Assembly (NCBI GenBank): GCA_964615935.1
Contig: CAZTTG010000052.1
Coordinates: 1 to 41,987, forward strand
DNA from: an uncultured Planctomycetaceae bacterium
Lineage (GTDB): Bacteria > Planctomycetota > UBA1135 > GCA-002686595
Direction: 5' to 3'
Length of the DNA stretch: 41,987 nt
Notes under the pieces: model-generated
The model's database searches: none
What the model was told of the DNA's origin: nothing
The model's input: only the letters and a program-made list of their open reading frames with translations
Position numbers and translations under genes: made by a program
Part shown: in pieces, positions 1 through 41,987 of the stretch
Position numbering within the stretch: the stretch's first letter is position 1
Layout: each line of letters starts with the position of its first letter

Positions 1-300
1 TTTCCAGAGCCGGTTCAGTGCCTTCGCCACTCGGATCTTGAAGCCCTGCATGGCCCTGGCCAGGCACTGCTCGCTGTTCGAGTCGACCAGCAGGTGCAGG
101 TGGTTCGAGAGGATGGACCAGTGACAGATCCGAACGCCGAAGCGGTTCTTGGCCGCCCGTATGGTCGGCAGCAGAACCCTCAGCGTCCTCTGATTCCGCA
201 GCGGCGGCAGTCCATCCTTCAGGTGCATCGAAACGTGCAGAGGTCCCGCGGCGCAGGGTCGTTTCGAGTGCGGAACTCTCGAGCTGGTGCGTTCGTTCAT
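1..300 (-). CDS. IS200/IS605-family (Y1 HUH) transposase-like protein, N-terminal part; the gene continues past the window start
   Basis: My own reverse-complement translation from the ATG at 300 reads MNERTSSRVPHSKRPCAAGPLHVSMHLKDGLPPLRNQRTLRVLLPTIRAAKNRFGVRICHWSILSNHLHLLVDSNSEQCLARAMQGFKIRVAKALNRLWK with no stop before the window edge. The HLHLL (HUH) motif preceded by W-x-I-L-x-N and the N-terminal R-x-PH..RP...LHVS pattern are typical of the Y1 transposase fold (PF01797-like). The catalytic Tyr region would lie beyond position 1. This ORF is not in the supplied track because it has no stop inside the window. Confidence 0.6.
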   Translation of the reverse strand, partial: MNERTSSRVPHSKRPCAAGPLHVSMHLKDGLPPLRNQRTLRVLLPTIRAAKNRFGVRICHWSILSNHLHLLVDSNSEQCLARAMQGFKIRVAKALNRLWK

Positions 301-383
301 GTGCAGATCTCCTCCGCAGAAGGCGCGCTGTTTCCATCTACTAAGACGAACGCAATCGCTCCTGGTTTCACTCCATCCCGGCA

Positions 384-405
384 AATATGTGCCGCGGCAC
401 ATATT
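384..405. repeat. Perfect 22-bp palindrome AATATGTGCCGCGGCACATATT
   Basis: Read directly from the sequence: aatatgtgccg followed by cggcacatatt is an exact inverted repeat. It lies 84 bp upstream of the transposase-like start in unusually AT-rich local context (caaatatg / catattc). Confidence 0.9.
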
Positions 406-642
406 CCCCCGGGCGTTCGCGCGCGGGGCGGACTTCGGTGTTCGGAGGCGCCCGCGGCCCCGGCCCCCGGGGGCGCCGGGGGGCCGGTCCAGAGGCCCCG
501 CGCGCGGACGGGGCCCCGGAAAGCCCGGCCAGGTGACAGCACCCACCCGCCCCAGACACCATTCCCCGCGACCCACCCGCAACCACCGGCCGATCCCGCG
601 CGTCCCCCGGGCGGAAGGGGGGCGTTCCCCCGGGGGACCCCT

Positions 643-716
643 GGAACCCTCCCGGCGAGCCCGACGGGCGCCGGAACCCCAGCAAGCGATCTGTAACCCC
701 CCAACAGGACGGAACC
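643..716 (+). promoter_or_regulatory. Array of GGAACC / GTAACC direct repeats in the tamB leader
   Basis: GGAACC occurs at 643-648, 673-678 and 711-716, and GTAACC at 693-698, with spacings of 30, 20 and 18 bp. An inverted GTTCC sits at 624-628. The array lies in a roughly 570-bp non-coding GC-rich leader 260 to 335 bp upstream of the tamB start. Confidence 0.35.
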
Positions 717-978
717 CCACCCAGGACCGCTGCGTCACAGGGGTGGCCTCCCGCAGAGCCTCGATCACGCACCCCCCGAGTGTCCCACACAACGCTTCCC
801 GGTGCGATGCGGCCTCCCGTCCCCAGGGCAGAGGGTGGGAGGCCGCTCCTTTGGGCCGGAGAACGGGCCCTCCGGCGGTCGCGGGCCACCAGGGGGCCCG
901 GCCGGGGCGATCCCGCCCCGGCTGGCGCAGTGGATCCCTTCGGGTAGAATCCGCCGCCCTCGCCTCCCCGGGGGTCGA

Positions 979-3900
979 ATGCTCCCCGTGACCCCCGAGA
1001 TGAACGCCCTCCCAGAGGTGCCCGAGCCCGGGCGGCCGCGCAGGCCCCGGCGGCGCCGCCTCCTGCGCCTGGCGGCCATCCTGATCGGGGCCGGCACCCT
1101 GGGGCTGATCGCGCTCTACCTCCTCCGGGGGAGCCTCCTGGCCCCGACGCTCCTTCGCCTGGCGGCCGATCGGGCCGAGGCCGAGTACGGGCTGGAGCTC
1201 CAGATCGATGGGCTGGGCGGGAGCTGGCTGGGTGATCTCGTGCTGACCGGCGTGCGCGCGAAACGGGTGCGCGGAACCCTGCCCCTGGAGCGCCTGGATG
1301 CCGACCGCCTGCAGGCCGAATACTCCCTGTGGGACCTGGCGCGCGGTCGCGAGGGGTGGCTGCACTCCATCGGCGGCGAGCTCCGACACCTGGCGATCGA
1401 CCTGTCACGGCGGGGTCCCGACGCGCCCGAGCCGCGAGGCGACGAGCAGCCCTTCGGATTGTCGGCGGACCTCCCCGAGATCGCCCTGCGCGCCGCCGAG
1501 ATCGACCTGCGCCTCCCCGGAGACCGAAGCCTGAGGCTCGCGGAGCTGGACGTCGAGGCGGCCTCCACCGAGGGCGGACAGCGGGTGGAGGTCGCCCTGG
1601 CTCGCTGCACCCTCGAAGACCCCGAGCTGGGACGCCGGGAGGCACCCCTGCAGGCGACGCTGCTCTACCGCGCCGGCGAGATCGAGCTCGAGTCCCTCGC
1701 CCTGGGCGAGCTCCTGCGGACCGAGGGCGCACGCCTCGACCTGCGCGAGCTGGACCGCGGGCACGCGGCGTGGGACGCCCGGCTGCAGGTCTTCTCGGGC
1801 GAGATCGAGGTGCGTGGCGAGCGGCAGGGGAGTTCGATCGACACCGAGCTGCGCATCGCCGATCTGGACCTGGCGCGCATCCCCGAATGGGCGCCGATCG
1901 ACACCGACACCTGGCCCGCCGGACGCCTCGAGCTGTCGGGCGACCTCCGGATCGACCCCTCCGACCCCCTGGCCGGGGAGGCCAGTCTGAGCCTGGCCCT
2001 CCACGGCTTCGCCCTGGCGGATCGCGACTTCGTCCGCGTCGAGGCCGAGGTCGACCTGTCCGGCGGCACCCTGAGCGTTCCGCGACTCGAGGCCCTTCAG
2101 GATGGAAACCGCATCGCGCTCTCGGGCGGGATCCTGCCCCTCGATCAGGCGGGGAGCGAAGGCGGGATCCTGGACCTGCTCGCCCGCGCAGAGGGCCGGC
2201 TGGAGGCCGAGATCCGCGATCTGCCCGCCCTGATCGGCGAGGGTCGGGCGACCCGCGCCGCGCGCACCCTGCCCGCGCACTCCATCGAGCTCGCGGCGGG
2301 GATCTCCGGGGGCTCGATCGAGATCGAGGCCGCCCGGCTGAGCACCCCCGGCGGAGAGCTGGTGGCCCGGAGCGGCCGGCTGGATCTCGCCGCGACGAGC
2401 TCGATCGCCGACGCCCACCTCGACCTGGACCTGCTGGCGGACTTCGAGGACCTCGCCGACCTCGGCCGGATCCTCGAGACCGAGCCCTGGTCGGGGAGCC
2501 TGCGGGGCGCGGTCCGGATCGTCGGTCCCCTGAGCGCTCCCGTCGGCGAGCTGGACCTGGGAGGCGGCGAGGTGGTCGTCGCCGGCCGCCCCCTCGGGGA
2601 GGTCGCGGTGCGCGTCCACCTCGACGGCGAGCGGGCGCAGGTCGAGCGCTTCGAGGCCCGGGATCCGCGCGGCCGGCTGACCCTCTCGGGCAGCTACAGC
2701 TTCTCCGATGGCCGGCTGGAAGGCGCTTCCCTCGAGATGGAGACGGCCGACCTCGCGCAGCTCGCACCCGCGGCCTTCGCGGGCGGTCGGGCCCAGCTCT
2801 CCGCGACCCTCGAGGGTCCGCTGCGCGCGCCCACGGGTCCCCTGACCCTCGAGGCGGCGGACGTCGAGCTCCGCGGCCGCCGGATCGACTCGCTGCGGCT
2901 TCGGGGGGAGCTGGCGGGCCTCGACCTGCGCCTGGAGGAGCTCGCGGCCACCGGCCCCGACGGCGGGCTGGTCGCCAGCGGCGAGCTGCGCCGATCCGAG
3001 GACGGGCGGCAGCTCGACGCGACGCTCCGGACCCTGGTGCTCGAGCGCGATGCGCAGACCCTGTCGCTGGAGCGGCCCGCCCGGATCGCGCTCACCGACG
3101 GCCGGGTCCAGGTCGGCCCCCTGGAGCTCTCCGGGGAGCTCGGCCGCGCGACCCTCGCGCTGAGCCTGGAGGGTGAGGAGCAGATCCTCTCCATCTCCCT
3201 CGAGGACCTCGACCCCATGCCGGTGGCCGGCCCCCTCCTGCCGCCGGGCCTCGAGATCGAGGGGATCGAGGGCACCCTCGAGGCCCGACTCGGCCCCGGC
3301 CTCACCCGCGTGGCGGCGGACCTGAGCGTCCGGGAGCTCCGCCCGGCGGAGAGCGGACCGAGCTTCTCGCTGCGCGCGGCCGGCGAGCTGGCCGACGGGA
3401 TCGCGAGCCTGGAGGCGATCGAGCTCGCCAGCCCCGAGCACGGGAGCCTGCGCATCCAGGGGAGCTGCCCCCTCGACCCGCTGGGGGAGGCGCCCCTGCC
3501 CCCCGGCGAGCTCGACCTCTCCTTCCTGGCCGAGACGAGCGAGCTCGCGCCCTGGCTCGACTGGCTGGGCGGCGGCCTCGAGGGATCGGGGAGCGCGCGG
3601 ATCGAGGGGCGGCTCGGCGGGAGCTGGAGCGCCGCGCGGGGACGCCTCGAGATCGCGGGAGCGGACCTCCGCCTGGTCGTGGAGACCGGCGAAGGCGCGA
3701 GCGAGCTCGGGCCGGCGGTGGCCGAGATCGGGATCGACCTCCTCGAGGAGGGGACCGCGGCCCGGGTCCTCGTCCGCGGCGAGGAGGGCGAGGCCCGGCT
3801 CGAGGGGAGCCTCGGCGTCCCCCTCGACCTGGCCGGGCTCGTCGCGGGCGAGGGCCGGGCCCTGCTCGAGGGCCCGATCGACCTTCGGGCGGGACTCGAC

Positions 3901-5124
3901 CTGCCCGACCTCACCTTCGCGGCCGCGGCGACCGACGCCGTGCGCCGGCTGGCCGGCGCGCTCGACGCGGAGCTGCGGATCGAGGGCACCCTCGGCGAGC
4001 CCGAGCTCGGCGGCTTCGTCGCTCTCTCCGGGGGCGAGCTGCGGCTGGCAGGGGCCCTGCCCGCCCTGGCCGCCCTCGATGCGCGCCTCGAGCTGGAGGG
4101 CACCTCGATCCGCGTCGAGGAGCTCAGCGGGGAGCTGGGTGCCGCGCCCTTCCGCATCGCGGGCACCGCCGACCTCGCCGGGGAGGAGCCCGTGCTCGAC
4201 CTCTCGATCTCGGGCGAGAACCTGCTCCTCCACCGCCGGGCGGGGATCAAGGTGCGCGCCGACGCCGACCTCTCCGTGAGCGGTCCGCTCGGGGGCCTGG
4301 TGGCCCGGGGCGAGCTGGCCCTGACCGACGGGCGCTTCGTGAAGCAGGTGGACCTGCTGGGGAGCGCCCTCGGCGGGAGCGGCGGTGGACCCCAGGGGCC
4401 GGGCAGGGGCCTGGACCTCTCGATCGCCGACGAGGGCCCCCTGGCGACGATGGAGCTCGACCTGGCCCTGACCGCGAAGCGGCCCTTCACCCTGAAGAAC
4501 AACGTGATGAGCGGCGGGCTGCGCCCCGACCTTCGGCTCCTGGGCACCGGCCAGGTGCCGGTGCTGCGCGGTCCCGTCTACCTCGAGCCCACCCGCATCT
4601 CCCTGCCGGGCGGCAGGCTCCTGGTCGAGTCGGGCACGGTGCTCTTCCTCGAGGAGGATCCCTTCACGCCGCAGCTGGAGCTCATGGCCCGCGCGCGCAT
4701 GCGCGGCTACGACATCAGCGTGCGCATCAGCGGCCCCCTCGACCGACTCGAGATCGCCGCCAGCTCGGTGCCGCCCCTGCCGGGGGAGGAGCTGCTGGAG
4801 CTGCTCGCCACCGGGCGGCTCTCGGCCGACAGCTCCGCCGATCGCGGACAGCGCGCGGCCGAGTCCCTGGCGATCTTCCTGGCCCAGGACTTCCTGGGGC
4901 GCTGGTTCGCCAGCGAGTCGACCGAGTCCGGCGAGAGCCTGATGGACCGCATCGAGGTCCAGAGCGGAAGGGACGTGACCGAGAGCGGCGGCACCACCAT
5001 GTGGGTCGGCTTCCGCGCCCTGGGCCCGGCCACCGGCGCTGGCCGCGCGCAGGTCCTGACCGGCGAGCTGGACGAGTACGACAAGATCAACTTCGGCTGG
5101 CGCTTCGTGTTCCGCTTCGAATGA
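979..5124 (+). CDS. tamB: TamB-like translocation and assembly module inner-membrane protein (AsmA/DUF490 family)
   Basis: Long ORF with GC3-rich codon usage. It has an N-terminal signal-anchor (LLRLAAILIGAGTLGLIALYLL) followed by about 1300 aa of repetitive beta-rich D/E/L/G sequence. The C-terminus (VLTGELDEYDKINFGWRFVFRFE) is typical of the TamB DUF490 end. The stop overlaps the start of an Omp85-family gene. The start is taken at the ATG at 979; the ATG at 1000 is equally possible. Confidence 0.75.
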   Translation: MLPVTPEMNALPEVPEPGRPRRPRRRRLLRLAAILIGAGTLGLIALYLLRGSLLAPTLLRLAADRAEAEYGLELQIDGLGGSWLGDLVLTGVRAKRVRGTLPLERLDADRLQAEYSLWDLARGREGWLHSIGGELRHLAIDLSRRGPDAPEPRGDEQPFGLSADLPEIALRAAEIDLRLPGDRSLRLAELDVEAASTEGGQRVEVALARCTLEDPELGRREAPLQATLLYRAGEIELESLALGELLRTEGARLDLRELDRGHAAWDARLQVFSGEIEVRGERQGSSIDTELRIADLDLARIPEWAPIDTDTWPAGRLELSGDLRIDPSDPLAGEASLSLALHGFALADRDFVRVEAEVDLSGGTLSVPRLEALQDGNRIALSGGILPLDQAGSEGGILDLLARAEGRLEAEIRDLPALIGEGRATRAARTLPAHSIELAAGISGGSIEIEAARLSTPGGELVARSGRLDLAATSSIADAHLDLDLLADFEDLADLGRILETEPWSGSLRGAVRIVGPLSAPVGELDLGGGEVVVAGRPLGEVAVRVHLDGERAQVERFEARDPRGRLTLSGSYSFSDGRLEGASLEMETADLAQLAPAAFAGGRAQLSATLEGPLRAPTGPLTLEAADVELRGRRIDSLRLRGELAGLDLRLEELAATGPDGGLVASGELRRSEDGRQLDATLRTLVLERDAQTLSLERPARIALTDGRVQVGPLELSGELGRATLALSLEGEEQILSISLEDLDPMPVAGPLLPPGLEIEGIEGTLEARLGPGLTRVAADLSVRELRPAESGPSFSLRAAGELADGIASLEAIELASPEHGSLRIQGSCPLDPLGEAPLPPGELDLSFLAETSELAPWLDWLGGGLEGSGSARIEGRLGGSWSAARGRLEIAGADLRLVVETGEGASELGPAVAEIGIDLLEEGTAARVLVRGEEGEARLEGSLGVPLDLAGLVAGEGRALLEGPIDLRAGLDLPDLTFAAAATDAVRRLAGALDAELRIEGTLGEPELGGFVALSGGELRLAGALPALAALDARLELEGTSIRVEELSGELGAAPFRIAGTADLAGEEPVLDLSISGENLLLHRRAGIKVRADADLSVSGPLGGLVARGELALTDGRFVKQVDLLGSALGGSGGGPQGPGRGLDLSIADEGPLATMELDLALTAKRPFTLKNNVMSGGLRPDLRLLGTGQVPVLRGPVYLEPTRISLPGGRLLVESGTVLFLEEDPFTPQLELMARARMRGYDISVRISGPLDRLEIAASSVPPLPGEELLELLATGRLSADSSADRGQRAAESLAIFLAQDFLGRWFASESTESGESLMDRIEVQSGRDVTESGGTTMWVGFRALGPATGAGRAQVLTGELDEYDKINFGWRFVFRFE

Positions 5125-7184
5125 AGGCCCTCCCCTGGATCCTCCCGCTGGCGCTGGCCGCGGGCTGCCGCAGCACCCCCGAGGACGGCGGGGAGGGCGC
5201 CGCCCCGGCCGGGACCTCCGGCGTCGAGCTGCGCTTCGAGGGCAACGACGTCCTCTCCGGCCGAGACCTTCGCCGGGCGATCGTGGACGAGCTGGGAGAC
5301 CTCCAGCGACTGGGCACCAAGGCGGCGACCGATGACGCCGCCTTCGCGATGGAGGAGCACTACCGGAGCCAGGGCTTCCACGAGGCCCGGGTGGAGTACC
5401 GGTACGAGGCCGAGCCCGGCGGAGGCGCGAGGGCGCGTTTCGAGATCCGCGAGGGGCCGCGGGCGGTGATCGAGGCGATCGAGATCGAGGGCGCGGCGAG
5501 CTTCGAGGCGGCGGAGCTGGCCCGGCTGTTCGCCGGAGAGCGCGCCGGGCTGCTCGACCGCGGCGACCTCTACTACAGCCGCGAGGCGGTCTCCGGCGGG
5601 GCCGGGGCGCTGCGCTCCTTCTATCGCCAGGGCGGGTGGCTGCGGGTGGCGGTGTCCGAGCCGCGGATCGCCTTCGGTCCCGACCGCACCCGCGCGCGGG
5701 TTCACCTGGAGGTCGTGGAGGGCCCGCGCTTCCACCTGCGGGCGGTCGACTTCGCGGGCCAGGCGGGCCTCTCCGCCGAGGAGCTCCGATCGAGCGTCGA
5801 GGATCGGCTGGGAGCGCCCTTCACGCCGCGCGAGGCGGTCGCCCTGCGCTCGCGCCTGATCGAGGCCCACCGCCGGCGGGGCTTCCCCGACTGCCGCGCG
5901 GCCTACCGAGCGACCCGCGACGAGGAGAGCGGCGACGTGACGCTGCTCTACGAGATCGACGCGGGCGAGCGGGTGAGCGTCGGCGCCGTCACCGTCCGCG
6001 GCAACGAGAAGACCCGGGAGTCCTTCGTGCGCGAGCGCCTGCGGCTCGAGGAGGGCCAGTCCTACGACTCCGAGAAGGTCCGCCAGAGCTTCCGCGAGCT
6101 CTACCGCACGGGGCTCTTCGAGTCGGTGCGCATCGAGCTCGCCGAGGGACCGGGATCGGAGCGCCCGCTGCTGGTGGAGCTCGTGGAGGCGCCCAGCCGG
6201 GAGGTCTTCGTCGAGCCGGGCTTCGGCTCCTACGAGGGCCCGCGCCTGACCCTGGGGGCCACCGAGCGCAACCTCTACGGGACCGGCCTGGTGCTCCAGG
6301 CCGAGGCCACCGGCGGGGCGCTGGCCCAGGAGGCCACCCTGAGCCTGACCGACCGCTGGCTGAGCGCGCTCGAGCTCACCGCCAGCGCGGCGCTCTTCGG
6401 CAAGCATCGGGTGAAGCCCTCCTACACCCTCGAGGAGCTGGGGGCGGCCCTGTCCCTGGCGAAGCAGTGGACGCGCAGCTTCCACACCGCGCTGGAGTAC
6501 CGCTACAGCCTCACCGGCCTGCGCGACGTCCAGGTCAGCTTCGAGGGCTCGGGGACCTCCGCCGAGGTACGCGACTCGGACGTGGGCTCTCTCTCCCTGG
6601 CCCTGACCTGGGACGGGCGCGACCAGCCGGTGCTGCCGCCGAAGAGCGGGGCGCTGAGCCAGCTCTCCTTCGAGTGGGGCTCCTCGGCCATCGGCTCCGA
6701 GATCGACTTCGCCCGGGTGCACCTGCGGCGGTCGCAGTACTTCGAGCTGCGCGAGGGCACCGTGGCGGCCCTGGCCGTGCGCAGCGGCGCGATCGTGCCC
6801 ATGGGCTCGACCCACGCGATCCCCCTCCACGAGCGCTTCTTCAACGGCGGCGAGAACTCGGTGCGCTCCTTCCGGGAGGACATGCTGGGACCCCTCGATC
6901 GCCACGGCGAGCCCCGGGGTGGCGAGGCCTACTCGGTGATCTCGGCCGAGCTCCGCCAGGGGCTGGCGGGTCAGCTCTCGGTGGCCCTCTTCGCCGACGC
7001 CGGCAACGTGGCCCTGCGGCACGAGGACTGGCTGAGATTCGAGGATCTCCGCGGCGGGATCGGCGTGGGGCTGCGCTACCTGCTGCCCATCGGCCCCCTG
7101 CGACTCGACGGCGCCGTCAACCCGGATCCGCGGCCGGAGGAGTCCGACTGGGCCATCCACTTTTCGGTGGGGATGGCCTTCTGA
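5121..7184 (+). CDS. tamA: Omp85-family outer-membrane protein (TamA/BamA-like) with POTRA repeats and C-terminal beta-barrel
   Basis: ATGA start/stop overlap with tamB. Signal peptide plus lipobox-like LAAGC. Repeated POTRA-like units (VELRFEGNDVLSGRDLRRAI, IEAIEIEGAASFEAAEL, LRAVDFAGQAGLSAEEL, VGAVTVRGNEKTRESFVRERL). The C-terminal barrel ends in an aromatic residue (SVGMAF). Confidence 0.8.
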   Translation: MKALPWILPLALAAGCRSTPEDGGEGAAPAGTSGVELRFEGNDVLSGRDLRRAIVDELGDLQRLGTKAATDDAAFAMEEHYRSQGFHEARVEYRYEAEPGGGARARFEIREGPRAVIEAIEIEGAASFEAAELARLFAGERAGLLDRGDLYYSREAVSGGAGALRSFYRQGGWLRVAVSEPRIAFGPDRTRARVHLEVVEGPRFHLRAVDFAGQAGLSAEELRSSVEDRLGAPFTPREAVALRSRLIEAHRRRGFPDCRAAYRATRDEESGDVTLLYEIDAGERVSVGAVTVRGNEKTRESFVRERLRLEEGQSYDSEKVRQSFRELYRTGLFESVRIELAEGPGSERPLLVELVEAPSREVFVEPGFGSYEGPRLTLGATERNLYGTGLVLQAEATGGALAQEATLSLTDRWLSALELTASAALFGKHRVKPSYTLEELGAALSLAKQWTRSFHTALEYRYSLTGLRDVQVSFEGSGTSAEVRDSDVGSLSLALTWDGRDQPVLPPKSGALSQLSFEWGSSAIGSEIDFARVHLRRSQYFELREGTVAALAVRSGAIVPMGSTHAIPLHERFFNGGENSVRSFREDMLGPLDRHGEPRGGEAYSVISAELRQGLAGQLSVALFADAGNVALRHEDWLRFEDLRGGIGVGLRYLLPIGPLRLDGAVNPDPRPEESDWAIHFSVGMAF

Positions 7185-7253
7185 ATGGGTTGAAATGCCC
7201 CCCGCCCGATTCCCACCAACTGGAGCCGCCCCGGACCCGCGGAGACCACCAGG

Positions 7254-7508
7254 ATGAAGTACGCCAAGACCGTCTTTCTCGCCGTCCTGGTCGTCGTCGT
7301 CCTCTGGGTGGTCGTCCAGAACTGGTCGGGGGTTTCGGTGGAGTTCCTCCTCCTCGAGCTGGAGGCGCCGCTGCCGGTGCTGCTGCTGATCACCCTGGGG
7401 ATCGGCTTCGGGGGGGGCGCCTTCTGGAGCCGGTGGCGGCGCAGGGAGAAGGAGAGGCGGGCCCAGGTCGAGGCCTCCCAGGCGGCGGAGGCCCCCCCGA
7501 GCGAGTGA
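7254..7508 (+). CDS. LapA/YciS-like (DUF1049) small inner-membrane protein
   Basis: 84 aa with the pattern MKYAKTVFLAVLVVVVLWVVVQNWSGVSVEFLLLELEAPLPVLLLITLGIGFGGGAF followed by a basic tail. The QN...V...F motif and two TM segments match LapA-family architecture. Confidence 0.5.
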   Translation: MKYAKTVFLAVLVVVVLWVVVQNWSGVSVEFLLLELEAPLPVLLLITLGIGFGGGAFWSRWRRREKERRAQVEASQAAEAPPSE

Positions 7509-7599
7509 GTCCCGGGCCCGAACCGGATCCGGGGGGGCGGTCGCGCGCCCGCGGGCCCGGATGCTAACGTATGGCGGACCCCTGTGCCGAAGGGACGCC

Positions 7600-8013
7600 A
7601 TGCACCGAAAACGCCCCGCCCTGCTCCTCGCGAGCCTCCTCCTTCTCGGCTCCTGCGGCCCCTCCACGGCCGCGGAGAATGAGTCGCGCATCGCCCACTA
7701 CGTGAGCGGTGAGCCCGCTCGCCTGGTGCTCTCGGGCGTCGAGGTCACCGTCGAGCCGGAGGTCGAGCTGGGGGTGGTGTCGGTGAGCGGCTCGAGCGCC
7801 TCGCGCTTCCAGGCGAGCATCGGAAGCGTCCCGTCGGTCGCCCCGCGGGACGCCTTCTCGGCCTGGATCTCGGGACGCGAGCTCAGCGTGCGCGGCGGGG
7901 TGCTGGCCATCGGCGAGCGCCAGTTCGGCGCGGTCGACGCGGACGACGAGGTGCGCATCGGCCCCGATGGCGTGACGGTCAACGAGGAATCCCGAGGAGA
8001 GCTCCCCCGATGA
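7600..8013 (+). CDS. Lipoprotein of unknown function
   Basis: The internal ATG at 7600 gives MHRKRPALLLASLLLLGSCGPS, a signal peptide with a lipobox (LLGSC). The stop overlaps the start of the next gene (ATGA). Confidence 0.5.
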   Translation: MHRKRPALLLASLLLLGSCGPSTAAENESRIAHYVSGEPARLVLSGVEVTVEPEVELGVVSVSGSSASRFQASIGSVPSVAPRDAFSAWISGRELSVRGGVLAIGERQFGAVDADDEVRIGPDGVTVNEESRGELPR

Positions 8014-11000
8014 CGACCAACGAGACGGCCGCCGAGATCCCCGCGGCCCCCTCCGCACCCGCCCTCGACGTCCGCTATCTGGGCGTCCTTCTCTGCTTCG
8101 TGCTGTCGGGCTTCGCGGCCCTGCTCTACCAGACCGCCTGGATGCGCGAGTTCTCCATCGTCTTCGGCACCTCCGAGCTGGCGGTGGCCGCGGTGCTGGC
8201 CTCCTACATGGCCGGCCTGGCGCTGGGGGCGGCGGTGGCCGGCCGCTTCGCGAGGCGCGTGCGCCGGCCGATCCTGGTGTACGGGCTGCTCGAGCTGGGG
8301 GTCGCCCTGGGAGCGCTGGCCGTGCCGCTGGGGCTGTACCTGGCGCGGACCCTGCTGGTGGCCGTGCTGGGAGGCCAGGCCGAGCTCCCCGACTCCGGCG
8401 GCCTGATGCAGCCGCTGTTCTACCTGGCGAGCGCCTTCCTCGTGGTGCTCGTGCCCACCGCCTGCATGGGCGCCACCCTGCCCCTGCTCGCGCGGCACGC
8501 TGTGCGGCGCGAGGAGCAGATCGGCGGCCGGGTGGGGACGCTCTACGCCCTCAACACCGCGGGGGCCGTGCTGGGCACCCTGGTGGCCGCCTTCATTCTC
8601 CTGCCCTCGCTGGGGCTGGGCGCCACGGTGCTGGTGGGCGTGGCGGTCAACGCCGTGGTCTTCGGCATCGCCGCCCTGCTGGCGCGGGGCGAGCCGGCCC
8701 CGGGGGCCGCGGCCCCACGATCCACGGGAGCCGACGCCTCCGACCGGCTTCGCGAGCCCGCCACCGCCGGAACGACGGGCGCCGGGATCGCCACCTGGAT
8801 CCTGCCCCTGATGCTCCTGTCGGGGGCCGTCTCCTTCACCTACGAGGTGCTCTGGACGCGCCTCCTGGGGCACCTGCTGGGCGCCAGCGTCTACGCCTTC
8901 GCCACCATGCTGGCCAGCTTCCTGGCGGGCATCGCCATCGGGAGCGCCGTCGCGGCCTGGCTGGCCCGCAACCGCGGCTGGTCCTGGGTGGGCTTCCTGT
9001 TGGCGCAGCTCGGGACCGCGGGCTTGTCGGTCGTGATCTGGCGGCGCCTCGGTACCCTGCCCGAGTGGGCGCGGGAGTGGGGCGTGGGCGAGCACGCGGG
9101 GCTGTGGACCAACGCCGCCGTGGCCGCGGTCCTGCTCCTTCCCGCCACCCTCTGCATCGGCGCCACCTTCCCCTTCGCCCTGCGCATCCTGGCGCGCGAC
9201 GAGGAGGACGCCGGGCCGGCCGCCGCGCGGGTCTACTCCTGGAACACGGTGGGGGCCATCTGCGGAGCGATCCTGGCCGGCTTCTTCGTGATCCCGGCCC
9301 TGGGCTTCGCCGACACCGCCCGGCTGGCGGTGATGGTCAACCTGCTGCTGGCCCTGGCCACCGGGTTGCTGCTCCTCGCGCGCCGCTCGTTCGTTCCCCT
9401 GGCGGTGGCCGGAGTCGCCGCCCTGGCGGGCCTGCTGGCCTTCCGCCCGGCCATGCCCGAGGGCCTGCTCCGGATGTCGCCCTTCCGGGCCCTGCCGGCG
9501 GAGGGGAACCTCGTCTTCTCGGCCGTGGGGCGCACGGCGGCGGTGCTGGTGCTCGAGCGCGACGGCCACTTCGACGTCCGCTGCAACGGCCTGCCCGAGG
9601 CCGAGGTCGCGCCGCGCGGCGCGCCCCCCTTCGGACGGCAGACCCACGCCTGGCTCACCGCCCTGCCCGTGCTGGCGCGGCCAGCGGCGCGCTCGATGCT
9701 CGTGATCGGCTTCGGCGGGGGGGTGTCCATCGAGGGCGTGTCGCCCACGGTGCGGGAGATCGACTCCGTGGAGCTGGAGCCGGAGGTGATCGAGGCCAAC
9801 CGCGTGATCGCCGACCGGCGCCTGAAGGACCCGCTGAAGGACCCGCGGCTGAACCTGGTCCTCAACGACGCGCGCGGGGCGCTGTCCCTGACCGACGAGC
9901 GCTGGGACGCCATCGTGTCGCAGCCCTCCCACCCCTGGACCGCGGGGGCCTCCCACCTCTACACGCGCGAGTTCATGCGCCAGGTGAGCGACCACCTGGA
10001 GGAGAAGGGGGTCTTCGTGCAGTGGCTCTCCACCCACTTCGTCGACGAGGAGCTCTTCAAGACCGTGGGGGCCACCTTGATGGACGTGTTCGAGAACGTC
10101 CGCCTGTACCGGCCGATCCCCACCATGCTGGTGTTCCTGGCGTCGGACGGTCCCCTGAACCCCGAGCACGAGCTGGCCGTCACCGGCGAGCCGATCGCCT
10201 CGGCTCCCGAGCACTTCGGCAAGCTGGGCATCAACGACGTCAACGACCTGGTCGCCGCCTTCGTCCTGGACCACGCCGGTCTGGAGAAGCTGTGCGCCGG
10301 GGCACCGATCAACACCGACGACGACAACCGGCTGGCCATGCGCGCGCCGCGCCTCCTGAACCGGCCCCTGAGGGCACAGGGTACGGACGCGCTCCTGCTG
10401 CCGCTCGATCCACTGCTCGACCCGGCGAGCGAGCTCAACCAGGACAAGGACCTGATCCTCGACCAGCTGTACCTGGTGCGCCGGATGGCCCAGATGAGCG
10501 GCTACCAGCAGGTGGGCGGCTTCGTTCGCGCCCTGCGGCTCGCCAAGGCCATGCCCGATTCCGGCGCCAAGCAGCTCGCCTTCTACGCGCTCTACACGGT
10601 CAACACCCACATGGTCGACGCCAGCGAGGTCGACGATCAGTGGCAGAAGGCCTGGCAGGCGCGCGACAAGGCGTACGAGGTCGACCGCTACAACCGGGAC
10701 GCCCGCTTCGCCTACCTGGAGCCCCGGATCATGCTCCTCCTGGAGGAGAACCCCGAGCTCGCCCTGGTCGCCCTGGCCGACGCCCTCCCCGACCCGGAAC
10801 GGGCCGTGGTGCGGGCCATGCTCGCCGGGCAGAAGGGGGACTGGCGGAAGATCGAGGAGATGGACCCGGTCCTCGCCCAGGCCCAGCCGCGGGCCCTCTG
10901 CTACCAGACCGCCTGTCGGGTGCGGGCGAGCTGGCGCATCCAGAAGAGCCAGGCCGAGAACGACCGCTCCCCGGCCGTCGAGGCCCTGCAGATCGTCGAC

Positions 11001-11345
11001 CGCGCCCTGGCCATCGAGCCCGACCCGTGGACCTTCCTCGTGCGACTGGGTGCGGCCGACCAGGCCGGGCGCGTCCAGGCCATGCTCGAGACCGCCAACG
11101 ACCTGGGGCGCTTCCTGAGCCCGCAGGGCCTCCGCAAGGGGACCAACCCGGCCGCGCGCCAGATGATCCGCGACAGCCTGAGGGACTACTACCTGCAGCG
11201 GCGATTCGGCCGGCTGGCGCGCAATCCCAACGTCTCCCAGGAGCGCGTGCAGGAGGTCGTGGGCAAGCTCACCCAGCTCGTCCAGATTCCCCTGGAGGCG
11301 CAGCCGGCCCACGACCACGAGGGGGACGGAACCGGCGGCCAGTAG
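8010..11345 (+). CDS. Fused polytopic membrane domain / spermidine-synthase-like (aminopropyltransferase fold) / C-terminal alpha-helical (TPR-like) protein, 1111 aa
   Basis: The N-terminal roughly 450 aa form multi-TM segments, including LYQTAWMREFSIVFGTS. The central SMLVIGFGGGVSIEGV...EIDSVELEPEVIEANRV...LNLVLNDARGAL resembles the SpeE methyltransferase-like fold. The C-terminal roughly 400 aa are helical repeats. Confidence 0.7.
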   Translation: MTTNETAAEIPAAPSAPALDVRYLGVLLCFVLSGFAALLYQTAWMREFSIVFGTSELAVAAVLASYMAGLALGAAVAGRFARRVRRPILVYGLLELGVALGALAVPLGLYLARTLLVAVLGGQAELPDSGGLMQPLFYLASAFLVVLVPTACMGATLPLLARHAVRREEQIGGRVGTLYALNTAGAVLGTLVAAFILLPSLGLGATVLVGVAVNAVVFGIAALLARGEPAPGAAAPRSTGADASDRLREPATAGTTGAGIATWILPLMLLSGAVSFTYEVLWTRLLGHLLGASVYAFATMLASFLAGIAIGSAVAAWLARNRGWSWVGFLLAQLGTAGLSVVIWRRLGTLPEWAREWGVGEHAGLWTNAAVAAVLLLPATLCIGATFPFALRILARDEEDAGPAAARVYSWNTVGAICGAILAGFFVIPALGFADTARLAVMVNLLLALATGLLLLARRSFVPLAVAGVAALAGLLAFRPAMPEGLLRMSPFRALPAEGNLVFSAVGRTAAVLVLERDGHFDVRCNGLPEAEVAPRGAPPFGRQTHAWLTALPVLARPAARSMLVIGFGGGVSIEGVSPTVREIDSVELEPEVIEANRVIADRRLKDPLKDPRLNLVLNDARGALSLTDERWDAIVSQPSHPWTAGASHLYTREFMRQVSDHLEEKGVFVQWLSTHFVDEELFKTVGATLMDVFENVRLYRPIPTMLVFLASDGPLNPEHELAVTGEPIASAPEHFGKLGINDVNDLVAAFVLDHAGLEKLCAGAPINTDDDNRLAMRAPRLLNRPLRAQGTDALLLPLDPLLDPASELNQDKDLILDQLYLVRRMAQMSGYQQVGGFVRALRLAKAMPDSGAKQLAFYALYTVNTHMVDASEVDDQWQKAWQARDKAYEVDRYNRDARFAYLEPRIMLLLEENPELALVALADALPDPERAVVRAMLAGQKGDWRKIEEMDPVLAQAQPRALCYQTACRVRASWRIQKSQAENDRSPAVEALQIVDRALAIEPDPWTFLVRLGAADQAGRVQAMLETANDLGRFLSPQGLRKGTNPAARQMIRDSLRDYYLQRRFGRLARNPNVSQERVQEVVGKLTQLVQIPLEAQPAHDHEGDGTGGQ

Positions 11346-11357
11346 TCTCCCCGTCCG

Positions 11358-12797
11358 CTACCGCTCGCCCTCTCGCGTGCGCACCACCATGAGCCGCGGC
11401 TCGGAGAGGTGCTCGACGGCCCAGCGAACGCCCTCGCGGCCCAGGCCGCTCTCCTTGACCCCGCCGTAGGGCATCTGGTCGGCGCGCCAGGAGGGGATGT
11501 CGCCGATGATCACCCCGCCCACCTCGAGCCGGTCCCAGGCTCGCTGGGCGCGGTAGAGGTCGCGGGTGAAGACGCCCGCCTGCAGGCCGAAGCGGCTGGC
11601 GTTGACCTCCTCCAGGGCGGCGTCGAAGTCGCGGAAGGAGCCCAGCACCGCCACCGGGCCGAAGGCCTCCTCGCAGGAGACCGGCTCGTCGGCGGGCACG
11701 CCCTCGAGCAGGGTGGCCTCCACCAGGGCGCCCTCGCGGCCCCCGCCGCAGAGCAGGCGCGCCCCGCGATCCACGGCCGAGCCGATCCAGGACTCGAGCC
11801 GCGCCGCGTCGCCCTCCGAGATCACCGGGCCGATGAAGGTCGACTCCTCCCGCGGATCGCCGGCCTTCAGCGCGCCCGTCGCGGCCACCAGCTTCTCCCT
11901 GAGCTCGTCCAGGATCGACTCGTGGGCCAGGATGCGCTGCACGCTGATGCAGCTCTGGCCGGACTGGTAGAACGCGCCGATGACGAGGCGCTCCACGGCG
12001 TCGTCCACGTCGGCGTCCTCGTCGATCACGCAGGCGGCGTTCCCGCCCAGCTCGAGCACCACCGCCTTGCGGCCGGCCCGGCGCTTGAGCTCCCAGCCCA
12101 CCTCGGCCGAGCCGGTGAAGGAGAGCAGCTTCAGGCGCTCGTCCTCGCTGAAGAGCCGGGCCCCCTCGCGCGGGCAGGGGAGGATGGAGAAGGCCCCCTG
12201 CGGGAGCTCGGTCTCGGCCAGCACCTCGCCGATCTGCAGCGCGCCGACCGGCGTGTAGGAGGCCGGCTTGAGCACGAAGGGGCAGCCGGCGGCGATGGCC
12301 GGGGCGATCTTGTGGGCCGCCAAGTTGAGGGGAAAGTTGAAGGGCGAGATGAAGGAGCAGGGGCCGATGGGCACGCGCTTGAGGAAGGCGGCGTAGCCCT
12401 CGGTGCGCGGAACGCGGCCGAGGTCCATGATCTCCCCGCCGGCGCGCACCGACTCCTCGGCGGCGATGCGGAAGGTGTCGATCAGGCGGTCCACCTCCCC
12501 GCGGCTGTCGCGGATGGGCTTGCCGGCCTCGACGCACAGGGAGAGGGCCAGCTCCTCGCGGCGCTCGGTGAAGCGCGCGGCGCAGTGCTCCAGGATGGCC
12601 TGGCGGCGGTGGGCCGGCAGCTCGGCCATGGGCCGGGCCGCGCGGGCGGCCAGCTCGATGGCCCGGTCGATGGCCGCCTCGTCGGCGCGGGCCACTCGCG
12701 TCGCCACCTCGCCGGTGTGCTTGTCGCGGACCTCGAGGTCGGCGTTGGGGGCGAGGGGCTGCGAGCCCAGGTAGTAGGGATAGGACTTCTCGAGCAC
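11358..12797 (-). CDS. Aldehyde dehydrogenase family protein
   Basis: 479 aa with the hallmark ALDH motifs FTGSAEVGWEL, ELGGNAACVIDEDAD (catalytic Glu region) and QSGQSCISVQRIL (catalytic Cys). Confidence 0.9.
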   Translation of the reverse strand: MLEKSYPYYLGSQPLAPNADLEVRDKHTGEVATRVARADEAAIDRAIELAARAARPMAELPAHRRQAILEHCAARFTERREELALSLCVEAGKPIRDSRGEVDRLIDTFRIAAEESVRAGGEIMDLGRVPRTEGYAAFLKRVPIGPCSFISPFNFPLNLAAHKIAPAIAAGCPFVLKPASYTPVGALQIGEVLAETELPQGAFSILPCPREGARLFSEDERLKLLSFTGSAEVGWELKRRAGRKAVVLELGGNAACVIDEDADVDDAVERLVIGAFYQSGQSCISVQRILAHESILDELREKLVAATGALKAGDPREESTFIGPVISEGDAARLESWIGSAVDRGARLLCGGGREGALVEATLLEGVPADEPVSCEEAFGPVAVLGSFRDFDAALEEVNASRFGLQAGVFTRDLYRAQRAWDRLEVGGVIIGDIPSWRADQMPYGGVKESGLGREGVRWAVEHLSEPRLMVVRTREGER

Positions 12798-12852
12798 GGC
12801 TGACCTCCTGGCGGGGTGGAGCCGCGAGGCTAACGCCGCGCGGGCGGCCCTG

Positions 12853-13848
12853 TCAGGCCCCGAGGTCCGGAAGCAGCACGGCCGCGCCCCGGACGCGGCC
12901 CTCGCGCAGGGCCTGCAGGGCGTCGTTGGCCCCCTCCAGCGGGAAGGCCGTGGTCTCGGTGCGCACCGGGATGCGCGGCGCCAGGGCCAGGAACTCCTCG
13001 CCGTCGCGCCGGGTGAGGTTGGCCACCGAGCGCAGGCTGCGCTCGCCCCACAGCAGGTGATAGGGGAAGGCCGGGATCTCGCTCATGTAGATGCCGGCGC
13101 AGACCACCGTCCCGCCCCGGGTCACGACGCGCAGGGCCTCGGGCACGAGAGACCCCACCGGGGCGAAGAGGATCGCCGCGTCGAGCTCCTCGGGCGGGCT
13201 CTCGCCCGAGGCGCCAGCCCACTCGGCCCCCAGCTCTCGGGCGAAGGCCTGGCCCTCGTCGTCGCCCTCCCGGGTGAAGGCGAAGACCCGCCGGCCCTGG
13301 TGCCGGGCCACCTGGGCCACGATGTGCGCGGCGGCGCCGAAGCCGTAGAGGCCCAGCCGCTCGGCCTGGCCCGCGGCCACCAGGGAGCGGTAGCCGATGA
13401 GGCCCGCGCAGAGCAGCGGCGCCGCCTCCTGGTCCGCCAGCCCTTCGCCGAGGCGGAAACAGTAGCGCTGGTCGGCCACGGCGTACTCGGCGAAGCCGCC
13501 GTCGCGGTCGTAGCCGGTGAAACGCGCCTCGCCGCAGAGGTTCTCGCTTCCCTCGCGGCAGAAGCGGCAGCGCCCGCAGGTCCAGCCCAGCCAGGGCACG
13601 CCGACCCGGTCTCCGAGCGCGAAGCGATCGACGCCCGCGCCCAGCTCCTCGACCCTCCCGATGATTTCGTGCCCCGGCACCAGCGGCAGCCTGGGCTGGT
13701 CGAGCTCCCCGTCGAGGATGTGCAGGTCGGTGCGGCACACGGCGCAGGCCGCCACCCGCAGCAGGACCTCGCCCGGCCCGGGCCGGGGTCGCGCGATCTC
13801 GAGCGGCTCGAGCGGCCGTCCCGCGGCCTGAAGGACCATCGCGCGCAT
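12853..13848 (-). CDS. Zinc-dependent alcohol dehydrogenase (MDR family)
   Basis: Start trimmed to MRAMVLQAAGRPLEP. Contains CAVCRTDLH and GHEIIGRVEELG (zinc-binding ADH signature) and CGRCRFCREGSENLC (structural zinc). It is 13 bp downstream of fabI on the same strand. Confidence 0.85.
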   Translation of the reverse strand: MRAMVLQAAGRPLEPLEIARPRPGPGEVLLRVAACAVCRTDLHILDGELDQPRLPLVPGHEIIGRVEELGAGVDRFALGDRVGVPWLGWTCGRCRFCREGSENLCGEARFTGYDRDGGFAEYAVADQRYCFRLGEGLADQEAAPLLCAGLIGYRSLVAAGQAERLGLYGFGAAAHIVAQVARHQGRRVFAFTREGDDEGQAFARELGAEWAGASGESPPEELDAAILFAPVGSLVPEALRVVTRGGTVVCAGIYMSEIPAFPYHLLWGERSLRSVANLTRRDGEEFLALAPRIPVRTETTAFPLEGANDALQALREGRVRGAAVLLPDLGA

Positions 13849-13861
13849 GACGCCTGCCTGC

Positions 13862-14638
13862 TCAGAGAACGGGCACCCCCATGATGTTGTAGCCGGAGTC
13901 GACGTAGAGGGTGCTCCCGGTGATGCCCCGGCTCTGGCGGCTGCACAGGAAGCGGCAGACGTCGCCCACCTCATCGGCCTCCACGTTGCGCCGCAGGGGA
14001 GCGTTGGCCTGGATGTGGTCCAGGATGCGCCGGAAGCCGGGGACGCCCGAGGCCGAGAGCGTGCGGATGGGGCCGGCGCTGATGGCGTTGACGCGGATGC
14101 CCAGGGGACCCAGGTCGTGGGCCAGGTAGCGCACGCTGGCCTCCAGCGCGGCCTTGGCGATGCCCATCACGTTGTAGTTCTTCACCACCCGCTCGCCGCC
14201 GATGTAGGAGAGGGTGACCATCGAGCCCTCGCGCCCCTCCATCAGGTGCATGGCGCGCCGCGCCAGGGCCGTCAGCGAGTAGGCCGAGATCTCGTGGGCC
14301 TGCATGTAGCCGTCCTTGGAGGTGTGATAGAAGTCACCCTCCAGCTCCTCGCGCCGGGCGTAGGCGATGGCGTGCACCAGGGCGTCCAGGTGGCCGAACT
14401 CCTCGCGCAGCCGGTCGAAGACCCGGTTGATCTTCTCGGGCTCGGTGACGTCGCAGGGCAGCACGATCGATTCCGGCAGATCCCGGGCCAGCTCGGTGAC
14501 GGTCTCCTTCAGACGCGCGCCGGCGTAGGTGAGGGCCAGGCGCATGCCCGCCTGGGACAGGGACTGGGCGCAGCCCCAGGCGATCGAGCGCCGGTTGGCC
14601 ACGCCGAAGATGACGCCGGTCTTGCCTTCGAGGTCCAT
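13862..14638 (-). CDS. fabI: Enoyl-[acyl-carrier-protein] reductase (NADH), FabI
   Basis: 258 aa. GKTGVIFGVANRRSIAWG matches the Rossmann/FabI N-terminus, and the YxxxxxxK region (NVMGIAKAALEASVRYLA) is typical FabI. Confidence 0.9.
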   Translation of the reverse strand: MDLEGKTGVIFGVANRRSIAWGCAQSLSQAGMRLALTYAGARLKETVTELARDLPESIVLPCDVTEPEKINRVFDRLREEFGHLDALVHAIAYARREELEGDFYHTSKDGYMQAHEISAYSLTALARRAMHLMEGREGSMVTLSYIGGERVVKNYNVMGIAKAALEASVRYLAHDLGPLGIRVNAISAGPIRTLSASGVPGFRRILDHIQANAPLRRNVEADEVGDVCRFLCSRQSRGITGSTLYVDSGYNIMGVPVL

Positions 14639-14972
14639 TTCCTGCCGATCGCCGTTGGGTTTCGCGGTCTGCCCGCGGTGGGGGAGGGGTGCCTTCCGGG
14701 GCTCCGGATCCTAGCGCTCGTCGGTGAGGGGGCAATGCCCTGCCGGGAGCGGAATCGCGGCCCGCCCCTGGGAAGATCGGGCCGGCCGCGGAGCCCCGGG
14801 GCGCGATCGCTGGCGCCGGGCGGGAGCGAGCCCTACCCTCCACCCAGCCCGCCCGGATCCGCTACCTCCCGGTGAATACGGGGCCGGCGGACCGGTACCC
14901 CTCTCAAGCCGCGCCGCCCGCTGCCTCCGGGGCGGGCGCCGCGCCTGAAAACCCGCCTGCCGAGGAGTTCTG

Positions 14973-15545
14973 ATGCTCGCCCTCTTCACCGGATTCGACA
15001 TGGAGACCCTCTACTTCGTATCCGCCGTGGTCGGGGGAGCGCTGCTGATCATCCAGCTCGTGCTCTCCATCTTCACCGGTGGGGCCGACGCCGACTTCGA
15101 CGTCGACGTGGACGTCGATGCCGACCTGGACGGCGCCGAGGGCGCCGGCGGCATCAGCTTCAGGACGGTGGTGGCATTCGTCACGTTCTTCGGCATAGCC
15201 GGCATGGGGTGTACCCAGGCCGGCGTGGGTCCATTCCTCACCCTGCTGGCGGCGGTGGCGGCCGGGGGCTCGGCCTTCTGGCTCACGGGCCTCCTGATGG
15301 CCCAGCTCTACCGCATGCAGTCCTCCGGTACGGTGAGGATCGGGAACGCCGTCGGCACCGAGGGGAAGGTGTACCTGAAGATACCGGGCCGGAAGAAGGG
15401 CGCCGGCAAGGTGACCATCCCCATCCAGGGTCGAACCATGGAGTATCGCGCCATCACCGCCGGGTCCGAGCTGCCGACCGGTGCGCTGTGCCGCGTCACG
15501 GCCATTCACCCGCCCAGCACCCTCGAGGTGGAGGCGCTCGACTGA
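14973..15545 (+). CDS. NfeD-like (YqiJ-type) membrane protein with C-terminal OB-fold
   Basis: 190 aa with two hydrophobic segments and an acidic DADFDVDVDVDADLDG linker. The C-terminal GKVYLKIPG...GKVTIPIQGRTMEYRAITAGSELPTGALCRV is OB-fold-like. It lies immediately upstream of a flotillin gene, the classic NfeD–SPFH pairing. Confidence 0.7.
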   Translation: MLALFTGFDMETLYFVSAVVGGALLIIQLVLSIFTGGADADFDVDVDVDADLDGAEGAGGISFRTVVAFVTFFGIAGMGCTQAGVGPFLTLLAAVAAGGSAFWLTGLLMAQLYRMQSSGTVRIGNAVGTEGKVYLKIPGRKKGAGKVTIPIQGRTMEYRAITAGSELPTGALCRVTAIHPPSTLEVEALD

Positions 15546-15584
15546 ACAAGCCCGGACCGGAGCTCTCAAGAAGGGACGAGTAAT

Positions 15585-17267
15585 ATGAGCACTGCATCGA
15601 CGATTCTGGGCCTGGCCCCGCTCCAGGGCGCCGAAGGAGGCATCCCCTGGGGGGGCCTGGCGATCATCGCCGCCGTCCTGTTCATCCTCAGCATCGGGAT
15701 GATGGTGATAGCGCGCTACAAGCGCTGTCCCTCCAACAAGGTGCTGGTGATCTACGGCAAGGTGGGCAAGGAGCGCTCGGCCCAGACGCTGCACGGCGGC
15801 GGCAAGCTGGTGTGGCCCCTCTTCCAGGCCTACGACTACCTGAGCCTGGACCCCATGCAGATCGAGGTCCCCCTGACCGCGGCGCTCTCCCGCGAGAACA
15901 TCCGCGTCAACGTGCCCTCCTTCTTCACGGTGGCGGTGGGCACCGACCCCGAGACCATGGACAACGCCGCCATCCGCCTGCTGGGCCTGTCCAACGACGA
16001 GATCGAGAAGCAGGCCCTGGACATCATCTTCGGACAGCTCCGCCAGGTGATCGCCTCCATGACCATCGAGTCGATCAACCGCGACCGGGACGTCTTCCTG
16101 TCCAGCATCCAGACCAACCTGGAGCCCGAGCTGGAGAAGATCGGCCTGGTCCTGATCAACGTCAACATCACCGACATCACCGACGAGTCGGGCTACATCG
16201 AGGCCCTGGGCCGCAAGGCCGCCAGCGAGGCCGTGCAGCAGGCCGAGATCGACGTGGCCGAGCAGGTCAAGCGCGGCCGCATCGGGGTGGCCCAGGCCGA
16301 TCGGGACCGCGAGGTCGAGGTGGCGGTGGCCACCAAGGACAAGGAGATCGGCACCAAGGACGCCGAGCGCGAGATGGCGGTCAAGGTGGCCGACCTCGAG
16401 AAGGAGCGCAACGTCGGCGAGCAGCGGGCGGGCTTCGGCCAGGAGGTGCAGGTCAAGGAGGCCGAGCGCCAGATGCGCATCGAGGTGGCGGCCGCCAACG
16501 CCACCGCCGTCACCGGCGAGAACGAATCCCAGGGGGTCATCGCCGACTCGGAGGCCGCCCTGCAGGTCACGCGGGCCGAGGCCTACGCCCTGGGCGAGTC
16601 CAGGAAGCGCCAGGCCGAGGCGCAGGTGCTCGAGGCCCAGTACAAGGCCGAGACCATCGCCGCCCAGGCCAACGCCGAGAAGGTCGAGGCCCAGCAGCGG
16701 GCCCAGCTCGCGGCGCCCGCCCGCGCCCAGAAGGCCCGGATCGAGGTCGAGGCCTCGGCCGAGGCGGAGAAGATGAAGCGCGAGGCCGGCGGCCGGGCCG
16801 AGGCCAACGTGATCGAGGCCGAGGCCGATGCCAAGGCCATCTTCGCCAGGCTCGAGGCCCAGGCCCGCGGCGAGTACGAGATCCTGGCCAAGAAGGGCGA
16901 GGGTCTGCGCACCATCGTCGAGGGTTGCGGCGGCGCCGAGCAGGCCTTCCCGCTCCTGGTGCTCGAGCACCTGGACCACCTGGCGGAGGCCGCCTCCACG
17001 GCCATCTCGAACATCAAGTTCGACAAGGTCACCGTCTGGGACGGCGGCAGCGGCCAGGGCGGCGCCAGCGGTTTCCTGCGCGGGCTGGGCCAGGCGGTCC
17101 CCCCGCTCATGGACGTCATGCGCAGCATCGGCGGGGTCGAGCTGCCCGAGTACTTCGGGCGGATGTGCGAGATCGCCGAGGACGGCAAGGAGAAGGCCGA
17201 CGAGGCCGGGGAGGAGGAGGAGGCCGAGCAGGCCGCCGAGAAGGCCGCCGACTCCGAGGCGGAGTAG
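15585..17267 (+). CDS. Flotillin-family (SPFH domain, YqiK/FloT-like) protein
   Basis: 560 aa with an N-terminal TM segment, an SPFH core (VLVIYGKVGKERSAQTLHGGGKLVWPLFQAYDYLSLDPMQIEV), then a long Ala/Glu/Gln-rich coiled coil and an acidic tail. Confidence 0.9.
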   Translation: MSTASTILGLAPLQGAEGGIPWGGLAIIAAVLFILSIGMMVIARYKRCPSNKVLVIYGKVGKERSAQTLHGGGKLVWPLFQAYDYLSLDPMQIEVPLTAALSRENIRVNVPSFFTVAVGTDPETMDNAAIRLLGLSNDEIEKQALDIIFGQLRQVIASMTIESINRDRDVFLSSIQTNLEPELEKIGLVLINVNITDITDESGYIEALGRKAASEAVQQAEIDVAEQVKRGRIGVAQADRDREVEVAVATKDKEIGTKDAEREMAVKVADLEKERNVGEQRAGFGQEVQVKEAERQMRIEVAAANATAVTGENESQGVIADSEAALQVTRAEAYALGESRKRQAEAQVLEAQYKAETIAAQANAEKVEAQQRAQLAAPARAQKARIEVEASAEAEKMKREAGGRAEANVIEAEADAKAIFARLEAQARGEYEILAKKGEGLRTIVEGCGGAEQAFPLLVLEHLDHLAEAASTAISNIKFDKVTVWDGGSGQGGASGFLRGLGQAVPPLMDVMRSIGGVELPEYFGRMCEIAEDGKEKADEAGEEEEAEQAAEKAADSEAE

Positions 17268-17614
17268 CTCGCGCCGCAGGCGCACCGCGGCGGCTCCCGG
17301 TTCCGACCGGGGGCCGCCGCTCCTCGGTCCCGGTCACCGTCTGCGGATTTGGGGAATCCTAGGGTCGGGGCGCGCGGCGGCCGACCCACCGGTTCGCGCC
17401 TCCCGGAGCCTCGGGGGGGCGCGAGCCCGCTGCAAATCCCCGCCGCGTCGGGACTTGTGGTCTCCGTGGGCACGGAGGTCCGCGGCACGCCCCCGGGCGC
17501 GACGGTTGCGGCGCGCCCCGCCCGTTTGCCTCCCCGATACACTGGCTCCCGTTCGTTCGCCCGCCCCCCCGGGGCGCCGGCCTGCCGCGAGGGCCCGATT
17601 GGAGGGAGGTCGCC

Positions 17615-18352
17615 TTGAGCCGACGGCCAGAAGCGAGACCGAAGAGCGCGAGACGGCGCGGGCCGCCCGCCGCCGGCGAGGAGGCCGCGAGGCCCGGCGA
17701 GGACCGGGTCCTCGAGAGCCCGCCCACGAGCGAGGTCGCCGTCCCCCGAGCCGCCGCGCGCCGGAGCCCCTCCCGGGACTGGCGCACCTGGCTGGCGGGC
17801 GGCAGCTCGAAGGAGGTCCTGGCGCGGCTGGTGCAGGGGGATCCCCTCGAGCTGCGCGCGGTGGTCGCCGAGCGTCTGCGGGCTCGCGCCTACCTTCTGC
17901 CGGGCGACCGCGTCCATCTGCGCAGCCTCGCGCGCTGCGCCCGCCACGCCCTGGGGTACCGCGGACGGCCCCCCCTGGATGCGTGGCTCCGCGATCGGGT
18001 GGACGAGGCCATCGTCAACCTCCTGCGGGAGGATGGCCAGGGGCCGATCGAGGGCGAGGAGCCCCCGCTCGGGGAGCTCTCCTACTACCGCGATCTGGCG
18101 GCGCCCCTGGGCCTGGACCCGGCGGAGATGCGCGGCGTGTGCGCGGCCTTCAACCGGCTCCCCGAGCCGGATCGCGCGGCCTTCTGCGCGCTGGTGATCG
18201 AGGGCCGCCCACTGGAGGAGGTCTCGGAGGAGGCCGGGGCCTCGGCGACCGAGGTGGCCCGGCGCGCGCGGCGCGCGCTGCAGGCATTCCTGAACAGGGA
18301 GGTGACGGGGCCGACAGCGGATCCCCCCGCCTCCGGAAAGGCGGAGTCTTGA
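17615..18352 (+). CDS. Sigma-70 region-4 (ECF-type HTH) domain protein with Arg-rich N-terminus; TTG start with strong Shine-Dalgarno (GGAGGGAGG)
   Basis: The C-terminal CAAFNRLPEPDRAAFCALVIEGRPLEEVSEEAGASATEVARRARRALQAF matches sigma70_r4_2. The region-2 equivalent is at best degenerate. The stop overlaps the next ORF (TTGA). Confidence 0.55.
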   Translation: MSRRPEARPKSARRRGPPAAGEEAARPGEDRVLESPPTSEVAVPRAAARRSPSRDWRTWLAGGSSKEVLARLVQGDPLELRAVVAERLRARAYLLPGDRVHLRSLARCARHALGYRGRPPLDAWLRDRVDEAIVNLLREDGQGPIEGEEPPLGELSYYRDLAAPLGLDPAEMRGVCAAFNRLPEPDRAAFCALVIEGRPLEEVSEEAGASATEVARRARRALQAFLNREVTGPTADPPASGKAES

Positions 18353-18873
18353 AGAGAACGAGGAAGCGCGGGATCGAGGCTCTGGCGGCGAACCTCGATC
18401 GCCTGGCGAGCGGGGCCCGGGTGCCCGCCGAGGGAGCGGTCGCGTCGATCGAGGAGTGGAGAGCCCTGCGCACGGCTACGGGCGCGGTCCTCGGCTGGGT
18501 GAGCCAGCGCGCGGCCCGCGCCGAGCTCGAGCGGGTCCACCGCATCGAGCTGGCCTACCTCCTGCGCGAGGCGTCGCGACGTCGAATGGCCGCGGGCTCC
18601 CCGCCGGACGGCGCGCCCCCGGCCCCGGGCGACGCCCTCGAGCACCTCCGGGCTCGTCTGCGCGAGGAGCTCGAGAGCTGGGACCTCGACGGCCTGGCCC
18701 TGAGCCCCGACGTCCTGCGGGTCGCCCGCGGCTGCCGGCTCGGCGAGCCCACCGGCTGGCCCCGGGCCGAGGAGCTGGCGTGGGCATCGCTCCAGGTGGA
18801 TGGCTGCGCCGAGGGGCGGGAGTGCCTCCGCCGCGCCCGCTTTACGGAGGTCCGGGGGGCCTCCCGCCGCTGA
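18349..18873 (+). CDS. Hypothetical protein (about 174 aa) coupled between the sigma-like gene and the AAA+ regulator
   Basis: This is the tail of the long frame-1 ORF. A TTG at 18349 overlaps the upstream stop, the codon usage is GC3-rich, and it ends 2 bp before the ATG of the next gene. I recognise no domain. Confidence 0.35.
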   Translation: MKRTRKRGIEALAANLDRLASGARVPAEGAVASIEEWRALRTATGAVLGWVSQRAARAELERVHRIELAYLLREASRRRMAAGSPPDGAPPAPGDALEHLRARLREELESWDLDGLALSPDVLRVARGCRLGEPTGWPRAEELAWASLQVDGCAEGRECLRRARFTEVRGASRR

Positions 18874-18875
18874 CC

Positions 18876-21623
18876 ATGGGAGCCCGACAGCAGGACGCGC
18901 TCGAGCTGCTGCTGCCCGACGCCGCGCCCGGGGTGTGGCGGCGGGCCCAGAGGGTGACCACCTTCCTGCGGCTGCTCTCCAACGACGCGCGGCAGGCCTC
19001 GGCCGGGCCGATTTCGATCAACCTGGACCGCGCGCGCTGCGAGCTCGAGCGCGACCAGCTCCAGCGCGTTCGCGGCGCGGTCACCGAGCTCCTGCGCCAC
19101 CACCTGTACGCGGCCCTGGGGGAGCGGAGCTTCGCCTGGTTCGGCGAGACCCTGGGGACGCCGCAGAGCGCCTGGAGCGTGCTGGAGGAGCAGCGACGGG
19201 AGCTCCCCTGGCTGGCCTGCGTGCCCGGGCCCGGCGAGCGGCCCCTGGACGTGGCGCGCCGGCTCGTGCGCTGCGCCGAGCAGCTCGACGCCTCGCCCGA
19301 GCGCATCGCGCCCTGGAGGGCGCGCCTGATCCGCGCGGAGCGGGGACCCGCGGAGGGGGAGGCGGCCTTTCGGGAGCTGCTCGAGCCCGGGCGCGATCGA
19401 GCGACCGGGCCGATCGCCCTGGGCGCCGCCCTCCGGGGCGTGGCCGAGTGCCGACTCGATCGGGGAGCCGTGGGGCACGCCCGCGACTGGCTGGAGGAGC
19501 ACGCCGAGCGGGTCCTCTCCGACCCCCGGCTGAAGCAGCTTCTGGTGTGGGTCCGCCTCCTGCTGGGGGACGAGGACGGGGCCCGCACCGTGCAGGCGGG
19601 AAGTCACCCCTGGGTGGGGAGGCTGCCCGCGGCCCTGGCGGAGCTGCGGGAGCTGCGCCCCGACTGGCTGCCCCTCCTGGCCGGCTGCGCGCGCGGCGCG
19701 GCGGGTGGCGCGGTGCCCGTGGCCGAGGCCCCGCGCTGCCGGCGCGGCCTGGGGGCGTCCCTCCTCGGGGTCTTCGCCTTCCGGCCGGGCGAGGGCGCGA
19801 GGGCGGTGCACGTCGACGTCTCCCCCGGCCTGCGCGATCGGCTCGAGGACTGGATGGCCGAGCGCGACGGAGCCTGGGCGGTTCCCTCCGAGCCGGAGCA
19901 TCGCCTGGTGGTCTCGGCCGCCGTCTGCGTGGAGCACCGCGCCGGCGAGTCGCCCCTGCGCGGGGCGGTCGGACCCGAGAGCGCGCGAGCCGTGGCCCTG
20001 GCGCCGGTGCTCTGCGACGACGGGGAGGTGGCCGGCTGGCTGCGGGTGGAGTGCGACCACCACCTGCTCCCGACGGGGCCGGCCCTGGCGGAGGCGGCGC
20101 TCGGGTGGCGCGCCCGCGTGCTGGGCGCGCTGGCCTCGGCGCCGGGGGGGGAGCGGGACGAGGCCGGGCCCGGCGCGATGCTCGTCCGCGAGCCGCCTCG
20201 GACCGCGCGGGCCGCGGAGCCCCGGGCGGCGGCGCGGGCGGCCGCCGATTTCGTGGCGGAGCTGGGCATGAAGACCGCGCGGCGTCGCTGGTGGTGCTTC
20301 GCCCTCGACGGGTCGGGCCTGCGCGTCCTGGCGGAGGGGGGCGGCGCGCTGCGCGAGGAGCCCGGGGGCCGGGGCGCGGCGCGGGGCCTGCGCCGGGCCC
20401 TCGCCACCGGCGGGACGGTGCGCTTCGAGGAGCCCGACCCGGGCCTCTCGATCTGCTCCTCGGCGGGCTCGGGAGTGGTGCTCCCCATCCGCGCGGCGGG
20501 CGAGCTGATAGGCCTCCTCGCCGTCGAGTCGAGCCGGCGACGCGACTTCCGGGAGTCCGACGCCGACCGACTGCTCGAGCGCCTGAGCGCCTTCGGCTAC
20601 CGCCTGCGGATCGCCCAGCTCAGCGACTGGCACGAGTTGAACTTCGGCTTTCCGGTGCACTTCGAGAGCGGGGGATCGGGGCTGGGCGGGCGGGTGACCG
20701 ACCTCCTGGTGGCCGGGCGCTCCCGGGCGCCGGTCGTGATCTGCGGCCCGGCCGGATCGGGCAAGCGGGTCCTGGCCCGCTGGCTGCACTTCGAGGGCCA
20801 GGGGCGCGATGAGCCGATCGAGATCCTCGCCTGCGGCAGCATCGATCCCGCGCGGGCGGCCGAGGAGCCCTTCGCCCCGCCCGAGCCCCCCGGGCGGAGG
20901 AGGGCCACCGGTGAGGGGAGCGGACGCGGAACCCTGGTGCTGGACGATCTGTCCGGCCTGGCAGCCCCTCTTCAGGCGCGCCTGCTCGAGTGGATCGTCG
21001 GCCGCTCGGGCGGCGCGCGATCGGGCTCGAGGCGGCCGCGCCTGATCGCCACCTCGCGCACCTCGCTGGCGCGGGCGGTCGCCGCCGGCTCGGTGCGCTC
21101 GGACCTCGCTCAGCGGCTCGACCGACTGCAGCTCGCCGTCCCTCCCCTGTGCCGCCGGCGCGAGGAGATCCCGCCCCTGGTGGAGCTCTTCGGCCAGCGC
21201 TTCGCTCGAGAGGAGGGCCTGCTCGCGCCGCGCTGGTCCGATCCAGCCCTGGCGCTCCTGTGGCGGCAGCCCTGGGAGGGCAACCTGCCGCAGCTCGAGA
21301 ACCTGGTCTACAAGCTCGTCCTGCTCCACCCGGCCCGGGAGGTGGGAGGCGCACAGGTGCGGGAGGTGGCGCGCCGCTTCGGCCTCCCCCTGACGGAGCG
21401 CCTGCCCTCGCGCCATCCCGAGCGGGCGGAGGTCCTCGCCGCCCTGCGGACGACGCTCACCGGCAGGGGAACCCTGAACAAGACCCGGGCGGCCACCTAC
21501 CTCGGCTGGGATCCGGACACCCTGGTCAGCCGCATGCGCGACCTCGACGTCGAGGGACTCGAGGAGGGGTCCTCGCGGGCCGACACGGCCCCGACGGTCG
21601 TTAAAGACCAGGAGGAGCGCTGA
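18876..21623 (+). CDS. Sigma-54-activator-like AAA+ regulator (N-terminal sensory region, GAF-like, AAA+, C-terminal Fis-type HTH) with degenerate GAFTGA
   Basis: Walker A is VVICGPAGSGKRVLARWLH. Walker B reads GTLVLDDLSGL, with DD rather than DE. The arginine-finger and sensor-II region is RLIATSRTSLARAVAAGSVRSDLAQRLDRLQLAVPPLCRRREEIPPLVELF. The C-terminal HTH is NKTRAATYLGWDPDTLVSRMRDL. Where GAFTGA should be, the sequence is EEPFAPPEPPGRRRATGEGSG. A GAF-like segment (GVVLPIRAAGELIGLLAVESSRRRDF) precedes the AAA+ domain. Confidence 0.8.
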   Translation: MGARQQDALELLLPDAAPGVWRRAQRVTTFLRLLSNDARQASAGPISINLDRARCELERDQLQRVRGAVTELLRHHLYAALGERSFAWFGETLGTPQSAWSVLEEQRRELPWLACVPGPGERPLDVARRLVRCAEQLDASPERIAPWRARLIRAERGPAEGEAAFRELLEPGRDRATGPIALGAALRGVAECRLDRGAVGHARDWLEEHAERVLSDPRLKQLLVWVRLLLGDEDGARTVQAGSHPWVGRLPAALAELRELRPDWLPLLAGCARGAAGGAVPVAEAPRCRRGLGASLLGVFAFRPGEGARAVHVDVSPGLRDRLEDWMAERDGAWAVPSEPEHRLVVSAAVCVEHRAGESPLRGAVGPESARAVALAPVLCDDGEVAGWLRVECDHHLLPTGPALAEAALGWRARVLGALASAPGGERDEAGPGAMLVREPPRTARAAEPRAAARAAADFVAELGMKTARRRWWCFALDGSGLRVLAEGGGALREEPGGRGAARGLRRALATGGTVRFEEPDPGLSICSSAGSGVVLPIRAAGELIGLLAVESSRRRDFRESDADRLLERLSAFGYRLRIAQLSDWHELNFGFPVHFESGGSGLGGRVTDLLVAGRSRAPVVICGPAGSGKRVLARWLHFEGQGRDEPIEILACGSIDPARAAEEPFAPPEPPGRRRATGEGSGRGTLVLDDLSGLAAPLQARLLEWIVGRSGGARSGSRRPRLIATSRTSLARAVAAGSVRSDLAQRLDRLQLAVPPLCRRREEIPPLVELFGQRFAREEGLLAPRWSDPALALLWRQPWEGNLPQLENLVYKLVLLHPAREVGGAQVREVARRFGLPLTERLPSRHPERAEVLAALRTTLTGRGTLNKTRAATYLGWDPDTLVSRMRDLDVEGLEEGSSRADTAPTVVKDQEER

Positions 21624-22005
21624 CCGGTTGGTCAGCACCCCTCCCTTCCAAGATCTTCCGGTGGGAAGTTCACCTCATTCCGCGGCCCCCCCGGGCACGG
21701 GATGAGGATCTCGTATCAGAGCCTGTAACTCCAATGCGTTATAACGTCCGTCCACCCGACTTTCTGAATGCAATTGGGAGGAATGTTTCACGTCCGCAAC
21801 ATTCGAGTCCAGCCCTCACGAGCAACCCTGGGGGGTGGGGTGACAAAAAGGTGCCTTGTGGCTACGAAATGGATGTGAACTTCCTTCCCGAAACGCACTT
21901 GGGCCATGGTTCGCATTTGGGAAGTCCCAGGGCCGACGGGCCCCGATCCACCGATTCCGGCCCCGCTCCTCGACCAGGGGTCCGGGGCCGGCGGGAGCGC
22001 CGACC

Positions 22006-23085
22006 GTGAGGACCTCCGACTTCGAGTACGAGCTGCCCGAGGGGGCGATCGCCCAGGCGCCCGCTCAGCCGCGGGACCGCTCCCGGCTCCTGGTCCATCA
22101 CCGCTCGGACGCGCGCACCGAGCACCGCCACGCCGCCGATCTGCCGGACCTGCTCGCGCCGGGCGACCTCCTGGTGGTCAACGACACGCGGGTGATCTGC
22201 GCGCGCCTCCTGGGCCGGCGCTCCAGCGGCGGGGCGGTGGAGCTCCTCCTGCTGGAGCGAGTCCCGGGGGGCCGCGAGCGCTGGCGCGCCCTGGCGAAGC
22301 CCGCGCGGCGCCTGCGGGGGGGGGAGGAGCTCGAGCTGGAGGGGGGAGGGCTGCGGGCCCGGCTGGTCGAGCGATCGCCCTCGCCCGATGGCACCGCCGC
22401 CGGGCCCTGGATCCTGGATCTCCTCGACCCCGAGGGCGGCCGGACGCCCATGAGCGAGCTGCTCGAGCGCCACGGCCGGATGCCGCTGCCGCCCTACGTC
22501 CGGCGCCCCCGCGGTGAGGATCCCCGGCGCGAGCTCGACCGCGTGGACTACCAGACGGTGTTCGCCCGCCATCCCGGGGCGGTGGCGGCGCCCACGGCCG
22601 GGCTCCACTTCACCCCCGAGCTGCTGGCGCGGCTCGAGGAGCGGGGCATCGAGCGGACCAGCGTGACCCTGCACGTGGGCGAGGGCACCTTCCGGCCGCT
22701 GGGGGTGGAGCGCATCGAGCAGCACACCATGCACACCGAGCGCTACGAGCTGCCGCCCGCGGCGGTCGCCGCGATCGAGGCCTGTCGGGCCCGCGGGGGC
22801 CGGGTGGTGGCGGTGGGCACGACCAGCGTACGGGTCCTGGAGACCTGCGCGCGCCCCGACGGAGACCTGGAGCCCGGCGTGGGCGAGACGGATCTCTTCA
22901 TCCGTCCGGGGATCCCCTTCCGGGCCGTGGACGCGCTGCTGACGAACTTCCACCTGCCGCGCAGCACCCTGCTCATGCTGGTCTGCGCCTTCGCCGGCCG
23001 GGAGCGGGTGCTGGGCCTGTACCGCGAGGCCGTCGAGCGGGGGTACCGCTTCTACAGCTATGGCGACGCGATGCTGCTCCTGTGA
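22006..23085 (+). CDS. queA: S-adenosylmethionine:tRNA ribosyltransferase-isomerase QueA
   Basis: GTG start giving VRTSDFEYELPEGAIAQAP, the canonical QueA N-terminus. MPLPPYVRRP and LTNFHLPRSTLLMLVCAF are QueA hallmarks. Confidence 0.85.
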   Translation: MRTSDFEYELPEGAIAQAPAQPRDRSRLLVHHRSDARTEHRHAADLPDLLAPGDLLVVNDTRVICARLLGRRSSGGAVELLLLERVPGGRERWRALAKPARRLRGGEELELEGGGLRARLVERSPSPDGTAAGPWILDLLDPEGGRTPMSELLERHGRMPLPPYVRRPRGEDPRRELDRVDYQTVFARHPGAVAAPTAGLHFTPELLARLEERGIERTSVTLHVGEGTFRPLGVERIEQHTMHTERYELPPAAVAAIEACRARGGRVVAVGTTSVRVLETCARPDGDLEPGVGETDLFIRPGIPFRAVDALLTNFHLPRSTLLMLVCAFAGRERVLGLYREAVERGYRFYSYGDAMLLL

Positions 23086-23103
23086 GGGCCTGCCGCGCGG
23101 AGG

Positions 23104-23805
23104 TCACTCCTCGAGCGCCGACTCCAGCAGGCCCCGCAGCGTGCGCGCGGCGGCCGCGGGATCCTCGGCCGCGAGCACGGCCGAGCCCACCGCCACCCGG
23201 CCCACCCTTCCGAGCTCGTCCACGTTGTCGGGCGCGATGCCGCCGATGGCGAAGACCGGGACCGCCGAGGCGGCGCAGGCGATCCAGGCCCGGTCGGCGC
23301 CCTGACCGCGCTCGTAGCCCTTGGTCGCGGTCGCGTGGATGGGGCCGAAGCCCAGGTAGTCCACCGGCTCCACGGTGGCCCGCGCCACCTGGGCGGGGTC
23401 GCGGGTGGAGAGCCCGATCAGGGCCTCGGGCCCGAGCAGCTCGCGGGCGCTCGCCGGCGGGGCGTCGGACTGGCCCAGGTGCACCCCGGCGACGCCCCGC
23501 CCGGCGAGGACCGCCGCCACGTCGGGGCGGTCGTCGACGAGGACCGGCACGCGCTCGGCCTCCGCCGGCGAGAGCGCGTCGAGCACCCGCAGGGTCCAGT
23601 CCCGGGCGTCGCGGGCCGGGCAGATCCGCGATGCGGCCGCTCCGGCGGGCTTGGGGCGCACCTGGATCAGGTCCACCCAGGGCAGGGCCGCCTCGAGCGC
23701 CTCCAGGGGATCCCGCTCGCCGCACAGCTCCGGGGTGAAGAGCAGCATCACCCGCGCCTCGCGCAGGCGATCTCGCAGGGCCGCGCCGTCGAGCCGGTGG
23801 CTCAT
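23104..23805 (-). CDS. thiE: Thiamine-phosphate synthase ThiE
   Basis: 233 aa. LIQVRPK, the VLVDDRPDVAAVLAGRGVAGVHLGQSD region and FAIGGI are typical of ThiE (TMP-TENI fold). Confidence 0.8.
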   Translation of the reverse strand: MSHRLDGAALRDRLREARVMLLFTPELCGERDPLEALEAALPWVDLIQVRPKPAGAAASRICPARDARDWTLRVLDALSPAEAERVPVLVDDRPDVAAVLAGRGVAGVHLGQSDAPPASARELLGPEALIGLSTRDPAQVARATVEPVDYLGFGPIHATATKGYERGQGADRAWIACAASAVPVFAIGGIAPDNVDELGRVGRVAVGSAVLAAEDPAAAARTLRGLLESALEE

Positions 23806-23828
23806 GGGGGGATGGTACCCGAAACGCA

Positions 23829-23856
23829 GGCCCGGCCGTCGGTCGGCGGCCGGGCC
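23829..23856 (-). terminator. Perfect 10-bp stem / 8-nt loop hairpin (GGCCCGGCCG-tcggtcgg-CGGCCGGGCC) between the Zn-ribbon gene and thiE
   Basis: Read directly from the sequence. On the transcribed (minus) strand the hairpin is followed by UGCGUUUCGGG, a weak U-tract, so it could equally be an attenuator or processing hairpin. Confidence 0.3.
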
Positions 23857-24022
23857 TGTCGGGATCCTCGGGGCGACGAGGATCGGCGGAACGAAGCGGG
23901 TCGTGTGATCCCTCGCGGGATCCCCGGCGAGCCCTCCCGAGGCTCGCCGGGTCGCGCGCCGAGGCGCGCAGGTGAGAGAGAGAGAGAATGAGACGAGAGC
24001 GACGACTCGGAGGGTCGGGCGA

Positions 24023-24256
24023 TCAGGCGGACTGCGTGTCCGACTTGGACCCGCGGCGCACGCGCCGACCCTTGGGCTTCTTGGCCTTGAGGGACTCGTT
24101 GAAGGCCTCCCAGTCCTCCTTCGAGAACAGCCGGACCTCGCCCCCGCACTCGACGCAGAAGGACTTGGACACGCTCATCAGGTAGCGGCGGTAGTCCTGG
24201 CATTGGGGGCAGTACTTGCGGTCGTCGTAGTAGCTGTTCGGCTCCATGCTGTTCAT
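24023..24256 (-). CDS. Small zinc-ribbon protein (77 aa) with Lys/Arg-rich C-terminal tail
   Basis: CPQC...CVEC is a four-cysteine zinc ribbon. The tail KAKKPKGRRVRRGSK is basic. Codon usage is GC3-rich, consistent with a real gene. Confidence 0.55.
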   Translation of the reverse strand: MNSMEPNSYYDDRKYCPQCQDYRRYLMSVSKSFCVECGGEVRLFSKEDWEAFNESLKAKKPKGRRVRRGSKSDTQSA

Positions 24257-24621
24257 CCCTCGGTGTGCCTCGCGAACGCCCCTCGGGGAGCAAGGTCGCT
24301 GCCAGGTGCCGCGGAGAGATGATGCGATTTCCTAAGTCCCTGGCGGAACGGGGGTTGGCGCCCGCCGGTATCCCAGCCGGGGGGTGGAGCGGCCCCATGG
24401 CGAGTGTTCGGGGAATGCGACAGCGGGCCGCGGGGCGCGGCCGTGCGGGGCGGTGGGGGCGCAGGACCCGTCTCGCTGGGATGTCGCAAATCACTCCGTG
24501 ACAAGGGTTTGGACGAAGGGCGCGGTGGCGGTGTCGACGGAGATGAACGCTCGGGCGGGAGTGTCGGAGCGGATGGACGGCGGCGGGGTCGCGGTGGGGG
24601 ACGGCGGGCTGGCGAGCGCCC

Positions 24622-25746
24622 TCAGCCCCGCCCCTCCTCCAGCGAGAGCCTCACGTCCGCCCGTACCCCCTCCTCCGGCTCGTTCCCGGCCGCCCGCTCC
24701 ACCGCCGCCAGCACCCCCCGATCCCGCCAGTAGCCCCGCACCAGGGCCCAGGCCGCCGCCTCCCGCACGATTCCCGCGGGATCCCGCTCCAGGGCCCCGA
24801 GCAGCGCGCCTCGACCCTCCTCCGAGCGGACGCTCGCCAGCGCCAGGGCCGCATTCCGCGCCAGCCCCGCACGCCGGGGGCGCCGCACGGGCGATCCCCG
24901 GAGCCAGGCAGCGAAGTCCTCATCCCCCCTCGCCTCGAGGAAGCCGCTCAGCCCCGTGCCCTCGAGCGCCGGGTGGAGGCCGAAGCGCTCGGAGCGATCG
25001 GGAGCGCCGGATCCCCATGGGCACACCTCCGAGCAGACGTCGCACCCGAAGACCCGGTCGCCGATCCTCTCCCGGATCCCCCGCGGCACGGACCCCCGGT
25101 TCTCGATCGTCTGGTAGCTGAGACACCGCCCCGAATCCACCACCCCCGGCTCGAGGATGGCCCCGGTGGGGCAGGCCTCCAGACACGCCGTGCAGGTCCC
25201 ACAGGATCCGGGAGGCGACGCCGTGGCGGGCTCCAGCTCCTGCTGCAGGATCAGCTCCCCGAGGAAGAACCAGGGGCCGAAGTCCGGGTGCAGGAGGTTG
25301 GCGGCCTTGGAGAGGAAGCCGAGCCCCGCCCGGGCCGCGTGGGAGCGCTCCAGGAGGGGTCCGGCGTCCACGATGGAACGGGAGGAGCCGCCCGCGAGGC
25401 CCTCCCGCGCCAGGCGGCGCGCGAGCTTGCGGAGGGCCCTCCCCAGGACCCCGTGGTAGTCGCGGCCGGCCGCGTAGCGCGCGATCCGGCCGCCCCCCGG
25501 CAGCTCGACGGCCGCCCTCGAGTGGGCCACCCCGACCACCACCAGGCTCCGGCCGCCCGCCAGGACCCGGCGGGGATCGGCGATGCGCTCCCGGTTGCGC
25601 TCCAGCCAGCCCATGTCCGCGTGAAGGCCGGCATCCAGCCAGCGCTCGAACCGCCGCCGGTCCGGCGGCGGGATCAGGGGAGCGATCCCCGCCAGGTCGA
25701 AGCCCAGCTCCCGCGCGATCTCCAGGACCCGATCCTCGGGGCGCAT
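24622..25746 (-). CDS. queG: Epoxyqueuosine reductase QueG
   Basis: 374 aa. Two 4Fe-4S cysteine clusters (CGTCTACLEACP, CDVCSEVCPWG) and C-terminal HEAT-like repeats match QueG architecture. Confidence 0.85.
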   Translation of the reverse strand: MRPEDRVLEIARELGFDLAGIAPLIPPPDRRRFERWLDAGLHADMGWLERNRERIADPRRVLAGGRSLVVVGVAHSRAAVELPGGGRIARYAAGRDYHGVLGRALRKLARRLAREGLAGGSSRSIVDAGPLLERSHAARAGLGFLSKAANLLHPDFGPWFFLGELILQQELEPATASPPGSCGTCTACLEACPTGAILEPGVVDSGRCLSYQTIENRGSVPRGIRERIGDRVFGCDVCSEVCPWGSGAPDRSERFGLHPALEGTGLSGFLEARGDEDFAAWLRGSPVRRPRRAGLARNAALALASVRSEEGRGALLGALERDPAGIVREAAAWALVRGYWRDRGVLAAVERAAGNEPEEGVRADVRLSLEEGRG

Positions 25747-26092
25747 GGCCCGATTGTCGCGAGCCCCGCCGGCGGGCTCAACGCAGCGTCGGAGGGGGCC
25801 CGCCGGGCCCCGGGGCGGGGAGGCTCACCGGTGGAGGGGCGCCGGAGCCTCGCCCACACGCGCTCCCTCCGTCACAAAGCCCTTACAGAGCTCCAGTTAG
25901 GGCGTCGTAACCCCAGCAGGGTCGGACATTCGGCTAGATTCGCCGAAGTGGCCCGGGTAACCCCCAGGCCGGGCGGCCATAGTAGAATTGCGAACCTGTT
26001 GAGGGGGTTTCGGGTCGGCGCGCGTCCCGGGACCCACCCCCACCCTCAGACCCGGACTCTCCCCTGATGCCGACTCTGACAGGCCGGACCCG

Positions 26093-27022
26093 ATGATCGA
26101 GTCCGACTCCCCTTCCACCGGTCTGACGACCTCGGTGGGCATCGATCTCGCCACCTTGAGCACCAAGGTCGCCGGTCTGAAGGGGGAGGTTCCGGCGGGC
26201 GAGATGAAGCGCCTGCGGGAGGTGCTCGCGCAGGTCGAGCGCAGCCCGGAATCCCTGCGGGACGCGGTCTCGACGCGCCTGATGGACGTCTTCCGGCTCA
26301 AGTCCAGCCGCGCCTGCTTCGGTCTCCTGTACGAGCTCAACAGCCAGCACCTGCTGGCGCAGGTGGCGAGCTGTTTGCGGCGCTACGCCAGCCGATCCGA
26401 TCCGAGGGACGTGCTCCAGGAGGTCTTCTTCAACGTCTACCGCTACCCGCACCGCTTCAACTGCGAACGCGAGGACGCCTTCCGAGTCTGGTCGGCCATG
26501 ATCGTTCGCAACACGGTCCTCAAGCACCTGCGCTCACAGGGCCGCGGCGGTCGGATGGAGGTCCCCTTCGAGGACCTGTCCGAGCAGCCCGAGGTCCGCA
26601 CCAGCAATCCGCTCCGCGGAGTCATCGAGCGCGAGAGCGACGGAGTGTGCGGGCAGGTGTACGTCCTGTACCTCCACCTGTACCTGGAGTTCTACGGCAT
26701 GCTCTCCGAACGGGAGCGCCGGGCCATACATCTGGTCGAGGTGGAGGACAGCAGTTACCGAGAAGCGGCCGAGGTGCTCGGCATCAAGCTCGAGAACCTG
26801 AAGATGGTGATCTTCCGGGCTCGCCGGAAGATCCATCGCTCCATGAGAAGAGTGTTCGACGGTCTTCCCCCGGACTGCCGTCCCGCCCGCGATCCCAAGC
26901 CCTCCGCCGCCGAGCGCGCCCTGCCGGAGCCCACCGGACTGAACCGGGACCTGGCCGGGGCGCCGGCTCCGCGAGAGGCCCGGGATCGTTCGAACCCTGT
27001 CAAAGGGGGTCAAGATGAGTAG
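26093..27022 (+). CDS. ECF-family RNA polymerase sigma factor with N- and C-terminal extensions
   Basis: Region 2 (LQEVFFNVYRYPHRFNCEREDAFRVWSAMIVRNTVLKHLR) and region 4 (LSERERRAIHLVEVEDSSYREAAEVLGIKLENLKMVIFRARRKI) are both present. It overlaps the next gene by 8 nt. Confidence 0.8.
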   Translation: MIESDSPSTGLTTSVGIDLATLSTKVAGLKGEVPAGEMKRLREVLAQVERSPESLRDAVSTRLMDVFRLKSSRACFGLLYELNSQHLLAQVASCLRRYASRSDPRDVLQEVFFNVYRYPHRFNCEREDAFRVWSAMIVRNTVLKHLRSQGRGGRMEVPFEDLSEQPEVRTSNPLRGVIERESDGVCGQVYVLYLHLYLEFYGMLSERERRAIHLVEVEDSSYREAAEVLGIKLENLKMVIFRARRKIHRSMRRVFDGLPPDCRPARDPKPSAAERALPEPTGLNRDLAGAPAPREARDRSNPVKGGQDE

Positions 27023-28073
27023 CGAAGGCCTGACCAGCCTGTGCGACCACTTCCAGCTGGACCTGTCCTGCCTGGTCGATGGTGAGCTCGAAGAGGTCGC
27101 CGCCACCCGCGCCATGTTGCACCTCGAGTCCTGCGGCGCCTGCCGCGACTTCTTCGAGGACACGCGCACCTGTCTCCAGCTCAACAAGGACATGTCCGAC
27201 CCGGACCGGCTCTTCGCCCGAATCGCGACCCTGACGGGGACCGATCTGGAGGCCGAGGTCCTCGGAATCGACCTGGTGAGCCGGCTGGCGACGATCTTCT
27301 ATCAACTCGGCAAGGCCTACCTGCTGACGGCCGTGGACGAGGGCTTCCGCGACCGCGTGTTCGAGCAGGCCCTGCCCCTCGAGACCACCCGCACCCGCGG
27401 CCGCGGGTTCGTGGATGGGGTCCTGACCTCGGGTCAAGACGAGGCCGGCGGCGTCGACTGGCGCCACGCTCGCGGCGTCCTCAACGGACGTCTCGACCGG
27501 ATCGAGAGCCCGATGGAGAAGGCCCGGCGCCTGCTGAGCGAGGCGATCGACGCCGATCCCTCCCACGAGGAGGCGCGCCTGTACCTGGCCTACCTGCACA
27601 AGAAGGAGGGCAAGAGGGTCCTCGCAGCGCAGGAGTATCGCCGCCTCTTCCGGTCGGCGATCGAGGAGAACAACCGCGGCCACGCCGCGATTCAGCTGGG
27701 AATCCTCAACGCGGACGAAGGCAGCTATCGCAAGGCCATCGCCTGCTTCCGCTGGATCACAATGAGCGGTCTGGCAGACCGCGACGGGCGGTTCTACGTC
27801 GCCCGCTTCAACATCGGGATGGACTGGGCGCTGGCCGGGAACATGCGGCGTTCCCTGGCGGCCTTCCGCGAGCTGCTCGACCACCACCCGGATCGCCTGG
27901 GTGAGGTGTCGGAGCTCTTCGCGAGCTCGCCCAAACTGCGCGCGGAGATCGAGTCGCAGGACGGCTTCCCCGAGGAGCTGCTCGCTACCTGCCCCGAGCT
28001 CTTCCGCAGCCCGCCCGATGAGGACCGCGAAGGGGATGGCGACCCGGCCTCGGCCGGGCCCACGGAGCTCTGA
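27015..28073 (+). CDS. Anti-sigma factor, ZAS-type (zf-HC2, HLESCGAC) with TPR-like C-terminal domain; no TM segment
   Basis: The H-x3-C-x2-C motif sits near the N-terminus, immediately downstream of the ECF sigma gene. Helical repeat content includes LYLAYLHKKEGKRVLAAQEYRRLF. I see no hydrophobic helix. Confidence 0.7.
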   Translation: MSSEGLTSLCDHFQLDLSCLVDGELEEVAATRAMLHLESCGACRDFFEDTRTCLQLNKDMSDPDRLFARIATLTGTDLEAEVLGIDLVSRLATIFYQLGKAYLLTAVDEGFRDRVFEQALPLETTRTRGRGFVDGVLTSGQDEAGGVDWRHARGVLNGRLDRIESPMEKARRLLSEAIDADPSHEEARLYLAYLHKKEGKRVLAAQEYRRLFRSAIEENNRGHAAIQLGILNADEGSYRKAIACFRWITMSGLADRDGRFYVARFNIGMDWALAGNMRRSLAAFRELLDHHPDRLGEVSELFASSPKLRAEIESQDGFPEELLATCPELFRSPPDEDREGDGDPASAGPTEL

Positions 28074-28075
28074 AA

Positions 28076-28738
28076 ATGAAACGCAAGACACTTCGGCAAT
28101 CGGCGACCGCACGGTACAGCGCCCCGTGGGTCGCGACGTTGGTGATGGCGCTCGTCCTGGGGACCGGGGGAACCCCGGGCTTCGCCGGTGACGGCGGCGG
28201 ATCCAACGAGGGCGGGGAAGAGGTCGGGACCCTCCCGGTCGTCTCGCAGAGGACCGCCCTCGACGAGCTGCCCTACGGCAAGCTCTCCGACCTGTACAAG
28301 CCGGCCTTCGTGCTGGTGGGCGACCATCAGGACATTCTGAACCTGATCACCTACGCCGGCGGCACCGGCTTCGTGACCGTCCACGAGTCCGCTACCAAGG
28401 ACCGGACCCTGTACGCCTTCCACGGCCAGGTCCAGGTGGCCCTCGACCGGGCGACCTTCGAGCTCGGGCGCGTGGCGGTCCACTTCCGGCCCGGCGCCGA
28501 GTACGTCGGCGGCCTGTCGGCCGTCGAGTGGGACGGCTACTGGAGCGGCCGCCGGGGTCTGAGCGTGCAGGGCGGCTTCTGCGTCCCGCTGGAGCGGCTG
28601 GTGAACGCCGGCCTGCTCGACCGGGCGCCGGCCACGCTCTGGAGCGCCAGCCCGAAGGGCGAGATCAGCATGCTGAGGATGTCCACCCGGGGCACCCAGC
28701 TCGTCCTCGAGCAGGAGCGCAAGCAGCTCGAGCTCTGA
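28076..28738 (+). CDS. Secreted hypothetical protein (220 aa)
   Basis: Signal peptide (WVATLVMALVLGTGGTPGFA). It starts 3 bp after the anti-sigma stop. No domain recognised. Confidence 0.5.
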   Translation: MKRKTLRQSATARYSAPWVATLVMALVLGTGGTPGFAGDGGGSNEGGEEVGTLPVVSQRTALDELPYGKLSDLYKPAFVLVGDHQDILNLITYAGGTGFVTVHESATKDRTLYAFHGQVQVALDRATFELGRVAVHFRPGAEYVGGLSAVEWDGYWSGRRGLSVQGGFCVPLERLVNAGLLDRAPATLWSASPKGEISMLRMSTRGTQLVLEQERKQLEL

Positions 28739-28831
28739 GCCCTCGCCGGCGAACGACATCAGCGAGCCCGGTCGGGGACGAGCCCCGCCCGGGCTCGCGG
28801 CCTGTTCGGGCCTCCCCCGACGCGCCCCGGG

Positions 28832-30427
28832 GTGCCCTCCGAAGGCCTCATGCAGCCCGCCGCGGCTCCGATAACCGGGGCACGGGGGGAACGCGCCATG
28901 GAACCGGTCTTCGCTCAGATCCACTTGCCCCCGGTGCTGCGCCCGGCGACCGCCCTGCAGTCCGACCTGTCGGCCGTGCTGAGGGAGGGGAGGGTCCTGG
29001 CGGGAGAGGTGCTCCAGAGCCTGGGCGGCGGCACGGTCCTGGTGGGGATCGGCCGCCACCGGGTCCCGGCCCGATCGCAGGTCGAGATGCAGCCCGGCCA
29101 GCGGTTCCTGTTCCAGGTCGTGGGGAGCGGCGACCAGCTCGCCCTCCGCCTCATCGCGCCCGCCGCGGAGGGGGAGTCCCCCCTGCTGCGCGCCCTGCGT
29201 CGGGTGGCCGGGCTCGATCGGCCGGCGGGAGAGCTCCTGACCGAGCTGGAGCGCGTCCTGACCGCCCCCCGCGGTCGGGGCGAGCTCGACTCCCCCGCCG
29301 CGGGACGGCTGCTGGCCGAGCTCGACGCCCACGTCTTCCGGGCGGGCCTCGGCGGGGAGGACCTGAGGCGGATCCTGCGGCGATCGGGCGCCGGCTACGA
29401 GGCCGGTCTGGTCCGGGAGGGCGTGGATCGGCTCGGCCCCGGACGCGTTCGGGTCCTCGGCCGCCAGCTCGCCCAGAACCTCCTCGAGGGCCTGGCGTCC
29501 TCGCCCGAGCCCCCCGCTGGCGAGCCGCCGGAGCGCGGCATCGCGATCCTCCGGGAGGCCCTCCGGGAGGCCGTCCTGGACGCCCTGCGCGGGGGAGGGG
29601 ACGAGGAGGGCAAGAGCCCTCCCCGGGCCCGCCCGCTCCCTGCCCGCGCCCCGGGCGGATTCGAGGAGCTGGCGCGCGACCTGCCCGAGATCTTGAGGAA
29701 GGGGATCGCGAGGCTGCCCGAGGGAGCCCTGCGCCAGCGCGCGACCGCCCGTCTGCCTCGGGTGATCGGGAGGCTGGGCGGGCTCGAGCTGCGCTGCCTG
29801 GTCGTGCGCATCCTGGGGGAGCCCCTGGAGGAGGGGACCGCCGGGGCGCGGGCGCGGGGCGCGGCGGCCGAGGGCATCGAGCCCGATCCGGCGCCGCTCG
29901 ACCTCAAGGGAAAGCTGCTCGCCGCCCTTCGCGAGCTCCCCGAGGGCCGGCTGCGCTCGGCCCTGATCCGCGCCGCGGGGGGCATCGAAGCCGAGCAGCT
30001 CCTCAACCTCGCGCGCCAGGAGTCCAGCGAGCCCCTGCACTGGAGCCTGCCCGTCGCCGAGGGGAGCCGGCTGAGCTCGGCTCACCTCTTCCATCAGCGG
30101 ACCTGGGAGGACGCCGAGGGCTCCCGGGCGCCGGGCGCACCCCTGCACCGATTGACCCTGGCAGTGGACCTGACGGGCACCGGAGCCGTGCGCGCCGATC
30201 TGGTGCTACGAGCGGGCTCCCTCTCCGTGCGCGTGCTCGCGGCCGAGGAGGAGGTGGCCGAACGGCTGCGGCAGGAGATCCCCGCCCTCGTCCAGGCCCT
30301 GGCCGCCGGGGGGCGCCGGGTCGGCGTCCGGGTGGACGCGGGCTCGCTCGAGGAGGTCGAGGTGGGCGAGCGGGCCCTCGACATCCAGCTCCTGCGCGAG
30401 CAGCACCTGATGGATGTGGAGGGCTGA
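28832..30427 (+). CDS. Protein with FliK-like C-terminal (hook-length control, Flg_hook) domain; start uncertain (alternatives at 28850 and 28898)
   Basis: The C-terminal LTLAVDLTGTGAVRADLVLRAGSLSVRVLAAEEEVAERLRQEIPALVQALAAGGRRVGVRVDAGS has the FliK C-terminal pattern (L.L.P..LG.V.V.L.....L.V.F.....EVR..L...LP.LR..L...G). The upstream part is Leu/Arg/Gly-rich. Confidence 0.55.
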   Translation: MPSEGLMQPAAAPITGARGERAMEPVFAQIHLPPVLRPATALQSDLSAVLREGRVLAGEVLQSLGGGTVLVGIGRHRVPARSQVEMQPGQRFLFQVVGSGDQLALRLIAPAAEGESPLLRALRRVAGLDRPAGELLTELERVLTAPRGRGELDSPAAGRLLAELDAHVFRAGLGGEDLRRILRRSGAGYEAGLVREGVDRLGPGRVRVLGRQLAQNLLEGLASSPEPPAGEPPERGIAILREALREAVLDALRGGGDEEGKSPPRARPLPARAPGGFEELARDLPEILRKGIARLPEGALRQRATARLPRVIGRLGGLELRCLVVRILGEPLEEGTAGARARGAAAEGIEPDPAPLDLKGKLLAALRELPEGRLRSALIRAAGGIEAEQLLNLARQESSEPLHWSLPVAEGSRLSSAHLFHQRTWEDAEGSRAPGAPLHRLTLAVDLTGTGAVRADLVLRAGSLSVRVLAAEEEVAERLRQEIPALVQALAAGGRRVGVRVDAGSLEEVEVGERALDIQLLREQHLMDVEG

Positions 30428-30429
30428 GG

Positions 30430-30795
30430 GTGGACGGGGACCGACGAGCGCATCCCGGGAGCGGCTCGAGCGGGCCCGAGAGGCGCGCCGCGGCCCTGCG
30501 CCACGAGCCCGGCGGGGAGGGCGCGCCGGTCGTCGCGGCCGCCGGACGCGGCCACCTCGCCGAGCTCATCCTGGAGGTGGCTCGCGAGCGGGGAGTGCCG
30601 GTGCGCGAGGACGCCGACCTGGTCGAGCTCCTGGCCGCCTGCGAGCTGGGGGAGGAGATCCCGGTGGAGGTCTGGGGCGCGGTGGCGGAGCTTCTGGCCT
30701 GGCTGTACCGGGTCGATCGAATGCTGCTGGAGGAGGAGGCGGCCCGCCCCACCCGGGCTGGCTCCCGGCGGGCGGAGGGCGCCCGGGACGACTAG
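30430..30795 (+). CDS. FlhB C-terminal-domain-like small protein (EscU/YscU/FlhB_C family)
   Basis: GTG start 2 bp after the FliK-like stop. VVAAAGRGHLAELILEVARERGVPVREDADLVELLAACELGEEIPVEVWGAVAELLAWLYRV closely follows the FlhB_C consensus (VVAKG...A..I...A.E.GVPI.ED..LAR.L......G.EIP.ELY.AVAE.LA.VYRL). Confidence 0.5.
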   Translation: MDGDRRAHPGSGSSGPERRAAALRHEPGGEGAPVVAAAGRGHLAELILEVARERGVPVREDADLVELLAACELGEEIPVEVWGAVAELLAWLYRVDRMLLEEEAARPTRAGSRRAEGARDD

Positions 30796-31985
30796 GGCGC
30801 CTGCTTCTGGGGTGCGGCGGCCGCGACCTCGCTCACCGCCTCGATGGCCGCGTCGATGTCGCTGTCGACGTTCATGGGACCCACGCTCATGCGCACGGTG
30901 CCCCGCGGGGAGGTGCCCATGTGCTCGTGGATCAGGGGGGCGCAGTGGAGCCCCGTGCGCGTGGCGATGTTGTGGTCCACGTCCAGCAGGGCGCCGGTGT
31001 CGGCGGCGTCGCGCCCCTCCACCGAGAAGCTCACCACCGGCAGGCGGTGCTCGAGCTTGGTGGTGCCGTGGATGGTCACGCCCTCGATCTGCGTCAGGGC
31101 CTCCTGCAGGCGGCTGAAGAGCGCCATCTCGTGCCGGTAGATGGCGTCCATGCCCTTCTCGGCGATGTACTCCTGGGCCAGATAGAGGCCCACGATCCCC
31201 AGCACGTTGGCCGTGCCCACCTCGAAGCGGAAGGGGTAGTCCTCCAGGTGGAAGGGATAGGCGGAGCGGACCCCGGTCCCGCCCGAGCGGGTGATGCGCA
31301 CGTCCACCCCCTCGCTCACGTAGAGGCCTCCGATCCCGGTCGGCGCCAGGAGGGACTTGTGGCCGGTGAAGGCCAGGGCGTCGATGCCCATCGCCTGCAC
31401 GTCGACGGGCACGACCCCGGCCGTCTGGGCGGTGTCGACCACCATCAGGATGCCCCGCTCATGGCACAGCCGGCCGATCTCGGCCAGGGGCTGCACGGTC
31501 CCGATCACGTTGGAGCCGTGGTTGATCACGACCAGGCGCGTGTTGTCGCGGAAGCGCCGGGCGATCTCCTGGGGATCGACCCTCCCATCGCTCTCGCAGG
31601 GCACGTACTCCCGGGTGATCACCTTGTCCCGGGCCATGGAGTTCAGGGGGCGGATCACCGAGTTGTGCTCCAGCACCGTGCTGACCACGTGATCCCCCTC
31701 GCTGACCATGCCCGCGATCAGGATGTTCAGGGCGTCGGAGGCGTTGTAGGTGAAGCACAGACGATCGGAGTCGGTGCCGTTGAAGAGCTGCGTCAGTGAC
31801 CTGCGCGCGGCCTCGATCAGGTCTCCGCCCACCATGCACAGGTCGAATCCGGAGCGGCCCGGGTTCACGCCGTAGCGCTTGTACATGTCCAGCATCCGGT
31901 CCATGACCTCGGGGGGCTTGGGATAGACCGTGGCCGCGTTGTCCAGGTAGATGACGTCCTCGATGCCGGCGGGGATCTCGATCAC
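30792..31985 (-). CDS. Cysteine desulfurase / class-V aminotransferase family protein
   Basis: 397 aa. YLDNAATV, the PLP-lysine region FTGHKSL.AP and GLHCAP are characteristic of NifS/CsdA-like enzymes. Confidence 0.85.
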   Translation of the reverse strand: MIEIPAGIEDVIYLDNAATVYPKPPEVMDRMLDMYKRYGVNPGRSGFDLCMVGGDLIEAARRSLTQLFNGTDSDRLCFTYNASDALNILIAGMVSEGDHVVSTVLEHNSVIRPLNSMARDKVITREYVPCESDGRVDPQEIARRFRDNTRLVVINHGSNVIGTVQPLAEIGRLCHERGILMVVDTAQTAGVVPVDVQAMGIDALAFTGHKSLLAPTGIGGLYVSEGVDVRITRSGGTGVRSAYPFHLEDYPFRFEVGTANVLGIVGLYLAQEYIAEKGMDAIYRHEMALFSRLQEALTQIEGVTIHGTTKLEHRLPVVSFSVEGRDAADTGALLDVDHNIATRTGLHCAPLIHEHMGTSPRGTVRMSVGPMNVDSDIDAAIEAVSEVAAAAPQKQAP

Positions 31986-32063
31986 GATGAGCCTCGAAAG
32001 CGGTTGCCTTCCATGTCGACGGCCGCCCGACCCATGCGTCGGGCGGCATTTGAATCCAGCAGT

Positions 32064-33107
32064 TTAGCGCAGCCGGCGGGGGCGGCAAGGGGAGGGGACG
32101 TCCCGGGCCAGAAGGTCGCTCGGACCGGGCCCGCGCGCGCCTTCGGCGGGGGGGAGCGTGCCCCGCGCCCCGCCCGGTCTCCGCGGGGCTCGAGCGGGCG
32201 GAGCCGCCCGGACCTCGTCCAGCCAGTCGCCGACCTGCTCGGCGGCGCCGCGCAGGAACAGGGGCGAGGTGTGTCCCACCGGGACGTCCAGCACGCGGTC
32301 ATCGCCCTCTCCGAGCGCCGCGGACCAGGGCGGGATCACCAGGTTGTCGCACGTCGAGACCAGGCTGTGCACGGGGACCTCGCTCTGCCGATCGGCGGAG
32401 AGGCTCGAGAGGAGGGCGCTCCCCGGCCGCAGGTCGCGCGAGCTCCGGCCGCAGCCCAGGGAGGCCATGCGCGTGCCGCGGTGGGGGGAGGCGATGCTGA
32501 TCACCACGGCCACCCGGTCCCGCCGCCCGGAGAGGACGCACATCCGCGCGAGCACGCCCCCCATGCTGTGGCCGACGATGGCGATCGGGCGATCCCCGCC
32601 GGCGCGGTGGACGCTCGCGACCCTCCGCCGCACGAAGACCGCGTTCGCGCGCAGCGACCTCAGGGTGGAGGGCAGATTGCCCAGGACCGGCTGGTACCCC
32701 CGGGCTGCGAGCCGGCGCGCGAGGGGCCACATGACGCCGGCGTTCTCCAGGTATCCGGCCAGGAGCAGGACCGGCATCCCTCCCCCCGAGGTCAGCGGCG
32801 CGCAGCGGAAGGGCCGCAGGCCGTGCGCGAGCTGGAGCGCCCAGGTCGCGGCCTGCCAGAGCATCTCGACCGGGAGCCACAGCAGCCGGCGCGGGATGGG
32901 GACCACCCCGGGAGCGAAGGCCGCCCCCCGATCCGGATCGGGGGGAATCCCGCGTCCCAGGAGCGAGGCCACGAGGGAGGTCCCGAGGACGAAGACCGGC
33001 GCCGGGAGCACCAGGAGCAGTGCAGCGGCGAGCGCGAGGTCCAGGATCAGGCCTTGGGTCACGGGAATCCCGGCGGCCGCCCGGGCGCCGCCCCACCCCG
33101 CACCCAT
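32064..33107 (-). CDS. Membrane-anchored alpha/beta hydrolase (lipase-like, GHSMGG nucleophile elbow)
   Basis: Start trimmed to MGAGWGG..LILDLALAAALLLVLPAPVFVLG (TM anchor). VLLLAGYLEN...IVGHSMGGVLAR is a G-x-S-x-G serine hydrolase motif. The gene is upstream of, and co-oriented with, the cysteine desulfurase. Confidence 0.6.
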   Translation of the reverse strand: MGAGWGGARAAAGIPVTQGLILDLALAAALLLVLPAPVFVLGTSLVASLLGRGIPPDPDRGAAFAPGVVPIPRRLLWLPVEMLWQAATWALQLAHGLRPFRCAPLTSGGGMPVLLLAGYLENAGVMWPLARRLAARGYQPVLGNLPSTLRSLRANAVFVRRRVASVHRAGGDRPIAIVGHSMGGVLARMCVLSGRRDRVAVVISIASPHRGTRMASLGCGRSSRDLRPGSALLSSLSADRQSEVPVHSLVSTCDNLVIPPWSAALGEGDDRVLDVPVGHTSPLFLRGAAEQVGDWLDEVRAAPPARAPRRPGGARGTLPPAEGARGPGPSDLLARDVPSPCRPRRLR

Positions 33108-33542
33108 CGTAGCGCCTCGAGGGCGGGGCTCGCGGCCCGGTCCCGGGGAGCCGGGGGGCCTCCGCGCCCGGGGCCGGGACGGGTGGCGCTCGAGGGGCCA
33201 CTCGGGGTCCCGCCCGCCAGGAGGTCCGCCGGAATGGCGGGGAATCTCCTGCCCACCCCGCAACCACACCGTGGTGGGGGCGTCCCCGAGGGCGGTGGGG
33301 CCCGGTGGATGCCGCGACGGACCGCGCGACTCGAGCGAAACCGGGCACCGGCGCGGGGATACGCCTCCCACCCCGCGCCCCGGGGGCCCGCCGGCTCTCC
33401 TCGGGGCGGGGGCGGCGGCCGGGCGTCGATTCGGCAGAAAGACGTCTACAGGCCCCCCCGGCCGGCGTCTCAGGATGCATCACCCGCGGAGCAGACCCTG
33501 GCAGGGGGGCGAGCGGGGGCCCGAGGCGGCACACTGAAGACG

Positions 33543-34130
33543 ATGGTTCGAATCCTGGGGAACATGCGCGAGACCGAGCTGGAGGGCACGCTGGTTCGGG
33601 GCGCCCGCGCGTGCGACCGCCGCTCCTTCGACGGTCTGGTCCGGCTCCACTTCTCCCGGATCTACTCGCTGCTCTTCCGCCTGGTGGGGAACCACGAGGA
33701 CGCCGAGGACCTGGCGCAGGAGTGCTTCGTGCGCGCGTGGCGCTCGATGCGCTGGTTCCGCCAGGAGGGCGCCTTCTCCTCTTGGCTCCGCCGCATCGCG
33801 CTGCACCTGGGCCGCGACCACCTGCGGGCCCGCGGGCGGCGCGTCCCCGAGGGGCCTCTGGCGGTGGAGCCGAGCCCGCCGGAGCCGGGCCAGGGGCCGC
33901 CCGAGGAGACCCATCGCCGGGAGATGATGCGGGCCCTGCGCGCCGCGCTGGAGCGACTCCCCGAGCGCCTGCGGGCGCCCTTCCTGCTCCGCGTGTTCGA
34001 AGGGCTCGAGTACGACGAGGTGGGACGCACGACCGGGGTGACCCCGGGGACCGCGCGCATGCACGTCATGAAGGCCAGGCGCCTCCTCCTGCGCTGGATG
34101 GAGCCCTGGCTCGAGAGGAGGGCGCCGTGA
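33543..34130 (+). CDS. ECF-family RNA polymerase sigma factor (RpoE-like, 195 aa)
   Basis: Region 2 (DAEDLAQECFVRAWRSMRWFRQEGAFSSWLRRIALHLGRDHLRAR) and region 4 (ERLRAPFLLRVFEGLEYDEVGRTTGVTPGTARMHVMKARRLL) are both present. Confidence 0.8.
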   Translation: MVRILGNMRETELEGTLVRGARACDRRSFDGLVRLHFSRIYSLLFRLVGNHEDAEDLAQECFVRAWRSMRWFRQEGAFSSWLRRIALHLGRDHLRARGRRVPEGPLAVEPSPPEPGQGPPEETHRREMMRALRAALERLPERLRAPFLLRVFEGLEYDEVGRTTGVTPGTARMHVMKARRLLLRWMEPWLERRAP

Positions 34131-35989
34131 GGATCTGTCGAAGGATGCGGGCCCGGATCGAGCGGTCGATGGACCGCGGGCTCACCGCGGATCAAGAGCT
34201 CCAGCTCGAGGAGCATCTGGCCGGCTGCCCGCGCTGCGCCGACTACCACGATCGGCTGGGCGCCCTGGAGGAAGCCCTCTCCCGCCTGCCCGAGCCGCCC
34301 GTCGATCGGCTCGACGTCGAGGGCTCCGTGCTGGCGATCGCCGCCCGCATCGAGGCCGAGGAGCTCGCCTCGGCCCGACGGGGCCGCCCCCGCATCGCGC
34401 GCGTCGCCATGGCGGCCGCAGCGCTGGCCATCGCCGCGGGAGCCCTCTACTGGAAGCTCGCGAGCGAGGGCTCGCCCGCGCCGCCGGTTCCCGAGCGCGT
34501 CGCGGAGCAGCCGCCGGTGGTGGCGCCCCCACTCGAGCCCTCCCCGCCCACCCCGCCGCGGGACGGGCTCGACCTGCCGGCCCCCGATCCCGTCGAGCTG
34601 GCCACCGGTCCCCCGCTCGACCCCCGACGACACGAGGCCACCCGCGCGGCCGTGGGCGAGCACCTGCTCGCGGCCCTGGAGGGCCTGCCGCCCGAGGGAG
34701 GCGCGGCCGACGTCCGGCTCTTCGCGGAGCGCTTCGACGAGCGCGCCCGGCAGCTCGATCGCGACGGCTGGCCGGTCGAGCGCCTGGTCAGGAGCTTCGT
34801 CGTCTCCGGGGATCCCGAGCTCGCGCGCGCGGCGGTCCGCTATCTGGGGCTGCGCGGCGACGCCCTGTCCCTGGTGAGACTCGAGCGTCGCCTGGAGGAG
34901 GGGCTCCAGGAGGCCGCGGATCCCCTCGCGAGGGAGGTCTGCCTGGCGCTCCTGGACGCCGGCGAGGGCGGCCTCGGCCGCCTCGACGCCGCGGCCCGAT
35001 CGAGCGAGCTGCGCTGGCTGATCCTCTCCCGACTCACCGTCGATCCCGAGCGCGCGGCGCCCTGGCTGGAGGGCCGGCTGCGCTCCCTCGCGCGGAGCGG
35101 GGGAGCCGAGGAGCTCGAGGCGGAGCTGCTCGCATGCCTCGTCGGCCTCGGCCGCCCGGCCGCCGAGGGCATCCTGCGCCTGCGGCGCGAGGGGCACCTG
35201 GAGGACGGGCAGGCCCTCGAGGCCCTGTCGCAGGTGGAGGGCGCCGGAGCGGTTCTGGTGGCGGCGATCCCGGCCCGCGGCCGCGCCGAGGCGGGCTTCC
35301 TCCTGGACGCCTTCGCGCGCCTGAGGCCGCCGGCGGCCCTGCCCTGGATCGGCGAGCGCTGCGGCGGCGCGCGGCTGGGCGGAGCCGCGCTGGCCTGCCT
35401 GGGGTCCTTCGACGGCCCCGAGGCCTTCGAGGTGGCGGTCGAGCTCTGGGCGAGCCGGATCCTCGGCAACGGCGAGCTCGAGGACGAGGTGCGTGCGATG
35501 ATCGCGCGCAACCCGGAGGCCGCACTGGAGCTCGCCGAGCGCTGGACCGAGGACCGCGACGGCGCTCGCGCCGGCGACCTGCTCGGACTGCTGGTCAGCG
35601 CCGAGCACCCGGCCGGCGCCCCGGCCCTGGTGATCCTGGCCTCGCGCGACCTGCTCTCCGACGGCGATCGTCAGCTCGCGGCCCAGTCGGTCGGCGAGCA
35701 CGGCACCCTCGAGGACGCGCGTCTCCTCTCGCTGGCCCTGCGGGGCATGCAGCGGGACGAGCGGCGGCTGGCGGCCGCCTGCGTCCACTCCATTCATCAG
35801 CTCTCCGGCGAGGACGGCGTCCTCGAAGCCCTCTCGGCCGCGCCCGAGCGCACGGTCGCAAGGGTGCTCGGAGTGCTGCAAGAACGCGACGGTACGAATC
35901 GAACGGCGGTCTCGCTGGTGCAGCTGGCGAGGGCCCTCGAGCCGACCCTGGCGTCGCACGGCCCGCAACCCTGGAGAATCAAGCCATGA
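34127..35989 (+). CDS. Anti-sigma factor: N-terminal ZAS (HLAGCPRC), single TM segment, about 500-aa extracytoplasmic HEAT-like repeat domain
   Basis: A GTG start overlaps the sigma stop (GTGA); the ATG at 34145 is an alternative. The TM segment is IARVAMAAAALAIAAGALYW. Repeated helical units such as AVRYLGLRGDALSLVRLERRLEEG resemble PBS-lyase HEAT repeats. Confidence 0.65.
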   Translation: MRICRRMRARIERSMDRGLTADQELQLEEHLAGCPRCADYHDRLGALEEALSRLPEPPVDRLDVEGSVLAIAARIEAEELASARRGRPRIARVAMAAAALAIAAGALYWKLASEGSPAPPVPERVAEQPPVVAPPLEPSPPTPPRDGLDLPAPDPVELATGPPLDPRRHEATRAAVGEHLLAALEGLPPEGGAADVRLFAERFDERARQLDRDGWPVERLVRSFVVSGDPELARAAVRYLGLRGDALSLVRLERRLEEGLQEAADPLAREVCLALLDAGEGGLGRLDAAARSSELRWLILSRLTVDPERAAPWLEGRLRSLARSGGAEELEAELLACLVGLGRPAAEGILRLRREGHLEDGQALEALSQVEGAGAVLVAAIPARGRAEAGFLLDAFARLRPPAALPWIGERCGGARLGGAALACLGSFDGPEAFEVAVELWASRILGNGELEDEVRAMIARNPEAALELAERWTEDRDGARAGDLLGLLVSAEHPAGAPALVILASRDLLSDGDRQLAAQSVGEHGTLEDARLLSLALRGMQRDERRLAAACVHSIHQLSGEDGVLEALSAAPERTVARVLGVLQERDGTNRTAVSLVQLARALEPTLASHGPQPWRIKP

Positions 35990-37779
35990 TCCCGCTCTTC
36001 CTCTTCGGCCTCGGCCTCCTGCCCGTCGCGGACCCGCCGGCGAGCGATCCCGACATCATCCTGCGTACCTATGACCTCCGACTGGCGGCTCCCGTCGTAG
36101 ACCACGGCGAGGTCTGGGAGTGCCTGCTGCCCAACATGGGCGGCCATACCCGCCTGGACTTCGAATCGGAGTGGGAGAGCCAGTTCCTCGGCGAGGACGT
36201 GATGTCCCTGATCTTCGAGCTCTACGATGAGGAGTTCGAGTACGCGGACCGCAGGATCGAGTACCTGGACGACGGCCGGCTCCTGGTCGGCGGGCCGGCT
36301 TCGGTGCACCGGGGGGTGCAGGGCATCCTGGGCTTCCTGGAGAGGGCCGTCGCCTCGAACGCTCGGTTGCGGGTGGACGTGCTGCGCCTGGACGGCGACG
36401 CGCCCATCGCCTGGCCCTCGGGCTCGCTGATCCCGGAGGGCGAGGCGCAGAGCCTCGTCGCCGCCGCCGCGGCGCACGGCATCCACCGCAGCTACGAGCT
36501 GGACCTGAACCCCGCCCGCGTCTCCAAGCTCGACGCGGTCCGCGAGGTGCCGATCCTCTTCGACTACGACATCGAGATCGCCCAGGGATCGTACATCTAC
36601 GACCCCATCGTGGTCCCGCTGACCGTGGGCACGCAGCTGGCGGTGCGCTGCGCGCCCGCGCCCGGAGGGACCTGGCTGGCCCTCACGCGGCGGTGCGCCG
36701 AGCAGGTCGGGGAGGTCCGCAGGACGGAGTTCTCGGTCGGCGGCCGCATCAGCCACGAGGGGGGCACGCCGATGGAGATGCGCGGTCCCAAGGGCATCGA
36801 GAGCGTCGACATGCTGAGCCGCTCGCTGGCCACCTGCGCCTTCCTGCCCGATGGACGCGCCCTGGTGTACCGCTCGGGGCTGGACGTGGTCACCGGCGGC
36901 GGCGAGGAGCTCCTGGTCCTGCGGGTCGAGGGCGAGATGCCCGAGCCGATCCAGACCTGCGAGCTGGATGGGGGCGATCGGCGCCTGCAGCTCGTGGACG
37001 CGGGGTGGATCCAGCCCCCGTACCTCCGCTTCCAGGAGGGGATCCTGAGCGGCGAGCACCTGCCCCGCAACGCCTGGTACTGGCTGGAGCGCATCCTGTA
37101 CGGGGACGACGCGGATGTCGCCACCTCGGTCGTCCTCCACACCGCCGAGACCGACCGCGTCAGCGACCTCCTGAACGACTACCACGGGGAGGAGAACGCG
37201 CTCATGACCCTGGGGCCCTGGGTGGTCGCGGTTCCCATGGTCGAGGAGGGCGAGGACCCGCAGCCGATCCAGGCCGATTCACCCGCCTTCCAGCTGATCG
37301 AGGCGCCCGAGGTGGTCGAGGTCTCGGTCTCCCTGGTCCGCACCGGGGAGGAGAGGCCCAGGGTGGCCGGATGGGACCTTCCCCTGGTGATCGGCTACCC
37401 GTCGGTGGCGGTGCTCGGCGGCGAGAGCCTGTACCTCGGCGAGTACGACGTCGAGGTGGCCCAGTACTGCTCCGCCAACGATCCCCTGTCTCTGTACTCC
37501 TTCGACGGCCTGGCCCTGTGGCTGCAGCCGATCCGATCCGCGAGCGGAGAGGTGGTGCTGGAGGTGCGCGCGCGGGCCCGGCTGCGCGACGGTGACTTCG
37601 AGGACGTCGATCTGGGCTACGGGGTGACCAAGTGGATCCAGAAGGTGGAATACACCGAGCTCTCCGCAAACCGCCAACTTCGCTTCCGCACCGGCGGGCG
37701 CGCGACGCGCACCGCCGTCCTGGGCGACACGACGGGGACCGAGGAGGGCGGTCTGGCCCTGGAGATCACCCTGCGCTGA
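35986..37779 (+). CDS. Secreted hypothetical protein, 597 aa, no recognised domain
   Basis: ATGA overlap with the anti-sigma stop. Signal peptide MIPLFLFGLGLLPVADPPASDPD. GC3-rich codon usage. It is the 3' two-thirds of track ORF 35134..37779; the 5' part of that ORF overlaps the anti-sigma gene in another frame and was discarded. Confidence 0.55.
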   Translation: MIPLFLFGLGLLPVADPPASDPDIILRTYDLRLAAPVVDHGEVWECLLPNMGGHTRLDFESEWESQFLGEDVMSLIFELYDEEFEYADRRIEYLDDGRLLVGGPASVHRGVQGILGFLERAVASNARLRVDVLRLDGDAPIAWPSGSLIPEGEAQSLVAAAAAHGIHRSYELDLNPARVSKLDAVREVPILFDYDIEIAQGSYIYDPIVVPLTVGTQLAVRCAPAPGGTWLALTRRCAEQVGEVRRTEFSVGGRISHEGGTPMEMRGPKGIESVDMLSRSLATCAFLPDGRALVYRSGLDVVTGGGEELLVLRVEGEMPEPIQTCELDGGDRRLQLVDAGWIQPPYLRFQEGILSGEHLPRNAWYWLERILYGDDADVATSVVLHTAETDRVSDLLNDYHGEENALMTLGPWVVAVPMVEEGEDPQPIQADSPAFQLIEAPEVVEVSVSLVRTGEERPRVAGWDLPLVIGYPSVAVLGGESLYLGEYDVEVAQYCSANDPLSLYSFDGLALWLQPIRSASGEVVLEVRARARLRDGDFEDVDLGYGVTKWIQKVEYTELSANRQLRFRTGGRATRTAVLGDTTGTEEGGLALEITLR

Positions 37780-37898
37780 GCCCGCAGTGAGCTCGCGTCC
37801 GGCCAGCGACCGCGGTCGGGTCCACGGGGACCCGGCCGCGCGCTCTTTTCTTCGATCGCCGCGCAACCGCCGCCGAGCGGAGCGGTCCGCGGGATGCC

Positions 37899-39401
37899 AT
37901 GGTGCTTCCTCGCCTCGCATTCCCCGCCGTCCTGTGCGCCCTATTCGCGGTCTCACCTGCGCCCCCGGACGATCCGCCCACCCTGAAGGAGCTCGAGCAG
38001 GGCCTGCGCGAGCCGCGGCCGTCGACGCGCCGCAGCGCGGTCAGGCGTCTGGCGGGGGAGGGATCGCGGCGCGCCTGGGAGCTCGTGGTGGGGGCCCTCG
38101 CCGACTCCGAGCCGGAGGTGGCGGACGAGGCCCAGATCCGGCTGGGCGAACTCTCCGACGAGCGCGTCCTGCGCGACCTCCTCGGTCGCAAGGGCCTCGG
38201 GGCCAGGGAGGAGCTGGTGCGGCTGCGCGCGGCCGAGGCGCTGGGGCGCGTGAGGCTCGCCGTGAGCGGCGAGGACCTCGCCGGGGCGGTGCGCTCCCGC
38301 GACCACGAGGTGGCCCGCACCCTGATGTGGTCGATCGAGCGCCGCGCGCGGGCCGGCACCCTGGCCGGCGAGCCGGAGCGCAACCGGCGGGCGGCGGCCA
38401 GGGCCTTCCGCATGGCGCGCGAGGGCGCGGTCCGCGGCGCGGCCCTCCTGGCGCTCGAGGCCGTGGACCCGCGCGCCGCCCTCGAAGAGGTGCCCGAGGC
38501 CCTGCGCGACAAGCGGCCGCAGGCTCGCTGCGCCGCCATCGCCGTGGCGGCGCGCAGCGGCGATCCGGCGGCGCGCGATCGGATCCAGCTCCGCCTCCGC
38601 GATCCCGATCGGGCCGTGCGGCTGGAGGTGGTCGCGGCCCTGGAGGCGATCGCCGACCGCGCCGCGGCGCGGGCCCTGGTCGAATGCCTGTCCGAGGAGC
38701 CCGAGCTGCGCTCGCGGTGGCGCGCGGTCGAGGCCTTGCGGCGCCTCTCGGGCCTGCGCTACCGGCTCGACCCGCGGCCCTGGAAGCTCTGGGCCGATGG
38801 GCTGGAGGAGGGCTGGCGCCCTTCGCTCGCCAGCCTCACGGAGCGGCCGCCGCGGGGGACCGGCTCGGCCTCCTTCGCCGGCCTGCCGGTTCTCTCGGAG
38901 CGGGTCTGCTTCCTGATCGACCTCTCGGGCTCGATCCGCCGCCGCGCCGAGGACGGCCGGACGCGCAAGGAGGTGGTGGACGGCCTCCTGCGCAAGGCCC
39001 TCGAGGGGCTCCCCGAGACCACGCGCTTCAACCTGATCCCCTACACCGCCGTGCCGCACCCCTGGCGGGAGCGGCTGCAACCGGCCAGCCCCAGGAACGT
39101 GCGCGCCGCCCTGGCCTGCTTCGAGGCCTGCGCCCAGAGCGGGCGCGGAGCCTTCTACGACGCGGCCCTGCTGGCCCTGACCGACCCCGAGGTCGACACC
39201 CTGATCGCCCTGACCGACGGCGTGCCCACCGGCGGCACGCGCTGGAACATGGAGCTGATGGTGACCCTGCTCGCGGAGCGGCACCGCTGGGCCAAGGTGG
39301 CCATCGACTCGGTCCTGGTGGACGCCAAGCGAGGCACGCTCCGCCACTGGGAGCGGCTCGCCGACGTCACGGGAGGGCGCTCGATCGCGGTCGAGCTCTG
39401 A
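37899..39401 (+). CDS. Secreted HEAT-repeat protein with C-terminal von Willebrand factor A (vWA) domain
   Basis: Signal peptide MVLPRLAFPAVLCALFAVSPA. HEAT-like repeats run through the N-terminal 300 aa (AVRRLAGEGSRRAWELVVGALADSEPEVADEAQIRLGEL ...). The MIDAS-like DxSxS motif is in VCFLIDLSGSIRR, and a T residue sits in LIALTDGVPTGG. Confidence 0.7.
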   Translation: MVLPRLAFPAVLCALFAVSPAPPDDPPTLKELEQGLREPRPSTRRSAVRRLAGEGSRRAWELVVGALADSEPEVADEAQIRLGELSDERVLRDLLGRKGLGAREELVRLRAAEALGRVRLAVSGEDLAGAVRSRDHEVARTLMWSIERRARAGTLAGEPERNRRAAARAFRMAREGAVRGAALLALEAVDPRAALEEVPEALRDKRPQARCAAIAVAARSGDPAARDRIQLRLRDPDRAVRLEVVAALEAIADRAAARALVECLSEEPELRSRWRAVEALRRLSGLRYRLDPRPWKLWADGLEEGWRPSLASLTERPPRGTGSASFAGLPVLSERVCFLIDLSGSIRRRAEDGRTRKEVVDGLLRKALEGLPETTRFNLIPYTAVPHPWRERLQPASPRNVRAALACFEACAQSGRGAFYDAALLALTDPEVDTLIALTDGVPTGGTRWNMELMVTLLAERHRWAKVAIDSVLVDAKRGTLRHWERLADVTGGRSIAVEL

Positions 39402-39647
39402 GCACGGCCTCCCGGCCGCCCGCAACCACGCCTCGGTTCCTCCCCCGGAGCCGCGACTAGCCGCGGGCGCCATCATCTCCAGCCGAGAGGGTCGATCGAC
39501 GGGGCCTCCGAGCGGGGGGCGCGTCGCCCGAGAAGCCGACCTCGGTCAGCGCGCGCCCGCCGCGCCGCTGAGCCCAGGCGCTGCCGGGGGCGCCACGGGT
39601 GGTGCCAGGACGGGGCGCCGGGCCAGGGCAATTGCGTGCCAACACCG

Positions 39648-39653
39648 TATAAT
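39648..39653 (+). promoter_or_regulatory. Exact TATAAT hexamer 43 bp upstream of the next gene start
   Basis: A perfect TATAAT in a roughly 70% GC background. The upstream -35 is poor (AGGGCA or GGGCAA at 16-17 bp spacing). Downstream, the hairpin CGCTCC-ccgga-GGAGCG overlaps a GGAGG Shine-Dalgarno. Confidence 0.25.
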
Positions 39654-39695
39654 ACAACTTCGCTCCCCGGAGGAGCGGTCCTGGAGGGTGCTTCC

Positions 39696-40331
39696 ATGAG
39701 CCGCTGGATTCTGATCGTCGTCATCGCCGTCGCCGCATTCCTCGTCGTCCAACTGGCACAACGGGAGGGGGACGCCGGGCCCGAGGTGGTGGCACCCCGC
39801 TCCTCGCCCGAGGCGCCGGCACCGCGGGCAGAACCGGGCGGCGGGATCGAGCTGGAATCGCCGACGCAGACCGATCCGACCGCGGGAGCGGGTGCCCCAC
39901 CTGCGGCGGCGGGAACGGCTGCGGAGCCGGGGCCATCGGGAAGCGGGGATCTCTCCCTCGTCACCGGGAGCCAGCCGGGGAACCGGGAGGAGTACTTCCT
40001 CGACAAGTACGGTCACATGGGGGTGAAGGAACTCGAGGCTGCCCTGGCCCAGCTCGAGCAGGGGGTCCTCGACCAGCAGAATGTACTCTTCGAGGAGCGC
40101 TTCGAGCGCGGGCTCTACCTCGTCCACCGACCGGGCGATCCCGCCCTACCCGACTGGCCCACCGGTCCCGGAGGTCGCCGGCCGGTCGTCGAGAGCAGCA
40201 CGCTCACCGACCCCTATACGGGCAATGTGGAGGCTCGCATCTCCCACCTGCCCTTCGAGGAGTACCCCGCCTTCTACGAACTCCTCGCTGAGCGCGACTG
40301 GCTGAAGAAGAGGGCCGGGAGCTCCCAGTAG
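39696..40331 (+). CDS. N-terminally anchored hypothetical protein (Pro/Ala/Gly-rich linker plus about 120-aa C-terminal domain)
   Basis: Start taken at the internal ATG with a GGAGGG Shine-Dalgarno 8 nt upstream. MSRWILIVVIAVAAFLVVQLAQREG is a signal anchor. The GTG-initiated upstream extension in the track (39636) is unlikely to be translated. Confidence 0.45.
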   Translation: MSRWILIVVIAVAAFLVVQLAQREGDAGPEVVAPRSSPEAPAPRAEPGGGIELESPTQTDPTAGAGAPPAAAGTAAEPGPSGSGDLSLVTGSQPGNREEYFLDKYGHMGVKELEAALAQLEQGVLDQQNVLFEERFERGLYLVHRPGDPALPDWPTGPGGRRPVVESSTLTDPYTGNVEARISHLPFEEYPAFYELLAERDWLKKRAGSSQ

Positions 40332-40442
40332 ATACCCGACCGTGGCGCCGGACGGGACGCAGCCGCACCCGGCCCACGAAGGAGGCGGCGCCGCCCGAGA
40401 GCGGCGCCGCCCATGGTCAGGCTACCGGCGATCCCCGGAGGA

Positions 40443-41495
40443 TCACTGGAACACCAGCTCGACCGCGTCTGTCAGCCCGACGCCGAAGCCGGTGGGGTCC
40501 TGTGGATCGCGGAACCAGCCCTGATAGAACACATGGGTGCCGGGCGGATCGCCCGGGCAGTTCGCCATCCAGGACAAAGTGCCGTCGCAGAGGCCCGGGG
40601 TGCCACCGGAGCCCTGGGGAGGCGTCCGCTTGATGGGCGGAGTCACGCACAGGGTGCCACCCATGAAGGAAATGGACGCCGCTGCATAGCCGTAGAAGAT
40701 GATGCCGGGCTTGTTGCCCCCCTCGACTTGGATGGCGTCGACTGTGTAGTTGCAGGCCCCGGTGACCGGGCAGCCGGTGTTCACCCCGCCGGGACCGTTC
40801 GTCTGGATCGTCGGGGTGCAGCCGCTCGAGCTGGGTTTCGGCGTGCAGTAGATGACCGGGTTGCAGGTCGTACCCAGGTCGACCTCCATGTCATCCATCA
40901 TCAAGTAGCCGGTGTTCGTGTAGTTGCTCTTGAAGTTGATGCGACTGATGGGAGTGGTGCAGCCGGAGAAATCCCAGCCGTGCCACCTCCACTGGCAGTC
41001 GTTGGCATCGGTGAGAACGTCGGTGGCAACTACATTGCCGGCCGAGTCCATGAAGGTGGCCGTGAAGCCGGGCGCTCCGGGGTGGTTCATCCCGAAGTAG
41101 CCGCCGAAGCGAGAGACGGCGGTGGTGCCGAAATCGTACTCGGCGCCGCCGTTGTTGGTGCTGCTGCCGGAGCCGTAGAGCTTGGTGCCGCCGTGCTCCT
41201 GGATGGTGCAGGAGAAGCCCCAGCCTCCGGTGATGTGGGCGGCGGCGCCGTTGGGCGTGCAGAGGTCAGCTGCACCACCGAACACGCTCGGGTTGATGCA
41301 GGTCGTGAACTGACCGGACACCTGCGTCTCGAAACCCTCCGAGATGGTGCCGGTGAACGAACCGATCGACGTCTGGCATTGCGAATGGGCAGTGCCCGCC
41401 AAGGCGACCATGCCCAATGCAGGGCTCCTGACATAGGTGCGTGGAGTGGCGGCATTGGCCGAATGCCGTTCATTCACGATGAGGGGGTGCGTCAT
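40443..41495 (-). CDS. Cys/Gly/Thr-rich secreted protein (paralog 1), unknown function
   Basis: 350 aa with 16 Cys and many GT/GS/NT motifs. A possible internal start MVALAGTAHS would give a weak signal peptide. The gene's GC is somewhat lower than the window average. It ends ...PTGFGVGLTDAVELVFQ. Confidence 0.5.
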   Translation of the reverse strand: MTHPLIVNERHSANAATPRTYVRSPALGMVALAGTAHSQCQTSIGSFTGTISEGFETQVSGQFTTCINPSVFGGAADLCTPNGAAAHITGGWGFSCTIQEHGGTKLYGSGSSTNNGGAEYDFGTTAVSRFGGYFGMNHPGAPGFTATFMDSAGNVVATDVLTDANDCQWRWHGWDFSGCTTPISRINFKSNYTNTGYLMMDDMEVDLGTTCNPVIYCTPKPSSSGCTPTIQTNGPGGVNTGCPVTGACNYTVDAIQVEGGNKPGIIFYGYAAASISFMGGTLCVTPPIKRTPPQGSGGTPGLCDGTLSWMANCPGDPPGTHVFYQGWFRDPQDPTGFGVGLTDAVELVFQ

Positions 41496-41932
41496 AAGGT
41501 ATGCAACGCTTTGACGGGGGCCGCGATCGACACCGACCAGGGAGCGAGCCCGACACGCCGTTTCCCTGCTGAGCCATGAGCGGATGGTTGCATGAATCGG
41601 GGCGCATGTGTCAGGAGCCCTGCAATGCGATCAACATCTTCATGCAATCCTCCTGAATGCTGGGAACCCCGTCGCTGTCGACGAGAGGGGTTCTGTACTC
41701 CTGAGGACATCATAGCGCCTTCGTCAAAACAGCGAAAGAAGGGAAGGCTCCTCCCAGAGCAGCCCGAGGATCGCGACCGTGTCAGTCAGATGTAACAGGA
41801 TGCGCCCCCCAGGGTGCCTGGGGCGAGCCCGATGTCTCTTGGTGAGATCACGGGGGCGGCCCGCCGGAGCAGGCCACCCCCGGGGAAGCTCGTCCGGAAC
41901 CCGTCAGCTGGGGCGCGACGGGCTCCGCCCCG

Positions 41933-41987
41933 TCAATCGCAGATGATGAACTCGACGGCGTCGGTCAGGCCGGTGGTGCTGGGGCTG
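41933..41987 (-). CDS. 3' end of a second, paralogous gene (C-terminus ...SPSTTGLTDAVEFIICD), truncated by the window
   Basis: My reverse-complement translation of 41933-41987 gives S P S T T G L T D A V E F I I C D stop. The tail GLTDAVE(L/F) is shared with the gene at 40443-41495. Confidence 0.4.
   Translation of the reverse strand, partial: SPSTTGLTDAVEFIICD

Follow-up and report, generated by a model that had tools for sequence, protein, structure and literature searches.

Atypical enhancer-binding proteins (EBPs) lack GAFTGA or carry an altered version of it, and their Walker motifs depart from the consensus; they act independently of sigma-54, with the sigma-70 holoenzyme or as repressors (PMC6158489). 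An earlier sequence-only reading of the DNA analysed here had already pointed to activator-like proteins without GAFTGA that act on sigma-70 holoenzymes. VpsR, TyrR, PhhR, HupR, HsfA and NtrX share a bEBP-type AAA+ domain and a C-terminal HTH with the product of gene 3, the last of the three genes considered below. However, the N-terminus of gene 3 is TPR-like, GAF, GAF, whereas atypical EBPs carry a receiver or ACT/PAS domain, and its L1 loop is deleted family-wide, unlike that of the proteins named. In the papers searched, no atypical EBP is described as being invariably encoded with its own sigma-like protein.

Gene 1 invites comparison with the ECF (group IV) sigma factors. It has their two-domain sigma-2/sigma-4 fold without sigma-3, remote full-length profile homology to them and, as is common for their genes, a 4-nt overlap with the next gene. 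It differs in that region-2 models fail, R..LR stands for D..QE and its sequences form an isolated cluster; moreover, its partner is an EBP-like protein instead of the recognisable anti-sigma factor of ECF systems. The published ECF classification text contains no sigma-54, AAA or NtrC context terms (PMC7826278).

Other switches are more distant. Unlike PhyR/NepR/EcfG, the trio has neither a receiver domain nor a NepR-like small anti-sigma factor, and it belongs to another lineage. HrpR/HrpS-HrpL likewise links EBP-type AAA+ proteins to regulation of an ECF sigma factor, HrpL (PMC3105312). That cascade nevertheless runs through sigma-54 with GAFTGA-bearing, ATP-hydrolysing EBPs, whereas the EBP-like gene 3 product has no GAFTGA, and its gene sits downstream of the sigma-like one in the same trio. 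The TPR one-component regulators PlcR/RNPP and MalT domain III have output and ATPase modules different from those of gene 3, and, in contrast to PlcR/RNPP, no peptide-signal genes are evident at the trio.

Gene structure, upstream motifs and linkage

The window, i.e. the whole stretch of 41,987 nucleotides analysed, carries three co-oriented genes on the + strand: gene 1 (17615-18352, TTG start, 245 aa), encoding a divergent ECF-type sigma-like protein; gene 2 (18349-18873, TTG start, 174 aa), a short form of a fast-evolving helical/TPR family; and gene 3 (18876-21623, ATG start, 915 aa), an atypical EBP. Codon-position GC, public gene calls and homologues back all three. GC3 switches frame exactly at the proposed boundaries (frame 2 at ~17600, frame 1 at ~18330, frame 0 at ~18850) and independent public gene calls on near-identical contigs recover the 245, 174 and 915 aa products identically. 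The Shine-Dalgarno sequence GGAGGGAGG precedes the gene 1 TTG at 17615. The gene 2 TTG at 18349 overlaps the gene 1 TGA (18350-18352) in a 4-nt TTGA unit, and the gene 2 TGA (18871-18873) is separated only by 'cc' from the gene 3 ATG at 18876, a 2-nt gap. The proposal of three real, closely packed genes thus holds. Among related loci, which were retrieved with the gene 3 HTH pattern YLGWD[PT]DT, the 4-nt overlap recurs in 42/60 and the gene 2/gene 3 junction is an overlap or at most 10 nt in 34/55; because of this conservation, the tight junctions are not due to chance in this genome. No sigma-70-type promoter or terminator was found within 17200-21900.

A conserved 12-mer, GATTTGGGGAAT (17346-17357, + strand), found 258 nt ahead of the gene 1 start, is a candidate operator or promoter element. 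Its family consensus is c.cCGt-N5-GAA.TGGGGAAT, and Gibbs sampling scores it at 14 bits, compared with 6.8 in shuffles. Over 1.15 Mb of related loci the corresponding regular expression matches 44 times, with 40 matches on the + strand and no more than 700 nt upstream of gene 1, where 8 would be expected. It matches only once in the 42-kb window. The distance to the gene 1 start codon ranges from 100 to 450 nt among loci. The 12-mer forms one block; no -10 partner lies at the spacing of ECF promoters, and it is not recognisable as a bipartite ECF promoter. A second conserved motif, GGATCCTAGC, is located 45-60 nt upstream of the 12-mer in most relatives; here its variant GAATCCTAGG (17354-17363, + strand) overlaps the 12-mer. 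Matches to ATCCTAG on the + strand of the loci lie upstream of gene 1 in 25/37 cases, and those to the full 10-mer lie mostly upstream of gene 1 or, as at 14706-14715 in the window, of an NfeD-like gene. Neither a uORF nor an RNA-structure reading of the motif region upstream of gene 1 was supported.

Conserved synteny is confirmed from both ends of the trio. Each of the 68 species-representative loci with enough upstream DNA has a gene 1 homologue directly upstream of its gene 3 homologue, and the reverse search from gene 1 found gene 3 in 28/28 metagenome loci with enough downstream DNA. Across these 96 informative loci only gene 2 ever separates genes 1 and 3, gene 3 is never absent, and the linkage persists while gene 3 identity drops to 33%. 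The homologues all derive from MAGs or metagenomes, none from a cultured representative, and all loci fall in one phylum-level lineage. Downstream of the trio, queA and thiE are also conserved in most loci; since this wider neighbourhood is syntenic too, vertical inheritance accounts for some of the linkage signal.

The conserved queA and thiE and the single lineage would also fit an adjacency devoid of functional meaning, in a vertically inherited and little rearranged region. However, the flanks vary (NfeD/flotillin genes lie upstream in only ~17 loci, and many have extra genes before queA) while genes 1 and 3 stay together, their overlapping stop/start signals are conserved and the upstream motif is operon-specific, so that such an adjacency is very improbable. 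At about even odds, the trio forms an operon specific to one lineage, an uncultured clade of high-GC Planctomycetota, in which it is inherited vertically and presumably transcribed as a unit.

The gene 3 family of enhancer-binding proteins

The sequence-only reading had assigned gene 3 a complete GAF, AAA+, Fis HTH layout. These elements are present, but the list omitted a TPR-like alpha-solenoid (residues 8-270; 18897-19685, + strand, as for all features of this gene) and a second GAF domain. The first GAF (residues 289-420; 19740-20135) is missed by Pfam and the second (residues 447-566; 20214-20573) scores 25.8 bits against a Pfam GAF cutoff of 22.4. They are followed by a sigma-54-activator-type AAA+ domain with degenerate catalytic motifs (residues 606-760; 20691-21155), its lid (residues 761-827; 21156-21356; Pfam AAA_lid_14, 42.2 bits) and the Fis-type HTH NKTRAATYLGWDPDTLVSRM (21477-21536), the most conserved stretch of the family. 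Besides AAA_lid_14 and GAF, Pfam recognises Sigma54_activat (48.6 bits), Sigma54_activ_2 (51.9 bits) and, weakly, HTH_8. The best NCBIfam match is NtrX, and phmmer against the PDB retrieves ZraR (1.6e-25) and NtrX (1.4e-24). The HTH aligns to that of ZraR and is at least 90% conserved across 65 homologues.

In the alignment with ZraR, PPEPPGRRRATGEGSG replaces the GAFTGA segment, with a net deletion. The stretch at the position of the GAFTGA L1 loop, EPFAPPEPPGRRRATGEGSG (20865-20924), is lineage-specific filler: 52/65 relatives have just 8 residues there. As had been claimed, GAFTGA is missing: none of the 65 family members has a GAFTGA-like motif, and translating the window in all frames yields no such peptide. 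The strong homology to bEBP AAA+ domains might suggest a normal sigma-54 activator that has lost GAFTGA through a sequencing or frameshift artefact. This is refuted by the all-frame search and the 65 homologues, and the unbroken frame, its uniform GC3 and an identical protein in independent assemblies also speak against it; its probability is negligible. Since the whole family lacks GAFTGA, gene 3 falls among the sigma-54-independent, atypical EBPs (PMC6158489).

Walker A reads GPAGSGK (20745-20765). Walker B, LVLDD (20934-20948), has Asp at the catalytic Glu position of bEBPs, and sensor II, GNLPQLEN (21279-21302), has Pro where Arg is expected. The Asp noted earlier is real but does not define a variant, as this position drifts across the family (D 28, G 17, E 7, other 13). 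The arginine fingers and sensor II vary family-wide as well, so that the AAA+ domain as a whole is a degenerate ATPase; the HTH, by contrast, hardly varies.

The gene 1 and gene 2 products

The sole Pfam match of gene 1 is Sigma70_r4_2 (residues 178-224; its 25.7 bits equal the cutoff); its region 2 is missed by the Pfam and NCBIfam sigma models. The AlphaFold model (pLDDT 83; residues 60-225 above 90) nevertheless matches ECF sigma factor structures for sigma-2 as well as for sigma-4. A disordered, non-conserved N-terminus of ~55 aa precedes a sigma-2-like four-helix domain (residues 56-141; 17780-18037, + strand), followed by conserved pre-sigma-4 helices (LARPLGLDPA.MR..CAAFN) and the sigma-4 HTH (residues 152-227; 18068-18295, + strand). 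Profile-profile comparison (hhalign) with ECFs, comprising an RpoE sequence entered by hand and seven others taken from data, gives a probability of 91% across both domains (control, 0.2%). Gene 1 encodes a strongly diverged sigma-like protein of the ECF type, which combines sigma-2 with sigma-4 and has putative sigma activity. It is thus more than the region-4 protein with at best a degenerate region 2 first proposed: region 4 stands, and a sigma-2 fold is present. This sigma-2 homology does not make it an ordinary ECF. The family profile recovers just 962 cluster representatives among 1.84 billion proteins and so does not reach ordinary ECFs; against PDB sequences it finds no sigma.

In ECFs, the D/Q/E residues of region 2.2 contact the beta-prime clamp helices, and the sigma-2 loop with the WL motif is the -10 recognition region. 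In the region 2.2 helix of gene 1, GDRVHLRSLARCARHAL, the hhalign register places R99, L102 and R103 opposite the ECF-invariant D48, Q51 and E52 (RpoE numbering), and the basic R..LR is conserved in the family. Because of this replacement the gene 1 protein may, to judge from its sequence, lack the usual mode of binding to core polymerase. The sigma-2 loop YRGRPPLDAWL is kept, with W124 invariant in the family. The R..LR motif, the failing region-2 models, the isolated profile and the single-block upstream motif would suit a sigma-derived protein that is no longer a sigma factor, a case similar in principle to PhyR with its sigma-like domain. Its remodelled sigma-2 surface would bind the gene 3 and/or gene 2 proteins instead of RNA polymerase, its sigma-4 HTH may bind DNA (e.g. 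the GGGGAAT core of the upstream motif), and the module would act as a heteromeric transcription factor alongside the housekeeping holoenzyme. However, the loop and WL motif are conserved, the sigma-2/linker/sigma-4 layout and size match those of a working ECF, and the receiver domain of PhyR is missing, as are other hallmarks of a partner switch; this alternative is possible but rather unlikely.

Gene 2, first called an unknown protein, indeed has no Pfam match, and its exact protein is found in public data. It is nevertheless derived from a longer TPR protein by truncation. Together with 51/60 middle genes of related loci it forms a single HMM family, whose long forms match TPR proteins and of which the window copy spans positions 1-142 of 281. 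Gene 2 is missing in 8 lineages and shortened in many, the present one included; it evolves fast, is of the TPR type and is dispensable in some lineages. Seven loci from which it is missing were measured: six have genes 1 and 3 -4 to 32 nt apart, and one has them 107 nt apart.

A 4-nt overlap of a sigma gene with the next gene is the classic ECF/anti-sigma layout, and gene 2 is fast-evolving with TPRs, like the anti-sigma factor of the canonical ECF pair in the window (26093-28073). Gene 1 could accordingly be an ordinary ECF sigma factor and gene 2 its cytoplasmic anti-sigma, with gene 3 a co-transcribed but functionally separate one-component regulator. However, gene 2 gives no zf-HC2 or anti-sigma domain signal, and its hhalign comparison with the window's own anti-sigma reaches 3%. 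Moreover, it is gene 2 that is lost or truncated, never gene 3, which then directly follows gene 1. This arrangement is improbable.

A putative transcription-control module

The earlier idea of a self-contained transcription module is plausible. We assign a probability of roughly one half to the reading of the trio as a dedicated transcription-control module in which a sigma-like protein is paired with an atypical EBP. One transcript with coupled translation would yield all three proteins. Gene 3, having lost the sigma-54-contacting loop and the conserved ATP-hydrolysis residues, retains a nucleotide-binding P-loop, two GAF sensors, an N-terminal TPR protein-binding solenoid and the nearly invariant HTH. 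It could thereby bind DNA and sense a small ligand through its GAF domains, while its TPR and/or degenerate AAA+ surface would control the activity of the gene 1 protein. Like other atypical EBPs, it may serve as a co-activator of the recruitment type on a sigma-70-family holoenzyme; alternatively, it may hold and then release the gene 1 protein. Remodelling of sigma-54 by ATP would play no part. The gene 2 protein would be an accessory TPR-type partner, shortened or lost in some lineages, and the upstream motif specific to this operon is the likely site of autoregulation. The model presumes a physical interaction between the products, sigma activity of gene 1, a ligand and a direction of regulation. 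If read correctly, the trio would represent a previously undescribed gene-switching unit.

Gene structure and surroundings of the trio

At ~74% G+C, the window contains long spurious ORFs in every frame. Third-position GC places the coding frames as frame 2 over ~17600-18330, frame 1 over ~18330-18870 and frame 0 over ~18850-21620. These frames carry gene 1 (17615-18352, +; 245 aa), encoding a divergent ECF-type sigma-like protein, gene 2 (18349-18873, +; 174 aa) and gene 3 (18876-21623, +; 915 aa), encoding an atypical EBP. Gene 1 starts with TTG at 17615, with GGAGGGAGG on its 5' side, and the TTG start of gene 2 at 18349 lies inside a TTGA whose bases are shared with the gene 1 stop. The gene 2 stop (TGA, 18871-18873) is followed, after a 2-base gap, by the ATG of gene 3 at 18876. 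The public gene calls for near-identical contigs agree with these products (245, 174 and 915 aa), and exact copies of all three proteins are present in public collections. Third-position GC, start and stop signals and public gene calls together show that the trio described in the sequence-only reading is real and that its limits were correct. By the same third-position GC, three long antisense ORFs opposite real genes (14904-17285, 793 aa; 16583-17947, 454 aa; 18555-21638, 1027 aa; all on the minus strand) are artefacts of the 74% G+C that do not merit annotation. Neither a sigma-70-type promoter nor an intrinsic terminator was detected within 17200-21900.

Residues 1-55 of the gene 1 protein (17615-17779) form an Arg/Pro/Ala-rich extension, predicted to be disordered and not conserved; a shorter, 173-aa version of the protein is present in some public gene calls. 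Downstream of the trio lie queA (21856-23085, +), thiE (23104-23805, -) and a queG-like epoxyqueuosine reductase gene (24622-25746, -), and the position of queA and thiE is kept in most related loci. The window opens with a translocation-and-assembly-module pair, made up of TamB-like (802-5124, +) and Omp85/POTRA (5001-7184, +) genes. Since the two ORFs overlap by ~120 nt, the true start of the Omp85/POTRA gene is probably further downstream.

Conserved linkage and upstream DNA motifs

A linkage scan using one genome per species identified 78 loci with gene 3 relatives, all from Planctomycetota MAGs of 61-76% GC. A gene 1 homologue is located immediately upstream and on the same strand in every locus with enough upstream DNA (68/68), the remaining 10 having <760 nt. 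Searching metagenomes in the opposite direction, from gene 1, yielded 37 loci, with gene 3 present in 28/28 of those extending at least ~1.1 kb downstream; the other nine end within ~520 nt. The conserved synteny on which the proposed module depended is therefore borne out for the gene 1-gene 3 adjacency. In 42/60 related loci, genes 1 and 2 overlap at an NTGA, with the start of gene 2 lying 3 nt before the gene 1 end, and the gene 2/gene 3 junction is an overlap in 22/55 loci and a gap of 0-10 nt in a further 12/55. Of seven loci without gene 2 in which the spacing from gene 1 to gene 3 was measured, six have -4 to 32 nt and one has 107 nt. The flanking genes vary more: NfeD/flotillin genes precede gene 1 in only ~17 loci, and many loci have extra genes between gene 3 and queA.

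Motif sampling upstream of gene 1 returned c.cCGt-N5-GAA.TGGGGAAT, with 14 bits vs 6.8 in shuffles. In the window this 12-mer is GATTTGGGGAAT (17346-17357, +; family consensus GAA.TGGGGAAT), with CCGT 5 nt upstream. Over the 1.15 Mb of loci, a strict regular expression for the 12-mer matches 44 times vs 8 expected. Of these matches, 40 are on the coding strand and precede gene 1 by at most 700 nt; the sole match in the 42-kb window is the one at 17346-17357. Most related loci carry the 12-mer upstream of gene 1, and it is nearly absent elsewhere in the 1.15 Mb. It may be an operator, a promoter element or another kind of site. A second motif, GGATCCTAGC (14706-14715, +), precedes the NfeD-like/flotillin genes, and a variant, GAATCCTAGG (17354-17363, +), lies upstream of gene 1, where it overlaps the 12-mer; in relatives it is usually 45-60 nt upstream of the 12-mer. 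Its occurrence upstream of both units suggests that the NfeD-like/flotillin unit and the gene 1 operon may share regulation.

A role of the 12-mer as a leader-peptide start (NTG GGG AAT) was rejected: a start codon is lacking in 20/52 loci, the ORFs measure anywhere between 4 and 436 codons, and they share no conserved peptide. Structured RNA was likewise discarded, as there is no Rfam match, no covariation and an RNAalifold energy of -0.09 kcal/mol. Most simply, the upstream motifs would be putative protein-binding DNA sites specific to the operon, consistent with autoregulation. The GGAAT core is similar to ECF -35 elements; no conserved -10 partner was found at ECF spacing from it. The alternative that the gene 1-gene 3 linkage reflects pure vertical-inheritance synteny is weakened by the variable flanks, the conserved stop/start overlaps and the restriction of the upstream motif to this operon. 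In evolutionary terms, the pairing of genes 1 and 3 is obligate and the membership of gene 2 optional.

The sigma-like protein and its optional neighbour

Domain models detect region 4 only in the gene 1 protein. Pfam reports the sigma-4 domain (PF08281/PF04545) as Sigma70_r4_2 at 25.7 bits, at the cutoff, and gives no match to Sigma70_r2 (PF04542), while TIGR02937 reaches 24.9 bits vs a cutoff of 42.9, again over region 4 only. Among 59 members of the family, Sigma70_r4_2 is found in 21 and Sigma70_r2 in a single one (E 0.18). The family profile retrieves no sigma factor from PDB sequences, and an exhaustive search of 1.84 billion proteins stays at 962 cluster representatives, never reaching the large ECF family. 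An ordinary ECF sigma was rejected on these failures of the Pfam and NCBIfam region-2 models and of the profile searches. The window provides an internal contrast in an ordinary ECF sigma gene (26093-27022, +; Pfam r2 at 1e-11 plus r4_2), which overlaps that of a zf-HC2/TPR anti-sigma (27015-28073, +). This control pair (26093-28073) is followed by a 220-aa ORF with no assigned function (28076-28738) and a FliK-like protein gene (28832-30427).

More sensitive comparison nevertheless relates gene 1 to the ECF sigmas. When its family was compared by hhalign with an alignment of eight ECF sequences (E. coli RpoE, entered by hand, and seven from the loci and window), the probability was 91% (E 9.5e-7) over 169 columns covering both domains, vs 0.2% for the control comparison with the gene 2 family. 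The AlphaFold model contains a sigma-2 and a sigma-4 domain, a disordered N-terminus and nothing else. Thus the earlier description of gene 1 as a region-4 protein with at best a degenerate region 2 holds for what Pfam can see, but the protein also has a sigma-2 fold, and its remote ECF homology extends over both domains.

Region 2.2 is the main contact of sigma factors with the beta-prime clamp helices. In the hhalign register, on which this assignment rests, D48, Q51, E52 and F54, invariant in the eight ECFs, correspond to R99, L102, R103 and L105 of gene 1, so that the D..QE core-binding motif is absent. All four replacing residues are themselves conserved in at least 90% of gene 1 family members, and the change amounts to a conserved remodelling rather than decay. 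The -10 loop, by comparison, is recognizable: FRG.S.F..WL of the ECFs aligns with YRGRPPLDAWL of gene 1, with W124 invariant. Gene 1 may encode an adaptor of sigma origin that binds the TPR/AAA+ partner through its remodelled 2.2 helix. A sigma is somewhat more likely and an adaptor somewhat less so, given that gene 1 keeps the -10-loop features and the general ECF layout. PhyR-type sigma mimics differ in having their sigma-like domain fused to a receiver, a domain that Pfam does not find in gene 1.

Gene 2 belongs to no Pfam or NCBIfam family, and its only two database relatives are one identical protein and one of 90% identity. A co-oriented ORF lies between genes 1 and 3 in 60/68 related loci; 50 of these 60 cluster with gene 2 of the window by phmmer, and 51 by iterated HMM. 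Full-length members have ~280-330 aa (for example those at 7021-7986 of locus L009 and 7084-7956 of locus L007) and a TPR-like C-terminal half. The 174-aa window protein is a truncated form covering HMM positions 1-142 of 281, mostly before the TPR part. The family profile matches designed PPR/TPR proteins, MamA and LapB (best 5e-11), and a few long members match Pfam TPR models. The family also aligns collinearly, albeit weakly (hhalign 31-39%), with the TPR-like domain of gene 3 (18897-19685), and gene 2 could have originated as a paralogous copy of that domain.

Eight lineages lack gene 2 (L027, L038, L041, L044, L061, L063, L064 and L076) and have lost it entirely. Its position next to a sigma-like gene raises the possibility of an anti-sigma in a classic sigma/anti-sigma pair, a reading weakened by this repeated loss. 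A zinc or ASD (class I) anti-sigma was rejected: no anti-sigma domain is matched by gene 2 in Pfam, zf-HC2 is absent from 50 family members, and hhalign against the zf-HC2/TPR anti-sigma of the window gives 3%. No gene 1-gene 2 fusion (Rosetta stone) was found among 232 proteins, including ~190 gene 1 family members.

The EBP-derived protein and its pairing with a sigma-like protein

The bEBP homology of gene 3 is clear, with Pfam matches to Sigma54_activat (PF00158, 48.6 bits; cutoff 20.2), Sigma54_activ_2 (PF14532, 51.9 bits), AAA_lid_14 and GAF; HTH_8 is weak (14.7 bits, under the cutoff). The AAA+ domain is homologous to the sigma-54 interaction domain, with ZraR matched at 1.6e-25, and the best NCBIfam match, NtrX, falls far under the NtrX cutoff. 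An anti-phage defence system was considered and dismissed, PADLOC giving only generic RtcR/PspF AAA-HTH matches.

In the alignment with ZraR, the GAFTGA of the L1 loop, which contacts sigma-54, is replaced by PPEPPGRRRATGEGSG, and the segment ELFGHEKGAFTGADKRREGRF is paired with EPFAPPEPP--G---RRRATGEG. A six-frame search of the window revealed no GAFTGA-like peptide, which excludes a frameshift or hidden motif. A family alignment comprised 25 full-length homologues of 37-51% identity, every one of them from a Planctomycetota MAG or a metagenome, and a further 64 homologues from genome loci enter the family statistics (n=65). GAFTGA-like motifs are absent from all 65 members, so the earlier claim of an activator-like protein without GAFTGA extends to the family. 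The L1 region has only 8 residues in 52/65 members, which makes the 20-residue filler of the window copy lineage-specific.

The ATPase site is also altered. The window copy retains the Walker A Lys, has LVLDD as Walker B, and carries GNLPQLEN in place of the sensor II GN(I/L)RELEN, with Pro at the Arg position. Across the 65 members, the Walker A position is K in 52 and R in 13, the arginine fingers are present in 36 and 43, and the sensor II Arg in 52. The second acidic residue of Walker B, the catalytic position, is D in 28, G in 17, E in 7 and another residue in 13. The DD emphasized in the sequence-only reading is thus present without being a defining feature; from this distribution, it represents one state of a position not under selection. 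The AAA+ domain lacks an intact ATPase site and may be regarded as a degenerate ATPase that has probably kept nucleotide binding. The C-terminal Fis-type HTH is present: its sequence, NKtRAAlyLGWDPDTLvaRm, aligns with the HTH of ZraR and shows at least 90% conservation across the family. The predicted layout is TPR-like, GAF, GAF, degenerate AAA+, lid and HTH.

In atypical EBPs such as TyrR, PhhR, HupR, HsfA, NtrX and VpsR, GAFTGA is missing and the Walker motifs deviate from the consensus; these proteins work with sigma-70 polymerase or as repressors and have been viewed as a possible evolutionary link (PMC6158489). Gene 3 matches this definition in its bEBP homology, lost GAFTGA and non-consensus Walker motifs (PMC6158489), and may likewise regulate transcription by a sigma-70-family holoenzyme.

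In the most economical model, genes 1-3 would form a dedicated transcription module. The gene 3 protein, having lost conserved catalytic residues and presumably the sigma-54 contact, would sense a ligand while bound to DNA and serve as the partner of the divergent ECF-type sigma-like protein. A bolder proposal, which we consider unlikely (a probability of about 0.15), is that gene 1 is a working ECF-derived sigma whose basic, remodelled region 2.2 and conserved pre-sigma-4 helices provide a docking surface for the EBP-derived AAA+ protein. It would then be an "activator-dependent" ECF sigma, with sigma and sigma-54-type activator scaffold co-evolved as an obligate pair, and it would form a natural bridge from the sigma-54/EBP to the sigma-70 mode of activation.

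Atypical EBPs and ECF-like sigmas are kinds of protein already known; the literature searched yielded no description of the strict gene 1-gene 3 pairing, of the TPR-GAF-GAF architecture or of the rewritten region 2.2. Few atypical EBPs are known and these have been studied singly; at issue is how the sigma-54-remodelling AAA+ scaffold is re-used with sigma-70-family polymerases. In at least 78 species-level lineages, the present family of atypical EBPs is genetically locked to a sigma-like protein of its own, which offers a defined pair in which to test whether an EBP directly contacts a sigma-70-family protein. Should the two be merely co-transcribed regulators, two new lineage-specific protein families remain. 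Moreover, the gene 1 family represents ECF-like sigmas that current Pfam-based ECF censuses would miss, and a natural experiment in a rewritten sigma-2 core-binding helix.

Follow-up and report, generated by a model that had tools for sequence, protein, structure and literature searches.

The DNA stretch analysed here, hereafter the window (41,987 nucleotides from an uncultured Planctomycetaceae bacterium), contains a module of three genes—for an ECF sigma factor, an anti-sigma factor of the ZAS–TM–HEAT type and a 597-aa protein—that is kept as an operon across a clade of Planctomycetota, the third gene encoding what is predicted, from a structure model, to be a previously unrecognised double secretin-like protein with an outer-membrane channel fold. 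In Planctomycetota, this secretin-like gene always lies right behind those of the ECF sigma factor and the HEAT anti-sigma factor, which suggests a new wiring between an envelope channel and gene regulation. A sequence-only reading of the locus had proposed a module of four co-oriented genes. The four genes themselves, all on the plus strand between positions 33543 and 39401, are backed by the GC3 frame plot, and the two stop/start overlaps, i.e. the 4-bp GTGA between the sigma and anti-sigma genes and the ATGA between the anti-sigma and 597-aa genes, are present in the window exactly as claimed; the module, however, comprises three genes (the triad) and not four, the last one being syntenic with the others in none of the relatives examined. 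The features of the locus are summarised in Table 1.

Table 1 Features of the three-gene module and its 3' neighbour in the window
Feature	Position	Strand	Basis or remark
ECF-type promoter-like motif GTCTAC-N16-CGTC(TC)	33444..33469	+	74-99 nt 5' of sigma start
ECF (group IV) sigma factor, 195 aa	33543..34130	+	Pfam Sigma70_r2 and Sigma70_r4_2, TIGR02937
Single-pass ZAS-type anti-sigma factor, 620 aa, GTG start overlapping the sigma stop	34127..35989	+	zf-HC2, AF2 layout
Transmembrane helix of anti-sigma, aa 91-112	34397..34462	+	AF2 helix; hydrophobic block conserved in homologue alignment
Extracytoplasmic HEAT-like alpha-solenoid of anti-sigma, aa 166-609, ~28 short helices	34622..35953	+	
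Tandem secretin-like protein (predicted), 597 aa, ATG overlapping the anti-sigma stop	35986..37779	+	
Module 1: ring-building secretin-N-like beta-alpha-beta-beta-alpha domain (aa 25-123) and long-hairpin beta core (aa 126-338)	36058..36999	+	
Conserved motif 1, DYDIEIAQGSYIYDP, aa 193-207	36562..36606	+	
Module 2: second ring-building-like domain (aa 381-436) and second beta core (aa 443-596)	37126..37773	+	AF2, hhalign
Conserved motif 2, EYDVEVAQYCSANDP, aa 486-500	37441..37485	+	
Intrinsic-terminator-like hairpin, 13-bp stem (11 GC pairs), loop ACGG, then CGCTCTTTTC	37811..37850	+	
Predicted-secreted HEAT–vWA (MIDAS) protein, 500 aa	37899..39401	+	HEAT_2, VWA_3; borders the conserved module

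The ECF identity of the first gene product, already recognised from the sequence, is supported by Pfam matches to Sigma70_r2 (aa 32-100; E=1.6e-17) and Sigma70_r4_2 (aa 130-182; E=1.6e-14), as well as by 88 bits against TIGR02937 (cut-off 42.9). With only the sigma-2 and sigma-4 domains in about 200 aa, and neither region 3 nor region 1.1, the protein has the composition of ECF group IV; the best-scoring equivalog models of NCBIfam are RpoE-like, all equivalog models staying under their own cut-offs. Its orthologues in the syntenic loci are about 50% identical. The motif preceding the gene is, judging from its sequence, a candidate autoregulated promoter. Of the 15 related loci, 14 carry the pattern [GA][TG][CA][GT]AC-N16-CGTC no further than 220 nt ahead of the sigma gene, against a background of 0.007 per 220 nt, although it should be noted that the pattern is post hoc, because it was derived from the same sequences in which it was counted. 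A motif of the form GTCGAC-N16-CGTCT is found upstream of the sigma gene in most of the relatives that have the triad.

Concerning the anti-sigma factor, its GTG start is preceded at 7 nt by the Shine-Dalgarno sequence AGGAGG. The protein matches zf-HC2 (E=6.9e-6; 26.5 bits versus the Pfam cut-off of 22.2), with the zinc residues C4, H30, C34 and C37, of which the last three are invariant and C4 is present in at least 90% of 15 homologues; the H-x3-C-x2-C motif in an N-terminal helical domain, together with the position of the gene beside that of its sigma factor, places it in the ZAS/zf-HC2 class I. An Arg-rich stretch on the cytoplasmic side precedes the transmembrane helix and a Pro-rich disordered linker (aa 113-162, of low confidence in the AF2 model) follows it, about 508 residues being extracytoplasmic. 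This linker tethers a solenoid of approximately 460 aa, all-alpha in the AF2 model. No Pfam HEAT match was obtained with the window protein searched alone; the profile of the C-domain family matched alphaRep/HEAT chains in the PDB (E=1.6e-27) and HEAT_2 was matched by 5 of the 15 family members, i.e. tandem repeats of the HEAT/ARM alpha-solenoid type are found by HEAT profile. Taken together, the zf-HC2 match, the transmembrane helix, the family profile and the AF2 model bear out the description of a ZAS–TM anti-sigma factor with a large extracytoplasmic HEAT-like domain.

The 597-aa protein had been read as having no recognisable domain. That stands at the level of families, where no Pfam or NCBIfam family was matched and the Pfam Secretin family (PF00263) is matched at E<=1 by 0 of 62 family members, but not at the level of fold, which is secretin-like. 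The predicted structure exhibits the long tilted hairpins and the inner and outer barrel elements of a secretin beta-core, with beta-hairpins of 16-20 residues, and N-type ring-building (Secretin_N/STN-like) domains ahead of the core. The two halves of the family align with each other in hhalign (prob 97%, E=5.6e-11) and a DYDVE(I/V)AQ..DP loop is present in both modules. In motif 1, which falls in a low-pLDDT loop of the AF2 model, E197, I198, A199, Q200 and P207 show no variation across the alignment of 8 sequences, with E197, A199 and P207 still kept in at least 90% of the 62-sequence alignment; among the 62 sequences, A492 of motif 2 never varies, and V489 and E490 reach at least 90%. BfpB heads the PDB matches of the whole-family profile as well as those of the module-2 profile, with marginal E-values (0.013 and 0.13, respectively) and an alignment spanning module 2. 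The structure model behind the secretin assignment was built from only 8 sequences. A hydrophobic export-like segment is found at the N-terminus of 61 of the 62 members, K or R occurring within the first eight residues in only 10 of them, so that the export signal is atypical.

This atypical signal, and the fact that insertion into the outer membrane is a matter of prediction, would also suit a soluble periplasmic partner of the RseB kind, which would use the secretin-like fold as a mere scaffold, bind the anti-sigma factor and shield it from proteolysis until a ligand arrives. Such a role seems quite improbable, even if the order of sigma, anti-sigma and periplasmic partner mirrors rpoE-rseA-rseB (PMC7826278), given that no MucB_RseB match was found in Pfam or NCBIfam and that the hairpins of 16-20 residues and the ring-building domains are features usually seen in the oligomeric rings of secretins.

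The order sigma, anti-sigma, secretin-like is present in all 14 Planctomycetota relatives with upstream sequence. It was seen at each of the 11 genome loci whose flanks are complete, as well as at L001, L043 and L045; a homologue of the anti-sigma C-domain lies directly 5' of the secretin-like gene in L002, L004, L005 and L007, and five further, more distant triads were found. Within this subfamily, the secretin-like gene is thus obligately linked to the sigma/anti-sigma pair. The 4-bp overlap is kept at the sigma/anti-sigma junction in 11/11 loci and at the anti-sigma/secretin-like junction in 7/11, which fits stoichiometric co-production. The divergence of the anti-sigma C-domain tracks that of the secretin-like protein (r=0.94; partial r=0.74 when controlling for sigma, higher than the other two partials), a mirror-tree correlation that is weak evidence because the pairs are non-independent and come from few clades. 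The idea of a surface-signalling-like ECF system, in which the anti-sigma sensor domain has an extracytoplasmic partner, survives in a sharper form with the middle gene as a conserved adjacent partner, mostly coupled and co-diverging, although not with the HEAT–vWA protein, and the secretin fold of the middle gene product gives more substance to the comparison with cell-surface signalling.

It is possible, though less likely than the preferred reading, that the HEAT anti-sigma factor senses an envelope cue alone. The secretin-like protein would then be an inducible channel or ring of the outer membrane, no more than the chief product under the control of the autoregulated operon, and would make no feedback contact with the anti-sigma factor. 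The data for the preferred reading also fit a plain regulated output. The gene is in a transcription unit behind a conserved ECF promoter, ECF operons often include their own targets (PMC7826278), and there are proteins of the wider family that lack a sigma/anti-sigma pair, so the secretin-like fold does not require the regulator and the protein can work alone. An output of this kind, however, would need neither the 4-bp coupling to the anti-sigma gene and the constant immediate adjacency of the two genes, nor a divergence closer to the anti-sigma C-domain than to sigma.

In 7 of the 11 relatives, the triad is flanked directly 5' by genes for T2SSE/MshEN (PilB/GspE-type) and PilT-like ATPases, which fits a genuine secretin-type function. 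Along with the predicted fold, this would agree with a reading in which a type IV pilus or type II secretion-like machine of these Planctomycetota uses the 597-aa protein as its actual secretin in the outer membrane, and in which the sigma/anti-sigma pair monitors or controls that machine, in the manner of secretin-stress responses. It is nevertheless rather unlikely: no such ATPase genes are seen near the triad in the window, L001, L043 or L045, the seven loci represent two synteny types only and may go back to a small number of independent events, genes of the pilM/N/O/P or gspC type were not seen, and both the tandem architecture and the missing PF00263 match are unlike every characterised secretin.

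As for the fourth gene, the combination of HEAT repeats with a vWA (MIDAS) domain was read correctly. HEAT_2 is matched with E=8.8e-17, whereas VWA_3 stays under the Pfam cut-off in the window copy (E=3.9e-4), PF13768 being recorded for many homologues; the MIDAS site (DxSxS...T...D) is intact, with D341, S343, G344, S345 and D440 invariant and T383 in at least 90% of 120 homologues. The sequence-only reading had suggested, from the shared repeat type, that both this protein and the 597-aa one may dock on the anti-sigma sensor. The four genes stand side by side in one orientation here as well as in another assembly from this organism, export is predicted for both of these proteins, and HEAT repeats do occur in both the anti-sigma and the HEAT–vWA proteins. 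Their likeness is, however, of the generic repeat type only (hhalign prob 0.4%), and synteny, retained for genes 1-3, fails for gene 4: a HEAT–vWA gene follows the triad in 0 of 20 independent related loci with a readable downstream flank, and in two genomes carrying both, the orthologues lie ~400 kb away or on another contig, keeping conserved neighbours of their own. The family is also far better conserved (45-56% identity versus ~30% for the triad proteins), and its gene in the window is without a copy of the ECF promoter motif and is parted from the triad by the terminator-like hairpin. This hairpin, the sole plus-strand site of the kind within 33000-40500 (0.7 expected per region on both strands), appears in the MFE and centroid folds and is, as a sequence-based proposal, a candidate 3' end of the three-gene transcript. 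The four-gene arrangement, to which hardly any weight can be given, is thus largely refuted by synteny, and the HEAT–vWA gene is an unrelated neighbour from a separate, better-conserved family outside the module.

The preferred reading of the triad, held at about even chances, is that the HEAT solenoid docks onto the secretin-like protein and relays the state of that protein to sigma, following a logic similar to that of FecA/FecR/FecI but with unrelated components. The sigma factor would drive its own operon from the GTCGAC-N16-CGTCT promoter, and the anti-sigma factor would use its zinc-binding domain to keep sigma at the inner membrane. The periplasmic solenoid may bind the co-translated secretin-like protein at its ring-building domains in the periplasm; this protein would assemble into an oligomeric ring within or beneath the outer membrane. 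An altered state of the ring, whether it fails to assemble, gates or is occupied by a substrate or fibre, would free or expose the anti-sigma factor, which would then be inactivated, probably by proteolysis as with single-pass anti-sigma factors of other systems, releasing sigma. Secretin-N/STN-type domains bind the periplasmic domains of inner-membrane proteins, anti-sigma factors included (PMC11637429).

Compared with the secretins (GspD/PulD/XcpQ, PilQ, InvG, RcpA, BfpB and phage pIV), the 597-aa family differs by its lack of PF00263 matches and by two secretin-like modules in one chain, characterised secretins having, to our knowledge, one core each. Its conserved, family-specific loop takes the place of the gate hairpins of the solved structures, neither an S-domain nor a pilotin was seen for the family, and its gene is tied to a sigma/anti-sigma pair. 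With the ZAS class I anti-sigma factors RsrA, ChrR, RsiW and DdvA, the window protein shares the HxxxCxxC motif with an upstream Cys in an N-terminal helical anti-sigma domain, and weak profile matches were obtained to RsiW and DdvA, as well as to RsrA and anti-sigma NCBIfam models; it adds the 460-aa solenoid, a part matched by none of them in the profile search. For membrane-bound ZAS proteins, redox or zinc sensing is not implied. The RpoE-RseA-RseB system resembles the triad in the order of sigma, single-pass anti-sigma and periplasmic partner within one autoregulated operon; RseA is, however, not of the ZAS type and has a small periplasmic domain, and RseB, thought to modulate anti-sigma stability, has a MucB_RseB fold unrelated to the 597-aa protein. 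The rpoE-rseA-rseB gene context is likewise conserved (PMC7826278).

The likeness to FecA/FecR/FecI-type cell-surface signalling (also FoxA/FoxR/FoxI and PupB/PupR/PupI) consists in three adjacent genes, known here from sequence, for an ECF sigma factor, a single-pass anti-sigma factor whose periplasmic domain is large, and an envelope protein with secretin-N/STN-type periplasmic domains. In those systems, the STN-type signalling domain binds the periplasmic domain of the anti-sigma factor and guards it from proteolysis (PMC11637429). The differences are that no Plug, TonB_dep_Rec or STN match was found by Pfam in any of the four proteins, that the anti-sigma factor combines zf-HC2 with HEAT and has no FecR match, FecR consisting of a beta-solenoid and STN, and that the gene for the envelope protein is last in order and translationally coupled. 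The logic of the triad would be that of a trans-envelope signalling device in which a secretin-like protein replaces the TonB-dependent transducer.

The GC content of the window is ~74%, and long spurious ORFs are therefore frequent on both strands; the real genes were told from them by a codon-position GC plot, in which third-position GC tracks four consecutive plus-strand frames between 33.5 and 39.4 kb. The stop/start overlaps noticed in the sequence-only reading were confirmed, i.e. GTGA between the sigma and anti-sigma genes and ATGA between the anti-sigma and 597-aa genes, the junction of the latter with the 500-aa gene being a gap of 119 bp. GTG was taken as the start of the anti-sigma gene because an AGGAGG Shine–Dalgarno sequence is present and residues 1–6, including Cys4, are conserved in the homologues. 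Rfam and tRNA scans revealed no RNA genes in the window.

Features of the sigma/anti-sigma region and the basis of their assignment
Feature	Positions	Strand	Basis
ECF promoter-like motif, window copy	33444-33469	+	bipartite pattern upstream of sigma gene
ECF sigma gene	33543-34130	+	codon-position GC plot
Anti-sigma gene	34127-35989	+	codon-position GC plot
597-aa gene	35986-37779	+	codon-position GC plot
500-aa gene (HEAT-vWA)	37899-39401	+	codon-position GC plot

The first gene encodes, judging from its domains, a standard ECF sigma factor, with Sigma70_r2 and r4_2 present and the cut-off of TIGR02937 exceeded. Its neighbour contains a zf-HC2 anti-sigma domain with the complete Cys4/His30/Cys34/Cys37 set; a word-indexed search for its homologues gave three matches only. 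The AlphaFold model of this protein consists of N-terminal helices, a single transmembrane helix (residues 91–112), a disordered Pro-rich tether (113–162) and an all-alpha solenoid of ~28 short helices (166–609), the last being the HEAT solenoid. The membrane topology is implied by the transmembrane helix together with the Arg-rich cytoplasmic flank.

The sequence-only reading had assigned no recognisable domain to the 597-aa protein. Neither Pfam nor NCBIfam scans matched it, and the word-indexed search gave only eight matches, with seven relatives at 29–35% identity. In the alignment with these relatives, the motif DYDVE(I/V)AQ..DP is present twice and the N-terminus resembles the N-domains of secretins, which form the outer-membrane gate in type II and type III secretion, in type IV pili and in filamentous phage. 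Comparison of one half of the family with the other by hhalign (probability 97%, E = 5.6e-11) confirmed the internal duplication. The AlphaFold model made from the same alignment has reasonable confidence values (pTM 0.79, mean pLDDT 74) and shows, twice, a beta-alpha-beta-beta-alpha domain with long beta-hairpins after it; its Foldseek comparison with known structures gave, in independent agreement, the secretin BfpB (E = 9e-6, probability 1.0). This modelled secretin-like fold replaces the earlier verdict. At the sequence level the support is marginal, although it points in the same direction: the best PDB match of the family profile is the secretin core of BfpB (E = 0.013), and Pfam Secretin_N is weakly matched by seven of the 62 sequences in the alignment of the secretin-like family, PF00263 by none. 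A profile of the second secretin-like half brought no gain over that of the whole protein (E = 0.13). Because the AlphaFold and Foldseek results agree, the sequence support is marginal and PF00263 is unmatched, the protein is designated here as a remote, tandem secretin-like protein, with membership of the curated Secretin family not claimed.

The size of the secretin-like family became visible only by an exhaustive profile search, the word-indexed one being insufficient: 1,755 representatives, nearly all of 570–620 aa, were retrieved at E ≤ 1e-3, 273 of them at E ≤ 1e-30. All 35 genome matches obtained in a genome scan with a family alignment come from Planctomycetota MAGs. A hydrophobic N-terminal segment (window 35986-36050) was found in 61 of the 62 aligned members, and 52 of the 62 have no Lys or Arg among the first eight residues; the export signal is atypical, with the basic n-region mostly absent. 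Two or three secretin-like genes or modules occur in tandem arrays in three related loci (L025 6743-10273; L027 6923-10630; L040 6566-10137), and one homologue, P0150 (1204 aa), is a full tandem duplication within a single chain. Another protein, P0016 (1232 aa), was considered as a Rosetta-stone fusion of anti-sigma and secretin-like parts and rejected, the conserved C-terminal motif of the anti-sigma factor being replaced by an out-of-frame-looking sequence just ahead of the junction; it is more probably explained by a frameshift across the 4-bp overlap than by a true fusion, and has for that reason been excluded as evidence.

Concerning the relatives, every related contig with upstream sequence has a homologue of the anti-sigma C-domain directly upstream of the secretin-like gene, and the order sigma (~50% identity), anti-sigma, secretin-like is kept in each of the 11 genome loci whose flanks are complete, as well as in L001, L043, L045 and five more distant triads. 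The 4-bp overlap between the sigma and anti-sigma genes is retained in 11/11 loci and that between the anti-sigma and secretin-like genes in 7/11. Within 220 nt 5' of the sigma gene, the pattern (G/A)(T/G)(C/A)(G/T)AC-N16-CGTC occurs in 14 of 15 loci, the expectation being 0.007 per 220 nt; this is a post hoc count, since the pattern was derived from the same loci. The pattern is laid out like an ECF promoter, which implies autoregulation. Two other matches in the window, at 32015-32040 (+) and 11350-11325 (-), fall within coding regions or antisense to them and are probably due to chance. The three-gene architecture, the coupling of the genes and the promoter motif are thereby established as conserved, and the synteny of the triad, like the structural assignment of the 597-aa protein, is solid. 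Of the rivals to the signalling mechanism described below, a smaller one takes the secretin-like protein as a soluble RseB-like partner, and the main one takes it as a regulated output only. Relevant to the latter is the pairwise divergence of the anti-sigma C-domain, which closely follows that of the secretin-like protein (r = 0.94; partial r = 0.74 given sigma) and is consistent with co-evolution, short of proof. Some members of the wider family stand without the sigma/anti-sigma pair or are arranged in tandem arrays; the neighbours of the sigma-less ones are heterogeneous (HlyD-like, PMT-like, group-3 sigma) and gave no lead to function.

Upstream of the triad, seven of 11 relatives have a PilB/GspE-type ATPase (T2SSE + MshEN), located at ~2.5 kb in L013, L015, L016 and L019 and divergently in L012, L014 and L018; it is accompanied by a receiver-domain gene in four of these and by a PilT-like ATPase in three. 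This flank fits a secretin-type role, and would likewise suit another smaller rival, that of a bona fide pilus or type II secretion secretin controlled by the ECF sigma factor; the seven positive relatives represent, however, only two synteny types and the window is without it. At the 3' side of the triad, a Ser/Thr kinase gene is found in L013, L016 and L019, followed in L016 (and, judged by gene size, in L013) by a gene for a planctomycete-type Sigma70_ECF sigma factor.

The fourth gene, which had been read as part of a four-gene module, is a bystander of the triad. Its product combines HEAT_2 (E = 9e-17) with a vWA domain, the MIDAS residues being conserved across 120 homologues, and belongs to a much better conserved family (45–56% identity, at least 265 matches). 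None of the related loci with a readable downstream flank has it 3' of the triad, where BipA, EF-G, L28, kinase, MMPL and others are found instead; in the L014 genome the triad (637–653 kb) and the HEAT-vWA orthologue (~242 kb) are far apart on one contig, and in that of L012 they are on separate contigs. A 13-bp GC-rich hairpin with a T-tract, the sole plus-strand terminator-like site in 7.5 kb, lies 32 nt past the stop codon of the 597-aa gene, and no ECF motif was found upstream of the fourth gene. The argument from shared repeats fell as well, the two HEAT regions exhibiting no specific relatedness (hhalign probability 0.4%). In both the L014 and L012 genomes the HEAT-vWA gene has constant neighbours, namely a 443-aa unknown and an MFS transporter on the upstream side and, downstream, a nitroreductase. 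In L046 and L049, this conserved neighbourhood comprises a 443-aa protein without a Pfam match and an MFS_3 transporter, both upstream and divergent, and, downstream, M16 peptidases as well as a protein with a double nitroreductase domain; it may point to the real function of the HEAT-vWA family.

Elsewhere in the window, positions 26003-30427 (+) hold another sigma/anti-sigma/unknown partner arrangement: a second ECF-like sigma factor (r2 + r4_2; extended by a long N-terminal segment, provided that the ORF start is correct), a zf-HC2 anti-sigma factor with TPR repeats, a ~238-aa unannotated gene, and a 562-aa protein matching Flg_hook (FliK hook-length control) at its C-terminus (E = 1.8e-10). 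A 329-aa protein with Sigma70_r4_2 only and, after it, an overlapping 1106-aa ORF (17363-21623, +) may be one more sigma-like regulator pair. A QueG-like epoxyqueuosine reductase with a C-terminal HEAT_2 (24625-25824, -) and QueA (Queuosine_synth; 21844-23082, +), located close together, are ordinary housekeeping genes, HEAT_2 matches thus not being confined in this genome to the region tabulated above.

ECF sigma factors are very numerous in Planctomycetota, and to our knowledge the sensing partners of most of them have not been worked out; for one ECF group, a testable partner is proposed here. What is new is the type of conserved envelope partner that accompanies an ECF sigma/anti-sigma pair, this partner representing in its turn a new secretin superfamily branch. 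No description of the ECF/secretin-like module or of the tandem secretin family was found in the literature searched, ECF group descriptions lying outside it; the triad neighbourhood may have been listed earlier as an unnamed 'conserved hypothetical'. This divergent branch, whose chains each contain two cores and which current family models miss, extends the superfamily, offers a clear structural target and allows ~1,750 representative proteins now called 'hypothetical' to be annotated provisionally. A bolder proposal, which we consider improbable as it stands, is that the tandem protein builds a Planctomycetota-specific outer-membrane ring with two pseudo-subunits per chain, that of the triad being wired through a long HEAT 'arm' to the ECF anti-sigma factor as a new class of secretin-coupled ECF signalling across the enlarged planctomycetal periplasm. 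Such a ring may be one of the outer-membrane complexes of planctomycetes, e.g. the crateriform structures mentioned in PMC11131199.

A trans-envelope signalling mechanism is plausible, in which the ZAS domain of the anti-sigma factor would hold the sigma factor, while the HEAT solenoid, held by the Pro-rich tether, would span the periplasm and bind the ring-building domains of the secretin-like protein; altered assembly or occupancy of the ring would then inactivate the anti-sigma factor and release sigma, and autoregulation would amplify the response. The precedent for the proposed contact is cell-surface signalling (CSS), in which the STN/secretin-N-type domain of an outer-membrane transducer binds the anti-sigma factor at its periplasmic domain and guards it against proteolysis (PMC11637429). 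The triad is likened to CSS in its working and not as a member of that family, since it has neither a TonB-dependent transducer nor a FecR domain, its anti-sigma factor being composed of ZAS and HEAT. The strict, translationally coupled linkage to the sigma/anti-sigma pair points to a possible new route by which the state of the channel would be reported to the transcription machinery, conceptually parallel to TonB-dependent CSS, although with different parts.
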